Of a stretch of DNA of 64,000 bases, positions 1-64,000 are shown piece after piece. Source of the DNA: Candidatus Poriferisocius sp. (GTDB lineage Bacteria; Actinomycetota; Acidimicrobiia; Acidimicrobiales; Bin134); the NCBI RefSeq assembly GCF_965204015.1, contig NZ_OZ241965.1:2423991-2487990 (forward strand). Direction: 5' to 3'. The notes below the pieces were generated by a model, which did not search any database, had not been told where the DNA came from, and saw only the letters and a program-made list of their open reading frames with translations. The stretch's first letter is position 1; every line of letters begins with the position of its first letter. The position numbers and the translations under genes are program-made.

Positions 1-302
1 CGGATGGCGGTCTCGCGGCCCGAGCCCGGCCCGCGGACTTCCACGTCTACTTTCCGTACCCCGTGCTCCATGGCCTTGCGGCCGGCCTGCTCGGCGGCCA
101 TCTGGGCGGCGAACGGGGTGGACTTGCGGGACCCCTTGAATCCGACATTGCCGGCTGAAGCCCAGGAGATGACGTTGCCCTGCTGGTCGGCAATGGTCAC
201 GATGGTGTTGTTGAAGGAGCTCTTGATGTGAGCCACCCCGTAGGAGATGTTCTTGCGCTCTCGACGGCGGGGTCGACGCCCTGCGGCTGATGGCTTGGCC
301 AT
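1..302 (-). CDS. rpsK: 30S ribosomal protein S11 (partial, C-terminus runs off window start)
   Basis: Not in the ORF track because it is truncated. Reverse complement from 302 reads ATG GCC AAG CCA TCA GCC ... = [41 protein letters not shown], the conserved S11 N-terminus. It lies directly downstream of rpsM. Confidence 0.9.
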
Positions 303-339
303 TAGCGAAAAATCCCTTCTCGTCTCACTTCTTCATCGC

Positions 340-720
340 TCACTTCTTCATAACCTTTTTCTTGCCGGCGACGGTCTTCTTCGGGCCCTTGCGGGTCCGG
401 GCGTTGGTATGGGTGCGCTGGCCGCGCACGGGGAGCCCCCGGCGATGGCGCAGCCCCTGATAGCAGCCGATTTCCATCTTGCGCTTGACGTCTTGGCTGG
501 TCTCCCGGCGAAGGTCGCCTTCCACCCGGAGACTGCCCTCGATGTAGTTGCGCAGTCGGGCCACCTCTTCATCGGTGAGGTCGCGCAGTCGGGTGCTCTC
601 GTTGATATCGGTCTCGGAGCAAACCTGGCGGGCCAAAGACGGCCCGATGCCATAGATGTAGGTAAGCGAAACCACGGTCCGCTTCTCCCTCGGGATGTCG
701 ACGCCGGCGATACGAGCCAC
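340..720 (-). CDS. rpsM: 30S ribosomal protein S13
   Basis: ORF 340..720 (126 aa) [28 protein letters not shown]... is canonical S13. Synteny is rpmJ-rpsM-rpsK. Confidence 0.97.
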
Positions 721-723
721 AGT

Positions 724-837
724 TCAGCCCTGCCGCTGCTTGTGTCGGGGGTTGGAGCAGATCACCCGCACTCGCCCATGACGGCGTATGACTCTGCACT
801 TGTCGCAGATTTTCTTGACGCTGGGACGGACTTTCAC
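724..837 (-). CDS. rpmJ: 50S ribosomal protein L36
   Basis: Too short for the ORF track. Reverse complement of 724..837 starts with GTG and gives [37 protein letters not shown] (37 aa), with the C-x2-C...C-x5-H zinc-ribbon pattern typical of L36. Confidence 0.93.
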
Positions 838-871
838 GGTGTGCCTTTCGATGATCCGTTGTGCTGGCTGG

Positions 872-1096
872 CTATTTGTATCGGTAGGTGATCCGGCCCC
901 GCTGAAGGTCGTAGGGGGTCAATTCCACTTGGACCCGGTCGCCGGGGAGGATTCTGATGTAGTGCATCCGCATCTTGCCGGAGATGTGGGTCAGCACCTT
1001 GTGCCCGTTCTCGAGTTCGACCCGGAACATGGCGTTGGGAAGAGACTCGGTAACCGTCCCTTCCATGATGATGGCGTCTTCCTTGTTTTTCGCCAA
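872..1096 (-). CDS. infA: Translation initiation factor IF-1
   Basis: ORF 872..1123 contains ...[64 protein letters not shown] place the start at TTG 1096 ([10 protein letters not shown]), preceded by GGAGAGG and a 6-nt spacer. The track start at 1123 is an upstream TTG. Confidence 0.92.
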
Positions 1097-1208
1097 GGGC
1101 GACCTCTCCTGACGTCTTGGCAAGCTGGTGCGGCGAACCGCGCGAATATCGGCCCACTAAGAGAGCCGAATGACTATGCTATCTGGCCCTTTCGATGCGA
1201 ACAAACTG

Positions 1209-1766
1209 CTAGAGAGCATCGATGACCTCGGCGAGGCGGGCAAACACCTCGTCTTCAGTGCCCAGCCCGTCGACCACGGTCAAACTCCCCCGCTCCTTGA
1301 ACCAGGCCAGCAATGGAGCGGTTTCAGCCTCATAGAGCTCCAGCCGGCGGGCGATGGTCTCGGCGGTGTCGTCGGCTCGGCCCCGGGCCAACATCCGCTC
1401 GGTGACCTCGTCACTGGGCACGTCGAGGTTGATGGCCAGGTCGGGCCCGTTCCCGCCGGTGATCTCGGCCAGGGCGTCGGCCTGGGCGGTGGTGCGGGGG
1501 AAGCCGTCCAACAGCACACCGTTGGCACCGATGTCGTCGTCGGCCAACCGTTCATCGACAATGCCGATCATGATGTCGTCGCCCACGAGGTCGCCGGCAT
1601 CCATCACCGCCTTGGCCCGCAGACCCAAATCGGTGCCCGCGTCCACTGCGGCCCGAAGCATGTCGCCGGTGGATACGTGGATCACGCCATAGCGTTCCGC
1701 CAGCAATGCGGCCTGGGTGCCTTTGCCTGACCCTTGACGCCCCAAAATGACCAAGACTTTGGGCAT
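1209..1766 (-). CDS. adk: Adenylate kinase (short form, no zinc lid)
   Basis: 185 aa with P-loop GRQGSGKGTQ and LLDGFPRT, and a short lid region. The start shares TAATG with the secY stop at 1766. Confidence 0.93.
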   Translation of the reverse strand: MPKVLVILGRQGSGKGTQAALLAERYGVIHVSTGDMLRAAVDAGTDLGLRAKAVMDAGDLVGDDIMIGIVDERLADDDIGANGVLLDGFPRTTAQADALAEITGGNGPDLAINLDVPSDEVTERMLARGRADDTAETIARRLELYEAETAPLLAWFKERGSLTVVDGLGTEDEVFARLAEVIDAL

Positions 1767-3115
1767 TACTTCAAGAAGCCCTCGTAGTTTCTCATCATCA
1801 GCTGGCTGTCGATCTGTTTCATGGTTTCCAGCGCCACGCCCACCGCGATGAGCACGGAGATGCCGCTGAAGCTATAGGCGGTTGCGCTCTGGCTGGGGAT
1901 GTACTGGGAGAGGGCGATGGCGGGGATGACGGCCACCGCGGCGATGAACAGCGCCCCGGGCAAGGTGATGCGCGACAGGATGCGGCCCAGGTAGCGCTCG
2001 GTCTGGCGGCCCGGTCGGATGCCGGGGATGAACCCGCCCTGCTTGCGTATCTGGTCGGCCTGCTTGACCGGGTCGAAGGTAATGGCGGTGTAGAAGTAGG
2101 CGAATCCCACGATCATCAGGGCGAATACGATCAGGTACACCGTGTCGGCCGGATCGCCCAAGTGGGTGTTCACCCAGCTCTGGACGCTTTCTCCCCAGGT
2201 GTTGTGGTCGGGGTTGGAATCAGACGGCAGCACCGCGGCCAAAAGGATCGGCAGGTACAAGACCGAGCTGGCGAAGATGATGGGGATAACACCCGACTGG
2301 TTCACCTTTAGCGGGATGTAGGTGCTCTGGCCGCCGGCCATGCGCCGGCCCACCACCCGCTTGGCGAACTGCACCGGTATCTGTCGCTGGCCGTTCTCCA
2401 CGAACACGATGGCTACCAAGAGGGCCAAGTACATGAGGGCGATCACGAACACCGCGCCCCACCCCTCGGACGCCTTCACCAGCGAGAACTGGTTGGGGAT
2501 GGTGGACACCACCGAGGCGAAGATGATCAGCGACATGCCGTTGCCGATGCCCTTTTGGGTGATGAGTTCGCCCATCCACATCAACAGAGCGGTGCCGGCG
2601 GTGAGGGTGAGCACCACCAGGAATACCCGCGGGGCGGTGAAGTTGGGCAACAGGTCGATGGCCTGGTTGGCGTTGCCGCCCGTCAGGCTGAGCCCGCCGC
2701 CTCCGTTGTGGAACAGGAAGGAGAACGAGGTGGCCTGGATGATGGCGATGGCGATGGTCAGGTACCGGGTCCACTGGGTGATCTTGCGCTGGCCCACCGC
2801 GCCCTGGTTCTGCCACTGCTCGATGCGGGGGATCACCACGCCCAGCACCTGCATGATGATGGATGCGGTGATGTAGGGGAAGATGCCCAGGGCGAAGATG
2901 GCGAACTGCGACAAGGCACCGCCGGAGAAGAAGTTCAACAACCCGGTAACGCCGCCGGCATCAGCCTGGTTGCGGAGCTGATCGACGGCGTCGAGGTCGA
3001 CGCCGGGCGAGGGGATGGCCACGCCGAGTCGGAAGATGACCAGCATCGACAGGGTGAACAGGATCTTGTTCCGAAGATCTGCGACCCGGAACATATTCGT
3101 CACCCTGGTGAGCAC
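1766..3115 (-). CDS. secY: Preprotein translocase subunit SecY
   Basis: 449-aa polytopic membrane protein in the conserved position between rplO and adk, with typical SecY sequence (…GIFPYITASIIMQ…). Confidence 0.96.
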   Translation of the reverse strand: MLTRVTNMFRVADLRNKILFTLSMLVIFRLGVAIPSPGVDLDAVDQLRNQADAGGVTGLLNFFSGGALSQFAIFALGIFPYITASIIMQVLGVVIPRIEQWQNQGAVGQRKITQWTRYLTIAIAIIQATSFSFLFHNGGGGLSLTGGNANQAIDLLPNFTAPRVFLVVLTLTAGTALLMWMGELITQKGIGNGMSLIIFASVVSTIPNQFSLVKASEGWGAVFVIALMYLALLVAIVFVENGQRQIPVQFAKRVVGRRMAGGQSTYIPLKVNQSGVIPIIFASSVLYLPILLAAVLPSDSNPDHNTWGESVQSWVNTHLGDPADTVYLIVFALMIVGFAYFYTAITFDPVKQADQIRKQGGFIPGIRPGRQTERYLGRILSRITLPGALFIAAVAVIPAIALSQYIPSQSATAYSFSGISVLIAVGVALETMKQIDSQLMMRNYEGFLK

Positions 3116-3151
3116 GGCGTCTCCTACCCCATCGACCTTGTCAGGCTTCGG

Positions 3152-3637
3152 CTATCGGTTGGTTAGGGCGTTGCCCTTGGCCGGGGGCCGCCCGGTGAAG
3201 GGCTTGGGCAACACCTCTACGCTACCGCCTGCGGCGGTGATGGCCGCTTTCGCCGACTCGGAGAATCCGTGGGCCTTTACGGTGACCGCTCGGGTCAGCT
3301 CACCTCGGCCCAGCACCTTGGCCAATGCGCCCTTGTGCAAAAGCCCGTGCTCGTGCAGGACTTCAGGAGTGATCTCGTCGAGCCCGGTGGCCTCGATCAC
3401 GTCCAGGTTGATGGCCTGGTACTCCACCCGAAACGGGTTCTTGAACCCCCGCAGCTTGGGCACCCGGCGGGCCAGTGGCATCTGGCCGCCCTCGAAGCCG
3501 ACGGGGATCTTGCTCCGAGCCCGCTGGCCCTTCATGCCCCGGCCCGCGGTCTTCCCGCCCTTGCCGGCGATGCCCCGAGCTTTGCGCTGCGGCCGCTTGC
3601 GAGAGCCGGGAGCTGGTTTCAGATCGTGGACCTTCAT
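3152..3637 (-). CDS. rplO: 50S ribosomal protein L15
   Basis: ORF 3152..3658. The L15 N-terminus MKVHDLKPAPGSRKRPQRKARG begins at ATG 3637, overlapping the rpmD stop (3634). Confidence 0.93.
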   Translation of the reverse strand: MKVHDLKPAPGSRKRPQRKARGIAGKGGKTAGRGMKGQRARSKIPVGFEGGQMPLARRVPKLRGFKNPFRVEYQAINLDVIEATGLDEITPEVLHEHGLLHKGALAKVLGRGELTRAVTVKAHGFSESAKAAITAAGGSVEVLPKPFTGRPPAKGNALTNR

Positions 3638-3819
3638 GATTCGTCGGTCTCCTCCCAAGAAATCAGGTGGGCCACCTTGTCGATCATCCCCCTGATCTCA
3701 GGGGCGTCCGGCAGGGTGTTGGTCTGCCCGATGCCCCGCAAGCCCAATGCCCGCAGCGTGCCCCGCTGCTTGGGCCGTGTGCCAATCTGCGAACGAATCT
3801 GGGTGACCTTGATAGCCAT
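3634..3819 (-). CDS. rpmD: 50S ribosomal protein L30
   Basis: The last 61 aa of shadow-extended ORF 3634..4032 are MAIKVTQIRSQIGTRPKQRGTLRALGLRGIGQTNTLPDAPEIRGMIDKVAHLISWEETDES. ATG at 3819. Confidence 0.93.
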   Translation of the reverse strand: MAIKVTQIRSQIGTRPKQRGTLRALGLRGIGQTNTLPDAPEIRGMIDKVAHLISWEETDES

Positions 3820-3824
3820 GGCGC

Positions 3825-4418
3825 CTACTCCTCGTCTTCCACCGCGGCGGCGGCCGCGGCGGCGGATGTGCGCTCCGATTCCCGATAGGCGGCCAGCAGT
3901 CCGGCGGGCACGAACTCGTCGGCCGGAATGCCCCGGTGGCGGGCCACCTCGTCGGGGCGCTTGAGGGCCTTGAGTCCGGCAATGGTGGCTCGGGCCACGT
4001 TGATGTGGTTGGGCGAGCCCAGCGACTTGCACAGCACGTCGCCGATGCCAGCCTCTTCCAAGATGGCCCGAGCGGCGCCACCAGCAATCACGCCGGTACC
4101 GGGGGCAGCCGGCTTGAGCAGCACCCGCCCGGCCCCCATCTCGCCGATAACCGGATGGGTGATGGTGGAGGAGGCCAGCGGTACCCGGAACAGGTTGCGG
4201 CGGGCTTCCTCGGTGCCCTTCTGAATGGCCAGGGGCACCTCTTTGGCCTTGCCGTAGCCCAGCCCGACCCGTCCCGCGCCGTCGCCGATCACCACCAGGG
4301 CGGTGAAGGAAAACCGGCGTCCGCCCTTGACCACCTTGGCCACCCGGTTGATGTTTATGACCCGAGAGTCGCGCAGCTGGGCGTCGCCGGTTGGAGTTGG
4401 GGTTGAGGTATCAGTCAT
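3825..4418 (-). CDS. rpsE: 30S ribosomal protein S5
   Basis: 197 aa, ...[25 protein letters not shown]...[20 protein letters not shown]..., canonical S5. Confidence 0.96.
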
Positions 4419-4780
4419 CAGAACTCCAGTCCAGCTTCTCGAGCTGAATCAGCCAGGGCGGCAACTCGTCCGTGGTAGCGGAAGCCGCCCCGGTCGAACA
4501 CCACCGCAGTGATGTCCTTCTCTTTGGCCCGTTCGGCGATGAGCTTGCCCACCACCGCTGCCCCGGCCATGTTGCCAGTCGGCCCGGACCGCAGCTCAGA
4601 CTCGGTTGTGGAGGCCGACGCGATGGTGTGGCCCGCACCGTCGTCGATGAGTTGGGCGATGATGTGGCGGTTTGACCGGTACACGGCCAAGCGGGGACGT
4701 TCGGCGGTGCCTTGGATCTTCTTGCGGACCCGGCGATGGCGCCGGACCCGGCTCTGGTGCTTGTGCTTGACGCTGCTCAT
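4418..4780 (-). CDS. rplR: 50S ribosomal protein L18
   Basis: 120 aa with a basic N-terminus and ...[20 protein letters not shown]...[28 protein letters not shown]. Confidence 0.95.
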
Positions 4781-4795
4781 GTCTCTTCCCGTGCC

Positions 4796-5335
4796 CTACT
4801 TGGCCGCTTTACCGGCTTTTCTAATGATCCGCTCTCCGGCGTAGCGGATGCCCTTGCCCCGATAGGGCTCAGGCTTGCGGATGGACCGGATGTCGGCGGC
4901 CACTTGGCCGACTGCTTGTTTGTCGAAGCCCAGCACGTGGATGCTCGTCTGGTTGGGCACCTCGAACGTCACGCCGTCAGGCGCCTCGACGTACACCGGG
5001 TGGCTGAACCCCAACTGCAACTCGATCTTGCCGGCGCCTTGGGCGATAGCCCGATAGCCCACCCCCACGATCTCGAGTTCTTTGCGGTAGCCCTCGCTGA
5101 CACCGGTGACCATGTTGGCCAACAGCGACCGGCTCAGCCCGTGCAGCGCCTTGGTATTGCGCTGCTCGTCGGCCCGCTCGACGACGACGAACCCGTCCTC
5201 GATTCGAGCCGAGATGGTCTCGGGAAGGTCGTGCTCCAGTGAGCCTCGTTTGCCGGTAACCGTGACATGGGCGCCGTCGATGGCGATGTCCACGCCGTCG
5301 GGCACCGGTATGGGGTTCATTCCAACTCGTGACAC
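4796..5335 (-). CDS. rplF: 50S ribosomal protein L6
   Basis: 179 aa, MSRVGMNPIPVPDGVDIAIDGAHVTVTGKRG...EPYRGKGIRYAGE. Confidence 0.96.
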   Translation of the reverse strand: MSRVGMNPIPVPDGVDIAIDGAHVTVTGKRGSLEHDLPETISARIEDGFVVVERADEQRNTKALHGLSRSLLANMVTGVSEGYRKELEIVGVGYRAIAQGAGKIELQLGFSHPVYVEAPDGVTFEVPNQTSIHVLGFDKQAVGQVAADIRSIRKPEPYRGKGIRYAGERIIRKAGKAAK

Positions 5336-5345
5336 CGCGGGCCTC

Positions 5346-5750
5346 CTACCAGACCACGCAGACGACTTCGCCGCCGATGCGGCGGCGGCGAGCCTCGCGG
5401 TCGCTCATCAATCCCTTGCTGGTGGACACGATGGCCACCCCCAGCCCGCCGAGCACCCGGGGGATGCCGTCCGACTTGGAGTAGACCCGCAGGCCGGGCT
5501 TGGACACCCGGGTGATCCCGGAGATGACCCGCTCCCGCTGGTCGGAGTACTTCATGTCGATGGTGAGGGTCTGCCCGGGGCCGCGCTCGGCCTCGGCCAC
5601 CTCGAAGTTGTCGATGTAGCCCTCTTTCTTCAGGACGCCGGCCAGCGCCACCTTCATCTTGGAGGACGGCATCTTCACCTCGTCGCGCATGGCGGTGTTG
5701 GCGTTGCGGATGCGAGTCAACATGTCGGCGATGGGGTCGGTCATAGTCAC
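5346..5750 (-). CDS. rpsH: 30S ribosomal protein S8
   Basis: 134 aa, [20 protein letters not shown]...GGEVVCVVW. Confidence 0.96.
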
Positions 5751-5762
5751 AGTCGCATCACC

Positions 5763-5948
5763 TCACCAGCTCGCTTTGGTCAGGCCGGGGATCTCGCCGG
5801 CGTGGGCCAGCTCCCTCAGGCATACCCGGCAGAGGCCGAATTTGCGGTACACAGCCCGGGGGCGGCCGCAACGGCGACAACGGGTGTAGGCCCGCACCTT
5901 GAACTTGGGCGTTCGCTGTTGTTTTTGGACAAGTGCCTTTTTTGCCAT
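5763..5948 (-). CDS. rpsN: 30S ribosomal protein S14, type Z (zinc-binding short form)
   Basis: 61 aa, [61 protein letters not shown], with CxxC...CxxC. Confidence 0.95.
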
Positions 5949-5952
5949 TGAG

Positions 5953-6522
5953 TTACTGTTCCTCGGCTTGGAATGGGAACGAGAAGGCCTCGAGCAGCGC
6001 TCGGCCCTCCTCGTCGGTGCTTGCGGTAGTGACGATCGTGATGTCCATGCCCCTGACGGTGTCGATGGAGTCGTAGTCGACCTCAGGGAAGATGAGCTGC
6101 TCGGTGACCCCGAACGAGTAGTTGCCGTTCCCGTCGAAGGATCGGGGCGAGAGGCCGCGGAAGTCCCGGATGCGGGGAATGGCCAGGTTGATGAGCCGGT
6201 CCAGGAATTCCCACATGCGGGGACCTCGGAGGGTGACCTTGGCCCCGATGGGGTTCCCCTCGCGGATCTTGAAGTTGGCGATGGACTTCTTGGCCCGAGT
6301 GATAATGGGGCGCTGTCCGGCGATGATGGTCAGGTCGGCCACCGCTCCATCGAGCAGCTTGGCTTGGGCCACGGCTTCGCCCACGCCCATGTTCAAGACG
6401 ATCTTCTCGAAGCGGGGCACCTGCATGACGTTGTCGAGCTCTAGATCCTCTTTGAGCTGGTCGCGGATCTCTTCCCGGTACAGGGTTTGGAGCCGGGGGG
6501 CGGCTGCGGTTGCGGCGGCCAT
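5953..6522 (-). CDS. rplE: 50S ribosomal protein L5
   Basis: 189 aa, ...[16 protein letters not shown]...[21 protein letters not shown].... Confidence 0.96.
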
Positions 6523-6830
6523 TACAGATCAACTCCGGTACGACGGCAGACTCGGATCTTTCGGCCGTCGGTGTCGAAGCGGTATCCCACTCGGGTGGGG
6601 CGGCCGTCGGCGGGGCTGATCACGGCCACATTGGAGACCTTGATGGGCATCTCCTTGTCGATGATGCCGGTCTGCATGATCCCCTGGCGGGGACCCTGGT
6701 GCTTGGTGGCGATGTTCACGCCGTCCACGATCACCGTCCCCTCAGTGGGAAAGGCGAACATGACTTCGCCTTCCTTGCCCCGGTCTTTTCCGTTGAGCAC
6801 CCGGACTCGGTCTCCTTTGCGAATCTTCAT
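6522..6830 (-). CDS. rplX: 50S ribosomal protein L24
   Basis: The last 102 aa of ORF 6522..7145 are [23 protein letters not shown]... (KOW motif). ATG at 6830. The longer ORF is a frame extension across rplN. Confidence 0.94.
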
Positions 6831-6835
6831 GGCAG

Positions 6836-7204
6836 CTACAGCACCTCCGGTGCGAGCGACACAATGCGCATGAACCGCTTGTCCCGCAGCTCCCGCCCCA
6901 CCGGGCCGAAAATGCGGGTTCCCCGCGGCTGGAGCTGATCGTTGATGAGCACGGCGGCGTTCTCGTCGAAGCGGATGTAGGAGCCGTCCTTGCGCCGCTT
7001 CTCCTTCTTGGCCCGGACCAGCACGCAGCGCACCACGTCGCCCTTGCTGACTGCGGCACCGGGCATGGCGTCTTTGACGGTGGCCACAAACACATCGCCG
7101 ATGGTGGCGTAGCGCTTGCGGGAGGAGCCCAGCACCCGAATGCACAGCACCTCTTTGGCCCCGGAGTTGTCGGCCACTTTAACCCGGGTTTCTTGCTGGA
7201 TCAT
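6836..7204 (-). CDS. rplN: 50S ribosomal protein L14
   Basis: [28 protein letters not shown]... starts at ATG 7204 and overlaps the rpsQ stop (7201). Confidence 0.96.
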
Positions 7205-7503
7205 CGTGCCCGCTCCACTACTTCGAGTAGCCGCCACCGCTTGTTCTTGGACAGCGGACGGGTTTCCTGGACCCGCACCCGGTCGCCCACCGCGAGCTGG
7301 TTGGTCTCGTCGTGGACGTACAAGCGGGTGGTACGCCGCACGGTCTTGTTGTATCGGCGATGGCGGACGCGATCGGTAGTTGACACCACCGCGGTCTTGT
7401 CCATGGCAACCGACACCACCATTCCCTCCCGCACCTTGCGGCCGTTGGGCCGGGGGGCGGGCTGCGCTTCCGTCGTCGGATCAGAAATTGTGGGGTCAGA
7501 CAT
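7201..7503 (-). CDS. rpsQ: 30S ribosomal protein S17
   Basis: 100 aa, ...[46 protein letters not shown].... Confidence 0.94.
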
Positions 7504-7720
7504 TTTCAGCCTCCAGGGCTTCGGCAGCTTCGATCTCCCGCATGCGCAACTCGGTCATGGCCCGGGCCACTTCCTTTTTGGCCTGCTTAAGGCGGGCGGT
7601 GTTGTCCAAACGACCGGTGACGATTTGGAAACGGAGCTTGAACACCTCTTCTTTGGCCTCGTCCAGCCGCTCGATGAGCTCGGCGTCGCTGAGGCCTTGC
7701 CAGGTCGCTTTGCGGGCCAT
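7496..7720 (-). CDS. rpmC: 50S ribosomal protein L29
   Basis: The last 74 aa of ORF 7496..8020 are MARKATWQGLSDAELIERLDEAKEEVFKLRFQIVTGRLDNTARLKQAKKEVARAMTELR.... ATG at 7720. Confidence 0.93.
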   Translation of the reverse strand: MARKATWQGLSDAELIERLDEAKEEVFKLRFQIVTGRLDNTARLKQAKKEVARAMTELRMREIEAAEALEAENV

Positions 7721-7722
7721 CG

Positions 7723-8139
7723 CTACCACCCTTCCCGGCGCTCGACGAAACGAGCCTTGACGGGGAGCTTCTGGATTCCCCGCTCGATGGCCGTGCGGGC
7801 CATCTCTCGGTCGTGGTAGGAGAGCTCGAACAGGATGCGGCCGGGTTTCACCACGGCCACCCAGCGCTCCGGGTTGCCCTTGCCCGAGCCCATGCGGGTC
7901 TCTGCCGGTTTCTCGGTAACCGGCTTGTCGGGGAAGATGTTGATCCAAACCTTGCCGCCCCGGCGGATGTGCCGGGTGATGGCGATACGGGTGGCCTCGA
8001 TCTGCCGGGCGGTGATCCACCCCGGCTCCAGGGCCTGAATGCCGTACTCACCGAAGTTCACGCTGGTCGCACCCTTGGCGTGGCCCTTGGTGCGGCCGCG
8101 ATGGTGTTTGCGGTGCTTGACCTTCTTGGGCATCAACAT
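7723..8139 (-). CDS. rplP: 50S ribosomal protein L16
   Basis: 138 aa, [38 protein letters not shown].... Confidence 0.96.
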
Positions 8140-8145
8140 GGCTCG

Positions 8146-9048
8146 TCAGTCCCCATCGCCTGGCCGGAAGTGCGGTGTCTCGCGGTGCTCGCGAGTGGTG
8201 CGGAGGATGTCCTCCTCCTCCTCGAGCAGCTTCTCGAACTCGGGGTCGGCCTCTTTGATCAACGGGGCGGGCTCTTCGGTTTCCTCAGGGCGGTCCACAT
8301 CCCCCTGGCGCCGGGCCGCCGCCGACGACACCACAGTCCGGGGCCTCTGCGAGCCGGAGGCTTCCCCGACTGCCATGGCCGCCTCGCGGCTGATCTTGTC
8401 TTCGGCCTGAGTCTTGTAGGGCAATATGTCGCCCTTGTAGATCCACACCTTCACCCCAATGCGGCCGTAAGTGGTGTGAGCCTCTCGGAAGCCGTAGTCG
8501 ATGTCGGCCCGCAGGGTGTGCAGGGGAACTCGGCCTTCCCGGTACCACTCGGTGCGGGCCATCTCTGAGCCGCCCAAGCGGCCCGAGCACTGCACCCGAA
8601 TGCCGAGAGCTCCGGCCTTCTGGGCATTTTGGACCGCTCGCTTCATGGCCCGGCGGAAGGCCACTCGGTTGGCCAGCTGGTCGGCCACTCCCTGGGAGAT
8701 GAGGGCGGCGTCCAACTCGGGCTGCTTGATTTCCTGGATGTTGAGCTGCACCCGGTTGTTGCCGGTGATCTTGGCCAGGCCGTTGCGGAGCCGGTCGGCT
8801 TCGCTGCCTCGCCTACCGATGACGATTCCCGGCCGGGCGGTGTGGACGTCTACCCGCAGTCGGTCGCGGGTGCGCTCGATTTCGATGCGGCTGATGGCGG
8901 CGTGAGGCAGCTCCGACATCAAGTAGTCGCGAACCTTCCAGTCCTCGATGATGAAGTCGCCGTACTCCCGCCGGTTGGCGAACCAACGCGACTTCCAGTC
9001 GGTGGTGACCCCGAGTCGGAACCCGTAAGGATTGATCTTCTGGCCCAT
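8146..9048 (-). CDS. rpsC: 30S ribosomal protein S3 (with charged C-terminal tail)
   Basis: 300 aa, [24 protein letters not shown]..., with KH and S3-C domains followed by a roughly 70-aa charged tail. Confidence 0.95.
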
Positions 9049-9851
9049 CAGGATTCCTTCTCGTCTTCTTCTTCGGCTTCGGTCTCGGTCTCGTCGTCTT
9101 CTTCGGCGACAGCTTCGGCGTCGGTCTCGGCCTCTTCAGTCTCTTCTTCGACGACAGCTTCGGCGTCGGTCTCGGCCTCTTCAGTCTCTTCTTCGACGAC
9201 AGCTTCGGCGTCGGTCTCGGCCTCTTCGGTCTCTGCTTCAGAGACAGCCTCGCCTTCATCCTCGAACGCCTCTGCGTCCTCGTCGAGCTCTTCGAAGTCG
9301 TCTTCGAAGTCGTCGACGTCGTCGGTCGCCTCGAGATCGTCCTCGTCATGATCTTGGTGTTCGGCCCGCTCGGCGTCGCGCTCTCGGCTGGCCGCCACCC
9401 GCCGCCGGCGAGCTTCGGCGGCCGAGCTGCGCCGACCGGTGCCCTTCAGGGCCATGCGGGCGTCGATGGCAGCCAATTCCTCATCGGAGTAGCGGGCCAC
9501 AACCACGGTGATGTGGCAAGTCCGCTTGCGAATGCGGGTGGCCCGGCCCCGGGCTCGGGGCCGCCAGCGCTTCAGCGTGGGGCCCTCGTCGGCGTAGCAG
9601 GCGGCGATGAACAGCTCGTCGCCGTCGAGCTCGTCGTTGTGCTCGGCGTTGGCCACCGCGGAGTCGAGGCACTTGGCGATGGTGTCGGAGATGCGCCGCT
9701 CCGAGAAGGTCAGAATCTCCCGGGCTTCGGCGTATGACTTCCCTCGCACCAGGTCGAGCACTTCCCGGGCCTTGAAGGCCGAGGAGCGCACGTACTTGGC
9801 CACTGCCCGGCTGCCCGGCCGGGTCTCGGCGCCCACGGTGACCGCGGTCAT
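9048..9851 (-). CDS. rplV: 50S ribosomal protein L22 with long acidic repeat-containing C-terminal extension
   Basis: The L22 core begins [47 protein letters not shown] at ATG 9851 (ATGA overlap with the rpsS stop). The track ORF 9048..10031 runs upstream out of frame over rpsS. Total 267 aa, and the last ~110 aa are D/E-rich. Confidence 0.9.
9107..9241. repeat. 45-bp tandem repeat x3 inside the rplV tail (encodes [15 protein letters not shown] x3)
   Basis: Units are 9107-9151, 9152-9196 and 9197-9241. The first two are identical by eye and the third diverges at its end. The repeat is in frame with rplV. Confidence 0.9.
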
Positions 9852-10129
9852 CAGCGACGGACTCCCCGCTCTTGGCCGGCGTGGGCCCGGAATGTGCGGG
9901 TGGGGGCGAACTCGCCCAGCTTGTGACCCACCATCGACTCGGTGATGTAGACCGGCACGTGCTTGCGGCCGTCGTGGACCGCGATGGTGTGGCCCACCAT
10001 GTCGGGGATGATGGTGGAACGGCGGGACCAAGTGCGGATGACCTGCTTGGTGTTCTCGTCGTTGAGCGCGTCGACTTTGCGCAGTAGGTGGCCGTCGACG
10101 AACGGGCCTTTCTTCAAACTCCTGGGCAT
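9851..10129 (-). CDS. rpsS: 30S ribosomal protein S19
   Basis: 92 aa, [23 protein letters not shown]...[35 protein letters not shown]. Confidence 0.96.
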
Positions 10130-10157
10130 AAGGGGTCCCTCCTTTCGGTCTCGCGTC

Positions 10158-10994
10158 CTAGCGACGCCCGCCGCGGGTGCGGCGCCGTCGGATGATCATC
10201 TGTTGCGACTTCTTCTTCTTGTTGCGGGTGCGGCCTTCGGGCTGGCCCCACGGAGACACGGGATGGCGTCCGCCCGAAGACTTGCCCTCGCCGCCGCCCA
10301 ATGGGTGGTCAACCGGGTTCATGGCCACGCCCCGGGTCTGCGGTCGCACTCCCTTCCAGCGGGCGCGGCCAGCTTTGCCCAGCTTGACCAGCTCAGCCTC
10401 GGCGTTGCCCACCGATCCCACGGTGGCCCGGCAGTCGATAGGCACTCGGCGCATTTCAGTGCTGGGTAACCGGATGGTGGCGAAACTGCCCTCTTTGGCC
10501 ACGAGCTGGGCGCTGGCGCCGGCGGAGCGAGCCATGCGAGCACCCCCGCCGGGTTTCAATTCCACTGCATGCACGGTGGTGCCCACCGGGATGTAGCGCA
10601 GCGGTAGGGCGTTGCCTGGCCTGATCTCAGAACCGGGGCCATTTTGCAGAACATCGCCCACGCCGACGCCTTCCGGGGCCAACACGTAGCGCTTTTCTCC
10701 GTCGTGGAAGTGGAGCAACAGGATCCGGCAGTTGCGGTTGGGGTCGTACTCCACCGAGGCGACCGTGGCCGGGACGCCGTCTTTCGTCCGCTTGAAATCA
10801 ACGATCCGGTAGCGCTGCTTATGGCCTCCGCCCCGATGGCGGGCGGTCTTGCGACCATGGTTGTTGCGACCGCCGGTGCTGGACTTCTTGGCCACCAACG
10901 ACTTCTCGGGCTTCGAGGCGGTGATGCTGGAGAAGTCCGACACCGTCTGAAAGCGGCGTCCGGGGCTGGTGGGATTGCGTCTACGTACTGCCAT
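10158..10994 (-). CDS. rplB: 50S ribosomal protein L2
   Basis: 278 aa, ...[25 protein letters not shown]...[28 protein letters not shown]. Confidence 0.97.
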
Positions 10995-11002
10995 GGCGTT
11001 CC

Positions 11003-11293
11003 CTAGAGGTCGAACAACTCGATTTGGTCGCCTTCAGCGAGGGTGACCAATGCCCGCTTGGTGTCGGGCTTGCGGCCGAAGGTGGGACTGCGCCGATTGC
11101 GGCGGCGCTTACCCTTGCGATTCATGGTGTTGACCTTGACGACGGTGACATCGAACAAGTTCTCAATGGCGTCTTTGATCTCAGGCTTGGAGGAGTCGGG
11201 GTGAACCCGGAAGGTGTAGACGTTGGACTCCAGCAGCTCGTAAGACTTCTCGGAGACCACCGGGGCCAACACGACGTCGCGGGGATCCTTCAT
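11003..11293 (-). CDS. rplW: 50S ribosomal protein L23
   Basis: 96 aa, [58 protein letters not shown]. Confidence 0.95.
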
Positions 11294-11955
11294 GATTCAT
11301 CCCCCTCGTCGGCGACGGGTTCGCCAGCCTCGACCTCGGCTGGCGCAGTGGAGGGCAGGGTGTCGAGGGTGAACACGACCACATCGGACACCAACACGTC
11401 GTAGGCGTTCAGCTCTTCGGGGCTGATGAGGTGGACTTGGGGCAGATTGGCGAAGCTCTTCCACACTTCCCGCTCATCGCGTTGGGCCACCAAAAGAACC
11501 CGTCCTTCGGCCTTCAACGCCGCGAGCGCAGCGACTGCGTCCTTGGTGCGTGGGGATTCGAACCGCCAGCGGTCCACCACCACCACCTTCTCGTCGCGGG
11601 CCCGATCAGACAGTGCCGATCGAAGAGCTAGGCGGACCATCTTCTTAGGCGTGCGCTGGCGGTAGCTCCGCGGCTTGGGTCCGAGGGCAACGCCCCCTCC
11701 CCGCCATTGGGGATTGCGAGTCGAGCCGTGACGGGCCCGGCCAGTGCCCTTTTGACGCCACGGCTTGCTGCCACCGCCCCTGACCTCAGATCTGGTCTTG
11801 GTGCTCTGGGTGCCCCGGCGCCGGGCCGCCAACTGGGCGGTGACCACCTGGTGCATCACGTATACGTTGGGCTCGATCCCAAATACCTCGGGGTCCAAGT
11901 CCACCGACCCGGTTTTCCGCCCAGAAGAGGGGTTGCGAACGGTGACGGTGGTCAT
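11290..11955 (-). CDS. rplD: 50S ribosomal protein L4
   Basis: [26 protein letters not shown]...[32 protein letters not shown] 11955 overlaps the rplC stop (ATGA). The track ORF start at 12147 is a shadow extension. Confidence 0.93.
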
Positions 11956-12596
11956 TTCGCTCCGTTCTTGATTGCGCTGCGGATCAACACGGTGGATCCT
12001 CTTCGCCCCGGAACCGACCCCTTCACCAGGATCAAATCGTTCTCGCTGTCTACCCTCACCACCTGGAGGTTGAGCGTGGTGACCTTCTCGGCGCCCGCCC
12101 GCCCGGGCATCTTCTTGCCTCGGAAAATCCTGGACGGCGTGGCGCACTGGCCCACGGCGCCGGGCTTGCGGTGAACTTTGTGGGCACCGTGGCTAGCCTT
12201 TTGACCGCTGAAGTTGTGCCGCTTCATCACGCCGGAGAAGCCCTTGCCCTTGCTGACGCCGGTGACATCCACCAGCTCGCCCCCGTCGAACACGTCGACC
12301 CCGATCTCCTGGCCGGCTTCGTAGGTGCCCACGTCGTCGAGTCGCAGCTCAACAAGCGTGCGGCCCGGGGCAACCCCGGCCTTGGCCAAGTGGCCTCGCT
12401 CCGGTTGGGTCAGCCGATCGGGACTCTGGGTTCCAAAGGTCACCTGAAGGGCGGAGTAGCCATCGGTCTCCGGCCGTTTGACCTGCACGATGCGGCAGGG
12501 CTCCACCCGCAGCACGGTGACGGGAACGACGCGGTCGTCCTCGTCCCATACCTGGGTCATTCCTAGTTTTTCGCCGACAATCGCCTTGGCAACCAT
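11952..12596 (-). CDS. rplC: 50S ribosomal protein L3
   Basis: 214 aa, MVAKAIVGEKLGMTQVWDEDDRVVPVTVL...FKGRGFSGVMKRHNFSG. Confidence 0.96.
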   Translation of the reverse strand: MVAKAIVGEKLGMTQVWDEDDRVVPVTVLRVEPCRIVQVKRPETDGYSALQVTFGTQSPDRLTQPERGHLAKAGVAPGRTLVELRLDDVGTYEAGQEIGVDVFDGGELVDVTGVSKGKGFSGVMKRHNFSGQKASHGAHKVHRKPGAVGQCATPSRIFRGKKMPGRAGAEKVTTLNLQVVRVDSENDLILVKGSVPGRRGSTVLIRSAIKNGAK

Positions 12597-12774
12597 CGCG
12601 ACCCTGCCTTCACGCGAACGCTCCGCACGGGTGCAGACCCATCATGTGGGACTTTCCGGCGGAGCGGGCTTCGGTTGTGCCGTCCGGTTCCCCGAGCAGG
12701 GTGATTGTCCCTGCAGGCCTAGACGGACGTCGTTTGACACGAACAGTGCCGACCGAAGCCGGCACGAAATAGAA

Positions 12775-12803
12775 ATGATAGCGGTCGCTGGTGGAATGGC
12801 CAA
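12775..12803 (-). promoter_or_regulatory. Putative sigma-70-type promoter for the rplC-led operon
   Basis: The minus strand reads TTGGCC (12803-12798), a 17-nt spacer, then TATCAT (12780-12775), about 175 nt upstream of the rplC ATG. Hexamer match only. Confidence 0.3.
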
Positions 12804-12842
12804 ATCCCCGATTGGGCAAAAGGCGACGATTAGCGTGAAAAC

Positions 12843-14006
12843 GTGGACGAAGTTTCGTCCGAGGAGACACCGTCCCAGAAAGTCCCGCCGTGGCTGTTTC
12901 GGGCGATCCTGACTGGTGCGGCAGCTCTCGGTGGGCTGTACGTGCTCGCGTGGCTCGTCGAGCAGTTGAGGACGCTCATCGTGATCGTGCTGGTGTCGTT
13001 CTTCTTGTCGTTCGCCCTAGAGCCTGCGGTGAACCGGATGGAGAGAACGGGCCTTCGCCGGGGGGTGGGCACCGGCGTCATGTTCGTGGCATTGCTGGCC
13101 GCGGTGGGGTTGTTTCTGTGGGCCATTGGCACAGTTCTGGCCGACCAAATCGGTGAGTTTGCCGACGACGCCCCCGGCTACATCAACGACATCGAAGACT
13201 GGGTGGAGGACGCCTTCGATATCGAGATTGACGCCCAGGGGCTGCTTGATGAGTTTCAGGAGGGTGGAGCGGTCGCCAATCTGGCCACCCGGTTAGCCGA
13301 CAATCTGATCAACCTTGGCGCCACGGTGCTTCAAGTGCTGTTCCAGATCCTGACCATCGTGCTGTTCACGTTCTATCTGGTTGCTGAAGGACCGAAGCTG
13401 CGGCGCAACATCTGCTCCCTGCTGTCGCCCGAGCATCAGCGTCAAGTCCTGAGCATCTGGGATCTGGCCATTGACAAGACCGGGGGGTACATCTACAGCC
13501 GACTCATCTTGGCGGTGATCTCGTTCTTGGTCCACTGGCTGGTGTTCTGGCTGGTGGGGGCGCCCTTCCCTGTTCCCATGGCTATGTGGGTGGGGCTGGT
13601 TTCGCAGTTCGTCCCCGTCATCGGCACCTATATCGCCGGAGCGCTGCCGGTGCTGATCGGGCTGTTGGACAAGCCGTCGATCGGTTTGGCCATCCTGATT
13701 GCCATCGTGGTCTACCAACAGGTGGAGAACTACCTGCTCCAGCCCAAGGTGACCGCCCACACCATGGAGATCCACGTCACCGTGGCCTTCGGCGCGGTGA
13801 TCGCCGGCAGCCTGCTCTTGGGAGCGGTGGGGGCGCTACTGGCCCTTCCGGCCGCCGCCACCATCCAGGCCTTCTTGTCCAGCTACGTCGAACGCCATGA
13901 TGTGGTGCAAGAACTCGAAGACGCCGAGGCAGCCCAGCATCCTGAGCGCGATCCCATGAGTCAGCGCATCCGTCAAGTGGTGCGCCGGGTGTTCACTCCC
14001 AAGTAG
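12843..14006 (+). CDS. AI-2E family transporter (PerM/UPF0118-type permease)
   Basis: 387-aa polytopic protein. The layout ...VSFFLSFALEPAVNRMERTGLRRGVG... and ...LLQPKVTAHTMEIHVTVAFGAVIAGSLLLGAVGALLALPAAA... is typical of this family. GTG start at 12843. Confidence 0.8.
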   Translation: MDEVSSEETPSQKVPPWLFRAILTGAAALGGLYVLAWLVEQLRTLIVIVLVSFFLSFALEPAVNRMERTGLRRGVGTGVMFVALLAAVGLFLWAIGTVLADQIGEFADDAPGYINDIEDWVEDAFDIEIDAQGLLDEFQEGGAVANLATRLADNLINLGATVLQVLFQILTIVLFTFYLVAEGPKLRRNICSLLSPEHQRQVLSIWDLAIDKTGGYIYSRLILAVISFLVHWLVFWLVGAPFPVPMAMWVGLVSQFVPVIGTYIAGALPVLIGLLDKPSIGLAILIAIVVYQQVENYLLQPKVTAHTMEIHVTVAFGAVIAGSLLLGAVGALLALPAAATIQAFLSSYVERHDVVQELEDAEAAQHPERDPMSQRIRQVVRRVFTPK

Positions 14007-14020
14007 CGAGTTGACTCCGC

Positions 14021-14521
14021 TCAGGAGCAGGCGGTGAGAGCGGCGTCGTAGTCGGGTTCGGTGGCGATGGCGCCCACCAGCTCGGTGTGGGCCACGGTGC
14101 CGTCGGGGGCAATGACCACCACGGCCCGGGCGGTGAGCCCGGACAGGGGGCCGTCGACCATTTCCACCCCGTAGTCGTCCAAGAACTCCCGGTTGCGGAA
14201 GATAGACCCGATGGTCACGTTCTCGATGCCCTCGGCACCGCAGAAGCGGGAACCGGCAAACGGCAGGTCCATCGAAGCGCAGACCACGGTGGTGTTATCG
14301 AGACCGGCGGCCCGCTCGTTGAAGGCCCGCACGCTGGCCTGGCACACCCCCGTGTCGATGCTGGGGAAGATGTTGAGCACCACGTTGCGGCCCGCCAAAC
14401 CTTCCAGCGTGACGTCTGAGAGGTCGCCGCCGGTCAGCGTGAATGCCGGTGCCGCCGACCCCACCGCCGGGAGGTCGCCGCCGGTGTTGATTGTCGTGTC
14501 TCCGAATGTGGTCTGTCCCAT
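14021..14521 (-). CDS. tpx: Thiol peroxidase (atypical 2-Cys peroxiredoxin Tpx)
   Basis: 166 aa, with peroxidatic Cys in FPSIDTGVCQ and resolving Cys in GSRFCGAEG. Confidence 0.9.
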   Translation of the reverse strand: MGQTTFGDTTINTGGDLPAVGSAAPAFTLTGGDLSDVTLEGLAGRNVVLNIFPSIDTGVCQASVRAFNERAAGLDNTTVVCASMDLPFAGSRFCGAEGIENVTIGSIFRNREFLDDYGVEMVDGPLSGLTARAVVVIAPDGTVAHTELVGAIATEPDYDAALTACS

Positions 14522-14596
14522 AGCCGTTTTGTACCACTTCGGTGGCTTGTTTCTGCTGCCGAGGAGCGAATCCCCTTCGTTAGATGAGATTGAGCG

Positions 14597-15466
14597 TTAG
14601 ATGAGATTGAGTCGCTCAGCGCGGGTGAGGTTTTGTTGGGCGGTTAGGAGGTGGGCGTGGTCGATGAGGCGGCCTTGGTGGCGGAAAGCGCCGATGCCTT
14701 GGGCCTCGTGCTCCTCCACGGTTGCGATGAGTTGGCGCCAGGCGGCGATCTCTTCGGGGGTGGGGGAGAAGATCTGGTTGATTATGGGAAGGTGGCTGGG
14801 GTGGATCGCCATCATCCCCTCATAGCCGAGCTGGCGGGTTTGGGCGGCGAACGTGGCGAGGCCGTCGAGGTTGTTCACGGAGCCCCACAGCCCGGACAGT
14901 GGGTTGGGCACCCCGGCGGACCGTACGTCGATCAGCACCTTTTGGCGCAGGTACAGAGTCTCGATGCCTTCGGGAGACCACTGGAAGCCAACGGAGCGGC
15001 CCAGGTCGCCCTGTTGGGACGTGGCGCCGCCCATGTAGGCCACTCGGTCGGAGGCAGTGGCCAGCTCGTAGGCCATGCGAACGGCAGATGCGGTCTCCAC
15101 CAGCGGCATGATCCGGGCTTCAGTGCCCGCTAAGGCGGCATCGGCAGCAGCCACTTCTTCGGGTCCGGTGACCTGGGGCAGCATCAGCGTGGTCAGCGAT
15201 GGGTGTCGGCAGGCGTCGGTGTCGAGGGCGAAGTCGGCCGTTCCCACGGCGGAAACCCGCACGAACACCGCCGGTTGATCCGGAGTGTGGGATTCCAGGG
15301 CGTGGCGGACGTAGGCTCGGGCCTCTTCAGCCGCTCCCCGGGGGATGGCGCTCTCCAGGTCGAACACCACCCCGTCGGCCTCGGTGGCCAGTGCCTTTTG
15401 CATTCGGTCGGCCCGATTGGCGGGGACGAACAACAAGCTGCGGATCGGGGGCGGGTCGGTGTTCAT
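14597..15466 (-). CDS. HpcH/HpaI aldolase / citrate lyase beta (CitE)-like protein
   Basis: The real product starts MNTDPPPIRSLLFVPANRADRMQKAL...DLESAIP... at ATG 15466. Track ORF 14597..16057 is extended out of frame over serB. Confidence 0.8.
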   Translation of the reverse strand: MNTDPPPIRSLLFVPANRADRMQKALATEADGVVFDLESAIPRGAAEEARAYVRHALESHTPDQPAVFVRVSAVGTADFALDTDACRHPSLTTLMLPQVTGPEEVAAADAALAGTEARIMPLVETASAVRMAYELATASDRVAYMGGATSQQGDLGRSVGFQWSPEGIETLYLRQKVLIDVRSAGVPNPLSGLWGSVNNLDGLATFAAQTRQLGYEGMMAIHPSHLPIINQIFSPTPEEIAAWRQLIATVEEHEAQGIGAFRHQGRLIDHAHLLTAQQNLTRAERLNLI

Positions 15467-15477
15467 CGCAGCCGCAG

Positions 15478-16650
15478 TCAGATTCCCTCGGCTTCGACTT
15501 CCTCGCGGCTCACGCCCAGAAGGAACAGGACCGCGTCCAAGTAGGGGACGCTTACCGCGGTCTCGACTTCTTGGCGCACCTTGGGCTTGGCGTTGAAGGC
15601 GATGCCCAGCCCGGCGGCGGTGAGCATGTCGATGTCGTTGGCGCCGTCGCCCACCGCCACTACCTGCTCGGAAGACACGCCCTCGGCGGCCGCCACTTCG
15701 TGAAGGATTTCGGCCTTGCGGCTGCGATCCACGATTGGGCCCTCCAGGTTGCCGGTGAGCTTTCCGTCGACCATCTCCAGGGTGTTGGCGAAGGCATAGT
15801 CGAGGTCGAAGTTCTGCTTGAGTCGGTTGCAGAATCGGGTGAAGCCGCCGCTCACGATGGCGATGGCAAAGCCGAGCCGCTGGAGGGTGGTAAGAAATGT
15901 CCGAGCTCCGGGGGTGAGGGTTACCTGGTCCCATACCCGTTCCAACGCCGCCTCGTCTAAACCGGCCAAGAGGCGGACGCGGTCCCGCAGGGCGGTCTCG
16001 AAGTCGATCTCGCCGCGCATGGCCTGATCGGTGAGCTTCTGGCACACCTCGCGGCATCCCGCCTCGGCAGCCAACAGGTCGATCATCTCGTCTTGGATGA
16101 GGGTGGAGTCCACATCGAGCATGGCCACCCGCTTGGCTCGCCGAGCCAGACCTTCACGCTGGATGGCCACATCGAACTCGGGGTTGGCTCCGGCCACCGA
16201 CAGCAGATTGCGCCGGATGGCGTCGGCGTCGCCGCCCTCCACCAGCAGCTCATAGCTGTAGATGGGATAGCGGGACAGGCGCACGATGCGGTTGATGTTG
16301 CCCCCGCCTTCGGCGATGGCGGTGGCGGTGGTGGCCAGCATCGCCGGGGTCAGCTCTTGGCCCAGCACGGTGACGGCATAGGCGCCCATGTGGGCAGAAG
16401 GGGTGGGGTCGACCACGTCGAACTCCACAGTGACCCGTTGCTCCCAGCCGAACAGCAACAGGTCTTTGAGGAGATCCTGGCCGGGGGGAACCTCCATCAC
16501 AATGCCCAAAGTGAGTTGGCGGCGGATGACCACCTGCTCCACGTCCTGGATGTGGGCGCCGCCCGTGGTCAGCACGCCGAGCAGGGCGGCGAACAGCCCG
16601 GGTCGGTCGGGCCCGGAGACCCGGAGCAGGATTACTTGGGAGGAGGCCAT
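15478..16650 (-). CDS. serB: Phosphoserine phosphatase SerB with N-terminal ACT domains
   Basis: MASSQVILLRVSGPDRPGLFAALLGVL (ACT), then a HAD core with MLDVDSTLIQDE (DxDST) and ...VAVGDGANDIDML. ATG at 16650, 25 nt after the rpsJ stop. Confidence 0.85.
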   Translation of the reverse strand: MASSQVILLRVSGPDRPGLFAALLGVLTTGGAHIQDVEQVVIRRQLTLGIVMEVPPGQDLLKDLLLFGWEQRVTVEFDVVDPTPSAHMGAYAVTVLGQELTPAMLATTATAIAEGGGNINRIVRLSRYPIYSYELLVEGGDADAIRRNLLSVAGANPEFDVAIQREGLARRAKRVAMLDVDSTLIQDEMIDLLAAEAGCREVCQKLTDQAMRGEIDFETALRDRVRLLAGLDEAALERVWDQVTLTPGARTFLTTLQRLGFAIAIVSGGFTRFCNRLKQNFDLDYAFANTLEMVDGKLTGNLEGPIVDRSRKAEILHEVAAAEGVSSEQVVAVGDGANDIDMLTAAGLGIAFNAKPKVRQEVETAVSVPYLDAVLFLLGVSREEVEAEGI

Positions 16651-16675
16651 GGCTCGCTCCCGCTCCGGTTGGGCC

Positions 16676-16996
16676 TCAGCCGTGCTGGAGCTTGATCTCG
16701 ATGTCCACGCCGGCGGGCAAGTCCAACCGCTGGAGGGAATCCACGGTTTTGGGGCCGGGGTCCACAATGTCGAGCAGGCGCTTGTGGATGCGGATCTCGA
16801 AGTGCTCGCGGCTGTCCTTGTCCTTGTGGGGCGACCGGATCACCGTGAAGCGGTGCTTCTCGGTGGGCAGCGGGACAGGTCCCCGCAGGTCGGCCTGGGT
16901 GCGCTTGACCGTCTCCACGATCTTCTTCGTGGATTGGTCGATGATCTCGTGATCGTAGGCCTTCAGCCGAATGCGGATTTTCTGTCCTGCGGCCAT
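16676..16996 (-). CDS. rpsJ: 30S ribosomal protein S10
   Basis: [77 protein letters not shown].... ATG 16996 lies only 5 nt after the tuf stop. Confidence 0.96.
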
Positions 16997-17001
16997 GGGA
17001 G

Positions 17002-18192
<1,191 letters not shown>

Positions 18193-18230
18193 TTTCTTTC
18201 AACCTCCGAGGGTGGGTTGGTTGCCCATGA

Positions 18231-20309
18231 TTATTCGCCCCGTATGCGGGCGACGATTTCCTCCTGCACCTTGGCCGGCGCCTGCCGATAGGTGTCGAAC
18301 TGCATGGTGTGCGTTGCGCGGCCCTGTGTCCGCGAACGGAGTTCGGTAGCGTATCCGAACATTTCCGAGAGTGGCACATGGGCCTTGACAATTTGTTCGC
18401 GGCCCCGCTGCTCCATGCTGTCGATCTTGCCCCGCCGACCGTTCAAATCGCCAATAACATCGCCCATGTACTCCTCGGGAGTCACGACATCAACAGCCAT
18501 GATCGGCTCCAAAAGAACGGGCTTGGCCCGGCGAGCGGCGTCTCGGAAGGCGGCGGTGGCCGCGATCTTGAAAGCCATGTCCGACGAGTCCACCTCGTGG
18601 TGCTTGCCGTCGGTGAGGGTCACTTTGAGGTCCACGACCGGGAAGCCGGCCAGAGGTCCGGTGGTCATGGCGTCTTGCATGCCGCTATCCACCGCGGGGA
18701 TGTACTCCCGGGGAATGCGCCCGCCGGTGACCTCGCTGGCGAACTCGTAGCCCTTGCCCGGGTCGTTGGGCTCCAGGTTGAAGGTGATCTCCGCATACTG
18801 ACCGGAGCCGCCGGTCTGCTTTTTGTGAGTGTGGGTGAACTTGACCACCGGGGCAGAGATGGTTTCCCGGTAGGCCACCTGGGGCTTGCCCACCGAGGCG
18901 TCCACGTTGAACTCGCGCAGCATGCGCTCTACCAGGACTTCCAGGTGCAGTTCGCCCATGCCGGCGATAAGGGTCTGCGCGGTCTCCTCGTCGGTGCGGA
19001 CCTGGAACGTCGGATCCTCCTCGGCCAATGCGGACATGGCCTTGCCCAGCTTGTCTTGGTCAGCCTTGGTGCGGGGCTCCACCGCTACCTGGATAACCGG
19101 GTCGGGGAAGTCCATCTGCTCCAATTCGAGAGGATGGTTGGGATGGGCCAGGGTGTCGCCGGTGCGGACGTCTTTGAGCCCGATGCCGGCCACGATGTCG
19201 CCCGCCCGGACGACGTCGAGGTCTTCCCGGTCGTTGGCGTGCATCTCCAAGATGCGCCCGACCCGCTCCTTGCGGCCGGTGCGGGGATTGACCACCTGGC
19301 TGCCCTTGTCCAACTGGCCGCTGTAAACCCGGAAGTACGTGAGTTTGCCGACGTGGGGATCGCTCATGATCTTGAACGCCAGCGCGCTGAAGGGAGTCTC
19401 GTCGGAGGTGGTTCGCTCGCAGACCTCTCCCTTGTGAGTGCCCCTCACCGCGGGGACGTCCAGCGGAGAGGGCAGGTACTCGATGACCGCGTCCAGCAAG
19501 GGCTGTATGCCCTTGTTCTTGAAGGCCGATCCGCACAGCACCGGCACAATTTCCAGCGACAGGGTGCCGGCCCGCAGCGCGGCCCGCAGGTCGGCCGGGG
19601 TGATCGAATCCTCGTCTTCGACGTATTTCTCAAGCAGGTTCTCGTCGAATTGGGTGAGCTGGTCGATGAGCTCGAGGCGGGCTTCCTCCGCCTTGTCTTT
19701 GAGGTCGTCGGGAATCTCGGTGACATCCCAGGTTGCCCCCAAGTCGTCGCCCCGCCACACCAGGCCCCGCATCTCTACCAGGTCGACGACGCCGAGAAGG
19801 TCGGCTTCGAGCCCGATGGGCAGCTGCACGACCGCGGTGTTGGCCCGCAACCGCTCTTGAATGGTGAGCACCGCTTGTTCGAAGTTGGCGCCGGTGCGGT
19901 CGAGCTTGTTGATGAAGCAGATCCGGGGGACGCCGTACTTGTTGGCCTGACGCCAAACCGTCTCCGATTGAGGCTCAACCCCGGCGACGCCATCGAACAG
20001 GGCCACTGCGCCGTCAAGCACCCGCAGGGAACGCTCCACCTCCATGGTGAAGTCCACGTGGCCGGGAGTGTCGATGATGTTGATGCGGTGTCCGGCCCAC
20101 TCCGCGGTGGTAGCGGCCGAGGTGATGGTGATGCCCCGCTCCTGCTCTTGCTCCATCCAGTCCATGGTGGCGGCGCCGTCGTGGACTTCTCCGAGCTTGT
20201 ATGCCTTGCCGGTGTAGTAGAGGATTCGCTCGGTGCAGGTGGTTTTTCCCGCGTCGATGTGGGCCATGATGCCAATGTTGCGGGTCTTTTCCAACGGGTG
20301 ACGAGACAT
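18231..20309 (-). CDS. fusA: Elongation factor G
   Basis: 692 aa, ...[25 protein letters not shown]... Confidence 0.98.
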
Positions 20310-20330
20310 GGTCTTTAGGGATGGGACCGC

Positions 20331-20801
20331 TTACCAGCGGTAATGAGCAAAGGCCCGGTTCGACTCAGCCATCTTGTGCAGGTCGTCGCGCCGTTTCACC
20401 GACGCGCCCAGACCATTGGAGGCGTCCAGGATTTCGTTGGCCAGACGATCGATCATGGTGCGCTCGCGCCGCTCTCGGGCGTGATTGACAATCCAGCGGA
20501 TGGCCAGCGTGTTCGCCCGTCGGGGGCGCACGTCTACCGGAACCTGGTAGGTGGCTCCGCCGACGCGTCGGCTGCGGACCTCGAGTTGGGGACGTACGTT
20601 GTCCACTGCCCGCTTGAGAGTGCCGATCGGCTCGGCGCTGGTCTTCTGTTCCACAATGCCGAGGGCGCCGTAGACGATGTGCTCTGCGGTGGAGCGCTTG
20701 CCCCGTTGCAGCACCTTGTTCACGAACTGTGTGACCAGCAGTTCGCCATAGACCGGATCCTTGGGAAGGTCGCGTCGCCCTGCGGGGCCCTTGCGAGGCA
20801 T
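20331..20801 (-). CDS. rpsG: 30S ribosomal protein S7
   Basis: [40 protein letters not shown]...AFAHYRW. ATG at 20801. Confidence 0.96.
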
Positions 20802-20803
20802 CG

Positions 20804-21175
20804 CTAGCCTTCCTTCTTGGCGCCGTAGCGGCTGCGAGCTTGGCGACGCTCGGTCACGCCTGATGTGTCGAGCGTGCCGCGGATGATCTTGTAGCGCACC
20901 CCCGGCAGATCCCGAACACGACCGCCGCGCACCAAGACGATGGAGTGCTCTTGGAGGTTGTGCCCTTCTCCGGGTATGTAGGCGGTGACCTCCATGCCGC
21001 TGGTCAAGCGGACGCGGGCCACCCTTCGCAGTGCCGAGTTCGGCTTCTTCGGAGTGGTGGTGTAAACCCGAGTGCACACTCCCCGCCGCTGGGGCGCGCC
21101 CTTCAGAGCCGGCGTCTTCTCCTTGCGGAATTTGGACTGGCGACCCTTGCGCACCAGCTGCTGAATCGTGGGCAC
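20804..21175 (-). CDS. rpsL: 30S ribosomal protein S12
   Basis: The GTG at 21175 gives [57 protein letters not shown].... Confidence 0.96.
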
Positions 21176-21241
21176 AGCACTTCCTAGGGCTGATTGAAAC
21201 AAGATTGAGAGCGCAGCAAATCCCACGCTCCGGTGATCAGT

Positions 21242-28759
<7,518 letters not shown>

Positions 28760-28919
28760 GGTGAGCTCCTGAGGTGGTGTGGTGGACGGGCAACGCCGGT
28801 AGGCTGCACGGACCCCTAAACGTCAACGGGAGGGCGGAATCCCGAATACGCGGCCGCGACAAAAGAGAATGCGTGGCCAGGGGGACGAGCGAGCACGTAT
28901 CTAGGAATGATACGCGGCG

Positions 28920-28945
28920 CGGGCATGGTTTACAAACCATGCCCG
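28920..28945 (-). promoter_or_regulatory. Perfect hairpin in the rplL-rpoB spacer (attenuator/processing-site candidate)
   Basis: CGGGCATGGTTT-AC-AAACCATGCCCG is a 12-nt perfect inverted repeat, 22 nt downstream of the rplL stop. No U-tract follows on the transcribed strand, so it is not a canonical intrinsic terminator. Confidence 0.4.
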
Positions 28946-28967
28946 GTTGGATTGTGCCAGCAGAGCG

Positions 28968-29360
28968 CTACTTGAGCTCGACAGCCCCGCCAGCCGCCTC
29001 GATGAGCTCCTTGGCCTTGTCGGCGTCTTCTTTCGAGACCTTCTCCAAGACCGGATTGGGAGCGTTGTCCACCAACTCTTTGGCGTCTTTGAGGCCCAGG
29101 TTGGTGAGGGTGCGCACCTCTTTGATCACCTGGATCTTCTTCTCGCCCGCGCTGGTCAAGACCACGTCGAACTCGCTCTGCTCCTCAGCGGCGGCCTCTC
29201 CGCCACCGTCGGCGCCGGGGGCAGCCATCATCATGGGCATGGCCGCGGCAGGGGCCGCTGCCTCCACGTTGAAGCGCTCTTTGAACGCCTCTTTGAGCTC
29301 GGACAATTCGAGCACGGTCATGGACCCGATGGAGTCCAGAATCTCGTCAACCTTGGACAT
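28968..29360 (-). CDS. rplL: 50S ribosomal protein L7/L12
   Basis: 130 aa, [40 protein letters not shown]...[40 protein letters not shown]. Confidence 0.96.
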
Positions 29361-29428
29361 GGCAGTACCTCATTCCTTTGTCTGTGGTTCGTGGTTATCG
29401 ATCGTTTGCGCTGATGCCGATGAGCGGG

Positions 29429-30010
29429 TCATGCGGCAGCGCCGCCCTTTTCGCTCAGCGACTCCAACAGCCCGGCGGTCTCGACCAGCGGGGCATCAAG
29501 CAGGCCGGCCATCTCGACGAGAGGAGCCTCCAGCAACCCGGCCATCTCGGCCAAGGGGGCTTCTAGCAGTCCGAGGATCTCGGCCAGGATCTCGGTTCGG
29601 GTCCCGAGCTTGGACAAGGCGCTCACATCGTCGGCCGAGAGCACCTGTCCGTCGAGCACAGCCCCCTTGATGGACAGGAATTGGGAATCCTCGGTGTACC
29701 GGCACAGGGCCTTCGCCAACGACACGGCGTCGCCGGGGGAGCCATCCTCACGGGTGCCCGTGAACGCCAAGGCGGTTGGGCCCAACAAGAACTCATCGAG
29801 ATCCAGTCCCAGCTCTCGGGCGGCGAAGCGGGTCAGGGTGTTCTTGTACACCTTGTACTCGCCGCCGACCTCGCGCAACTGGTGACGGAGGTCGGCCAGG
29901 GCCGGCACGTCCAAGCCGCGGTAGTCGGTGATGACCACCGCTTCGGCCGCGGAGATGCGCTCGCGCACCTCGTTGACGACGGCCACTTTTTCGGGGCGGG
30001 GATTTTCCAT
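29429..30010 (-). CDS. rplJ: 50S ribosomal protein L10
   Basis: MENPRPEKVAVVNEVRERISAAEAVVITDYRGLDVPALADLRHQLRE... begins at ATG 30010. The track start at 30091 is a shadow extension. Confidence 0.93.
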   Translation of the reverse strand: MENPRPEKVAVVNEVRERISAAEAVVITDYRGLDVPALADLRHQLREVGGEYKVYKNTLTRFAARELGLDLDEFLLGPTALAFTGTREDGSPGDAVSLAKALCRYTEDSQFLSIKGAVLDGQVLSADDVSALSKLGTRTEILAEILGLLEAPLAEMAGLLEAPLVEMAGLLDAPLVETAGLLESLSEKGGAAA

Positions 30011-30019
30011 CAGGTTGCC

Positions 30020-30089
30020 GAACCCTCCGTGAGAACCAGCAATGGGGCGCCGCCGACATGCGAACGCCCCAATTGTCTCGGGAGGGTTC
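30020..30089 (-). promoter_or_regulatory. Structured rplJ 5-prime leader (L10-leader-like, sequesters the SD)
   Basis: Minus strand: GAACCCTCC...GGGGCG...CGCCCC...GGAGGGTTC. A 9-bp outer helix encloses a GC inner helix. The 3-prime arm contains the GGAGGG Shine-Dalgarno, which lies 10 nt before the rplJ ATG. Confidence 0.4.
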
Positions 30090-30198
30090 ACCTCGTCAGG
30101 CCAGCTTCAGCTGTTTTGCAACTTCAGCCAATTAAGCGGGCACTGCGCCTGATGTCTGCGGCAAATCGATTAGTTGTAAGCCGGAAAAAGCTACCAGA

Positions 30199-30900
30199 TC
30201 AGGTGCTGGCGCCCAAGTCGGCGGGATCCAGCCGCACGCCGGGTCCCATGGTGGAGGAGATGGTGACCTTGCGGATGTACCGGCCCTTGAGGGCCGCGGG
30301 CTTGGCCCGGTTCAGCTCCTCCATGACCGCCCGGATGTTGGCCACCAGGGCATCGGCCTCAAAGCTGATCTTGCCCACCGGCACATGGACATTCCCCTGG
30401 CGGTCGGTGCGGTACTCCACCTTTCCGCCCTTGAACTCGCCCACTGCCTTGGCCACGTCATCGGTGACGGTGCCCGTCTTGGGGTTAGGCATGAGTCCTC
30501 GGGGACCCAGGACCTTTCCGAGCTTGCCAACCACCGGCATCATGTCAGGGGTGGCGATGGCCACGTCGAAGTCCATCTTGCCGGCCTGCACCTGCTCGGC
30601 GAGGTCGTCGGCACCCACCACGTCGGCACCGGCTTCGCTGGCTTGCGCGGCCGCCTCGCCCTGGGCAAACACCGCCACCCGAACGTCGGTGCCGGTGCCC
30701 GAGGGCAGGCTGACCGTTCCCCGGATCATTTGCTCGGACTTGCGGGGGTCGACCCCCAGCCGGGCCGCCAGCTCCAAGGTCTCGTCGAATTTCGCCGCGG
30801 TCAAGCTCTTCACCAGCTCAACACCCTCATTTGCGGTGTGCGGGTGCTGCTTGTCGTAACGCTGGGCGGCATCGTTGTACCGCTTGCCATTTTTCGCCAT
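30199..30900 (-). CDS. rplA: 50S ribosomal protein L1
   Basis: 233 aa, MAKNGKRYNDAAQRYDKQHPHTANEGVELVKSLTAAKFDETLELAARLGVDPRKSEQMIRGTVSLP. Confidence 0.96.
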   Translation of the reverse strand: MAKNGKRYNDAAQRYDKQHPHTANEGVELVKSLTAAKFDETLELAARLGVDPRKSEQMIRGTVSLPSGTGTDVRVAVFAQGEAAAQASEAGADVVGADDLAEQVQAGKMDFDVAIATPDMMPVVGKLGKVLGPRGLMPNPKTGTVTDDVAKAVGEFKGGKVEYRTDRQGNVHVPVGKISFEADALVANIRAVMEELNRAKPAALKGRYIRKVTISSTMGPGVRLDPADLGAST

Positions 30901-30999
30901 GTCGGCTCCCTCAGTGTTGTAGGCCCGCCGGGCGAGGTCGTCCCGTCGGGCGGTTGGATATGACTGCTGTGTTTATGTTGATCGTGAATTGTTGTTCGG

Positions 31000-31425
31000 T
31001 TATTCCACTCGTATGCCCATGCTGCGGGCGGTTCCGGCCACTTGCAGCTTGGCCTGCTCGAGGTCGTCGGTGTTGAGATCGGGCATCTTGATCTTTGCGA
31101 TGTCGGCGCACTGGTCGTCGGTGATGGCACCGACAACCTCGCGGCCCGGTTCCATGGAGCCCTTCTCCAAGCCGGCTGCTTCCCGAATGAGGAAGGAGGT
31201 GGGCGGAGTCTTGGTGATGAATGTGAACGTGCGGTCTTCGTAGATGGTGATCTCAACCGGGATGATCTGGCCCCGCTTGTCCTCGGTTTTGGCGTTGTAG
31301 TCCCGGCAGAAGTCCATGATGGCCACGCCGTGGGGGCCGAGGGCAGTGCCCACGGGGGGTGCCGGCGTGGCTTGCCCCGCAGGAATCTGGATTTTGATTG
31401 TGGTGGCTACCTTCTTTTGAGCCAT
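31000..31425 (-). CDS. rplK: 50S ribosomal protein L11
   Basis: 141 aa, [47 protein letters not shown]. Confidence 0.97.
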
Positions 31426-31465
31426 GGCAGTGCCCCTTTTTGGCTAGGTCCTCTTTAGAGCTTGT

Positions 31466-32395
31466 TCAGAGCTTGGCGACTTGGGAGAATTCGAGTTCGA
31501 CCGGCGTTTCTCGGCCGAAGATGTTGACCAAGACCTTTACTTTGAGCTGGTCTTCGTTGATCTCGGCCACTTCGCCGGAGAAGTCGGCAAACGGACCCTC
31601 TTTGACCCGGATGGTCTCGCCCACCTCGTACAGCAGGCGGGGCTTGGTGCGGCGAACGGTCTGCTCGCCATCCGTTTTGACCTGGAGGAAGTTCTCGACG
31701 TCCTTACGCTTGAGGGCCGACGGCTTGCTGCCCCGCTGGCCGTGGCCGACGAATCCGGTCACGCCCGGGGTATTGCGAATCACGTCCCAGGAGATGTCGT
31801 TCATATCGGCTCGAACCAGCAGATAGCCGGGGAACATCTTCTTCTTGGTGGTGACCTTTTTGCCGCCCTTGAACTCCACCACATCTTCCATGGGTATGAC
31901 CGTCTCATGGATGTGGCCCTCGGTGTCCATGGTCTTGCGACGAGCCTCAATGTTCTGCTGGACCTTGTTCTCGTAGCCCGACTGGGTGTGGACCACGTAC
32001 CACTTCCCCGGCATGTCGTAGGGGCTGATGGTCTCGGCTTCTTCCTCGGCCTTCTCATAGACCAATTCGTCGGCGTCGATGAGGTGGTCGGCTTCGCCCT
32101 CCGTAGCGATGTCCTCCGCGGCGATGTCCTCCGCAGCGATATCGCCGATCAGTGCGAGATCTTCGGCCTGGTCGCTGGCGAGGGGGTCGGGCAGTGCGAG
32201 TTCTTCGGCCTGGTCGCTACCGACGGGTTCGGGTTGGGCAACTGGTCCGGTGGGCAGCAGGGCCGCGGCTGCTTCTGCCGCGTCGACGGCCTCGACAGCA
32301 TTGTCGGCACCGTCAGCATCGGCCTCGGGCGCGACGGGGTCGGCGCTTGCGGGGAAGAGGTCTGTCATCTCGCTCTCGTCTACTTCAGGGCTCAT
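31466..32395 (-). CDS. nusG: Transcription termination/antitermination factor NusG with ~130-aa acidic N-terminal extension
   Basis: ATG 32395 overlaps the secE stop (ATGA). The NGN core is KWYVVHTQSGYENKVQQNIE, and the C-terminal KOW is ...IRVKEGPFADFSGEVAEINEDQLKVKVLVNIFGRETPVELEFSQVAKL. Confidence 0.92.
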   Translation of the reverse strand: MSPEVDESEMTDLFPASADPVAPEADADGADNAVEAVDAAEAAAALLPTGPVAQPEPVGSDQAEELALPDPLASDQAEDLALIGDIAAEDIAAEDIATEGEADHLIDADELVYEKAEEEAETISPYDMPGKWYVVHTQSGYENKVQQNIEARRKTMDTEGHIHETVIPMEDVVEFKGGKKVTTKKKMFPGYLLVRADMNDISWDVIRNTPGVTGFVGHGQRGSKPSALKRKDVENFLQVKTDGEQTVRRTKPRLLYEVGETIRVKEGPFADFSGEVAEINEDQLKVKVLVNIFGRETPVELEFSQVAKL

Positions 32396-32697
32396 CGGTC
32401 GAACAACTTCAAGATTGCCTCGCTGAAGCCCCAGTCGAGCAGGCCGATGGCGGTGGTGAGCAGCACCAAGACCACCAGCACCACGATGGAGTAGTTGACT
32501 ACTTCCTCTCGTCGGGGCCAAGACACCTTGCGGAGCTCACCGCGGACCTCGCGCAGGAACTGGGTGGGCCCGACCCGCTCCTCACCGGGGCGGGGCTGGT
32601 TCCGCTGCTGGCGGCGCTCGCGGACTGGGTCGCCTTGCTCATCGACGAAGCCCTGCTTCTTGGCCATCCTCTTCTGTTGTCTATTCAGGTCGCTCAT
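32392..32697 (-). CDS. secE: Preprotein translocase subunit SecE
   Basis: MSDLNRQQKR...FLREVRGELRKVSWPRREEVVNYSIVVLVVLVLLTTAIGLLD. ATG at 32697. The longer track ORF would run into tRNA-Trp. Confidence 0.85.
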   Translation of the reverse strand: MSDLNRQQKRMAKKQGFVDEQGDPVRERRQQRNQPRPGEERVGPTQFLREVRGELRKVSWPRREEVVNYSIVVLVVLVLLTTAIGLLDWGFSEAILKLFDR

Positions 32698-32742
32698 GAG
32701 GACTCCAGTGCACCTGGCACTGCGGAGACGGAATTGCTTGCG

Positions 32743-32815
32743 CAGGGCAGGAGGGACTCGAACCCCCAACCGCCGGTTTTGGAGACCGGTGCTCTACCAA
32801 TTGAGCCACTGCCCT
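32743..32815 (-). tRNA. trpT: tRNA-Trp (CCA)
   Basis: Hand-folded 73-nt cloverleaf: acceptor AGGGCAG/CTGCCCT, D stem GCTC/GAGC, anticodon stem CCGGT/ACCGG with loop CTCCAAA, T-loop TTCGAGT. It sits in the classic position upstream of secE. Confidence 0.93.
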
Positions 32816-32887
32816 TTGTCAGGGGTTGTCCAAGGCTACCGTGCCGAGGGTTGCAACCCGCAATGCAAAACTGTGGTCTGGGTTCCG

Positions 32888-33073
32888 CTATCGCCGGGTG
32901 CGGCGGCGGAAAGCGACGGTAAGCACAGCCAGGGTGGTCGCGGCCAGGAAGCGCCTGATGAGCTGGCGGCGGCGGTCGTACTGGTCGAGGCGGGCCATAA
33001 CTTTCCACACGAGGGTGGGAGGCGCCTCGGCCGGGGCCTGGTGATCGAAAGACCGAGAGGCGTCTTTGATCAT
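32888..33073 (-). CDS. Putative small membrane anti-sigma factor
   Basis: 61-aa ORF whose ATG overlaps the sigma-factor stop (ATGA at 33070-33073). It has one hydrophobic helix, LAATTLAVLTVAF, flanked by Arg clusters. Function is assigned from context only. Confidence 0.4.
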   Translation of the reverse strand: MIKDASRSFDHQAPAEAPPTLVWKVMARLDQYDRRRQLIRRFLAATTLAVLTVAFRRRTRR

Positions 33074-33678
33074 GAGGCCTCCTCGTCTTTCGTCGGCTTG
33101 TCTTTGATCGGCTCGTCTTTCATCGGGGGTGCCGCGAGACCGGCACCCAACTCGGTGGTGCGCTGCAACACGGAGCGAAGCCGTTGTCGGGCCCGATGGA
33201 GTCGGACCTTGGCCGCGGAGGTGGTGATCCCCAATTCGGCGGCTATCTCGCTGTGGGACAGATCGTGGAGATCGCGCAGCACCACCACTTGGCGCAGACG
33301 CTCGGGCAGCGATCGGACTGCCCGGTCGATGTGGTGGCGCAAAATCGCTGCCTCGGCCCGCAGGCTCGGGTCCTGCTCGGGACGGAGGTCGACGATGGGG
33401 GCGTCGTGGCTCAGCTCCTCGGTGCGCTGTCGGGTTCGGCGGCTCAAATGGGTCGACGCACAGTTGCTGGTGATGCGGTACATCCAGGTGGAGAAGCTGG
33501 AGTCACCCCGGAATCGGCGGATCGCCCGGTAGGCTCGAACGTAGGCGTCTTGCACCACGTCTCCCGCGTCGTCCCGGTTGCCGGTGAGTCGATAGGCCAG
33601 GGCGAAGGTGTCGCGGTAGGTGGACCGAACCAGCTCGTTGAACGCATCCCGGTCGCCCCGACGGGCGGCTTCCACCAA
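33070..33678 (-). CDS. ECF-type RNA polymerase sigma factor
   Basis: Region 2: DAFNELVRSTYRDTFALAYRLTGNRDDAGDVVQDAYVRAY...FSTWMYRITSN. Region 4: LPERLRQVVVLRDLHDLSHSEIAAELGITTSAAKVRLHRARQRL. The true start may be slightly upstream. Confidence 0.85.
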   Translation of the reverse strand: MVEAARRGDRDAFNELVRSTYRDTFALAYRLTGNRDDAGDVVQDAYVRAYRAIRRFRGDSSFSTWMYRITSNCASTHLSRRTRQRTEELSHDAPIVDLRPEQDPSLRAEAAILRHHIDRAVRSLPERLRQVVVLRDLHDLSHSEIAAELGITTSAAKVRLHRARQRLRSVLQRTTELGAGLAAPPMKDEPIKDKPTKDEEAS

Positions 33679-33766
33679 TTCGGTGTCTTCGTAAATCGGC
33701 TCGCGAGATGCTGCGGGTTCGATGGGGCCAGCCTATAGCCGCCCCGCCGGGAGGCGAAAGAGTGGG

Positions 33767-33843
33767 TGGTAGCGGCGGCCAGACTCGAACTGGCGACCTC
33801 TCGATTATGAGTCGAGCGCTCTTACCAACTGAGCTACGCCGCC
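33767..33843 (-). tRNA. tRNA-Met (CAT), CCA encoded (could be tRNA-Ile2 if lysidinylated)
   Basis: 77 nt: GGCGGCG..GCTC AGTTGGTAA GAGC..CTCGA CTCATAA TCGAG..GCCAG TTCGAGT CTGGC CGCCGCT A CCA. The anticodon stem lacks the three G-C pairs of an initiator tRNA. Confidence 0.9.
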
Positions 33844-33885
33844 TCGGAGCCTCCTGAGCGGTGGAAAGCCGCCTGAGAGACCCTG

Positions 33886-33958
33886 AGCCTCCTGAGAGAA
33901 TCGAACTCTCGACCTTTTCCTTACCATGGAAACGCTCTGCCGACTGAGCTAAGGAGGC
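33886..33958 (-). tRNA. tRNA-Thr (GGT)
   Basis: 73 nt: GCCTCCT TA GCTC AGTCGGCA GAGC G TTTCC ATGGTAA GGAAA AGGTC GAGAG TTCGATT CTCTC AGGAGGC T. Confidence 0.92.
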
Positions 33959-34048
33959 GGGCTGGGAACTCTATCCCTCTAAGAGGAAAATACTGCCACT
34001 TCGTGCCTCCGACGGGAAAACCGGTTTGGGGCGATTTCGGGCGGTACG

Positions 34049-34567
34049 GTGCAGCCGGTGACGATTCGAGCGGCGAGGCTGGCTGATGCCGAGGGCATTC
34101 GGGAGATCGTCAACCACGAGATTCTGAACGGGGTCAGCATCTTCGAACTGGAGCCCCGCACCCTGGCCGCCCAGCGCAACTGGTTGCAGGATCGCAGCGG
34201 GGTTCACGCGGTGCTGGTGGCCACCCCCGATGACGACGATGACACCGTGCTGGGCTTCTCGTCGCTGTCGCCCTTCCATACCCGGCCCGCCTACAACACC
34301 ACCGTGGAAAACTCGGTGTACGTCCACCAGGACCACCGGGGCAAAGGCATCGGCCGGGCTCTCCTGGTGGAGATCATCGGACTGGCCCAGAACCACGGCT
34401 TTCACACCATCATCGCCCGGATCTCCGGAGGTAACCAGGCCTCGATAGCAGTCCACCAATCCGTAGGATTCGAAATAGCCGGAACCGAACGCGAAGTAGG
34501 CCGCAAGTTCGGCCGCTGGATTGATGTAACCGTGATGCAGCTCATGCTGCAAGAGTGGAATATCTGA
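34049..34567 (+). CDS. GNAT N-acetyltransferase, phosphinothricin/methionine-sulfoximine acetyltransferase-like
   Basis: 172 aa, ...IRAARLADAEGIREIVNHEILNGVSIFELEPRTLAAQRNWL...VYVHQDHRGKGIGRALL...SIAVHQSVGFEIAGTEREVGRKFGRWIDV, the PAT-family pattern. Confidence 0.85.
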   Translation: MQPVTIRAARLADAEGIREIVNHEILNGVSIFELEPRTLAAQRNWLQDRSGVHAVLVATPDDDDDTVLGFSSLSPFHTRPAYNTTVENSVYVHQDHRGKGIGRALLVEIIGLAQNHGFHTIIARISGGNQASIAVHQSVGFEIAGTEREVGRKFGRWIDVTVMQLMLQEWNI

Positions 34568-34601
34568 CCTAGCCAGATTTCGTTGCGGGTCCCGGGTCCG
34601 C

Positions 34602-35846
34602 TCAGGCGGCGGTCAGCTGTTCAACGGGCGGCGGGTGGGTTGTGGGGCGGGGCAGGCTGGGGCGGGGCGGGGGTTGGAGGCGGTATCGGCTGGCTTCGGT
34701 GTCGTGTTCGATGGTGTGGCCGTGTTTGTGGACTTTCTTGTGGCAGCGGGGGCACAGAAGCACCAGGTTGGTGATGTCGGTGGGCCCGTTTTGGTCCCAT
34801 GGGATTATGTGGTGGGCGTCGCACACCTGAGGTCTGAGGCCGCAGCCCACGCAGCGGCGGTCTCTTTTGTACAGGGCCAGCTTTTGGGCCTTGGTGACCG
34901 CCCTTTGGGCTCTGCCCACGTAGAGGGGCTGCCCTTCGGCGCCGAAGATCATCGGCACGATGTCGGCGTCGCAGGCTAGGCGGCGGAGCTCGTCTAGCTC
35001 GATAGGAGTGCCGTCGATGAGCCCAGCGTTCTTCAGCCGGCCCTCGATGGCGTCGTAGTCGGCGGAGATCACCAGCACAGTCTTCTGCGGGCGGGTCCCG
35101 CCGCCCGGCGCAACCACTGCGGGGTTGGCGTTGTCGGCGGGTTGTTGGGTGATGAGCGCTACCAGTGCGTCGGCGTTGCGCTGCTCGAAGGTGCGGATGG
35201 GGTCGTAGGCGATGTCGTCGACGAGCATTTTGTCGCTCATCGCGCCAAGAGCAATCTTGACCCGATCGCCGGATACTTGGTCGATCTCGGCGTGCAACAC
35301 GACCATGCCGTCGGTGCCGTCGAATACCTTGAAGGATCGGCGGGCCCGCTGGCGTTCGATTCGACCCATGCCGTCGTCGGCGCGGCGCTGGTCCTCGCGG
35401 ACGGCGACGGTCTTCTTGAACTCGTCGTGGTCCTGCAATCCGCCCAAGTCCAAGAGCTCTTGCTGGTCTTGTTCGCTCATCGGCGCCCGCTTGTGCGACT
35501 CGGCCACCATCCCACCCTGATCGGCGGAGATGCGCCCGTCGCGCACCGCGCCCAAAACCTCGGGCATGGCCGCGACGCCCTGGGCCGTCCTGGCCAACTG
35601 GCGGGCCCGATACGCGCTTATGCCGAACTGATGGCACACCGTCGCAGCCGCGCCCGGCCCCTCCAGCTCGCCATAGCGGGCGACCAGCCCGACCAGATAG
35701 CCCTCGGCCCGACGGCGCAACAGATCGGCCTGCCCCATCAAACCCAACAACTCCGAAGTGCCCGCCTCAGAGAAATCCGGGAACCCGAAGCCCGCACCGA
35801 CACCAGCGCCAGAGCCGTTTGTGCTGGGTTTCAACGTAAATTCCAT
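34602..35846 (-). CDS. DUF222/HNH endonuclease (REP13E12-type)
   Basis: The C-terminus has an HNH zinc motif, RRCVGCGLRPQVCDAHHIIPWDQNGPTDITNLVLLCPRCHKKVH. The N-terminal helical region resembles actinobacterial 13E12-repeat proteins. ATG at 35846 (MEFTLKPS...). Confidence 0.8.
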   Translation of the reverse strand: MEFTLKPSTNGSGAGVGAGFGFPDFSEAGTSELLGLMGQADLLRRRAEGYLVGLVARYGELEGPGAAATVCHQFGISAYRARQLARTAQGVAAMPEVLGAVRDGRISADQGGMVAESHKRAPMSEQDQQELLDLGGLQDHDEFKKTVAVREDQRRADDGMGRIERQRARRSFKVFDGTDGMVVLHAEIDQVSGDRVKIALGAMSDKMLVDDIAYDPIRTFEQRNADALVALITQQPADNANPAVVAPGGGTRPQKTVLVISADYDAIEGRLKNAGLIDGTPIELDELRRLACDADIVPMIFGAEGQPLYVGRAQRAVTKAQKLALYKRDRRCVGCGLRPQVCDAHHIIPWDQNGPTDITNLVLLCPRCHKKVHKHGHTIEHDTEASRYRLQPPPRPSLPRPTTHPPPVEQLTAA

Positions 35847-35989
35847 AAATGAGATTATACCAACCCCAGTGACACAATCCGCCTTGAAAATGATCAGAAA
35901 ATCCGAAAAGTAGGCACGCGCAGCCAATGGGGGTTGGCGGTGTCTCGTTGATGTCCGGGCGTTCTCGCGCTACCCTTCAGCCATCATTC

Positions 35990-36039
35990 CCCGCCCGGTG
36001 GACGGATCGCTTCGATCCATCCCCGGGCGGGTGTTTTTT
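35990..36039 (+). terminator. Orphan intrinsic-terminator-like hairpin (plus-strand orientation)
   Basis: CCCGCCCGG (35990-35998) pairs perfectly with CCGGGCGGG (36023-36031) around an inner GGATC/GATCC hairpin, followed by TGTTTTTTG. There is no plus-strand gene directly upstream. Confidence 0.35.
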
Positions 36040-36138
36040 GTGCGCACCATTGTGCTGATCGACAGCCAGAACCTCTTTCACCTTGCCAAGCGAGCATGGG
36101 CACCCGCTGATGTGAGTCCTTCGCCTTGGTCGCGGTGA
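36040..36138 (+). pseudogene. Truncated NYN/LabA-like gene fragment (32 codons)
   Basis: The GTG at 36040 gives VRTIVLIDSQNLFHLAKRAWAP|ADVSPSPWSR*. The first ~20 aa match the beta1 (h)IDxxNL signature of NYN domains. The frame stops 19 bp before the hsdR 3-prime end. Confidence 0.3.
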
Positions 36139-36157
36139 CTCGCTAGGTCACCTGTTC

Positions 36158-39100
36158 TTACTGGGCAGTGACTGTTTCGTAGATGCCTCTGGCTAATCCG
36201 GCGAACACTATTTCTCGGAAGTCGGGGTCATTGAGGCAGCGTTTGACGATTTCGTCGTTGTCGGCCATGCGCTCGATCATCAGTTTCGGCAGTTCTTGGC
36301 GCATGGCGAGTTCGAACTTCTCGAAGGGGTTGGCTTCGGCAGTCTGGCTGATGTTCTCGTTGTTGACCCCGTCTTCTTGTATCTGCTCGAAGAACAGCCG
36401 GTCTGAATCGTCAAAAGCCGTGCCGAATCGGTCGTTGAGGTTGGCGATGATCTCTGAAAGCGGGGCCTCGTCTTCCTCGGTGCGGCCGGTGCCCACCTCG
36501 ATAGGGCTCCTGACCGTTGTTCCCTCGTCGTCGAGGTCGATCGCCCCAGTGGAGACATGCTGTAGGCGGTAGTACTCCAACTCAACCTCGTCTTCAAGGC
36601 GCAGCTGCTCCATCATGTCGTCGCGGAGGCTGGGCAGCAGCCTTTTGGCGAATGCTGCGAGCTGTTCGAGGTCGCTGTCGGCATACGGGATGATCTGGCT
36701 GATGAAGGCGTAGAGCCGGACGAACGCTCCGAGCCGGTCGCGGAACCTAGCTTGCTCGTCCTCTTCGAGGTGCCTGAACCTGCCGACAGCGGGCTGAAGT
36801 TCCAATACCAACCGCGCGTGGTCGCCGTCTTGGCGTTTGTCGAAAGGCTGAAAGTACACCTGGGCGAACCGCTCCACTTCGTCGTGGTGGTACACCTGCA
36901 TCTCATCGAGTTCGTACTTGAGGCCGTCGAGCAGAATCGGGTCTGATTGGGTTTCTAGCTGGGTCTGGTCGTAGTAGGGGGCGAAAGCCGCGCCAATGTC
37001 TTCGGGATCGTTGACAAAATCCAACACGAACGGGTCGCTCTTGCCGGGAGCGACCCGGTTGAGACGCGACAAGGTTTGCACGGCCTGAACTCCATCGAGG
37101 CGCTTGTCGACGTACATCGCCTGCAACAACGGCTGGTCGAAGCCTGTTTGGTACTTCTCGGCCACGAGGAGAATCTGGTAGTCGGGCGAGTCGAAGCGGG
37201 CCGGCAGCGCTGACTCGCTGATCGGCTTGCCGCTCACGACGTCGGTGTTCATGCCAGACTCGGTGAAGTCCTCACCGGTGTCGGGATCGGTGACGGTGCC
37301 GCTGAACGCGACCAGCGGGCGAATGTCGGTGTATCCCTTCTGACCGATGCACTCCTCGAAAGCCCGCATGTAGCGCACGGCGTGGAGCCGCGACGACGTA
37401 ACCACCATCGCCTTGGCCTTGCCGTTCATGCGGTGCCTGACGTTGGCGCGGAAGTGCTCGATAATGACCTCGGTCTTCTGGGCAAGAGTTTCGGGGTGGG
37501 TTAGCGCATACCTATTGAGGATCCTGGCCGCGCGGCGCACCGGATATTCGGGATCATCGGGGGCACTACTAACGATCCTGTAGTAAGTGTCGTAGTCGGT
37601 GTAGTTCCGCAGCACGTCGAGGATGAAACCCTCCTCGATGGCCTGACGCATGCTGTAAACGTGGAACGCCTCGGGATTGCCGCTGGCTCCGTGCCGTCCA
37701 AAAAGCTCAATGGTCTTGCCCTTGGGGGTGGCGGTGAACGCGAAGAAGGACAAATTCGGCTGCGGGCCGCGGGACTCCACCACAGCATTTAGTCCATCCT
37801 CCCAGTCCTCAACGCTTTCCAAAGCTGCTCGTGAGCGCTTGCCCAGGACCGCCTTCATGTTGCGGGCACTCTCCCCGGTCTGACTGGAATGCGCCTCATC
37901 GACGATCACCGCATAACGCCGCCCTGCGATGTTTTGTCTCCACTCTTCTGCTTGGAACTGCTCATCTCGATTGAGTTCTTCGGGAGACCCAGCGCCGGCG
38001 ATGGACAGCAGGCCCTGCATGACGAACGGGAACTTCTGCAAGGTTGTAATCACGATCTTCGTCCCGTCCACAAGAGCCTGGGCCAGTTGCTTTGAGTCCT
38101 CGTCGATGGCCTGTACGACACCCTGGGCGTGCTCGATCTGGTAGATGGCGTCTTGAAGCTGCCGGTCGAGGATCCGCCGATCCGTGATGACCAAGACGCA
38201 GTCGAACACCTTGTCGTCGGTGTCGGTGTGCAGGCTCGCTAGCCGGTGCGACAGCCACGAGATGCTGTTTGTCTTTCCGCTACCCGCCGAATGTTGGATC
38301 AGGTAGTTGTTCCCAGCCCCTTCTAATCGAGCCGTCTCCACCAGACTGTCTACTGAGTCGAGTTGGTGGTAGCGGGGGAACACCAACGTCTCCCGCCTCA
38401 TGGTGCGTGCACCGCTCTCGCCGTAGATTTTCTCGTCGCGGTGCTCGATGAACACGTAGTGGCCCAAGATGTCTAGGAAACGGTTGCGTTCAAGAACCTC
38501 CTGCCAGAAGTAGCTACTGCGGTAGCCCGACGGATGCTCTGGGTTGCCTGCCCCGCACCTGATATCGCCGGGGGCGCTGCCCCGGTTGAATGGCAAGAAC
38601 CGAGTCTTGTTCTTTGCCAGCCGCGTGGCCATGTGAACTTCGTCGGTGTCGGCCGCGAAATGCACCAGGGCGCGCTTGGAGAACTTGAACACAGGAGCGT
38701 TGGGGTCGCGATCTTCCTTGTACTGACGAATGGCATTGCGCCACGTCTGACCCGTCATCGGGTTCTTCAGCTCGCAGGTCGCTACCGGCACGCCGTTGAG
38801 AGCGAACAACAAATCAATGGTGTCGCCCTTGCCGGGATGGCACCGAACCTGGCGCGTCACCGTGAGCTCGTTTAGGTCGAACTGTGCCATGGCATCAGGG
38901 TTGAGCTTGTTGGCCGGCTTGAAGAACGCCATCCGCAACGTCTTGCCCTGGAACTTGAAGCCCTGGCGCAACACCCCAAGAGTCCCCTTGATGTCAAGCT
39001 GCTTCGCCAACTGGTCCACAACCATCTCAGCCAGACTCTCACCGTGCTGCGCCGCCAACTGGCCCCACAACTCAGGCTGAGCGGCCCGCAGGAATCCGAC

Positions 39101-39226
39101 CACGCCGACAGGGAACACAGCCCGCTCCTCATCCCACTCGCCAACATCGCCCTTGTGCCAGCCACCCTTGACCAGCATCGACTCAATCGTCGATTCAAAG
39201 TCCCTCTCGTCCGTCTGGCTAGTCAC
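36158..39226 (-). CDS. hsdR: Type I restriction enzyme, R subunit
   Basis: 1022 aa. Nuclease motif DLLFALNGVPVATCELKNP, helicase motif I QHSAGSGKTNS, and DEAH box VIVDEAHSSQTG. The GTG start overlaps the hsdS stop (GTGA). Confidence 0.93.
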   Translation of the reverse strand: MTSQTDERDFESTIESMLVKGGWHKGDVGEWDEERAVFPVGVVGFLRAAQPELWGQLAAQHGESLAEMVVDQLAKQLDIKGTLGVLRQGFKFQGKTLRMAFFKPANKLNPDAMAQFDLNELTVTRQVRCHPGKGDTIDLLFALNGVPVATCELKNPMTGQTWRNAIRQYKEDRDPNAPVFKFSKRALVHFAADTDEVHMATRLAKNKTRFLPFNRGSAPGDIRCGAGNPEHPSGYRSSYFWQEVLERNRFLDILGHYVFIEHRDEKIYGESGARTMRRETLVFPRYHQLDSVDSLVETARLEGAGNNYLIQHSAGSGKTNSISWLSHRLASLHTDTDDKVFDCVLVITDRRILDRQLQDAIYQIEHAQGVVQAIDEDSKQLAQALVDGTKIVITTLQKFPFVMQGLLSIAGAGSPEELNRDEQFQAEEWRQNIAGRRYAVIVDEAHSSQTGESARNMKAVLGKRSRAALESVEDWEDGLNAVVESRGPQPNLSFFAFTATPKGKTIELFGRHGASGNPEAFHVYSMRQAIEEGFILDVLRNYTDYDTYYRIVSSAPDDPEYPVRRAARILNRYALTHPETLAQKTEVIIEHFRANVRHRMNGKAKAMVVTSSRLHAVRYMRAFEECIGQKGYTDIRPLVAFSGTVTDPDTGEDFTESGMNTDVVSGKPISESALPARFDSPDYQILLVAEKYQTGFDQPLLQAMYVDKRLDGVQAVQTLSRLNRVAPGKSDPFVLDFVNDPEDIGAAFAPYYDQTQLETQSDPILLDGLKYELDEMQVYHHDEVERFAQVYFQPFDKRQDGDHARLVLELQPAVGRFRHLEEDEQARFRDRLGAFVRLYAFISQIIPYADSDLEQLAAFAKRLLPSLRDDMMEQLRLEDEVELEYYRLQHVSTGAIDLDDEGTTVRSPIEVGTGRTEEDEAPLSEIIANLNDRFGTAFDDSDRLFFEQIQEDGVNNENISQTAEANPFEKFELAMRQELPKLMIERMADNDEIVKRCLNDPDFREIVFAGLARGIYETVTAQ

Positions 39227-40512
39227 GCTGCGCTGCCTTCTGTCTCGACTGCGGCGAAGTCTCTCACGTCGATCTTCCCAGTCACTGCAGCTGTGACGAG
39301 TGCGCTCCGATACTCCTGCAACCGCTCAATTGCTGTACAAACCATCTCGCTGAGTCGTTCAAGCCGCGCCTCAACAGCATCAACATGCGCGATGATCGCC
39401 TCCTGCTCCCGCAAGGGCGGCACCGCGGTGACGAGCGATAGAAAGTGCTGGGGATACAACCTTAGCCTCGAACTCCATATACCCCTCGATTCCGAAGTCA
39501 TCCCAAGCACATACCTAGATGATCGGTAGGCCAGGTCGACAAACCTCGGCAGCAGCCTCCGGTGGTCCGGTACGTACACATTGTATGAGGGGCTCACGAG
39601 GCCCGGTTCCTTCGCCGTGCCAGCAGCGCCCATCCACGCCCACATGGTGTTGATGACCAAGTCTCCGGCGTAGCAGCGCTTATAGTCCTCCAGGCTCTCA
39701 GCCATGAACATGCCAACATCCGGCTTCTCCGACCGTCTCGTGACACCCGTGATGTGAGAGACAGTCAAGAGTTCACCTTCTCCGTCGTCTGATCGCTCAT
39801 CGCGCTCACGGAATAAGCGGCGATTCTCGACGACATCCCAGTGCTGAGGCACGTCTCCCAACCATTCCACTCCTGAAGGTATGAGTGGCGGCGGCAGGTC
39901 GAACCCTTCCGCCTCGGCCACATCAGGCGGCAACCCCCTGGTCACCGTCCGGGTGATGAGCGCTGTCCGATACTCGGCGAGCCGCTCGATCAACTGCTGC
40001 TTCTTCGCTGCTAGAGCATCCACCTTCGCAGTCTCTTGGTCAAGATAGGCAGTTATCGCGACCTGGACATCGTTCTCAGGTATGCGGAGCGACATCTTCA
40101 ATAAATGTTCAGGTCGTATGCGCTGGTGGCTTCTCGTAGCCGATTGCACACAAGAATGGAGATGTTGTCGGACTTCCTCTGACAACAGCAAGTACACCAA
40201 GTAGTCAGCATCTACGGCGGTTGCATTCATTATGACGAACTCGCCACTCGCTATTGCAGGATAAGTCAAATGATGAGGAACTCGTAGAACACGAGCCTTA
40301 CGGGGGTTGAGCCTTGACACCATGACCTCGCCGCCTACAAGAAGTTGCTTGTTGCTCAGAATCTCATCTGGAGGAATCAGGTCTGGTCGGCCGGTTTCTT
40401 CCAGGGAGGGGATGCTGTAATGCTCGATAATGGGATGATCTAGTTCGCGTGGGTCGATAGCTTGCCGTACTGGTTGTACGACGTGCTCAACTCGGACTTC
40501 GCGCCAAGTCAT
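39223..40512 (-). CDS. hsdS: Type I restriction-modification specificity subunit (two TRDs)
   Basis: ATG 40512 overlaps the hsdM stop (ATGA). Two TRD-like halves are separated by coiled-coil conserved regions (...AKKQQLIERLAEYRTALITRTVTRG... and ...IERLQEYRSALVTAAVTGKIDV). Confidence 0.85.
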   Translation of the reverse strand: MTWREVRVEHVVQPVRQAIDPRELDHPIIEHYSIPSLEETGRPDLIPPDEILSNKQLLVGGEVMVSRLNPRKARVLRVPHHLTYPAIASGEFVIMNATAVDADYLVYLLLSEEVRQHLHSCVQSATRSHQRIRPEHLLKMSLRIPENDVQVAITAYLDQETAKVDALAAKKQQLIERLAEYRTALITRTVTRGLPPDVAEAEGFDLPPPLIPSGVEWLGDVPQHWDVVENRRLFRERDERSDDGEGELLTVSHITGVTRRSEKPDVGMFMAESLEDYKRCYAGDLVINTMWAWMGAAGTAKEPGLVSPSYNVYVPDHRRLLPRFVDLAYRSSRYVLGMTSESRGIWSSRLRLYPQHFLSLVTAVPPLREQEAIIAHVDAVEARLERLSEMVCTAIERLQEYRSALVTAAVTGKIDVRDFAAVETEGSAA

Positions 40513-42617
40513 GCGGTGACCTCTGCGAGCATTCCGACGATTTCGTGTTCGAGTGCTTGCAGGTCGGCTTCGATATCGTCGAGCGGGCGGGGTGGTTCGT
40601 AGACGTAGAAGTGCCTGTTGAGGGGGATTTCGTACCCGAACTTGGTTTTGGAGTGGTCCACCCATGCATCGGGAACGTGGGGCATCACTTCTCGGGCCAT
40701 GTAGTCGTCTACTTCCACTCCTAGCGGCACGGTCTCCGTGTCTCGCAGCTCGGTGTCCGGTTCGGGATTGCCCTTGCTGTCATTGCAGATCGCTGCGCCA
40801 GGGTCTCGTCTTCCGAGTGCTGATATGACGGCCTTGCGCTCCGGCGCTGACAGTCGGATACCGGCAGCGCTCGCTTCGTTTTGGAGGACTTCGAGGAACT
40901 CGTCTCGGTCGTCGATGACCTCGCCGTCCGTCTCCTCTGCGATTGCATCCAGCAACGCTCGGATCGACTCTTGGCGGCGTTTGCCTGCCTCTACTTCGTC
41001 GTCATGCTGCTGGCCTGGACGCTTCTTGCTAGTGGCCAGATTGGCGAACGCTTTTTCGTCTTCTAGTTGGGCAATGCGCTCCGGGGTGGCGGCGAAGTTC
41101 AGTCGCAGTGGCCGCTCTACAGTGATTTTCTGATAGCCGAAGTCGCTGTTGTCGAAAACCTTGCTCACGGCGAGAGAGCGGGTGCGCGGTTGATGCGTAA
41201 CGGGGTCTTCGTCGGTGAATTCGCGGGTCTCGCCATGGGTGAAGTTGCCGTGGATTCGGGTCAGGTCGTCAACCTGATATGGGGAGAGCTCTTTGCGCTT
41301 TTCGCCAAGGTTTCTACGCATCTTCACGAAGAACTGGCGACCGTCGATGAGTTGCACCCTGCCCTTGCGGTGCTGTTCCTTGCGGTTAGTCAGAATCCAG
41401 ATGTAGGTGGAGATGCCGGTGTTGTAGAACATCTGGTCGGGCAGGGCCAGGATCGCTTCCAGCCAGTCGTTCTCGATGATCCAGCGTCGGATATCGCTCT
41501 CTCCGCTTCCAGCGTCTCCAGTGAACAGCGGCGACCCGTTGAACACGATGGCGATGCGGCTGCCGCCCGCACCGTCCTCGTCGACAGGCTGCATCTTGGA
41601 CAACATGTGCTGAAGGAACAGCAGCGACCCGTCGTTGATCCTCGGCGTGCCAGCGCCGAAGCGCCCGTCGTATCCGAGTGTGTCGTGCTCACGTTCGATG
41701 ACTTGGCGCTGCGGTTTCCACTCCACTCCAAAGGGCGGGTTGGCGAGCATGTAGTCGAATTTCCAGGGCTTCCCGTCGGGATGCCGCTGGAAACCGTCGC
41801 TGGTGAACGTGTTCCCACGAATGATGTTGTCCGCGTCCTGCCCTTTGAGCAGCATGTCGGACTTGCACACGGCCCAGGCTTCGTCGTTGTGGTCCTGTCC
41901 GTACAGGATCGGGCGCGACTCCCGGTTGTGCTCCAGCAGATACTCCTCGGCTACCGACAGCATCCCGCCGGTGCCGCAGGCGGGGTCGTAGATCGTCTTG
42001 ACGACATGGCTCTTACCCAGGTCGCGCTCGGGCGACAGCAAAAGGCTGACCATCAGCCGGATGACCTCTCGTGGTGTGAAGTGCTCCCCGGCCTCCTCGT
42101 TGGACTGCTCAGCCCCGATCCGAATGAGTTCCTCGAACACGTAGCCCATCTGCATGTTGTCGACGCGCTCTACCGACAGGTCCACCCCGGCAAATGCCTT
42201 GACCACTTCGTACAGCAGGTTCTTCTCGTCCATGCGGGCGATGTGGTCGACGAACCCGAATCGTTCGATTACCTCCCGAACGTTCTCCGAGAAGCCGCCA
42301 ATGTAGGCGTTGAGGTTCTGAGCCAGCAGATTCGGGTCGTCCAGCAGCCGGTCAAAATCGAGTTTGGACGTGTTATAGAACGGAAGCCCCGAGGCCGCCT
42401 CCAAGAGCTGCTCGCGGACAGTATCCGGCTGGCCGGCGTGCTGCTGGTGGGCGGCGAGCACAGCCTGCTTGGTGTCCGCGAGAACGCAGTCAAACCGCCG
42501 CAGCACTGTCAACGGCAAGATCACCTTCCGATACTCGTTGCGCTTGTAGGGCCCTCGTAGCAAGTTGCATATCTTCCAAATGAAGTTCGCTAGCTGCTGG
42601 TGCGTACTGGCATTCAC
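40509..42617 (-). CDS. hsdM: Type I restriction-modification N6-adenine DNA methyltransferase subunit (long form)
   Basis: 702 aa. HsdM N-domain (QQLANFIWKICNLLRGPYK), FTPREVIRLMV, motif I DPACGTGGML, motif IV LANPPFGVEW. GTG start at 42617 preceded by GGGAGG. Confidence 0.93.
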   Translation of the reverse strand: MNASTHQQLANFIWKICNLLRGPYKRNEYRKVILPLTVLRRFDCVLADTKQAVLAAHQQHAGQPDTVREQLLEAASGLPFYNTSKLDFDRLLDDPNLLAQNLNAYIGGFSENVREVIERFGFVDHIARMDEKNLLYEVVKAFAGVDLSVERVDNMQMGYVFEELIRIGAEQSNEEAGEHFTPREVIRLMVSLLLSPERDLGKSHVVKTIYDPACGTGGMLSVAEEYLLEHNRESRPILYGQDHNDEAWAVCKSDMLLKGQDADNIIRGNTFTSDGFQRHPDGKPWKFDYMLANPPFGVEWKPQRQVIEREHDTLGYDGRFGAGTPRINDGSLLFLQHMLSKMQPVDEDGAGGSRIAIVFNGSPLFTGDAGSGESDIRRWIIENDWLEAILALPDQMFYNTGISTYIWILTNRKEQHRKGRVQLIDGRQFFVKMRRNLGEKRKELSPYQVDDLTRIHGNFTHGETREFTDEDPVTHQPRTRSLAVSKVFDNSDFGYQKITVERPLRLNFAATPERIAQLEDEKAFANLATSKKRPGQQHDDEVEAGKRRQESIRALLDAIAEETDGEVIDDRDEFLEVLQNEASAAGIRLSAPERKAVISALGRRDPGAAICNDSKGNPEPDTELRDTETVPLGVEVDDYMAREVMPHVPDAWVDHSKTKFGYEIPLNRHFYVYEPPRPLDDIEADLQALEHEIVGMLAEVTA

Positions 42618-42678
42618 AGGGTTCTACCTCCCAACCCAAGGGGGGATGCTATGGCCAAGGACAACGCTGCACACCTCG

Positions 42679-44838
42679 TCATTCAGTGCCACTTTCTTGA
42701 GGGATCAGAAGGTCGACCTCAAGTCTCCGAAGTGCCGTCAGGTCCGACTGCAACTCGCCAACCCATTTCAGAGCCTCGTCGAACCGGCCCAACAGCTGTT
42801 CAGCCTCGTCTAGCTGTTCAGCCGAGGGAATAGGAATTGCGAGGTCGGCCAACGCTCTAGAACTGAGAAATGGCGTAGTCGCGCCGGTTGAAGCTCGGGA
42901 AACTCGATCTCTGAACTGCTGGGACTGTGTCCAGAGATAGACCCACGGAGCAGTGACCTCCTCGTGATTCGGGCGTATCAGTGCACACCCTTGGTCGAGG
43001 ACCGCTCCCTGGTGATGCCTAGTGGCCAGGATCGAACCTCCGACATCGCCCCTGAGGGCTACGACTACGTCACCCTCTCGAATTTCTACAGGCGGCCTAG
43101 TCGAGCTCTCCTTGTCGACATACCTGGCCGTGCCTGTGCCGCCAGAAGAAACTTCTCGGAGGCCGATCAATAGGGTTCCGTGTTCTGGGTCTTCCAACTC
43201 AGGTGCGTTTGTTCCCATGTATATGTCCGCAACCTCCTCCAGAGCACGGGTAATCGCCGAATCCCTGCTTCCTGACTTTTCGTTCGAGAATGGGAGTCGC
43301 TCAATTGCTGACGTTGCGATTTCGGTGGTTTCCGGCAGCTTCTCTCTCAACTCCCTGGATCGACGCTGGGCATCCTCGGTGTCGAACTCGGGAATGGGCC
43401 GGTACTGCTTTGGTTCGAGGATCGCATCGTTATTGATTATTTCGGCGATGCTCACTACTTGAGCAATCTCGTCGTTTTCAGTTGTGCCTGCTTCAAGTGC
43501 TTGAAGTGTTCGTGCGATTCGATGAATGTCTTCCGAGTCGAAGTTGTGCCGGGAACGACTGGCTGTGCCAAGAGTCGAGGCGTCAACGAGCAGCACGCTG
43601 TCAGCACCGGGTCGCGGGGGTTGGAGAACCCATAGGAATATGGGGACTGATGTCTCAGAGCGCATTCGACTTGGTAGTTGGATGACAGCCTTGATGGCTC
43701 CCTCTTCAAGCATCGCCTTGCGAATTCCTGCCTCAGGTCCGCTGCGATGGCTTGCTGTTCCAGTAGAGGTGCCCACTACCGCGACTCCACTCTCTGAAAG
43801 ACATTGAATGGCAAGCTGCAGCCAGGCAAGGTCTGCGTTGGATCTCGGGGGGGCTCCGAACCTCCACCGCTTGTCCATGTAGATGTCCGCATCTCCCCAG
43901 CTGGAGAGGCCAAGGGGTGGATCGAGGAGAACGATGTCGGCTAGGGGTAGCTCCTCTTGGGGTACCCGGAAACTGTCGCTCAAGCGAAGGTCGGCGGTTA
44001 CGCCTTGAATGAGGAAGCGAGACTTAGCGACCCTTAGAGCACCTTCATCGACATCGAAGCCAACCAGATTGATTGGCTTCGAGTTTCTTGGCTGAAGGCT
44101 GAGCGCCGCAGAAGAGAGCAGACCGCCTTCCCCACAGGCCAGATCGCACACCGTATTGGCATTCTGGCCAGCCAACTGAATCATGAGCATTGCAATGTCG
44201 GCTGGGGTTGAGTGCTCACCCCGAAAGCGGTCACGCTTACCAATTCGGCTGACGACATCATCAAATTGGGAAAACCTGGGAGTGCCTTCCCTGTTTGTTG
44301 CGTCAAAATTCTCGATCAGCGACACCAGGAGTGTGCCAGGTAATTTTGGAGCTGCAGAGAGGCCGTCTGCGAGCAGCCCCTTGAGCGCTCGGTTCTCCTC
44401 CTCGATACTCCTCGCGGCTTCGCACAACTTCTCACCGACTTCATCTGCTGGAAACTGACGCAATCGCGTCCAGCGGTCGTTCTCGCTGACGGTCACCTCA
44501 ACAGAGGATTGATGGCTCGAGCGATACGATGTATCGCTTGCTTCCAGGTAGACAAGCACTGACACAAGGAGCTCGGTTATCTCGTCTGTGTGCAGGCCGG
44601 ACATTTGCAAGCTGTCGATTAACGACCGCCGAGCGAATGTGGCAGGCACACGAGAATCGATCTTCCCGTTCTCAATCAGCCATCGCTCGACCTCGCTGAG
44701 GTCAAATCTGCCGCTGGAGTCTGCGACTGGAAAATCCGAGTGTCTCTTGCGCCAGTTGCCCACGGCAGAAGGCCTAAAACCAGTGATTTCTGCAATGTCC
44801 CTGATGTTGACGGTGGTGCGTGAAGGGAGGTCACTCAT
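42679..44838 (-). CDS. HTH - N6-adenine DNA methyltransferase - single-TRD fusion protein (M-S fusion)
   Basis: 719 aa. N-terminal HTH-like segment TVNIRDIAEITGFRPSAVGNWRKRHSDFP. HSTPADIAMLM, motif I DLACGEGGLL, motif IV LLDPPLGLSSW. C-terminal HsdS-like TRD (...IREGDVVVALRGDVGGSILAT...GCALIRPN...) plus a helical spacer. Confidence 0.85.
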   Translation of the reverse strand: MSDLPSRTTVNIRDIAEITGFRPSAVGNWRKRHSDFPVADSSGRFDLSEVERWLIENGKIDSRVPATFARRSLIDSLQMSGLHTDEITELLVSVLVYLEASDTSYRSSHQSSVEVTVSENDRWTRLRQFPADEVGEKLCEAARSIEEENRALKGLLADGLSAAPKLPGTLLVSLIENFDATNREGTPRFSQFDDVVSRIGKRDRFRGEHSTPADIAMLMIQLAGQNANTVCDLACGEGGLLSSAALSLQPRNSKPINLVGFDVDEGALRVAKSRFLIQGVTADLRLSDSFRVPQEELPLADIVLLDPPLGLSSWGDADIYMDKRWRFGAPPRSNADLAWLQLAIQCLSESGVAVVGTSTGTASHRSGPEAGIRKAMLEEGAIKAVIQLPSRMRSETSVPIFLWVLQPPRPGADSVLLVDASTLGTASRSRHNFDSEDIHRIARTLQALEAGTTENDEIAQVVSIAEIINNDAILEPKQYRPIPEFDTEDAQRRSRELREKLPETTEIATSAIERLPFSNEKSGSRDSAITRALEEVADIYMGTNAPELEDPEHGTLLIGLREVSSGGTGTARYVDKESSTRPPVEIREGDVVVALRGDVGGSILATRHHQGAVLDQGCALIRPNHEEVTAPWVYLWTQSQQFRDRVSRASTGATTPFLSSRALADLAIPIPSAEQLDEAEQLLGRFDEALKWVGELQSDLTALRRLEVDLLIPQESGTE

Positions 44839-45305
44839 GCGGGGGTCCCGAGCATGTCAAGTTCGATTGGGGGATATGGGAAAAGTATGTGGTGACTGGC
44901 AGCCATGCGCAGAGATCTGGACAGGCTCTCGGGTCGCGACACCACGGTGACGTCCACTTCTTGTTCTCCAAGCCTTGCTATCGCGTCGGCGAAGATTCCA
45001 TCTCCTGATGCAAGAATCACCGAATTGAAGCATTCGGCCACTCGTTCCTTTTCGATGACTGCAAGGAGAGCGAGGTCTGCGCCGTTCTTTCCTGAACGCC
45101 ACAAATGGCGCCCTCCCTGCCACCCAAACCGAACGTTGGGTGCTGCTCTGTGGCTGCAAGCTACGACGACTTGGTCAACAGGACCAATATGTAACGCTTC
45201 GTATGCAAGCTGGTACCACCGGACACCTTCACGGGAAGGGCTCGGTGAGCCAGTCAGGTTTTCTATGTCTATGAGATGAAGCGATCGCTCGCCTGTGCTG
45301 TTCAT
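44835..45305 (-). CDS. NYN/LabA-like (PIN-fold) nuclease-domain protein
   Basis: SLHLIDIENL..., ...GKNGADLALL..., ...VILASGDGIFADAI...EVDVTVV follow NYN motif order. The stop overlaps the MTase ATG (ATGA, 44835-44838). I chose the ATG at 45305 as the start, and the track TTG at 45341 is an alternative. Confidence 0.65.
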   Translation of the reverse strand: MNSTGERSLHLIDIENLTGSPSPSREGVRWYQLAYEALHIGPVDQVVVACSHRAAPNVRFGWQGGRHLWRSGKNGADLALLAVIEKERVAECFNSVILASGDGIFADAIARLGEQEVDVTVVSRPESLSRSLRMAASHHILFPYPPIELDMLGTPA

Positions 45306-45386
45306 GGGAGGATGTTTATCACGCGGAGTATGTGTTGTCAAGTCACAAGACTAGATAATAAAATCACACGGGGAATCTTGTTCAGT

Positions 45387-45477
45387 ATCACAGGGGGAAT
45401 TCCACCGAGAATCCGCGCGCGGAAATCTGCACCGAATCACGCGGGGGAGTTCCACCGAGAATCCGCGCGCGGAAATC
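45387..45477. repeat. Two ~41/42-bp direct repeats (49-bp period), each with palindrome TCCGCGCGCGGA, in the divergent intergenic region
   Basis: R1 is 45387-45427 and R2 is 45436-45477. The last 28 nt (TTCCACCGAGAATCCGCGCGCGGAAATC) are identical. The heads are ATCACAGGGGGA and ATCACGCGGGGGA. Shorter head-only copies start at 45363 and 45318. Confidence 0.85.
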
Positions 45478-45614
45478 CGATCGCTATCTATTGCCGCACC
45501 GAGAGATCGAATACTGATCGTGTGGGCCTGATTTCTGCGGGGAATGGTGCATCAGCAATTTCCGCCTGGTCAGCACCCATGGAGGGCCGAACTGTCACAC
45601 CTGCTGCTTAGGCT

Positions 45615-47264
45615 GTGCTGGTGACCACTATCGAATCGTTGCCCTCGGACGAACTCCACCAGGAGCGAATACTGCAGGACTTTTTTGCTGACGACGAGGG
45701 TTCTTGGACCACCGTCTACCGCGGCGGTGACCTGGCCCTGTTTGCCGGATTCGCGCCACTGCCCTCCGTGCCCGATCTATTGAAGAAATGCGACTGGGAT
45801 ATCCATTTGGCGCGAGGCGGCCCGTCGCTCTGGCGGGATGCGGATGATGAGGTCTACTACGACTGCTCTTTCGGAGACCACGGCGTCAAGCCAATAGCCA
45901 TCATCCAAGACCACCTGGGAGTCCTGCCTGAAATGCTCCCTCAGCTGCTCCAAGAGTTCTGCCTGTATCACAACCTGTGGCACACCGACGGGAGGGTCTA
46001 CAAGAAGCTGCACCGTGACGGGAGCGAGGAAGTCGCATGTGAAGTGAGCGTGGATCTAGTTCGGATACGCACAAAGCTATTGAGGCAGTTTCAAGCGGCG
46101 GTCCAGCTCGTGCTCGTCAGGTACATAGATTCGACTGTTACCACTTCCCAATATTGCGATGACCCCGTGCTGGACCATGAGATCAAGGGCGAAGACCACT
46201 ATCTGCGTCTCTCTATACGCAAGAACAGACGGACTAGTGGCAAGTTCTCCTGGCTGATGGGTAAGAAGCTGATATTGCCTCCGCCGCGGTCCGAGTGTGG
46301 ACAGTGGCCGTTCGACAAGCAGGATGATGAGGATTTTCAGGAGTTCGTCATTGGCGAGACTCCAGAGGGCCATCTCATCAAGAGCACCTGCGACCCTGAT
46401 GCCCTGGACAATTACTTTGACCTCAATCCCGGTGCACCCCAATATCTGACGCCCGTGTACTTCAAGCCAGAGGTTCTTGACCGTTACTACTCCGACCCCA
46501 AGTACGAAGTGCGCGACGGCCTTCTTGCCTGCGGAGGCCTGTGGGGTGTGAGTGTGGACAACAACCATCCCGAACATGTGACGGTGTGGCTGGGCGACCT
46601 CGGGCGCGATCTGCCTGAAAAGGAACGCCACCACTGGCTCACCCACAACATCTTCGTGCCCGATGGGACCCCCAGCGAGACTGCAATCAGACGGCAACTC
46701 CTGGGGCAATGGGCCGAAGCGGACTCCCCGGCCTGGCGGCTACAGGCGGCATACACGAGATTCCGGGACGACTGGGCCATGGATTGGGGCTGGGACTTGT
46801 TCAGGGACCCAGACGACGATGACCCCCAGCTCCTCGCGTGTCTCCGTGTCCCATCCCGAGGAGGGGACACAGAATTTGGCGAACAAATCAAGGCACTTCA
46901 CCGGCTGTTGGTAGAGAGCATCAACACCCCGCAACTGAAATCGGAATTGCCGAAGGGCGAGAAGGACGAAAAATCCATTGCCCTGCTCGAACGGTGGCTC
47001 GCCCACAAGGGCCACCAGCAACTAAAGGAAGTCATCGGCTTGCTGAGAAAGATCAACGACCTCCGCAACGTCAGCGAGCACCGATCTGGGCGCAAGCGCA
47101 CACAGGTCTTTCAGAAGCACCAAATCGCCGACGACAGGCGTGAGGCGATATCCGCCCTCTTCGAAGAGGCAATCTCACTTTTGGATTCCCTCAGGGAGAC
47201 TCAGGCTAGGGCGACCACTGGCCGACAGGTCGCAGGTGCGAGTGACTATCCATTGCCTCCGTAA
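45615..47264 (+). CDS. Hypothetical 549-aa protein with C-terminal HEPN-like RNxxxH motif
   Basis: Long ORF (GTG start) with no housekeeping similarity that I recognise. The helical C-terminus ...LKEVIGLLRKINDLRNVSEHRSG... carries R484-N-x3-H489. It is the first gene of a 4-gene operon. Confidence 0.7.
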   Translation: MLVTTIESLPSDELHQERILQDFFADDEGSWTTVYRGGDLALFAGFAPLPSVPDLLKKCDWDIHLARGGPSLWRDADDEVYYDCSFGDHGVKPIAIIQDHLGVLPEMLPQLLQEFCLYHNLWHTDGRVYKKLHRDGSEEVACEVSVDLVRIRTKLLRQFQAAVQLVLVRYIDSTVTTSQYCDDPVLDHEIKGEDHYLRLSIRKNRRTSGKFSWLMGKKLILPPPRSECGQWPFDKQDDEDFQEFVIGETPEGHLIKSTCDPDALDNYFDLNPGAPQYLTPVYFKPEVLDRYYSDPKYEVRDGLLACGGLWGVSVDNNHPEHVTVWLGDLGRDLPEKERHHWLTHNIFVPDGTPSETAIRRQLLGQWAEADSPAWRLQAAYTRFRDDWAMDWGWDLFRDPDDDDPQLLACLRVPSRGGDTEFGEQIKALHRLLVESINTPQLKSELPKGEKDEKSIALLERWLAHKGHQQLKEVIGLLRKINDLRNVSEHRSGRKRTQVFQKHQIADDRREAISALFEEAISLLDSLRETQARATTGRQVAGASDYPLPP

Positions 47265-47270
47265 CGAATT

Positions 47271-47301
47271 TTGACAGAGAGTGGTAGCATTTACTAGTAA
47301 A
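47271..47301 (+). promoter_or_regulatory. Putative internal promoter with overlapping 12-bp palindrome
   Basis: TTGACA (47271-47276), an 18-nt spacer, then TAGTAA (47295-47300). The perfect palindrome TTTACTAGTAAA (47290-47301) overlaps the -10 element. It sits in the 117-bp gap before the next ORF. Confidence 0.3.
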
Positions 47302-47381
47302 TCCACCGTCCATGAATGACTCTGTGCGAGCATGTCAGCGCATGTGCGCAGTTCGTGCAGCGAAAGGACTCTGCGTTGGCG

Positions 47382-48146
47382 ATGTCTGAGTTGCCGGATT
47401 TTAAGCAACCGCCAGTCATCGAGGTAGCACTCTCAGTTCAGTTCGAAGAATCGCTGGACATCCAGACTGTCGGTGAGGACGCTCTAGCAGCAGCATGGCC
47501 CGGATACGACCTCGAAATGCGTCCAGTCCTGACGACGATGGGCCTGGAACCGGGCGCGTTCGATCGGACAGACGATGAAGCGGGCAACCTTAGGTTGTGG
47601 CTTTCCAATCCCGGCGGCAGTCGCGTGGTTCAGGTACAGCATGATCGGCTCGCGGTTCATTGGACTCAAGACGAATCGGAGGAGGCATATCCTCGGTTTG
47701 CTTCGTTGCGGGAGTTCTTCGTAGAGGCATGGCACAGACTCGACGTTGCTGTCGGCGATCAGTTGGTGCCGGACGTTTGCCAAGTTCTCTATGTGAACCA
47801 CATCGGCGCGGAGAGCGGCTGGCAAAGCGCTGAGGACACGCCCGAGATACTGGCTCCTTGGGGTGGCATCATGAGCGACGACTTTCTTCCCGAACCCGGG
47901 ATCGCTGCCACTTACCTGCACTTCCACATACCTGATCCAGGGGAGTGGCTCGACATCCAAGCAGGCCCCGTCGGAGTCAATGACGAAAGCGTCCTCGCGG
48001 TTTATCTCGCAGCTAGGGGACTTGCGTCATCACCTGATTTGGAAGGCGCTCTCGAATTCATGGACCTCGCCCATGAGTGGATCGTTCGAGGATTTGCTTC
48101 ATTCACCACACCATCAGCACACAAGACTTGGGGGCGAAGACGATGA
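47382..48146 (+). CDS. TIGR04255-like protein of unknown function
   Basis: The ATG at 47382 gives MSELPDFKQPPVIEVALSVQFEE.... From memory, this N-terminal P-P-[LIV]-x-E-[VA]...F motif and the ~255-aa length match the uncharacterised TIGR04255 family. This needs HMM confirmation. Confidence 0.65.
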   Translation: MSELPDFKQPPVIEVALSVQFEESLDIQTVGEDALAAAWPGYDLEMRPVLTTMGLEPGAFDRTDDEAGNLRLWLSNPGGSRVVQVQHDRLAVHWTQDESEEAYPRFASLREFFVEAWHRLDVAVGDQLVPDVCQVLYVNHIGAESGWQSAEDTPEILAPWGGIMSDDFLPEPGIAATYLHFHIPDPGEWLDIQAGPVGVNDESVLAVYLAARGLASSPDLEGALEFMDLAHEWIVRGFASFTTPSAHKTWGRRR

Positions 48147-48715
48147 ATAGCCAAGCAGCAGGTCTCCTAGTCGAAACGCACCCCGTTGACGACTGTGAAA
48201 GCGGGTACTTTCCGTGGGGCCTCGAGACCATTACTGACCCCTTCAGAATTGTGGTCCCTGCGGCATTCAATTTGTGGTTTCCCTTTGCCGTGCGCAGGAG
48301 AAGCCGTAGAGACGCTCTGGTGAGGATTCCGATCCTTTTGGAGCCCATCAGCACTTTGCATGAGGAAATCGAAAAGCTCAAGGAACTTGACGACGGCTGG
48401 TACGACACTGACGGCGAGGCGGGGACGGCACCGCATGAGAAAGCGATCCAAGGAGTTTGGAAGCTCGCGTCAGCTGTCCGATTCTACGGGCTGCCTCAGC
48501 CGCACGTGTTCCCGTGCGTAGATGGCGGAGTCTCTATGGAGTGGTCGCTAGGCGAGGTCGAAGCGTCCATTGAATTCGGCGACTCGTCCGAATACGCAAC
48601 ATTTGCCTCCTGGGATGCGACAACGGACGAACACCGGTATGAGGAAAACGTCCGAGTTGACAGAAAGTACATGAGGGATTGGTTGGGTGGTCTCACAGGC
48701 ACACCAGTGAAGTGA
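48143..48715 (+). CDS. Hypothetical protein (190 aa)
   Basis: The ATG overlaps the upstream stop (ATGA 48143-48146). MNSQAAGLLVETHPVDD......LDDGWYDTDGEAGTAPHEKAIQGVWKLASAV...PCVDGGVSMEWSLGEVEASIEF. I recognise no family. Confidence 0.6.
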   Translation: MNSQAAGLLVETHPVDDCESGYFPWGLETITDPFRIVVPAAFNLWFPFAVRRRSRRDALVRIPILLEPISTLHEEIEKLKELDDGWYDTDGEAGTAPHEKAIQGVWKLASAVRFYGLPQPHVFPCVDGGVSMEWSLGEVEASIEFGDSSEYATFASWDATTDEHRYEENVRVDRKYMRDWLGGLTGTPVK

Positions 48716-49110
48716 GCTGGCCCGAACTGGCGGATGGGGAAGTCCAGATCACGGATCTCGCCGAACAACTGAGGCGTCAGATAAATCCTAGATTCTTGGG
48801 CGAAGATGGGAGGACGATCACGTCCGAGGTCTTCAAGCCTCGAAGCAAGATGGTGTCCACGACTAAGGATTCCATTATTTCTAGGGAGGAGGCTCATTCC
48901 CGCTATCCGAATGAGACCGTTGGTAGCTGTTTCGTCACTGTGTCCGAAATCGAAAGTCTCGGGCTTCGCGCCATAGACGACTCTTGTGCCGATGACGTGC
49001 CGTACGGCCATGCCTATATCGACCTGCGAATCTTCGGCAGAAGTGCAATCGACAAGAAGGCCAAGCAACTCAAGAAGATTGCGATGGAAAACGGGATATG
49101 GCGTCCCTAG
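48712..49110 (+). CDS. Hypothetical protein (132 aa)
   Basis: The GTG overlaps the upstream stop (GTGA 48712-48715). ...LRRQINPRFLGEDGRTITSEVFKPRSK...VGSCFVTVSEIESLGLRAIDD...YGHAYIDL...KKAKQLKKIAMENGIW. I can name no family. The gene ends 30 bp from the tRNA-Tyr 3-prime end. Confidence 0.55.
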   Translation: MSWPELADGEVQITDLAEQLRRQINPRFLGEDGRTITSEVFKPRSKMVSTTKDSIISREEAHSRYPNETVGSCFVTVSEIESLGLRAIDDSCADDVPYGHAYIDLRIFGRSAIDKKAKQLKKIAMENGIWRP

Positions 49111-49140
49111 CGAGGCCCTCTGAATGAAGCTGTTGACTTG

Positions 49141-49223
49141 TGGGCCGGGGAGGATTTGAACCTCCGAAGGCTAATGCCGACGGGTTTACAGCCCGTTCCC
49201 TTTGGCCGCTCGGGCACCGACCC
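49141..49223 (-). tRNA. tRNA-Tyr (GTA), long variable arm
   Basis: 83 nt: GGGTCGG TG CCC GAGCGGCCAAA GGG A ACGGG CTGTAAA CCCGT CGGCATTAGCCTTC GGAGG TTCAAAT CCTCC CCGGCCC A. Confidence 0.92.
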
Positions 49224-49298
49224 AACGGGGCACAACCCTACCGGCCTGTGAAGCGGGGACCCTACTTGTTTCGGGTGTGATTCCAGGACCGACGATGT

Positions 49299-49487
49299 CT
49301 AGCCGCGGCCGAGCCCGGCAACCACGAACCATGTCCGTCGGAGCTTGTCCGATTCGAATCTGCCGAGTTGGGCTTGGCGGCGCAGTTCTTCTAATTCAAC
49401 CCCGGCATCTTGCAGAGTCGCCTCGATCAACACATCAAGCTCCTCGTCGGTGATGTGATACACCTCTGATTCAGGCACAGACGTCAT
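49299..49487 (-). CDS. Small hypothetical protein (62 aa)
   Basis: The ATG is preceded by GAGGGGAG with a ~6-nt spacer. The product is an acidic helical protein with no recognised family. Confidence 0.4.
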   Translation of the reverse strand: MTSVPESEVYHITDEELDVLIEATLQDAGVELEELRRQAQLGRFESDKLRRTWFVVAGLGRG

Positions 49488-49604
49488 GGTCGTCTCCCCT
49501 CGGTGACCCTGTACGGACGTGGTCTCGGAACAGACGACAGTTTCTCAGGTTGTCGCCCCGTGCTGGCATGAATATCTGGGAGAGGGGTGCGGTAGGTTCG
49601 GGGG

Positions 49605-50093
49605 GTGCCTACGTTTGATGTTTCTTCTGAGTTGGACATGCAGGAGGTCCGCAATGCGGTGGACCAGGCCGCGAGGGAAATCCACAGTCGCTATGACTTC
49701 AAGAACACCGGTAGCGAGGTTGCGCTGGGCGACGGGGTAATCACGCTGCGGTCGTCCAACGAGGATCGGCTGGCTGCCGCCCGCCAGGTGCTGGAGGAGA
49801 AGCTGGTGCGCCGCAAGGTCTCGCTCAAGGGGGTGAACTACGGGTCGGTGGAAGACGCAGCCGGCGGGACTGTTCGCCAAGAAGCGGCGCTGGCCGCGGG
49901 CATCTCGGCCGACAAGGCCCGGGAGCTGAACAAGTTCATCAAGAACCTGGGAATGAAGGGCATCTCATCGCAGACCCAGGGCGGTCAGCTGCGGGTGAGC
50001 GGCAAGAAGCGGGACATGCTCCAAGATGTGATCGCCGCCCTCAAAGAAGCCGACTTCGCCATCCCCTTGCAGTTCGGCAACTTCCGAGACTGA
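49605..50093 (+). CDS. yajQ: YajQ-family nucleotide-binding protein (UPF0234)
   Basis: 162 aa, MPTFDVSSELDMQEVRNAVDQAAREIHSRYDFKNT...LQFGNFRD, the textbook YajQ pattern. Confidence 0.9.
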   Translation: MPTFDVSSELDMQEVRNAVDQAAREIHSRYDFKNTGSEVALGDGVITLRSSNEDRLAAARQVLEEKLVRRKVSLKGVNYGSVEDAAGGTVRQEAALAAGISADKARELNKFIKNLGMKGISSQTQGGQLRVSGKKRDMLQDVIAALKEADFAIPLQFGNFRD

Positions 50094-50178
50094 TTTTGCT
50101 CGAATTCGGTGTCGCAGCGTCGCACCTGGGAGCTGATGAGAGGGCCATTATCCGGCCTACCGAAGAGAAAGGGGGAGA

Positions 50179-51318
50179 GTGATGAAGGACATAACCCGGC
50201 ATCCCGCCGTCTGCTGGCTGGGGGCAACGGATTTGGTCGCCGAGGGCGATGGAATCCGGCCTACTCGAGTTCCTCGGGAGTCTGGCTACCAACTGAGCCT
50301 CCCCACGGCCTTCACAGCCGGAATGTGCTCGGGCGTTCGGCTGGCGTTTCGTACCGACGCTGAGGAACTGCGGCTTGTCGTCAATACCATCCGGGTGCAA
50401 GTGGATGGAGCCGATCCCCACCCGGCCTGTTTCGATCTCGTCGTAGAGGGCGAAACTGTCGCAGAGCGAGACTCGGAGGACGGAGTCTTGCTGGTGGTGG
50501 ACAGAAACGACATCAATTCGCTGCGAATGGAAGAGGGCGGGCCGGCCACTTTGGAATTCAAGGATCTGGATCCCGCTATGAAGTCGGTAGAGATATGGCT
50601 TCCCCACACGGCTCAAGTGACGGTGTCACAGATTGCTGTCGACGCCGACAGTGCCGTAGAGCCGCCGCACCGGGGTCCTTCTTGGATCCACTATGGAAGT
50701 TCGATCAGCCATTGCATGGATGCTGACCGGCCGGGAGACGTCTGGCCCGTAGTCGCGGCCCGAAATAGCCGAAAAGGGTTCGAGGTCACGAACCTGGGTT
50801 ACTCCGGTGAATGCCATATAGACCAGTTCGTGGCCCGATACATACGCGACAGCAATCCTGCGCTCATCTCGGCGAAGCTCGGAATCAACACCCTCACCAC
50901 CCTGGTGGAGCGAACTTTCCGCTCTGCGGTGCACGGATTTTTCGACACAGTGAGAGACGGCCACCCCACGACGCCATTGGTTGTGTGCTCGCCGATATTC
51001 TGTCCCGACTTTGAGACCGACCCGCACACCTCTCTCGAAGGCGATGGTCTGTCCGAAACGATGAGTCAGCACTTCAACGCCACTCTTACCGCCACTCGTA
51101 TCCGCAGCATCCTGGAGGAGGTGGTTGCCTCACGCAAAGAGAGGGGAGACGAGCACCTCCACTACTTGCACGGTCTTGAGCTCCTTGGACCTGATGACGC
51201 GTCCGATCTCCCCGACGGCATTCATCCCAACACGGCCGGATACGCGCGGATGGGCCAGCGATTCGCGCGCAAAGTTCTGGGAGAAAACGGCCTTCTTGCC
51301 CAATACCAGTTCAACTAG
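50179..51318 (+). CDS. SGNH/GDSL-type hydrolase with N-terminal beta-rich domain
   Basis: Block I is WIHYGSSISHC (GxS), and block V is LPDGIHPNTAGYARM (DxxH). Confidence 0.75.
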   Translation: MMKDITRHPAVCWLGATDLVAEGDGIRPTRVPRESGYQLSLPTAFTAGMCSGVRLAFRTDAEELRLVVNTIRVQVDGADPHPACFDLVVEGETVAERDSEDGVLLVVDRNDINSLRMEEGGPATLEFKDLDPAMKSVEIWLPHTAQVTVSQIAVDADSAVEPPHRGPSWIHYGSSISHCMDADRPGDVWPVVAARNSRKGFEVTNLGYSGECHIDQFVARYIRDSNPALISAKLGINTLTTLVERTFRSAVHGFFDTVRDGHPTTPLVVCSPIFCPDFETDPHTSLEGDGLSETMSQHFNATLTATRIRSILEEVVASRKERGDEHLHYLHGLELLGPDDASDLPDGIHPNTAGYARMGQRFARKVLGENGLLAQYQFN

Positions 51319-51372
51319 GGGAATTTGGGAGATGAATCGAGGTGGCCTAGACCACTAGGTTGCCCGGGCTGA

Positions 51373-52245
51373 TCAGTAGGCCTGGGGGACCCACTCGCCG
51401 GCGCGGAGGCGGCGGATGCGCTCTTCGGCGGGGGGGTGGGTGCTGAACAGGCTGCGGAAGCTGGCCCGACCGGTGAGGGGGTTGACGATGTAGTGCGACG
51501 CCTGCTCCACCGGCACGTTGACCGGGATGCGCTGGGAGGCGGCGTTCAGCTTTTCTAGCGCCCGGGCTAGAGGCTCCCCGTCGCCGACGAGGCGGGCGGC
51601 GGAGGCGTCGGCCTGATATTCCCGAGTGCGGCTGATGGCCATCTGGAGCAGGCTGGCCGCGATGGGGGCCAAGATGGCGGCCAGCAGCACGCCAACGAGA
51701 TCACCCATGCCCCGATCGCGGCCCCGGCCGCCGAAGAAGATCATGCCCCATACCGCGATGCGGGAGGCGAAAGTGATGGCCATGGCAATGGCGGCGGCCA
51801 CCGAGCCGATAAGGATGTCGCGGTTGCGGATGTGGGCCAGCTCGTGGGCCAACACGCCTCGGATCTCGTCCCAGGTCAGGTGGTTGATGAGCCCCTCGGT
51901 GATGGCCACTGCGGCGTGCTTGGGATTGCGGCCGGTGGCGAAGGCGTTGGGCTGGGGATTGGGGCTCACATACAGCTTGGGCATTGGCATCTGGGCCTTG
52001 GTGGTGAGCTCTTCCATGATGGCGTGATACTGGGGAAGCTGCGCAGAGGTGACCGGCACAGCCCGGGCCGAGGCAATGGCCAGCTTGTCGCTGAACCAGT
52101 ACGACCCGCCCACCACGATGACCGCGAGGACGATCCCGATGGCCAGCCCGCCGCTTCCGCCCAGCAGTCCGCCGACGGCCACGAACAGCGCCGCCATCAG
52201 CACCAGCAGGAGGATTGTCTTGATCGTGTTCATGCCCAGTGCCAC
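51373..52245 (-). CDS. htpX: Zinc metalloprotease HtpX (M48)
   Basis: 290 aa, with N-terminal TM helices and the [10 protein letters not shown] zinc motif. Confidence 0.92.
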
Positions 52246-52301
52246 TCCTTTAGCAACTCCTTGAAGGTTACCGGAGAGCGGCCGATGTGCGACACGCCCA
52301 A

Positions 52302-54386
52302 TCAGGGGTTGTGCCAGGTGACGGCATCGGGCATCAGCACGAGCCCGTAGCTCTGGTCGCCCCAGCAGGTGATGGCCTGGTTGGCATCGATCCCGCAGGA
52401 GAAATTGCCGCCCGCGGTGATGGCGGTGAAAGTTCCTTCGGGTGGGTACAGTTGGCCGAAGCGATTAGTACCGCCCCAGCAGGCGGCGGTGCCGTCAGAC
52501 CTGATTCCGCATGCATGGCTATTGCCAGCATCAAGGGCGGTGAAGAGGCCAACTGGTGGTGTCCCAATTGTGCCCCAGCAGGCGACCGTGCTGTCCGTTC
52601 TCAGGCCACATGTGAACGAGTGGCCCGCCGTGACATCGGTGAAGGAACCACTCGGGGCCGTGGACTCATTGTGCCAATTGTCTCCCCAGCAGGTGACCGT
52701 GCCGTCGGTTTTCAGACCACAAGTGTGGTAGTAACCAGTTGCCACCGCATCGAAAGTGCCACTGGGTGCACTTCGCTGTCCAGAGCTGCTGTCACCCCAG
52801 CAAACAATGGATTTATCGGGTCTAACCCCACAGGCATGGTCACGCCCGGCGGCAACCGAAGCGAAGACTCCGCTCGGAGCAATCGCCTGACCGGCCCAGT
52901 TGTCACCCCAGCACACGGCGGATTGGTCAATTCGGAGGGCGCATCCATGCCCAAGCCCTATAGACACCGAGGTGAATTCTCCGGTGGGTGGATCTTCGCC
53001 GAAGACGCTGGTGTCACCCCAGCAGACGATGGTCCTGTCGGATTTAAGCCCACAGGCATACTTCCGAGTGGATTCGAGAGCGGTAAAACTCCCATCGGGG
53101 ACCGTAGTACGTCTGAATGGGTTGTTGCCCCAGCAATGCACAGCGCCGTCAATTCTCAATCCGCAGGAATGGCGATAGCTGGAGTCGAGTTGGATAAAGC
53201 TGCCTTCTGGGGCATCGACTTGGTTAAACCGATTGTCACCCCAGCAGGTGACCGTGCCAGTGGTTCTGATGCCGCAGAAAAAGTCGCGACCGGCCGATAA
53301 GGCAGTGAATGTGCCCACTGGAGGGCTTGTCGGCCTTCCGTGGAGATTGCTTTCCCAGCAGGCAATAAAGCCATTGGTTCTCAGCCCGCATGTATGGGAT
53401 TCACCCGCAGTGATGGTAGTGAAGGTGCCTGACGGCGGGCTTTGCCTCGAATAGAAGTCTGAACCCCAACAGGCGATGGTCTGGTCGGTTCTGATCCCGC
53501 ACGCGAAATAATCGCCTGCGGTGATGACGGTGAAGGTTCCAGCTGGTGGCTCCTCCAGTTGGTAGAAGTGCTCATTGCCCCAGCATTCAACAGTGCTGTC
53601 GGTTCTGATTCCGCACGCGTGAGTGTTGCCTACTGCGATTTGGGTGAACGATCCATCAGGGATTGGATTGTCATAGTCGGTGATTCCCCAGCAGGCGATG
53701 GTGCCGTCGGTCCTGATTCCGCAGGAATGATTCGTGCCGGTCGTCAAATGAGTGAATGTGCCGTTGGGAGCCCGAGTTTGTTTGCCACCCCAGCATTCGA
53801 TGGTTTGGCGAGTTGTCAACCCACAAGAGAAGAGTCCGTCTGCCGAAACGGTGGTGTATTTCCCTAAAGGTGAGATCGACTCGCCATAGTTGTTGCCACC
53901 CCAGCAGGCGACTGTCTGGTCGGCCCTAATGCCACAGGCGTGTTCGCTGCTGACAGACACCGAGGTGAATGGGTTGTCTGGAGGCGGATCGGGGCAGCCG
54001 CCGGGCACTATGTGGGTGTCTACGTTGAACAGGCAGCGGTAGACGTTGAGCAGGGCTTCTTGGTTGTCGACCAGCCGGTCGCGCACGTTGAGCTCGTGCT
54101 GGGTGGGGGTGCCCTCGAATGGTGTGGGCTGGATTGGGCCTGCGGTGGGGGCACCTTCTGCACAGCCGCCCTTGACGATATGGGTATCGATGTCGAACCG
54201 ACAGCGGTACGCGTTGAGAAGCGATTCCTGAGCGGCGATTAGCTGGTCGCGCAATTCGATGTTCTCTAGGGGAACCTCATTGCTAGCCGCTTCCTGAGCG
54301 CTGGCGACAGCTGTGCCAAGGGGCACCAGTAGCAGGAAAGCTGCAAAGGCGGCGGACAAGACATAGCAACGGCGTGTTGAAGGCAC
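52302..54386 (-). CDS. Secreted RCC1-like repeat (beta-propeller) protein
   Basis: Signal peptide [31 protein letters not shown] duplicated ~45-aa Cys-containing module follows, then about 15 repeats of ...H(A/S)CG(I/L)RTDxT(I/V)xCWG.... Confidence 0.85.
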
Positions 54387-54436
54387 GATCGTGGAGTGTA
54401 GATGCTACTGGCACCTTCTGAGCATCGGAGCGTGCC

Positions 54437-54925
54437 CTATCCGTAGTAGCCGGAGTAGACGTAGACGCAGGGAACCTCGGCCTCGGCGTACATCTCCACG
54501 TTGCGGGGGTCGTCCTCGAGGGCGTAAAGCAATTCGAAACCGTGGCGGCGGAGGTTGTCCACCTCGGTGGCCTTGTAGGACCGCGACGGGCCGCCGCTGT
54601 TGGGGGGTCGCAGGATCAGCAGATCCCAGCGGATCTCGTGCATCTTCAGCCAGGTCAGGGTGGTGTCGAGCAGGTGCCAGGGGCGGGCGGTGAGCAGCAC
54701 CACGGCGACGTCAGGGGACAGCGAGTCGACCAGGGCCACCGCCGCCTCCAGCGGGGGGTCGTCGGGGCAGCCGGCGAAGAACTCGTCCCAGCGGCGGGCT
54801 TGGGCCAAGTGCTGGCGACTGCTGGCATCGGAGATCACCCCATCCACGTCCACGATCACCGCGGGACCGCCGTCGATCGGCCCGTCCCGCCATCTCCAGT
54901 GGGAAGGGCCGCCTTTCTCGCTCAA
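54437..54925 (-). CDS. HAD-superfamily phosphatase-like protein
   Basis: Only the C-terminal ~160 codons of track ORF 54437..56719 look real: ...AVIVDVDGVISD (DxDG)...VVLLTARP.... A TTG at 54925 overlaps the acs stop (TTGA), and a GTG near 54862 is an alternative start. Confidence 0.6.
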   Translation of the reverse strand: MSEKGGPSHWRWRDGPIDGGPAVIVDVDGVISDASSRQHLAQARRWDEFFAGCPDDPPLEAAVALVDSLSPDVAVVLLTARPWHLLDTTLTWLKMHEIRWDLLILRPPNSGGPSRSYKATEVDNLRRHGFELLYALEDDPRNVEMYAEAEVPCVYVYSGYYG

Positions 54926-56880
54926 TCTTCTTGGGGGGATTCGGCGGCCCGGGTGCGGATCTCGTCCACCACCGACTGGTCGGCCAGGGTGGTGGTGTCG
55001 CCCAGGCTGCGGCCCTCGGCGACGTCCCGCAGCAGGCGGCGCATGATCTTGCCTGAGCGGGTCTTGGGCAGGTCGGGAACCAGCACCACCGTCTTGGGCC
55101 GGGCAATGGGGCCAAGCTTGGTGGCCACATGCTGGCGGACCTCCTCGCCCAACTCGTCGGTGGCGTCGTGGCTGCCCCGCAGGATCACGTAGCCGATGAT
55201 GGCTTGGCCGGTGGTGTCGTCGGCCGCGCCCACCACGGCGGCTTCGGCCACCGCGGCGTGGTCTACCAGAGCTGATTCCACCTCGGTGGTGGAGATGCGG
55301 TGGCCGGAGATGTTCATTACGTCGTCCACCCGACCGAGGAGCCACAGGTAGCCGTCGTCGTCCACTTTGGCCCCGTCTCCGGCGAAGTAGCGGCCCTCGA
55401 ACCGGCTCCAGTACGTCTCCCGGTAGCGCTCGGGGTCGCCCCAGATGCCCCGCAGCATCGACGGCCACGGGCGGGTGATGGTGAGGTAGCCGCCGCCCCG
55501 CTCCACCGGGCGGCCGTCGTCGTCTACCAGTTCGGCGAACACCCCGGGAATGGGATGGGTAGCAGAACCCGGCTTGGTGGTGGTCACGCCGGGCAGCGGG
55601 GAGATCATGTGGCTGCCGGTCTCGGTCTGCCACCAAGTGTCCACGATGGGACAGCCCTCGCCGCCGATGTTGGTGTGGTACCACATCCACGCCTCGGGGT
55701 TGATGGGCTCGCCCACCGTGCCCAGCACCCGCAGGCTCGACAGGTCGTGCTTGGCGGGCTCCTGGGCGCCCCATTTCATGAAGGTGCGGATGGCGGTGGG
55801 GGCGGTGTAGAGCTGGGTGACGCCGTAGCGCTCCACTATGTCCCACAGGCGGTCGCGGCCCGGGGTGTCGGGGGTGCCCTCGTAGATCACCGAGGTGGCG
55901 CCGTTGGCCAGGGGTCCGTACACGATGTAGCTGTGGCCGGTGACCCAGCCGATGTCGGCCGCGCACCAGTACACGTCGGTGTCGGGTTTGAGATCGAACA
56001 CGTACTTGTGGGTGAACGCCACCTGGGTGAGATAGCCGCCGGTGGTGTGCATGATGCCCTTGGGCTTGGCAGTGGTGCCCGACGTGTAGAGCAGGTAGAG
56101 AAGCGCCTCGGAGTCCATGGGCTCGGGAGGACAGTCGGCTGAAGCGTCGGCCATGAGGTCGTGCCACCACAGATCCCGGCCCTCGGCCATGTCGACGTCG
56201 GTGTCGCAGCGGTTGACCACCACGACGTGCTCCACCGAGGCCGCCCCCTGACTGAGGGCGGTGTCCACGTTGGGCTTCAGCATCGACGGAGCGCCCCGGC
56301 GGTAGCCGGCGTCGGCGGTGATAATGAGCCGGGCCTCGGCATCCTCGCAGCGGTCGACGATGGCATCGGGGGAGAAACCGCCGAAGATCACCGAATGGGC
56401 CACGCCGATGCGGGTGCAGGCCAGCATGGCCACCGGCAGCTCGGGAATCATCGGCATGTAGATCGCCACCCGGTCGCCCGCGCCCAGTCCCAGGCCTTTG
56501 AGCACGTTGGCAAATTTGGACACCTCGGTCAATAGATCGGCGTAGGTGATGGTGAGGGTGTCGCCCGGCTCGCCCTCCCAGTGGAAGGCGATCTTGTTGC
56601 CCTGGCCGGCTTCGACGTGGCGGTCGAGGCAGTTGTACGACACGTTGAGGGCGCCGCCGATGAACCACCGGGCGAAGGGCAGATCCCACTCCAACACCGA
56701 GTGGAAATCGCGGTCCCAACTCAGCAGCTCGCGAGCCTGGCGGGCCCAGAACGCCTCGTAGTCAGCCTCAGCCTCGTCGTAGAGCGAGCGGTTGCTGGCC
56801 AGTGCGGCGGCGGCAAAATCGGGGGACGGGGCAAAAGTACGGTCTTCGACGTAATAGTCCTCGATGGTGGCGTCGGCCAT
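54922..56880 (-). CDS. acs: Acetyl-CoA synthetase (AMP-forming)
   Basis: 652 aa, ...LLYTSGTTAKPKGIMHTTGGYL...YWCAADIGWVTGHSY...GRVDDVMNISGHRISTTEVE...PKTRSGKIMRRLLR. Confidence 0.96.
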   Translation of the reverse strand: MADATIEDYYVEDRTFAPSPDFAAAALASNRSLYDEAEADYEAFWARQARELLSWDRDFHSVLEWDLPFARWFIGGALNVSYNCLDRHVEAGQGNKIAFHWEGEPGDTLTITYADLLTEVSKFANVLKGLGLGAGDRVAIYMPMIPELPVAMLACTRIGVAHSVIFGGFSPDAIVDRCEDAEARLIITADAGYRRGAPSMLKPNVDTALSQGAASVEHVVVVNRCDTDVDMAEGRDLWWHDLMADASADCPPEPMDSEALLYLLYTSGTTAKPKGIMHTTGGYLTQVAFTHKYVFDLKPDTDVYWCAADIGWVTGHSYIVYGPLANGATSVIYEGTPDTPGRDRLWDIVERYGVTQLYTAPTAIRTFMKWGAQEPAKHDLSSLRVLGTVGEPINPEAWMWYHTNIGGEGCPIVDTWWQTETGSHMISPLPGVTTTKPGSATHPIPGVFAELVDDDGRPVERGGGYLTITRPWPSMLRGIWGDPERYRETYWSRFEGRYFAGDGAKVDDDGYLWLLGRVDDVMNISGHRISTTEVESALVDHAAVAEAAVVGAADDTTGQAIIGYVILRGSHDATDELGEEVRQHVATKLGPIARPKTVVLVPDLPKTRSGKIMRRLLRDVAEGRSLGDTTTLADQSVVDEIRTRAAESPQED

Positions 56881-56995
56881 GGTCGATCCTTTCCGATGCT
56901 TTCGCGAGACTGCGCGGCGAGCCTACATTCTGTCGTCCTAGAAGGGTTATGGTCAGGTAGTGGAGCTACTTCGGGCCGGGAGTTGATCGGCGATT

Positions 56996-57409
56996 ATGGA
57001 CATCAGGGTTGCCACGCTGTGTGATTTCGCCCAGGTGCGGGAGGGGCTACTGTTTGTGAGCTCGGCGGGCATCACCCGGGTGTATCGGGAGTCATTTCCC
57101 GCGCCCATCGGAGTGATGCTGGCCTTGGTGCTGGAGATGTCGCCGGTGGAGGCGGCCGCGCCCAACAAGATCACCGTGAGGGTTGAGGATGCCGACGGGA
57201 AGAAACTGGCCGAAATGGTGGGTGAGGTGCAGGTGAAGCTGGGCTCGGGCCATGATCCCGGCGAGCTGGTCAACGTCCCGTTCGTGGCCGATTTCCGGGC
57301 GATGAAGCTGCCGACGCCGGGTCGATATCAGGTGGCTATCCATCCCGAGGTCGATGGCGCCAACCCGGTAGCACTGGGGTTTCGAGCCGCGGTTCGAAAC
57401 AAGACGTGA
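56996..57409 (+). CDS. Hypothetical protein (137 aa)
   Basis: Clean ORF with the codon bias of its neighbours, MDIRVATLCDFAQVREGLLFVSSAG.... I cannot name a family with confidence. Confidence 0.55.
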   Translation: MDIRVATLCDFAQVREGLLFVSSAGITRVYRESFPAPIGVMLALVLEMSPVEAAAPNKITVRVEDADGKKLAEMVGEVQVKLGSGHDPGELVNVPFVADFRAMKLPTPGRYQVAIHPEVDGANPVALGFRAAVRNKT

Positions 57410-57415
57410 TCCGAG

Positions 57416-58333
57416 TCACTCCGGTGGAGGCACGTCCCATTCGGCCACGGTGAAGCCGCCTAGACCGGCGGGGTCGAGCAGGGCTTCGGCTTCGATGACC
57501 CGGCTGCGGCCGGCCAGTGCGGCCAGATCGCCTTGGGCGGCTCCCGCCCGCCAAGCGGCCGCCCCCTCGTCCACCAGCTCGTCGATGCTGTGGACCCGCA
57601 GCCAATCAGCCTGTGTGGAGACCCTGGTGGGTGGGCGCACCGCGGCGAGCTGATCGAGAGCTACCTCACAGGTGATGTCCTGGGTGCCGGGGGCGGTCCA
57701 CGGGTCGTCGCCCCGCTCATGGCCCCGATAAGTCCGCAGCCACTCGGGCCAGGGCCGGGAAGCCATTTTCTCGGTGGTGCTCATGTAGTCGATGATCACC
57801 ACGGTGCCCTGATTCAGGATCGACAGGGCCTGGGCCAGCCATGAACAGGCCTGGCTCTGACGGGGGGTCAGGCGGGTCTCGGGGTTGGGGCGGTGGTCGC
57901 CCACCTCGTTGCCGTCGGGGTCGAAGAGGTGCAGCGGCAGATTGTCGAGCAGCTCGTTGGCCACGATCACTCCGGTGATCGGGCCACCGGGCATGGCGGC
58001 TTGTGAGTCGCCGATGGTGTGGGCCGCGCGCCCCGCGGCACTGCGCTCCACGTTGATCCAGCGCAGCGCGGGTGCGCAGCCGGGCTCGGCCTTGGCCACA
58101 GTGCGGGCCAGGGTGCCTGGTCCGGCCCCGGCGTCGATCACGGTGAACGGGTCGGGTTGACCCAACTCGCTCCAGCGGCGGTCCAGCACCCGGGCAACGA
58201 CGGCACCGAACAGCGGCCCTACTTCTGGGCTGGTGATGAAGTGGCCCCCCCGGCGTCCGGCTTGGCCCGACTGGTAGAACCCGTGCTCGGGGTCATACAG
58301 CGCCCGTTCCATGAACTCGGCGAAGTTGGTCAT
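57416..58333 (-). CDS. SAM-dependent methyltransferase, MidA/NDUFAF7 (DUF185)-like
   Basis: The ATG at 58333 gives MTNFAEFMERALYDPEHGFYQSGQAGRRGGHFITSPEVGPLFGAVVARVL...VIDAGAGPGTLA. The track ORF start at 58633 is a shadow extension. Confidence 0.8.
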   Translation of the reverse strand: MTNFAEFMERALYDPEHGFYQSGQAGRRGGHFITSPEVGPLFGAVVARVLDRRWSELGQPDPFTVIDAGAGPGTLARTVAKAEPGCAPALRWINVERSAAGRAAHTIGDSQAAMPGGPITGVIVANELLDNLPLHLFDPDGNEVGDHRPNPETRLTPRQSQACSWLAQALSILNQGTVVIIDYMSTTEKMASRPWPEWLRTYRGHERGDDPWTAPGTQDITCEVALDQLAAVRPPTRVSTQADWLRVHSIDELVDEGAAAWRAGAAQGDLAALAGRSRVIEAEALLDPAGLGGFTVAEWDVPPPE

Positions 58334-58499
58334 CGCAATGGGCGAGACTCGTCGATGCTCGCAGCAAACCCCACCGCTCCAGTATGACGATGTAGGCAGC
58401 CGGGAACCCCAGCGGTGCGCGCCATTGGTGGTGTCAATACACTGTGGCCATCGAACGAGCGGAACCGCGTGAATCGCGGCATCCGGCACTGGAGGCACC

Positions 58500-59264
58500 A
58501 TGACTGACACCCCGATGACCCGACCCGGCGAGGTTGCCGGCTGGCCGAAGCTGACCGTCGAGTACCGGACCGATCCGGCCGGCATTGAGCAAATCCTGCC
58601 GCCGGGGCTCATTCCGGGCGATCCGGTTGTCACCGTGGGCGTGTACTGCGTGCCGGTGATGGGCGAGCCGGAGTACGGCGTCAGCGTGAAGGTGCCGGCC
58701 AGCTGGAACGGCGTGAGCGGTCAATACAGCCTGGGTTTGGGTATCGACCAGGAGGCCGCCATCTTCATCAGCGGTGAGACCAACGGCCAGCCCAAGTACC
58801 CGTGCGACATCCGCTTCTATCGCCTGGGCAACCGGGTGGAAGCCCGGACGATCCATCAGGGCTATACGTTCATCGAGTTCGAAGGCGATGTCACCGGGGC
58901 AGTGGAACCGAAGGCCGGAGAGTTCACCGAGCACGAGTGGTGGACCAAGTACTCCCGGGCCATCGGCGGCGCCGAGAAAGAGTACGACTTCGCGCCCCAC
59001 GTGGTGGATGTGGCCACCACCTTCGAGCAGGTTCACGTCGAGGACATCGACGGCGAGTTGCGGTTGTTGGACAGCCCCTGGGATCCCGTGGCCCGTTACT
59101 TCCCCATCGTCGAGCAGCTCTCGGCCCAGCTGGTAACCAACCGGATGATCGACCGGCAGATCACCAACGCCGGCCCGCTGGACCCCGATGCCTTCTGGCC
59201 CAGCGCCGACGTCATCGGTGGGTCCCGTTGGCCGGGCACCCGGGGCGGCCCTCGTCGCCCGTAG
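58500..59264 (+). CDS. Acetoacetate decarboxylase (ADC) family protein
   Basis: 254 aa, ...WPKLTVEYRTDPAGIEQILPPGL...GEPEYGVSVKV.... The layout resembles ADC-family beta-cone proteins. Confidence 0.65.
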   Translation: MTDTPMTRPGEVAGWPKLTVEYRTDPAGIEQILPPGLIPGDPVVTVGVYCVPVMGEPEYGVSVKVPASWNGVSGQYSLGLGIDQEAAIFISGETNGQPKYPCDIRFYRLGNRVEARTIHQGYTFIEFEGDVTGAVEPKAGEFTEHEWWTKYSRAIGGAEKEYDFAPHVVDVATTFEQVHVEDIDGELRLLDSPWDPVARYFPIVEQLSAQLVTNRMIDRQITNAGPLDPDAFWPSADVIGGSRWPGTRGGPRRP

Positions 59265-59269
59265 GTCTT

Positions 59270-62200
59270 TTAGGAAGCTGGCTCAGGTTCGACGGCATAC
59301 CAGAGGCGGTCAAACGCGGTTCCCGCACCGGCCAGTTGGCTAGGCGGACCGTTCTCGACCACCCGGCCGTCTTCCACCACGACCGCGAAATCGGCCTGCA
59401 AGGCGACGTTTTGCCGATGGGTCACAATGAGAGTGGTGGCTCCGAGCGACCTCACCGCATCCAGCACCGCCTGCTCAAGCGGCCCGCCGAGGCTTGATGT
59501 TGCCTCATCGAGAACCAGCACGTCGGGCTGAGCCAACCACGCTCTGGCCAAAGCGACGAGTTGCCGCTGGGCCGCGGTGAGGTTTCGACCCTCTTCATCC
59601 ACGGGATGGTCCAATCCGTCTTCCAGTTCTGAGATGAGGGAATCGGCACCGATGGCCCTTGCCGCAGCCATCAGCTCGTCATCCGAAGCCTCGGGTCGCC
59701 CATAGGCGATATTGGTGCGAATCGTTCCTTTGAACAGGAAGGCATCCTGGGGCACGATTCCCAGACGGTGCCGCAGCGACTGGGCGCGGTAGTCCCGGAT
59801 GTCGATTCCATCGTGGGTGATGCGACCCGAGTCGGGGTCATAGATCCGAGTCAGGAGCTTGGTAATCGACGACTTCCCGGCACCAGTGAACCCCACAATG
59901 GCGGTCACCGAGCCAGCCCGTAGCGCGAAGGACGTATCGCGCAGAACCGGCTGGTCGGTTTGGGGATAGGTGAACGAGACCGACTCGAACGCGAGGTCGC
60001 CGGTGAGCGGACCGACCTCTTCGGCGTCGGGCCGTTCGATCGGCCAGATCGGGGCCTTGAACGGGTGTCCGAGGCGGCGCCACGAGACTCGGGAGTCGAG
60101 GAAATACGAGTACAGGCCGCCAACAATGGCCAGTGGTCGCAGGGCCTGGTCGACCACCAGTCGCGCCGCCAGCGCAGTACCCACGGCAACAGTTCCGGCT
60201 ATGGCCGCGTTTCCGGCCCGGGCCAGCACGAAAGCGCCACCGACTAGAGCGATGAACTGCATTGTCTCGGCATAGAGATTTGCCGCTGAGGTCGCCCAGC
60301 GCCGACTCTGGCGGAGTTCCCAGGCATCACCCACGAAGCGGCGATTGGCCTTCTCCTGGGCACCGCACCCCCGTAGTTCCGACCGTCCGGCGAAGTGCTC
60401 CTCGAAAACGGAAATCGTTCGCCCTAGATCGGTTCGGGCTCGTTCAAAGGCTCGATGTCCGACCACCAGCTGGGCGTAGGTGGCGGCCAGCATCAATACA
60501 GCCATGACGACGACCACCGGTGCGATCTGGGGCACCAAGATCACGGCCACCGTGAGTCCGATCACGAGGCTCGCGATGGTCGAGATGAATCGGAAGATCG
60601 GCTCTTGCAAAAAGTTCAGAACGGTGTCGAGATCATTCACAACTCGGGCGGCAACCTCACCGGGCAGTTCGCGGTCGTAGAAGTCGATGCCGAGCTTGGT
60701 CAGACGCTGGAAGACTCGACGGCGCATGAGGTAAACGATGGACTGGGCGATCTTCATGGCGATGATTCGCAGGAAGTAGCCGCTGAGCGCGAAGACAATG
60801 CCGACGCCGACGGCGGCGGCCCCGATGACGTAGACGATCGACGAGTCGCGGTCTTCGGCCGCATCGGCGGCCTGGCTGAAGAGCAGCTCCGGTCCGATCT
60901 TGGCCAGGGTGTTGACCACGAGCAGCACCAACAGCACCACCAGCGCCGCCGCGGTGACGCGCGCCAGGAATCGCGCACGAGGCAGCTTGTCGACGCGGCT
61001 GGTTTCGTCGTCGACCAGCGGCTCCTCGTTGCTGACGTCGAGCGAATGCACCACATTGGCCAACGATCCATCAACGTCGGCGTCGTCTAGTGCGAACGGA
61101 TCTGCCGCGCCCGCACTCGTCGTGGTCCCGGGGCGGTCGGGCAATTCGATGACGATGTCGGCCAGTTCAACTGGGTCCGGGCGCCGGCTGATGGCCACCA
61201 CGATTGTGTCGGGAAGCACTTCGGCCATCTGTTTGAGGATCCGAAGCTCATGGGCAGGACTCACCCCCGAAAGTGCGTCGTCGAGCACGATCACTCGAGG
61301 ACGAGCGATGATCGCCCGGGCCAAGGCGAGGCGCTGGCGTTGGCCCCCTGAGAGCGTCAGCCCGCGGTCACCGATGGTGCCATCGAGCCCATTGGCGAGG
61401 CGCTCTGTGATGTCATCAGCGCCGGCAGCATCGAGAGCGACGGTGATCTCGTGGTCAGAAACCTCCCAAGGAGCACCGAGGTCGAGGTTGTCCCGAAGCG
61501 TGCCCGAGAACAACACCGGCTCTTCGGAAACAACGCGCACCACCCTTCGGATGGTGGTGATGTCGAGTTCTGAGAGAGGTCGGCCATCGACGAATATCTC
61601 TCCAGACGTAGGCGACAGCAATCCGCCCATCAGGTTGGCCAGTGTGCTCTTGCCCGAGCCGGGAGGGCCGGTGACAACCACGAGATCACCGGGTCGCACC
61701 GAAGCCGAGACATTGTCGATCACGATGTGTCCTTCGAAATCGACCTCCACGTCTTGGAGCTCGAACCCCTCGAATGTTTCGGCCAGCGGACGGCCTTCGG
61801 TCGGGCGTTCACCGAGGGCGAGAACCTCGGTGAGTCTCAATTGAGCGCTGCGAAGGTATTGCCACCGGCTGGCCAGTTCATCCAGCAGTTGGGCCAGAGT
61901 GGTGACAATGCCCGCGGTCTGAAATGCGACCAGGAATGTGCCCACCGAAAGGTTGCCAGACACGACGAGCCTGGCCCCCACGACCAAGACCGCGGCGTTG
62001 ACCAGCAGGGGAACTGCTTTGAGGAAGATGTCATAGCGAGCGAGGAGCCGGACGCGGGTCATCGAATAGCGATAGGTCCGCAGGGCAACGTCGCTCAACC
62101 GCTGTCGCTCTTCGTTCTCCCGTCCGAATGCCCGCATCACCCGGACCCCGCGAACCGGCTCGTCAATGGCGGCGGCCACTTCGGCTCGCTCGTTGAGCTC

Positions 62201-62794
62201 AGCCCAGCTCAGTCCCCAGAGACGCTTCCGAAAGAGCGACAGGAGCCAGAAGTTGAGCGGGATGGACAGGAAGGTGATGAGGGCCAAGGCAGGACTCAGG
62301 AAGGCCAGATACACCAAAAGAGCGATGGTTGCCGGCGCCAAGGTCACGATTGTTGGCAAGAGCTGGAGTGTCCCTTGGACCAGATTGAGGTCGGTCATCG
62401 ACCGCGTGACCAACTGCCCTCCGGTGACTTTGTCGAGGGTTCGGAGGTCGGCCCATTGCACTCGGGTGTAAAGCCAGGTTCGCAGGTCGAACTCGAGCTG
62501 ATAGCCCAGCCGCTCAGTGAGCTGCTTGAAGGCAAAGCCGAAGGCGAATCCAAGCAGGGCGAGTCGGAAGATATAGGAGACGTATTCCTGGAGAGGGATC
62601 GCCTGGTCGACAATTCCGTTGTCGACCAGGGCCACCGTGGCGCTGGCGATCAGCAGGTTGACGACGATGCTTCCGCCCATTGCGCCGACAAGCCAGCGGA
62701 CGATCCCCTTTTGTCGGGCGAGCAGAATCCACAGCAGGCTTCTTCGAACGGCGACGCTCTTATCGATCATCCATGTCGAGGACGTGGACTTCAT
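59270..62794 (-). CDS. Fused ABC exporter (TMD-NBD-TMD-NBD) with one degenerate ATP site
   Basis: NBD1: GPPGSGKST, LSGGQRQRLALARA, Walker B VIVLDDA (no catalytic Glu). NBD2: GFTGAGKSS, signature LTAAQRQLVALARA (degenerate), Walker B LVLDEAT. Confidence 0.9.
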   Translation of the reverse strand: MKSTSSTWMIDKSVAVRRSLLWILLARQKGIVRWLVGAMGGSIVVNLLIASATVALVDNGIVDQAIPLQEYVSYIFRLALLGFAFGFAFKQLTERLGYQLEFDLRTWLYTRVQWADLRTLDKVTGGQLVTRSMTDLNLVQGTLQLLPTIVTLAPATIALLVYLAFLSPALALITFLSIPLNFWLLSLFRKRLWGLSWAELNERAEVAAAIDEPVRGVRVMRAFGRENEERQRLSDVALRTYRYSMTRVRLLARYDIFLKAVPLLVNAAVLVVGARLVVSGNLSVGTFLVAFQTAGIVTTLAQLLDELASRWQYLRSAQLRLTEVLALGERPTEGRPLAETFEGFELQDVEVDFEGHIVIDNVSASVRPGDLVVVTGPPGSGKSTLANLMGGLLSPTSGEIFVDGRPLSELDITTIRRVVRVVSEEPVLFSGTLRDNLDLGAPWEVSDHEITVALDAAGADDITERLANGLDGTIGDRGLTLSGGQRQRLALARAIIARPRVIVLDDALSGVSPAHELRILKQMAEVLPDTIVVAISRRPDPVELADIVIELPDRPGTTTSAGAADPFALDDADVDGSLANVVHSLDVSNEEPLVDDETSRVDKLPRARFLARVTAAALVVLLVLLVVNTLAKIGPELLFSQAADAAEDRDSSIVYVIGAAAVGVGIVFALSGYFLRIIAMKIAQSIVYLMRRRVFQRLTKLGIDFYDRELPGEVAARVVNDLDTVLNFLQEPIFRFISTIASLVIGLTVAVILVPQIAPVVVVMAVLMLAATYAQLVVGHRAFERARTDLGRTISVFEEHFAGRSELRGCGAQEKANRRFVGDAWELRQSRRWATSAANLYAETMQFIALVGGAFVLARAGNAAIAGTVAVGTALAARLVVDQALRPLAIVGGLYSYFLDSRVSWRRLGHPFKAPIWPIERPDAEEVGPLTGDLAFESVSFTYPQTDQPVLRDTSFALRAGSVTAIVGFTGAGKSSITKLLTRIYDPDSGRITHDGIDIRDYRAQSLRHRLGIVPQDAFLFKGTIRTNIAYGRPEASDDELMAAARAIGADSLISELEDGLDHPVDEEGRNLTAAQRQLVALARAWLAQPDVLVLDEATSSLGGPLEQAVLDAVRSLGATTLIVTHRQNVALQADFAVVVEDGRVVENGPPSQLAGAGTAFDRLWYAVEPEPAS

Positions 62795-62831
62795 CGGAGG
62801 ACATCCGCCATTGCCATGGCCTGCATTGGGG

Positions 62832-63302
62832 TCAACAGATTCCTACCAATTCTTCGTATTCGTCTTCGCAGGCCAGTTCGGGTTCTCCCCGCAGGGTGAG
62901 CACGCATCCCCGCGATGCCATGGCTCCCTCTTCGTTCACCCGGAATGGGGCAGACGGCCACATTGAGTCGTCGCGGGCGTTGTCATCCACCGAGGCAAAG
63001 TCGCCGCTGTCCTCATCGGCGGTGTACCAGGTCAAAATGTCGCCGTCGTAGTCCTCGTCTTCCCCTTCCGGCAGCAGCTCGGCGCTCAAGAAAACCGTGT
63101 CGTCATCCCGCTGGTGGACTCGGGCGTGGCGGAGGGTTCCGTCGGTGGTCAACCCTGCTTGCAGCGTCTCAACAGAGGTGAGCTTCGCCGGGACACAGAG
63201 ACCGGCGTCGACCGAGGGGCTGCTGCACGCGACGAATGCTGGGGCGATGAGACAGAGGCACGCGGCCGCTCGCAACGCCCTGCGGGAAAGCTGCGGCGCC
63301 AA
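62832..63302 (-). CDS. Putative lipoprotein
   Basis: The N-terminus MAPQLSRRALRAAACLCLIAPAFVAC|SSP has a lipobox-like (A)FVAC, and the mature part is acidic. Confidence 0.55.
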   Translation of the reverse strand: MAPQLSRRALRAAACLCLIAPAFVACSSPSVDAGLCVPAKLTSVETLQAGLTTDGTLRHARVHQRDDDTVFLSAELLPEGEDEDYDGDILTWYTADEDSGDFASVDDNARDDSMWPSAPFRVNEEGAMASRGCVLTLRGEPELACEDEYEELVGIC

Positions 63303-63317
63303 GGTGTTCGGTCCCTG

Positions 63318-64000
63318 CTAGGTGTCGAACTTCAGCCCGACCAGTTGTTCGCTGAGCTCCCAGAGCGCGGCCTCAATGGGCGGGTTGTAGATGTGAGGGG
63401 CGTAGCCGATTTCGCCTGTTCCCGGTTCGGCCACGTTGCAGTCGGCCAGGTACTTGCCGTTGTGGTCGGCCAATTCCGGGGCGGTTGCGGCCCAAACTTG
63501 GGTGGCGGCGCCGGATTCCAGGGTCTTGTATTGGAGGCCTTGGCCTGAGGACGAGCTGGCCTTGGCTCGCTGTCTCATGCCTTCGATCATCTCTTTGGTC
63601 ATGTGCCGGCCCAGCTTGGTGGGGATTGCTCCGGGATGGACCGACAGCGAGACCAATTCATCGCCGCAGCGCCGAGCCAACTCGGCGGCGAAATGGATGT
63701 TGGCGGTCTTCGACCGGCCGTAGGACACCCAGGGGTCGTAGGGAGTGGTCTCGAAGTTGGGATCTTCGAGATCCACGTCGGAGATGCGGTGGCCCCCCGA
63801 CGACAGGGTTACCACCCGAGGACTCTCGGCTTGGCGCAAGAGCGGCATCAGCCGGGCCGTTAAGGCGAAGTGGCCCAGATGGTTGGTGCCGAACTGCATC
63901 TCAAAGCCATCGGCGGTTCGGCCGAATGGGCAGCACATCACGCCGGCGTTGTTCAGCAGCACGTCGATGCGGTCGAACTGATCGGCGGCCTCGGCGGCGA
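63318..64000 (-). CDS. Short-chain dehydrogenase/reductase (partial, N-terminus beyond window end)
   Basis: ...[21 protein letters not shown]...LSSGGH...YGRSKTAN (YxxxK). The frame stays open through 64000. Confidence 0.85.

Follow-up and report, generated by a model that had tools for sequence, protein, structure and literature searches.

Why would a complete Type I restriction-modification (R-M) operon be headed by an additional methyltransferase-like gene that is itself coupled to a gene for an NYN-domain protein? The question is raised by a five-gene array in the window, the whole stretch of 64,000 nucleotides from Candidatus Poriferisocius sp. (NZ_OZ241965.1) that was analyzed here (Table 1). 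An earlier note, made from the sequence alone, had described an NYN gene whose stop overlaps the start of a gene for a 719-amino-acid protein (here M'S'), followed after a short, terminator-free gap by hsdM-hsdS-hsdR, all in the same direction. This layout was borne out. The NYN stop and the M'S' start share an ATGA at 44838-44835, the hsdM/hsdS and hsdS/hsdR overlaps are ATGA and GTGA, respectively, and neither a promoter-like nor a terminator-like site was found on the minus strand of the 61-nt M'S'-hsdM junction. Judging by this junction, transcription read-through from M'S' into hsdM is probable. The junction is loosely conserved (88% relative to locus L012), and in most relatives the gap measures 6 to 118 nt. 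The start of the NYN gene had to be revised: TTG 45341, previously taken as the start of the open reading frame (ORF), is the first base of a -35 hexamer, and nearly all homologs are 156 aa long, so that translation is assigned to ATG 45305.

Table 1. Features of the NYN-M'S'-hsdMSR array, in positions of the window
Feature	Position	Strand	Description
Further TGTGA copies	45364-45368, 45388-45392		
Putative operator TGTGA-CTTGACA-ACACA	45331..45347	-	Imperfect TGTGA-N7-TCACA inverted repeat over the -35 box
-35 hexamer TTGACA	45336..45341	-	Read from sequence
-10-like hexamer TAAACA	45313..45318	-	17 nt past the -35 box; read from sequence
NYN ORF as listed by the ORF lister	44835-45341	-	TTG 45341 taken as start
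NYN gene	44835..45305	-	156 aa, ATG 45305
M'S' gene	42679..44838	-	719 aa; winged HTH, HsdM-like helical domain, N6-MTase core and single TRD, with long helices flanking the TRD
Winged HTH of M'S'	44671..44814	-	aa 9-56; HTH_17 E = 0.029, AF2 secondary structure
Motif I DLACGEGG (SAM-binding loop), intact	44122..44145	-	DLACGEGGLL = aa 232-241
Motif IV DPPL, without aromatic residue	43912..43923	-	aa 306-309
Single HsdS-type TRD	42829..43251	-	aa 530-670, then C-terminal long helix aa 673-715; PADLOC, AF2
M'S'-hsdM junction	42618..42678	-	61 nt, SD-like GGGAGG
hsdM	40509..42617	-	702 aa, GTG start, canonical; HsdM_N 2e-26, N6_Mtase 2e-57, PADLOC MTase_I 1e-279
hsdS	39223..40512	-	Two TRDs; PADLOC Specificity_I 1e-68
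hsdR	36158..39226	-	1022 aa; HSDR_N, SWI2_SNF2, ResIII, T1R_D3-like; TIGR00348 2e-51

Domain scans and the AF2 model of M'S' (pLDDT 86) agree on the three parts that had been proposed for this protein, namely, a helix-turn-helix (HTH), an N6-methyltransferase (MTase), and a single target-recognition domain (TRD). The N6_Mtase family (PF02384, E = 9e-46) covers aa 206-480, and PADLOC Specificity_I (6e-16) covers aa 531-686, with mad5 also matching in the TRD region. The HTH_17 match (aa 11-56) is weak, and the winged HTH is supported by the model. HsdM_N (PF12161) scores 19.6 to 22.6 bits against a cutoff of 24.5, and aa 66-223 are modeled as helical. In split relatives, the TRD part is a separate 195-aa Methylase_S protein. 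No PD-(D/E)xK nuclease domain of the kind that marks Type IIG/IIB R-M fusion enzymes was detected in the chain by domain scans or in the AF2 model, the N terminus being the winged HTH, and BpuSI is only a distant match. The best PDB match is 7EEW_A, the "intact MTase" of V. vulnificus, whose structure was determined together with Ocr. Like M'S', this protein of V. vulnificus YJ016 and the engineered half-HsdS system EcoR124I-NT (PMC2877798) combine M, one TRD, and conserved helices in one chain (or M with a half-S of ∼195 aa), an architecture expected to dimerize and to read a symmetric bipartite site. By sequence and fold criteria, M'S' thus derives from Type I M·S proteins and falls into the single-TRD "intact MTase" type; by analogy, it presumably dimerizes into an M2S1-like body. 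Unlike 7EEW, which has no HTH, the window M'S' carries an HTH and DPPL as motif IV and is encoded in addition to a full hsdMSR set next to it. A profile of the HTH matched only MTases encoded directly 3' of NYN or the first MTase of an operon and never canonical hsdM; it was built without P0207, because a version containing P0207 falsely matched NYN ORFs. P0207 itself, a Rosetta-stone-like NYN-M' fusion, was rejected as an artefact of a frameshift-ridden long-read contig in which hsdM and hsdR are in pieces.

Is M'S' an active methylase? Both catalytic motifs are as described earlier, and DLACGEGGLL (motif I) is conserved, but the claim that the array encodes two distinct m6A methyltransferases is not upheld. 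The DPPL of the window departs from the (N/D)PP(F/Y/W) pattern, and the extra M' proteins display a wide range of variants (DPPL, DAPL, DTPL, EAPL, EPPA, EPPF, HPPF, VPPY, SSPL, QPPT, and CPPF). Position 4 of motif IV in the family is L in 64 proteins, Y in 17, F in 4, M in 2, and I in 1, and position 1 in wider relatives is E, H, V, S, Q, or C, as read, for divergent M', from a profile alignment. The canonical hsdM products of HTH-M' loci, in contrast, have NPPF (29) or NPPY (9), and where an HTH-HsdM is the sole methylase, the motif is NPPF in 7/7 cases. The TRD points the same way. Among relatives, the M' TRD is 58 to 62% identical, compared to 60 to 69% for the M' core, whereas HsdS of the same loci is 30 to 56% identical against 81 to 88% for HsdM and 87 to 93% for HsdR. 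The M' TRD therefore codiverges with its core, with no exchange seen between close homologs, whereas the neighboring HsdS swap theirs, and the adjacent HsdM and HsdS behave like an active Type I system. Given the degenerate motif IV and the nonswapping TRD, M'S' probably does not act as a second methylase. Residual or real methylation by M' may nevertheless occur, because the window clade retains an intact motif I as well as the D-P-P of motif IV, and DPPY/F/W is seen in some relatives. The M' TRD was also compared with the TRDs of HsdS from its own locus, and no similarity was found; M'S' thus does not carry a copied specificity of the adjacent system. By extension, many genes annotated as "N-6 DNA methylase" beside Type I systems are probably not methylases, and such mislabeling affects methylome-to-gene assignment (REBASE-type annotation) as well as transformation-barrier predictions in Corynebacterium, Mycobacteriales, and Rhodococcus.

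The partner protein matches the NYN domain (PF01936) with 32.4 bits, above the Pfam gathering cutoff of 24.2, and its AF2 model (pLDDT 89) adopts a PIN-like alpha/beta fold. Foldseek retrieved 2QIP (1.4e-6) and the NYN domains of MARF1 (5YAA/6FDL, 4e-5 to 3e-4) with TM scores of ∼0.6; a sequence-only PDB search with the NYN profile returned a marginal match to 2QIP alone, so that the fold search was required. NYN folds are RNase-type, and the window protein is predicted, from sequence and model, to be an RNase effector. Its last acidic motif, SGDGIF, had been suspected to mark a catalytically altered copy. However, D13, E15, N16, D77, and D102 are invariant in an alignment of homologs, the second Asp of GDxDF is I/L/M/A across the subfamily, and GDGIF is unchanging in the whole subfamily. 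The deviation is therefore no local lesion of the window copy but a subfamily trait, combined with three invariant core Asp residues (D13, D77, and D102). The further suggestion that NYN replaces HsdR as the restriction nuclease conflicts with the RNase-type fold and with two loci (L063 and L076) in which NYN occurs with an HTH-HsdM, a full HsdS, and HsdR. Close NYN paralogs stand alone in ordinary chromosomal contexts in ∼50 loci, so NYN has no obligatory antidote pairing. The only NYN-type defense candidate tested so far is HEC-09, an NYN protein embedded in Hma that gave no protection in tests (bioRxiv 10.1101/2024.01.29.577857). Like the window NYN, it has a MARF1-like domain with three conserved Asp residues and lies in a methylase-containing defense locus; unlike it, HEC-09 belongs to another subfamily, has an extra N-terminal domain, and is not coupled to an HTH-MTase.

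The NYN-MTase adjacency, on whose conservation the earlier note had staked its reading, is strongly conserved: NYN precedes HTH-M'(S') with 1- to 4-nt overlaps in ∼60 loci. Among 80 genome loci collected via NYN, 28 have this arrangement with -3/-4 nt overlaps, and all close M' relatives, which were found via M', show it. It also occurs on plasmids of Corynebacterium glutamicum, Mycolicibacterium, Dietzia, and Gordonia; the five-gene array as a whole is present on plasmids from C. glutamicum, M. alvei, Dietzia, and Gordonia, with C. glutamicum p48A and M. alvei JCM 12272 among the carriers. Gene order, strand, and the overlaps of start and stop codons are the same in different classes of Actinomycetota, in a few Chloroflexota and Gemmatimonadota, and on at least six plasmids. 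Because it recurs in dozens of unrelated genomes, the arrangement is, by gene order, far beyond chance. The link to Type I systems is comparably regular, with hsdM/hsdR directly downstream on the same strand in 29 of the 44 HTH-M' loci that have at least 7 kb of downstream sequence, compared to none of the ∼50 NYN-only loci. The linked HsdR proteins are of several types (EcoEI_R_C, EcoR124_C, and T1R_D3), and the gene order can be R-S-M (L010 and L028). One third of the 44 cassettes adjoin no Type I genes, and the NYN-M' pair stands alone in L002, L036, L069, L074, C. comes pCETAM, and a Rhodococcus plasmid. Conversely, some Type I operons start with a distant HTH-M' gene and have no NYN gene, implying that the core function of HTH-M' does not need the effector. 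Most ORFs upstream of these NYN-less genes were dismissed as antisense shadows by codon-position GC; those that look real are only a HEPN protein (L122) and an ArdA-like protein (L151). The HEPN protein is Swt1-like and fills the NYN slot with a 4-nt overlap with M'. In some complete Type I operons (L063, L076, and L104-L110), of which L063 and L076 are headed by NYN, the only HsdM, a canonical one with NPPF, likewise carries the HTH. A relaxase/T4CP adjoins the cassette in L001 and L006.

The promoter region adds a further element. The NYN ATG lies 7 nt 3' of the -10-like hexamer, and a leaderless mRNA is therefore predicted; the spacing is equal in relatives, for example, in L008, where TATAAT is followed by 6 nt and ATG. 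The same TGTGAcTTGACaTCACA layout was found in L006, L008, L010, L014, L017, and L028. TGTGA/TCACA pentamers average 2.6 per 200 nt of upstream sequence in 28 M'-linked loci, compared to 0.24 for 51 NYN-only loci and 0.16 for background, and HTH-M' genes that lack NYN have the motif upstream as well. The putative TGTGA-N7-TCACA operator is thus, by motif count, specific to HTH-M' loci, which suggests autoregulation by HTH-M'. Its candidate readers in M'S' may be the HTH or the TRD dimer.

We tentatively favor the reading that actinobacterial Type I R-M operons have in NYN-M'S' a conserved accessory cassette, most likely a guard or controller with an RNase effector and not a second R-M system. 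HTH-M' would repress its own promoter, and the NYN promoter would probably also feed hsdMSR, given the short gap and the lack of a terminator. The M'S' body, which resembles a real methylase, would act as a sensor or decoy that keeps the cotranslated NYN RNase in check. Anti-restriction factors of phages or plasmids (DNA mimics, for example, Ocr or ArdA, or depletion of SAM) would engage M'S', upon which NYN would be released or the operon derepressed, the outcome being a back-up, abortive-type response. The complex of an M·S fusion with Ocr in 7EEW supports the notion that DNA mimics can be bound by an M·S fold; in this model, NYN would be toxic and would contact M'S'. Among the alternatives raised by the earlier note, an abortive module and a regulatory methylase that brings its own DNA-binding head fit best, given that the operator tracks the HTH and that HEPN replaces NYN in L122. 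It is unlikely, but conceivable, that M'S' is a widespread actinobacterial decoy-methylase sensor, whose catalytically decayed body would detect anti-restriction factors (DNA mimics or SAM depletion) and give two outputs, such that its HTH would leave the TGTGA operator and boost the adjacent Type I system while the coupled RNase (NYN or HEPN) would be unleashed. This would constitute a second, mechanistically distinct bacterial decoy immunity with swappable effectors and built-in transcriptional feedback.

Two known systems resemble the proposed guard. In Ronin, which consists of RonA and an HsdS/HsdM decoy (Silas et al., bioRxiv 10.1101/2023.04.06.535777), as in the cassette, a small effector gene immediately precedes Type I M and S genes without their own HsdR, beside a complete R-M or BREX system, and the upstream noncoding region is important. 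Guard logic against anti-restriction proteins, proposed for the cassette, is also shared. Methylation was shown to be dispensable for Ronin, whereas for the cassette this would follow from motif decay. The Ronin effector is a 61-aa membrane peptide, RonA, in contrast to the 156-aa NYN RNase-like protein (HEPN in one locus), and no homolog of this transmembrane peptide was found in the cassette. Furthermore, Ronin HsdM keeps NPPF, whereas the cassette M' is degenerate, has an N-terminal HTH, and often a single fused TRD; the hosts are E. coli and actinobacteria, respectively. In PrrC/EcoprrI, an anticodon nuclease is kept latent by a Type IC R-M system (PMC12707154), and, as in the cassette, an RNase genetically tied to Type I is a proposed back-up for times when restriction is inhibited. 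In L063 and L076, where NYN heads operons with HTH-HsdM as the only methylase, the role of sensor could fall to the genuine enzyme, as it does for PrrC. However, PrrC lies between hsdS and hsdR, the cassette lies at the operon head, and most cassette loci have a separate degenerate M'S' copy; Pfam, NCBIfam, and PADLOC scans of the array detected no PrrC-like ATPase or anticodon-nuclease domain. If the guard model is correct, Actinomycetota would commonly equip their restriction systems with a modular layer of guards or decoys, borne on plasmids and ICEs, beyond the E. coli examples Ronin and PrrC. The array is present on plasmids of cultivable, genetically tractable hosts, which makes these hypotheses directly testable.

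Alternatively, the cassette could control expression and establishment, a reading that we regard as somewhat unlikely. HTH-M'S' would be a C-protein- or SsoII-like autoregulator of the whole operon and might, as a dead M2S-like body, also compete for HsdR and so delay restriction once the plasmid or ICE has reached a new host, and NYN would trim or destabilize the polycistronic mRNA without sensing any phage factor. Type I R-M is a class usually thought to lack transcriptional control, and the TGTGA operator with the HTH-methylase is a candidate for such control. The HTH-MTases M.SsoII and M.Ecl18kI (PMC3978073, PMC2760811), together with C proteins, offer a parallel, with an HTH at the MTase N terminus and an inverted-repeat operator in their own promoter region, and the likeness suggests autogenous control of the R-M operon. 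The former are, however, active C5 methylases of Type II systems, whereas M'S' belongs to Type I operons and combines a gamma-class N6 scaffold, in many cases degenerate in its catalytic motif, with a TRD of the HsdS type; its putative operator covers the -35 box of a promoter predicted to be leaderless. The HTH-specific operator, the HTH on sole canonical HsdM proteins, the NYN-less HTH-M' genes that still head Type I operons, the often mobile contexts (relaxase/T4CP, plasmids), and the short, terminator-free junctions to hsdM are all compatible with a controller. Yet, if an HTH suffices, the selection that keeps a full MTase and TRD body (codiverging TRD and conserved fold) is left unexplained, as are the two unrelated RNase folds in the coupled first position and the persistence of cassettes without Type I genes.

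It is quite improbable that the pair is a self-contained, noncanonical R-M or toxin-antidote system, merely parked by Type I genes in a defense island, in which M'S' would actively methylate a symmetric site (m6A) and thereby protect against NYN as the nuclease. The partly intact motifs of the window clade, the stand-alone pairs, the defense-rich surroundings, and PIN+HsdM+HsdS operons without an R subunit in a PIN survey (PMC5499597) would agree with such a system. Against it stand the unconserved motif IV (E, H, V, C, or Q at the catalytic first position), an M' TRD that never diversifies as the real specificity subunits of the same loci do, the nearest NYN structures (MARF1/LabA), NYN beside complete HsdR systems with HTH-HsdM as the only methylase, and a linkage to several Type I families too regular for chance. 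In the literature, an NYN link with HsdM or N-6 methylases was found only in this 2017 survey and HEC-09; no published description of the cassette was found. Finally, it is hardly credible that NYN, an orphan methylase gene, and a Type I system became neighbors by chance: this idea could draw on the variable island but is already refuted by the comparative data, the recurrent architecture and shared operator described above. No att-type repeat of tRNA-Tyr of ≥14 nt was detected at the island's other end. The island that holds the array has a low GC content and lies beside this tRNA-Tyr gene, its surroundings are rich in defense genes, and in the related genome L002, other cargo occupies the same spot.

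All five genes of the array lie on the minus strand of the window: those for NYN (a small NYN/LabA-like, PIN-fold protein), for M'S' (an HTH-N6-MTase, M', fused to a single TRD, S'), and for the canonical HsdM, HsdS and HsdR. The ORF listing put the NYN start at a TTG (a 168-aa ORF, 44835-45341). This start was rejected because the TTG forms the first bases of the TTGACA -35 box and almost every homolog has a length of about 156 aa; homolog length and the upstream promoter layout place the start at the ATG at 45305. This ATG lies only 7 nt after the -10 box, and the NYN mRNA is therefore probably leaderless. As the earlier note described, the NYN stop and the M'S' ATG overlap as ATGA, and the 719-aa protein contains both DLACGEGGLL and DPPL. 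The 61-nt gap between M'S' and hsdM includes an SD-like GGGAGG, and its inspection revealed no promoter-like or terminator-like site; the hsdM-hsdS and hsdS-hsdR junctions are ATGA and GTGA overlaps, respectively. The host, assigned through an identical protein (P0121), is Candidatus Poriferisocius.

Features of the window and of compared loci (window positions unless a locus is named)
Feature	Position	Strand	Remarks
NYN gene	45305-44835	-	ATG start; ~156 aa in nearly all homologs
-35 box TTGACA	45341-45336	-	read from sequence
-10-like box TAAACA	45318-45313	-	17 nt past -35 box
Putative operator	45331-45347	-	imperfect TGTGA-N7-TCACA, over -35 box
M'S' ORF	44838-42679	-	719 aa
35-nt direct repeats (two)	45393-45427, 45443-45477		97% identical, 50 nt apart
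DUF222-HNH gene	34602-35927		one island boundary
549-aa protein	45615-47264	+	no family match; divergent from NYN
TIGR04255 family protein	47316-48146	+	4e-12; within island
PDC-M32A/PDC-M32B	48077-49110	+	overlapping pair, PADLOC candidate defence families; ends 30 nt before tRNA-Tyr
tRNA-Tyr	49140-49223		other island boundary
694-aa repeat protein	52302-54386	-	secreted-looking; outside island
OLD/ABC-type ATPase genes	L074 13036-14886; L124 7909-10776; L006 18501-20243		typical defence-island neighbours

Within M'S', residues 206-480 match N6_Mtase (9e-46) and residues 531-698 match PADLOC Specificity_I/mad5; the HTH_17 match at residues 11-56 is weak, and that to HsdM_N is below threshold. 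The AF2 model (pLDDT 86) comprises a winged HTH, a helical domain, a Rossmann core, a long helix, the TRD, and a long C-terminal helix. Its best PDB match is 7EEW, a V. vulnificus single-chain "intact MTase" in complex with Ocr; PacII M1M2S and several HsdM structures rank next.

There is good support for NYN-M'S' as an accessory cassette that is conserved, probably regulates itself, and heads Type I operons. The order NYN, HTH-M', S', hsdM, hsdS, hsdR is shared by unrelated Acidimicrobiia loci, in which NYN, M' and S' are joined by start/stop overlaps, S' is either fused as a TRD or encoded separately as a 195-aa half-HsdS, and the HsdR type varies (EcoR124_C, EcoEI_R_C or T1R_D3). When the NYN alignment was scanned against the genome collection, M' was found directly downstream of NYN at 28 distinct loci among 80; about 50 other loci encode a paralog of at most 50% identity in ordinary chromosomal surroundings that contain neither a methylase nor Type I genes. 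In the reciprocal scan of metagenomes with the M' alignment, NYN precedes M' in all close relatives; HTH-M' relatives at ∼27% identity often lack NYN and still head Type I operons or serve as the sole HsdM of an hsdM-S-R operon. Across 44 HTH-M' loci, each with at least 7 kb of downstream sequence, 29 have hsdM/hsdR downstream on the same strand.

The cassette also occurs in mobile contexts. A relaxase and a coupling protein adjoin it in two loci (L001 and L006), and the NYN-M'-hsdM-hsdS array is present on plasmids of the cultured actinobacteria C. glutamicum, M. alvei, Dietzia kunjamensis and Gordonia, with hsdR next in the first three and none listed after the array in the Gordonia plasmid gene table. 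Its hosts include C. glutamicum USDA-ARS-USMARC-56828 (p48A, NZ_CP014329.1), M. alvei JCM 12272 (pJCM12272) and Dietzia kunjamensis BIM B-2035. Plasmids of C. comes and Rhodococcus carry the NYN-M' pair alone. PGAP names on these plasmids are limited to "NYN domain-containing protein" and "N-6 DNA methylase." In three loci (L020, L115 and L122), the genes after HTH-M' are two canonical hsdM, then hsdS and hsdR, a layout resembling the noncanonical M1M2S Type I systems of the PacII type (PMC9613975); thus, the cassette attaches to this class too. Several cassettes have OLD/ABC-type ATPase genes downstream (AAA_15/AAA_21, one with TOPRIM).

With a profile built on M' residues 1-75, the HTH, hits were confined to the first methylase in each of these operons; canonical hsdM never matched. 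Upstream of M'-linked NYN genes, a recurring layout was identified, TGTGA-cTTGACa-TCACA, 17 nt to the -10 box and ∼7 nt to the ATG. TGTGA/TCACA pentamers occur at 2.6 per locus in the 200 nt upstream of the 28 M'-linked loci, versus 0.24 in 51 NYN-only loci and 0.16 per 200 nt in the background, and 11 to 12 of the 28 show either inverted repeats or half-sites that abut TTGAC, versus none of the 51. TGTGA also adjoins promoters of NYN-less HTH-M' genes; hence, the putative operator tracks the HTH-methylase rather than NYN. The simplest inference is that HTH-M' would repress its own promoter at the -35 box, in the manner of M.SsoII and M.Ecl18kI (PMC3978073, PMC2760811). Being symmetric and bipartite, the putative operator could suit the HTH or a single-TRD dimer; the HTH is the more parsimonious reader because two loci, L063 and L076, combine the operator with an ordinary two-TRD HsdS.

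Several other observations concern these regions. In a NYN-less HTH-HsdM, HsdS, HsdR subgroup (L104-L110), no TGTGA is present upstream, and CGTTTGTTAACAT, conserved immediately before the start, is possibly a changed operator. In locus L151, an HTH-only fragment related to the M' N terminus has immediately upstream of it an ArdA-like antirestriction ORF (1738-2124), whose Pfam match (9e-5) does not reach the cutoff. In the window, the divergent intergenic region also contains the 35-nt repeats, which are located upstream of the operator and each include the perfect palindrome TCCGCGCGCGGA. The TTCCGCG/CGCGGAA unit also occurs upstream of NYN in L012 (five copies), L088, L089 and L014 and is absent there in L008 and L002; this unit may serve as a target for a TRD dimer (TCC-N6-GGA) or as a site for a second regulator.

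It is similarly well supported that the methylase-like M' does not behave as a specificity-diversifying, catalytically constrained enzyme. Motif I is conserved among 88 M' homologs, and motif IV reads D-P-P-X, where X is L in 64, Y in 17, F in 4, M in 2 and I in 1. In motif IV, the flipped adenine is held by the N/D together with the aromatic residue; METTL14, which has EPPL there, is an inactive partner. By profile alignment over all loci, motif IV of canonical hsdM is NPPF in 29 and NPPY in 9, and HTH-HsdM acting as the only methylase has NPPF in 7/7. The "extra" HTH-M' proteins show DPPL, DAPL, DTPL, EAPL, EPPA, EPPF, HPPF, VPPY, SSPL, QPPT, CPPF, NPQF and EPRF, some having DPPY/F/W; the plasmid copies, with degenerate glycine loops, show EPPF (four), NPPW and DPPL. 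Such a pattern suggests that catalysis has been relaxed or lost. Compared with the window, the proteins of L012, L088, L089 and L008 are 81 to 88% identical in HsdM (67% in L089, where the gene is frameshifted) and 87 to 93% in HsdR, versus 30 to 56% in HsdS, indicating the usual TRD swapping in HsdS. The corresponding values are 60 to 69% for the M' core and 58 to 62% for the M' TRD, which is inherited vertically throughout the family and in which no similarity to the HsdS of the window was detected.

The NYN subfamily (∼1,600 clusters at 50% identity, E ≤ 1e-10) retains three of the four canonical acidic positions; D13, E15, N16, D77 and D102 are invariant, and GDG(I/L/M)F is constant. The AF2 model of the NYN protein (pLDDT 89) matches LabA-like 2QIP and MARF1 NYN domains. 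In L122, a 377-aa Swt1-like HEPN protein (8454-9587) takes the NYN position, overlapping the HTH-M' start by 4 nt. The use of one slot by NYN and HEPN, unrelated RNase folds, suggests an effector position.

We propose that the cassette may act as a guard or decoy, by analogy with PrrC/EcoprrI (PMC12707154) and with Ronin (bioRxiv 10.1101/2023.04.06.535777). In Ronin, a toxin is caged by HsdMS proteins that lack an HsdR; their response to Ocr, ArdA or Aop1 does not require methylation, and Ronin is itself linked to complete R-M or BREX systems. The main rival explanation is a pure controller of expression or establishment; both the HTH-M' operons that lack NYN and the mobile contexts favor it. 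The earlier note's reading, a second R-M system with NYN as its nuclease, fits worst, given the motif IV and TRD data and the complete HsdR-containing systems that NYN accompanies in L063 and L076. No named system in PADLOC, NCBIfam or Pfam matches the cassette; a 2017 survey of PIN domains (PMC5499597) mentioned, in general terms and with no experiments, that PIN-like genes occur near Type I subunits, and our literature search found nothing specific on NYN together with HsdM or a methylase. The cassette is of interest as widespread, clear in signature and testable, with the guard or decoy mechanism as a proposal.

The array resides in a low-GC island of ∼13 kb (window ∼36000-49200), where GC falls from ∼0.64 to 0.55-0.60; no att-like repeat of ≥14 nt matching tRNA-Tyr was found at the opposite end. 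In the related genome of L002, different defence cargo occupies this chromosomal location, which is flanked by acs/M48/YajQ and sucCD: a Type II N6_N4 MTase with ICEA, Fic/RelB, and an NYN-M'S' that lacks Type I genes. The 549-aa protein may be a conserved neighbor of the window clade; L088 has a homolog fragment in the same divergent position (E = 1e-71). TIGR04255 is a sporadically distributed family of unknown function, and the PDC-M32A match (C-terminal part, 1e-14) is accompanied by a PDC-M32B match of 6e-19. Finally, the 694-aa protein contains many "ACGIRTDxTIxCWG"-type repeats, RCC1-like by eye.

Follow-up and report, generated by a model that had tools for sequence, protein, structure and literature searches.

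Two probably independent candidate defence modules at a tRNA-Tyr hotspot beside a Type I restriction-modification system

Organization of the locus

The genes described here lie in a 64,000-nt window of a Candidatus Poriferisocius genome, the window being the whole stretch of DNA analysed. ORF calling within the window revealed four co-directional plus-strand ORFs at 45615-49110, which encode proteins of 549, 254, 190 and 132 aa and are divergent from Type I restriction-modification (R-M) genes located on the minus strand upstream. Gene 1 is referred to as module A and genes 2-4 as module B.

36158-39226, minus strand: hsdR
39223-40665, minus strand: hsdS
40509-42617, minus strand: hsdM
42679-44838, minus strand: extra HsdM-like methyltransferase fused to one S-type target-recognition domain (719-aa protein, PDB sequence matches)
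45393-45477, no strand: two 35-nt direct repeats upstream of gene 1, each holding the palindrome TCCGCGCGCGGA
45615-47264, plus strand: gene 1 (module A), ORF of 549 aa with a GTG start, stand-alone protein
47064-47081, plus strand: RNVSEH (Rx4H) codons of gene 1, R484 to H489
47382-48146, plus strand: gene 2 (module B), 254 aa, TIGR04255-family protein
48143-48146, plus strand: ATGA overlap of the gene 2 stop and gene 3 start
48143-48715, plus strand: gene 3 (module B), 190 aa, 'NWDSYG-type' domain at residues ~70-175
48712-48715, plus strand: GTGA overlap of the gene 3 stop and gene 4 start
48712-49110, plus strand: gene 4 (module B), 132 aa, PDC-M32B homologue, putative effector
49140-49223, minus strand: tRNA-Tyr (ARAGORN and Rfam), right-hand boundary of the variable hotspot

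The labels of the R-M genes and the extra methyltransferase are precomputed Pfam labels on genes in the sibling loci L001 and L007, transferred by 81-93% identity. PDB sequence searches gave no match for the ORF at 44835-45341, a candidate 'NYN' protein. The two direct repeats upstream of gene 1 are a possible operator and are absent from all 170 fetched loci. Within gene 1 a second GTG, at 45621, is a better fit to the homologue P0008. An alternative ATG at 47316 would extend gene 2 to 276 aa and, depending on which gene 2 start is used, the spacing between genes 1 and 2 is 51-117 bp; no terminator-like site was found in this gap. Genes 2-4 are tightly coupled by the ATGA and GTGA overlaps, both of which were seen in the sequence itself, and the GTG start of gene 4 is supported by homologues of the protein, which start MSWP. 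The gene 4 stop lies 29 bp from tRNA-Tyr, at a site where sibling genomes have a YajQ flank in common, and the G+C content is 0.55-0.58 over 43-49 kb compared with ~0.64 elsewhere in the window. In all these physical respects (the four ORFs, the two overlaps and the coupling they imply, the low G+C stretch, the end near tRNA-Tyr and the divergence from the Type I R-M genes and an extra methyltransferase) the original prediction was accurate.

Separate occurrence of gene 1 and genes 2-4

Related Acidimicrobiia genomes were compared at the same YajQ/tRNA-Tyr site. L007 and L008 contain the R-M system and gene 1 without genes 2-4, L006 contains genes 2-4 without gene 1, and all four genes are present in L001/L010, where an ISL3 element is inserted between genes 3 and 4. 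The setting, originally likened to a defence island, is a variable defence hotspot. Genes 2-4 are present at just one of 80 other gene-1 loci, in one sibling genome, the only recurrence of the four-gene synteny among these loci. The proposal that the four genes constitute one system did not survive the comparison.

A single integrated defence system, in which gene 1 would be a HEPN effector regulated by genes 2-4, is consistent with the common orientation of the four genes, the short gap between genes 1 and 2 that contains no terminator-like site, and the identical gene order in L001/L010. It is, nevertheless, very improbable. Genes 2-4 are absent from the gene 1 loci L007, L008 and 78 further ones, while L006 and 63 metagenome cassettes have genes 2-4 but no gene 1, and these comparative data speak strongly against the four-gene system. 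The region is probably occupied, instead, by two candidate modules for defence or conflict that are evolutionarily independent and lie at a tRNA-Tyr-adjacent hotspot beside Type I R-M genes, module A being a putative sensor-HEPN RNase and module B a TIGR04255 cassette with the candidate roles discussed below. The modularity, like the recurrence, domain relationships and conserved residues reported in the following sections, was directly observed, and it corrects the unit of analysis from one four-gene operon to gene 1 and genes 2-4 taken separately.

The gene 1 family

The genome collection contains 357 relatives of gene 1, which are patchily distributed across phyla and represent a widespread, unannotated family. 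No matches to gene 1 were found in Pfam, NCBIfam or PHROG, none in Pfam among 27 family members, and none in PDB profile searches. The HMM searches proposed with the original prediction were informative for gene 2 (NCBIfam) and genes 3 and 4 (PADLOC), and returned no Pfam or NCBIfam model for gene 1. The HEPN-type motif predicted in gene 1 is present as LRNVSEH, in which R484 and H489 show no variation among 27 homologues of 32-79% identity; R484-x4-H489 is also invariant in an 18-sequence C-terminal alignment. The family alignment displays 34 invariant columns, and conservation is strongest in the N-terminal region, at residues 279-345. In the AF2 model of gene 1 (pLDDT 85.5) the N-terminal two-thirds is beta-rich, with residues 30-325 mostly in beta strands, and the C-terminal third is all-alpha, with helices across 355-541 and R484 at the end of helix 470-487. 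The structural analysis thus upheld the helical C-terminal domain that had been predicted and yielded no significant Foldseek match, the best E-value being 0.15; the match to the HepT toxin 8xdj is weak (TMt 0.40). Region 453-534, which covers the motif, gave weak PADLOC matches to Cas13d and Csm2 (E 0.008-0.02). Pfam searches of the 27 members, PDB profiles and Foldseek all failed to yield a significant match, in sequence or structure, to a known HEPN family.

In L044, L059 and L045, which represent three distant lineages, the gene 1 homologue is located between hsdS and hsdR, beside other variable embedded genes. Type I R-M genes are within 10 kb at at least 10 of 80 gene-1 loci, and the 146 immediate neighbours include five Type I methyltransferases, four S subunits, three mad5 genes and three integrases. 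The homologue in Mycolicibacterium wolinskyi stands alone, with an integrase adjoining. The majority of immediate neighbours are housekeeping genes and, as those of the TIGR04255 cassettes are also mostly metabolic or housekeeping genes, the enrichment of defence genes is modest when judged from raw neighbour counts.

Gene 1 resembles the HEPN anticodon nucleases PrrC and RloC, which are associated with Type I R-M, in its C-terminal Rx4H helical domain and in the presence of homologues between hsdS and hsdR of Type I R-M operons; gene 1 of the window, moreover, immediately adjoins a Type I R-M system. It differs from these enzymes in that no ABC-ATPase-type N-terminal domain was detected (no such Pfam match in the 27 members), the N-terminus being beta-rich in the model, in that R-M linkage is seen at just ~1 in 8 loci and in that, in the window, it diverges from the R-M genes instead of lying within their operon. 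ApeA and DARNA (PD-T7-3), which are single-protein HEPN tRNA nucleases, are likewise encoded by a single gene, comprise ~450-600 aa and contain an Rx4H motif, which in ApeA, as in gene 1, is near the C-terminus. The HEPN domain of DARNA, in contrast, is N-terminal, while the HEPN-like domain of gene 1 is C-terminal. One homologue of gene 1, P0058, is labelled 'ApeA N-terminal domain-containing' in UniRef. Neither Pfam ApeA_NTD1 nor HEPN_Apea matched gene 1 or the 27 family members, P0058 included, and PADLOC gave no ApeA/PD-T7-3 match for the window gene 1 protein. The lack of an ApeA model match and the beta-rich residues 30-325 speak against the assignment of gene 1 to ApeA, which is predominantly alpha-helical, with other N-terminal and middle domains and a split HEPN, in contrast to the beta-rich N-terminal 325 residues of gene 1.

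We propose gene 1 as a candidate single-protein HEPN-type abortive-infection RNase. In a mechanism modelled on PrrC, ApeA and DARNA, the beta-rich N-terminal region would act as a sensor or regulator, and the C-terminal helical Rx4H domain as a HEPN-type RNase held inactive until infection, whereupon the protein would cleave RNA, most likely tRNA, and the infection would be aborted. Alternatively, gene 1 could encode a regulatory or housekeeping protein that is not a nuclease, in which the conserved Arg and His would bind a ligand or have a structural role, and the absence of a significant HEPN model or structure match, the peak of conservation in the N-terminal region and the predominance of housekeeping neighbours are consistent with such a function. 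This appears unlikely given that the Rx4H pair is invariant and within a helical domain, that the family is patchy across phyla and variable at the hotspot, and that Type I R-M operons of three lineages contain embedded homologues. As a candidate RNase, the gene-1 family would extend the set of single-protein HEPN-type systems, with members within Type I R-M operons in several phyla.

The TIGR04255 cassette and its relationship to PDC-M32

In NCBIfam, the TIGR04255 model aligned with gene 2 over positions 2-252 of 252 at 47 bits, the cut-off being 30, and what the original prediction had described as a resemblance is bona fide membership, above the curated cut-off over the full model. TIGR04255 is, in NCBIfam, a 'sporadically distributed' family with no assigned function, and no paper mentioning it was found in the literature searched. 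The family alone has thousands of members; gene 2 retrieved 2599 cluster representatives at E<=1e-3.

Genes 3 and 4, far from being the orphans originally reported, both match PDC-M32, a PADLOC 'phage defence candidate' (cassette CAS_00128, FAM_01821>>FAM_00608; Payne et al. 2024 preprint). PDC systems are 'guilt-by-embedding' predictions, only HEC systems having been tested for activity (Payne et al. 2024 preprint). Gene 4 matches PDC-M32B (PDLC04579) over its full length (E 4.7e-19, residues 18-128 against model positions 5-117 of 123), while gene 3 matches PDC-M32A through the C-terminal domain only (E 1e-14, model positions 258-357 of 375) and, compared with a full-length M32A protein of 402 aa, displays 56% identity to its C-terminus. 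The genes are arranged in the same order in the two cassettes, and in both the A-like and B genes overlap at their stop and start codons, by 4 bp for genes 3 and 4. Canonical M32A, however, is a single protein of ~375-400 aa, the N-terminal 260 aa of which are missing from gene 3. Gene 3 has its own 55-70-aa N-terminal segment, and a separate TIGR04255 gene, which has no PDC-M32A match in PADLOC, stands where M32A has a fused, unrelated N-terminal domain. Genes 3-4 are therefore not canonical PDC-M32, for which PDC-M32A would be matched over its full length (~375 aa). True M32A proteins in L005 and L087 cover model positions 5-350, and full-length two-gene PDC-M32 pairs are found in L004, L005, L087, L169 and L170, where the setting is a defence, prophage or plasmid one. 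Profile comparison by hhalign showed no relationship between TIGR04255 and the N-terminal domain of M32A (probability 0.2%), and the partner position is therefore exchangeable.

Genes 2-4 are a member of a widespread, undescribed three-gene cassette. In metagenomes a gene-3-like gene directly follows the TIGR04255 gene at 63 of 66 loci, and a gene-4-like third gene is present in all 53 of these 63 cassettes that have room for it. Gene 4 aligns with the third-gene family of the cassettes with an hhalign probability of 95.6% (E 1e-8), and 12 of 13 sampled gene-3-like proteins match PDC-M32A. The start codon of the second gene lies -12 to +15 nt from the stop of the first in 59 of 60 cassettes elsewhere, and the TIGR04255 cassette loci span 41-70% G+C. 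The same trio is located beside a MobF relaxase on a Mycobacterium paragordonae plasmid; the cassette or two-gene relatives also occur on plasmids and in a viral contig, and decayed cassette remnants are present in L172 and L173. The linkage of TIGR04255 to two downstream genes is described in no source searched. The view that no named system has this composition thus holds for the TIGR04255 three-gene form and the gene-1 family, both undescribed in those sources, and fails for the gene 3-gene 4 core, which was already a catalogued candidate. These data place TIGR04255 almost always as the first gene of a fixed three-gene cassette, followed by two genes homologous to PDC-M32, and provide the family with a testable context comprising a candidate effector with three nearly invariant residues, a candidate adaptor and an exchangeable partner domain.

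Conserved residues of gene 4 and candidate roles of genes 2-4

In family alignments R22, S49 and H100 of gene 4 are nearly invariant. The gene 4 model, which was confident in just one of five AF2 runs, is a small alpha/beta domain with these residues on or beside predicted strands. Its best named fold matches, AvrPphF ORF2 and a viral Tpt1 (TMq 0.41), both belong to the ADP-ribosyltransferase (ART) superfamily and are weak and insignificant (E 1.6 and 2.1). The Arg is on the first strand, the second strand bears the Ser within an S-T-T stretch, and the His is on a late strand; this arrangement recalls the ART superfamily, including the Tpt1/KptA RNA 2'-phosphotransferases, although gene 4 lacks the catalytic Glu or Gln and no NAD-binding motif was identified in it. 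An ART/Tpt1-like fold is tentatively considered a candidate for gene 4, as a lead rather than an assignment.

As PDC-M32 is a two-gene version of the cassette in which an unrelated N-terminal domain replaces TIGR04255, three roles can be envisaged by size, conservation and analogy. Gene 4 may serve as effector or toxin and is tentatively taken for an ART/Tpt1-like enzyme; gene 3 may be an adaptor or neutraliser that binds gene 4; and gene 2 may be an exchangeable sensing or regulatory partner of gene 3. For both modules, we infer the biochemical activities, the role assignments and the defence function itself. A broader interpretation, which we hold only tentatively, is that the TIGR04255, NWDSYG-type and small R/S/H trio could be a widespread three-component immune or toxin system and, separately, that gene 1 could be the first member of a new family of HEPN-type abortive-infection nucleases embedded in R-M systems, with a beta-rich sensor of a novel kind. 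If true, the effectors, proteins of the gene 4 type, would represent a new and minimal family of enzymes that possibly resemble ART/Tpt1 and act on RNA or NAD, and the sensor would be a modular component, supplied either as a separate TIGR04255 gene or as the fused, unrelated PDC-M32A N-terminal domain.

Genes 2-4 might also be a toxin-antitoxin (TA)-type addiction module that mainly stabilises plasmids, prophages and islands rather than providing phage defence. This somewhat unlikely explanation is in accord with the small size, tight coupling and sporadic distribution of the genes, with the cassette or its two-gene relatives on plasmids beside a relaxase and in a viral contig, with the many housekeeping neighbours, which are typical of TA loci, and with the severing of gene 4 by an IS insertion in one sibling and the existence of decayed remnants. 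The cassettes lack, however, the short DNA-binding antitoxin of type II TA systems, and no recurrent HTH family was seen among the gene-3-like proteins. A TA function and defence are inseparable here because many TA modules do both. It is more doubtful still that the cassette has a non-conflict cellular role, for example in a small-molecule or nucleic-acid modification pathway, and is only incidentally placed at this site. While the mainly metabolic or housekeeping neighbours and the conserved R/S/H set, which suggests an enzyme, are compatible with such a role, the presence or absence of the cassette varies between siblings at one hotspot, plasmids and prophage-like contigs carry it or its relatives, its partner domain is exchangeable, and it has kinship to PDC-M32, a cassette embedded in defence systems.

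Gene content and surroundings of the locus

The original prediction described four plus-strand open reading frames (ORFs) as a single defence operon. All four are present with the lengths it gave, and the ATGA and GTGA overlaps it reported can be read directly in the sequence. The relevant features are as follows.

Features of the locus (coordinates, strand, description)
42679-44838, minus: HsdM-like adenine methyltransferase with an S-type domain, 719 aa, adjoining a complete hsdMSR set
45615-47264, plus: gene 1, ORF of 549 aa
47382-48146, plus: gene 2, ORF of 254 aa; an ATG further upstream at 47316 gives 276 aa
48143-48146, plus: ATGA overlap of genes 2 and 3
48143-48715, plus: gene 3, ORF of 190 aa
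48712-48715, plus: GTGA overlap of genes 3 and 4
48712-49110, plus: gene 4, ORF of 132 aa
49140-49223, minus: tRNA-Tyr, 29 bp past gene 4

The AT-rich setting, the proximity of the last gene to tRNA-Tyr and the adjoining Type I restriction-modification (R-M) genes with an extra methyltransferase had likewise been described correctly. The G+C content is 0.55-0.58 over 43-49 kb, compared with ~0.64 elsewhere in the window, and the minus strand upstream of gene 1 carries Type I hsdR, hsdS and hsdM, followed by the 719-aa HsdM-like protein. The latter comprises an HsdM-like core (residues ~130-510) and a single S-subunit-type recognition domain (~535-710), and could work as a methyltransferase of separate specificity, either solitary or accessory. 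The gene at 44835-45341, the putative NYN member of this array, had no PDB sequence match. Judged from the nearest relatives, the stretch belongs to an Acidimicrobiia bacterium close to 'Candidatus Poriferisocius', which is a sponge-associated lineage.

Gene 1 possibly starts at the second GTG (45621) and not at 45615 (region 45615-45623), since the N-terminus of a homologue, P0008 (MTTIEP), lines up with residues 3-8 when the ORF is read as 549 aa. Between gene 1 and a minus-strand 168-aa gene lie two direct repeats of 35 nt each (45393-45427 and 45443-45477; 97% identity, 50 nt apart), with the perfect palindrome TCCGCGCGCGGA inside each. These repeats, of which no further copy was found in the rest of the window or in 170 fetched loci, may be a putative operator or regulator-binding site. 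A 441-aa ORF at the island's left edge (34602-35927, minus strand) displays 77-84% identity to genes in two of the loci fetched from other genomes, L006 and L007. The L006 counterpart has precomputed DUF222 and HNH labels, and the ORF could itself be an additional element of the hotspot, mobile or defence-associated. An Rfam scan of the window returned four tRNAs and nothing else, and promoter-like and terminator-like sites in the window were not above chance.

Gene 1 and genes 2-4 are independent modules

The site, flanked by the R-M genes on one side and tRNA-Tyr/YajQ on the other, was compared across related genomes.

Gene content of the same site in related genomes
L007, L008: R-M genes and gene 1 only
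L006: genes 2-4 only, plus IS genes and an hsdR remnant
L001/L010 (one locus): all four genes; an ISL3-family transposase (L001 11203-12528) splits genes 3 and 4, separating gene 4 (residues 5-132 left) from its operon

Among 80 gene 1 loci from a species-representative genome collection, surveyed with flanks of up to 10 kb, genes 2-4 were found at only one, L010. In Mycolicibacterium wolinskyi a lone gene 1 homologue lies beside an integrase. These data show that gene 1 and genes 2-4 have been gained and lost independently. Evolutionarily and functionally they do not form the single unit that had been proposed; they are two independent modules. Within the loci surveyed the synteny of all four genes recurred only in L001/L010. 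The trio of genes 2-4 is widespread in metagenomes. The defence-type interpretation is partly supported: genes 1-4 are candidate defence genes, but in two independent modules, one of which overlaps a catalogued candidate. In the window no terminator-like site lies between gene 1 and genes 2-4, and co-transcription of the two modules may thus occur here.

Genes 2-4 are related to the defence candidate PDC-M32

The likeness of gene 2 to the TIGR04255 family was borne out by NCBIfam (47 bits, cut-off 30, full model covered). Genes 3 and 4, by contrast, are not the orphans they were thought to be. Gene 4 is a full-length match to the PADLOC model PDC-M32B (E 5e-19). In gene 3, residues 72-175 align with positions 258-357 in the PDC-M32A model, which has 375 (E 1e-14). 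Payne et al. list PDC-M32 among 145 'phage defence candidates' derived from guilt-by-embedding; it has candidate status only and is entered as a cassette of two genes, FAM_01821>>FAM_00608. Two comparison loci, L004 and L005, illustrate this form: close homologues of gene 4 are preceded, with a 4-bp overlap, by one gene, 402 or 393 aa long, whose product spans the entire PDC-M32A model, and the last 130 aa of this type of M32A are 56% identical to gene 3 residues 56-186. Both two-gene relatives are set among helicase/Mrr and MmeI-type genes, and the canonical pair also occurs in a viral contig (L087) and in Rhodococcus plasmids (L169 and L170). A phage collection contained no match for gene 2 or M32A.

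PDC-M32 thus has a fused 260-aa N-terminal M32A domain where the window has a separate TIGR04255 gene. One explanation, that genes 2 and 3 are a split PDC-M32A whose N-terminus is TIGR04255-like, is ruled out by the absence of similarity between the two. Full-length M32A proteins gave no TIGR04255 match in NCBIfam, BLASTP revealed no similarity between M32A and TIGR04255 proteins, and hhalign of five M32A proteins against the TIGR04255 alignment returned a probability of 0.2%. The partner has therefore been replaced rather than having diverged. As judged from these comparisons, the TIGR04255 cassette is homologous to PDC-M32 while its partner has been swapped for a non-homologous one, a point that appears to be new.

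The TIGR04255 cassette has three genes

TIGR04255 comprises 2599 cluster representatives (50% identity) at E<=1e-3, and a metagenome scan provided the 80 loci closest to gene 2 (29-54% identity). Of these loci, 66 extend far enough downstream to show the next gene, and in 63 of them it contains a gene-3-type domain; all gene-3-positive loci with further room (53/53) have a third co-directional gene of ~115-160 aa. Three genes are the norm among the TIGR04255 members nearest gene 2. Second genes matched PDC-M32A (PADLOC) in 12 of 13 sampled, and 57 of 59 third genes belong to one BLAST-connected family, which in profile-profile comparison matches gene 4 and PDC-M32B (probability 95.6%, E 1e-8). 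The second-gene start codon lies -12 to +15 nt from the TIGR04255 stop in 59 of 60 cassettes, a 4-bp overlap being possible in 33. The G+C content of cassette loci ranges from 41% to 70%. This near-universal three-gene arrangement appears to be new; a literature search found no papers mentioning TIGR04255.

The genomic context of the cassette is mixed. Housekeeping neighbours predominate, with a minority of SNF2/DrmD/ZorD-like, Hma or PLD-helicase proteins and two integrases. On a Mycobacterium paragordonae plasmid the cassette lies beside a MobF relaxase, and is labelled by PGAP as 'TIGR04255 family protein' and two hypothetical proteins. One of the three exceptions among the 66 loci, L144 (4962-6387), has the TIGR04255 gene followed by an unrelated gene of ~190-224 aa, with no third gene; a different set of partners may be present there.

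Decayed copies were also seen. In L173 a 133-aa ORF (5001-5402) joins ~18 gene-2-type N-terminal residues (SELPDFERPPVIEVALSV) to the gene 3 C-domain and looks like an internal-deletion remnant of the cassette, without gene 4; its neighbours are transposases, HipBA and AbiEii-like genes. L172 has a truncated M32A, a decayed copy. L171 was considered as a minimal pair of gene 3 C-domain and gene 4, a possibility ruled out by its downstream 117-aa ORF, which is not gene-4-like.

Conserved residues and possible roles of genes 2-4

Proteins of the gene 3 family share the motif L..LP.NWDSYG followed by P.P.VVPT..GG.Q.EWH...LEIE, in which W86, P120 and W134 are invariant. The gene 4 family displays, in order, DDP.I....LWRRI, RpSS.AF, lSV and RDP....PAHA.V.G.K, with R22, S49 and H100 nearly invariant. 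Pfam contains no family for gene-3-like or gene-4-like proteins, and PDB profile searches with genes 2, 3 and 4 found no relative.

The AF2 model of gene 4 (pLDDT 87.8) was reached in only one of five runs, and Foldseek found no significant neighbour for it in the PDB or BFVD. The best named matches, which are insignificant, are AvrPphF ORF2 and the baculovirus Tpt1 RNA 2'-phosphotransferase (TMq 0.41), both ART-superfamily folds; an unnamed phage protein matched with a probability of 0.90. We consider it rather unlikely that the putative effector is ART/Tpt1-like.

What stays constant is the pair of second-gene domain and third gene, the partner in front being exchangeable. As the partner and the second-gene domain are fused in PDC-M32, they are likely to act together (Rosetta-stone-type evidence). 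It is from this constant pair and its exchangeable, fusible partner that three roles are proposed: gene 4, small and with a conserved polar triad, would be the effector or toxin, gene 3 would bind it as an adaptor or neutralizer, and sensing or regulation would fall to gene 2 or, in PDC-M32, to the N-terminal domain of M32A. On balance, we lean towards reading the cassette as a conflict system, serving in phage defence or TA-type addiction.

Gene 1 defines a family of HEPN-type candidates

A word-indexed search recovered 378 proteins of the gene 1 family, and 357 relatives are in the genome collection, distributed among Actinomycetota, Chloroflexota, Nitrospirota, Cyanobacteria, Proteobacteria, anammox Planctomycetota, Verrucomicrobiota and Firmicutes. 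In the sources searched the family has no annotation except for one UniRef label, 'ApeA N-terminal domain-containing'. Pfam and PHROGs gave no useful match for genes 1 and 2, and none of 27 gene 1 family members matched Pfam.

These 27 members (32-79% identity) align with 34 invariant columns and a block of very high conservation at residues 279-345. R484 and H489 are among the invariant residues, within the consensus LRSxxxAHRKGS, and the HEPN-type motif predicted in the helical C-terminus of gene 1 is thus present. In the AlphaFold model (pLDDT 85.5, pTM 0.70) residues ~30-325 are beta-rich and 355-541 all-alpha, with helix 470-487 ending at R484. PADLOC gave weak Cas13d and Csm2 matches over the motif (E 0.008-0.02), and Foldseek a weak match to the AMPylated HepT toxin (TMt 0.40, E 0.62); nothing in the PDB was significant by Foldseek for the gene 1 or gene 4 models, and PDB profile searches with gene 1 and with its C-terminal domain found no match. 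The invariant motif, its helical context and the weak PADLOC and Foldseek matches are suggestive, though not conclusive, of a HEPN domain.

Assignment of gene 1 to ApeA, prompted by the UniRef name, is ruled out by missing model matches and by architecture: ApeA is mainly alpha-helical, and its N-terminal and middle domains differ from those of gene 1. DARNA (PD-T7-3) is likewise excluded, as its domain order is reversed. In our reading, gene 1 is a candidate for HEPN-type abortive infection that is mobile, stands alone and has a putative beta-rich sensor; it would act in the manner of PrrC, ApeA or DARNA while belonging to none of those families.

Type I R-M genes lie within 10 kb of the gene 1 homologue in at least 10 of the 80 loci. 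The 146 immediate neighbours at 73 non-sibling loci include five Type I methyltransferases, four S subunits, three mad5, three integrases and one Mrr, the remainder being mostly housekeeping genes. In L044 (Nitrospira), L059 and L045 (a gammaproteobacterium) the gene 1 homologue is located between hsdS and hsdR, in the same direction as both and in some cases with a 4-bp hsdS overlap, accompanied by other, differing embedded genes. This arrangement is PrrC-like, and 'embedded' arrangements of this kind are the basis of the predictions of Payne et al. The gene 1 family appears to be new as an R-M-embedded HEPN-type candidate. The small extra embedded proteins of L044 and L059 are absent from all other fetched loci: L044 (9860-12707) has one of 235 aa (DUF3800-like by eye) and one of 156 aa, and L059 (9869-12256) has one of 237 aa in which CxxC and SHIIPEF motifs occur.
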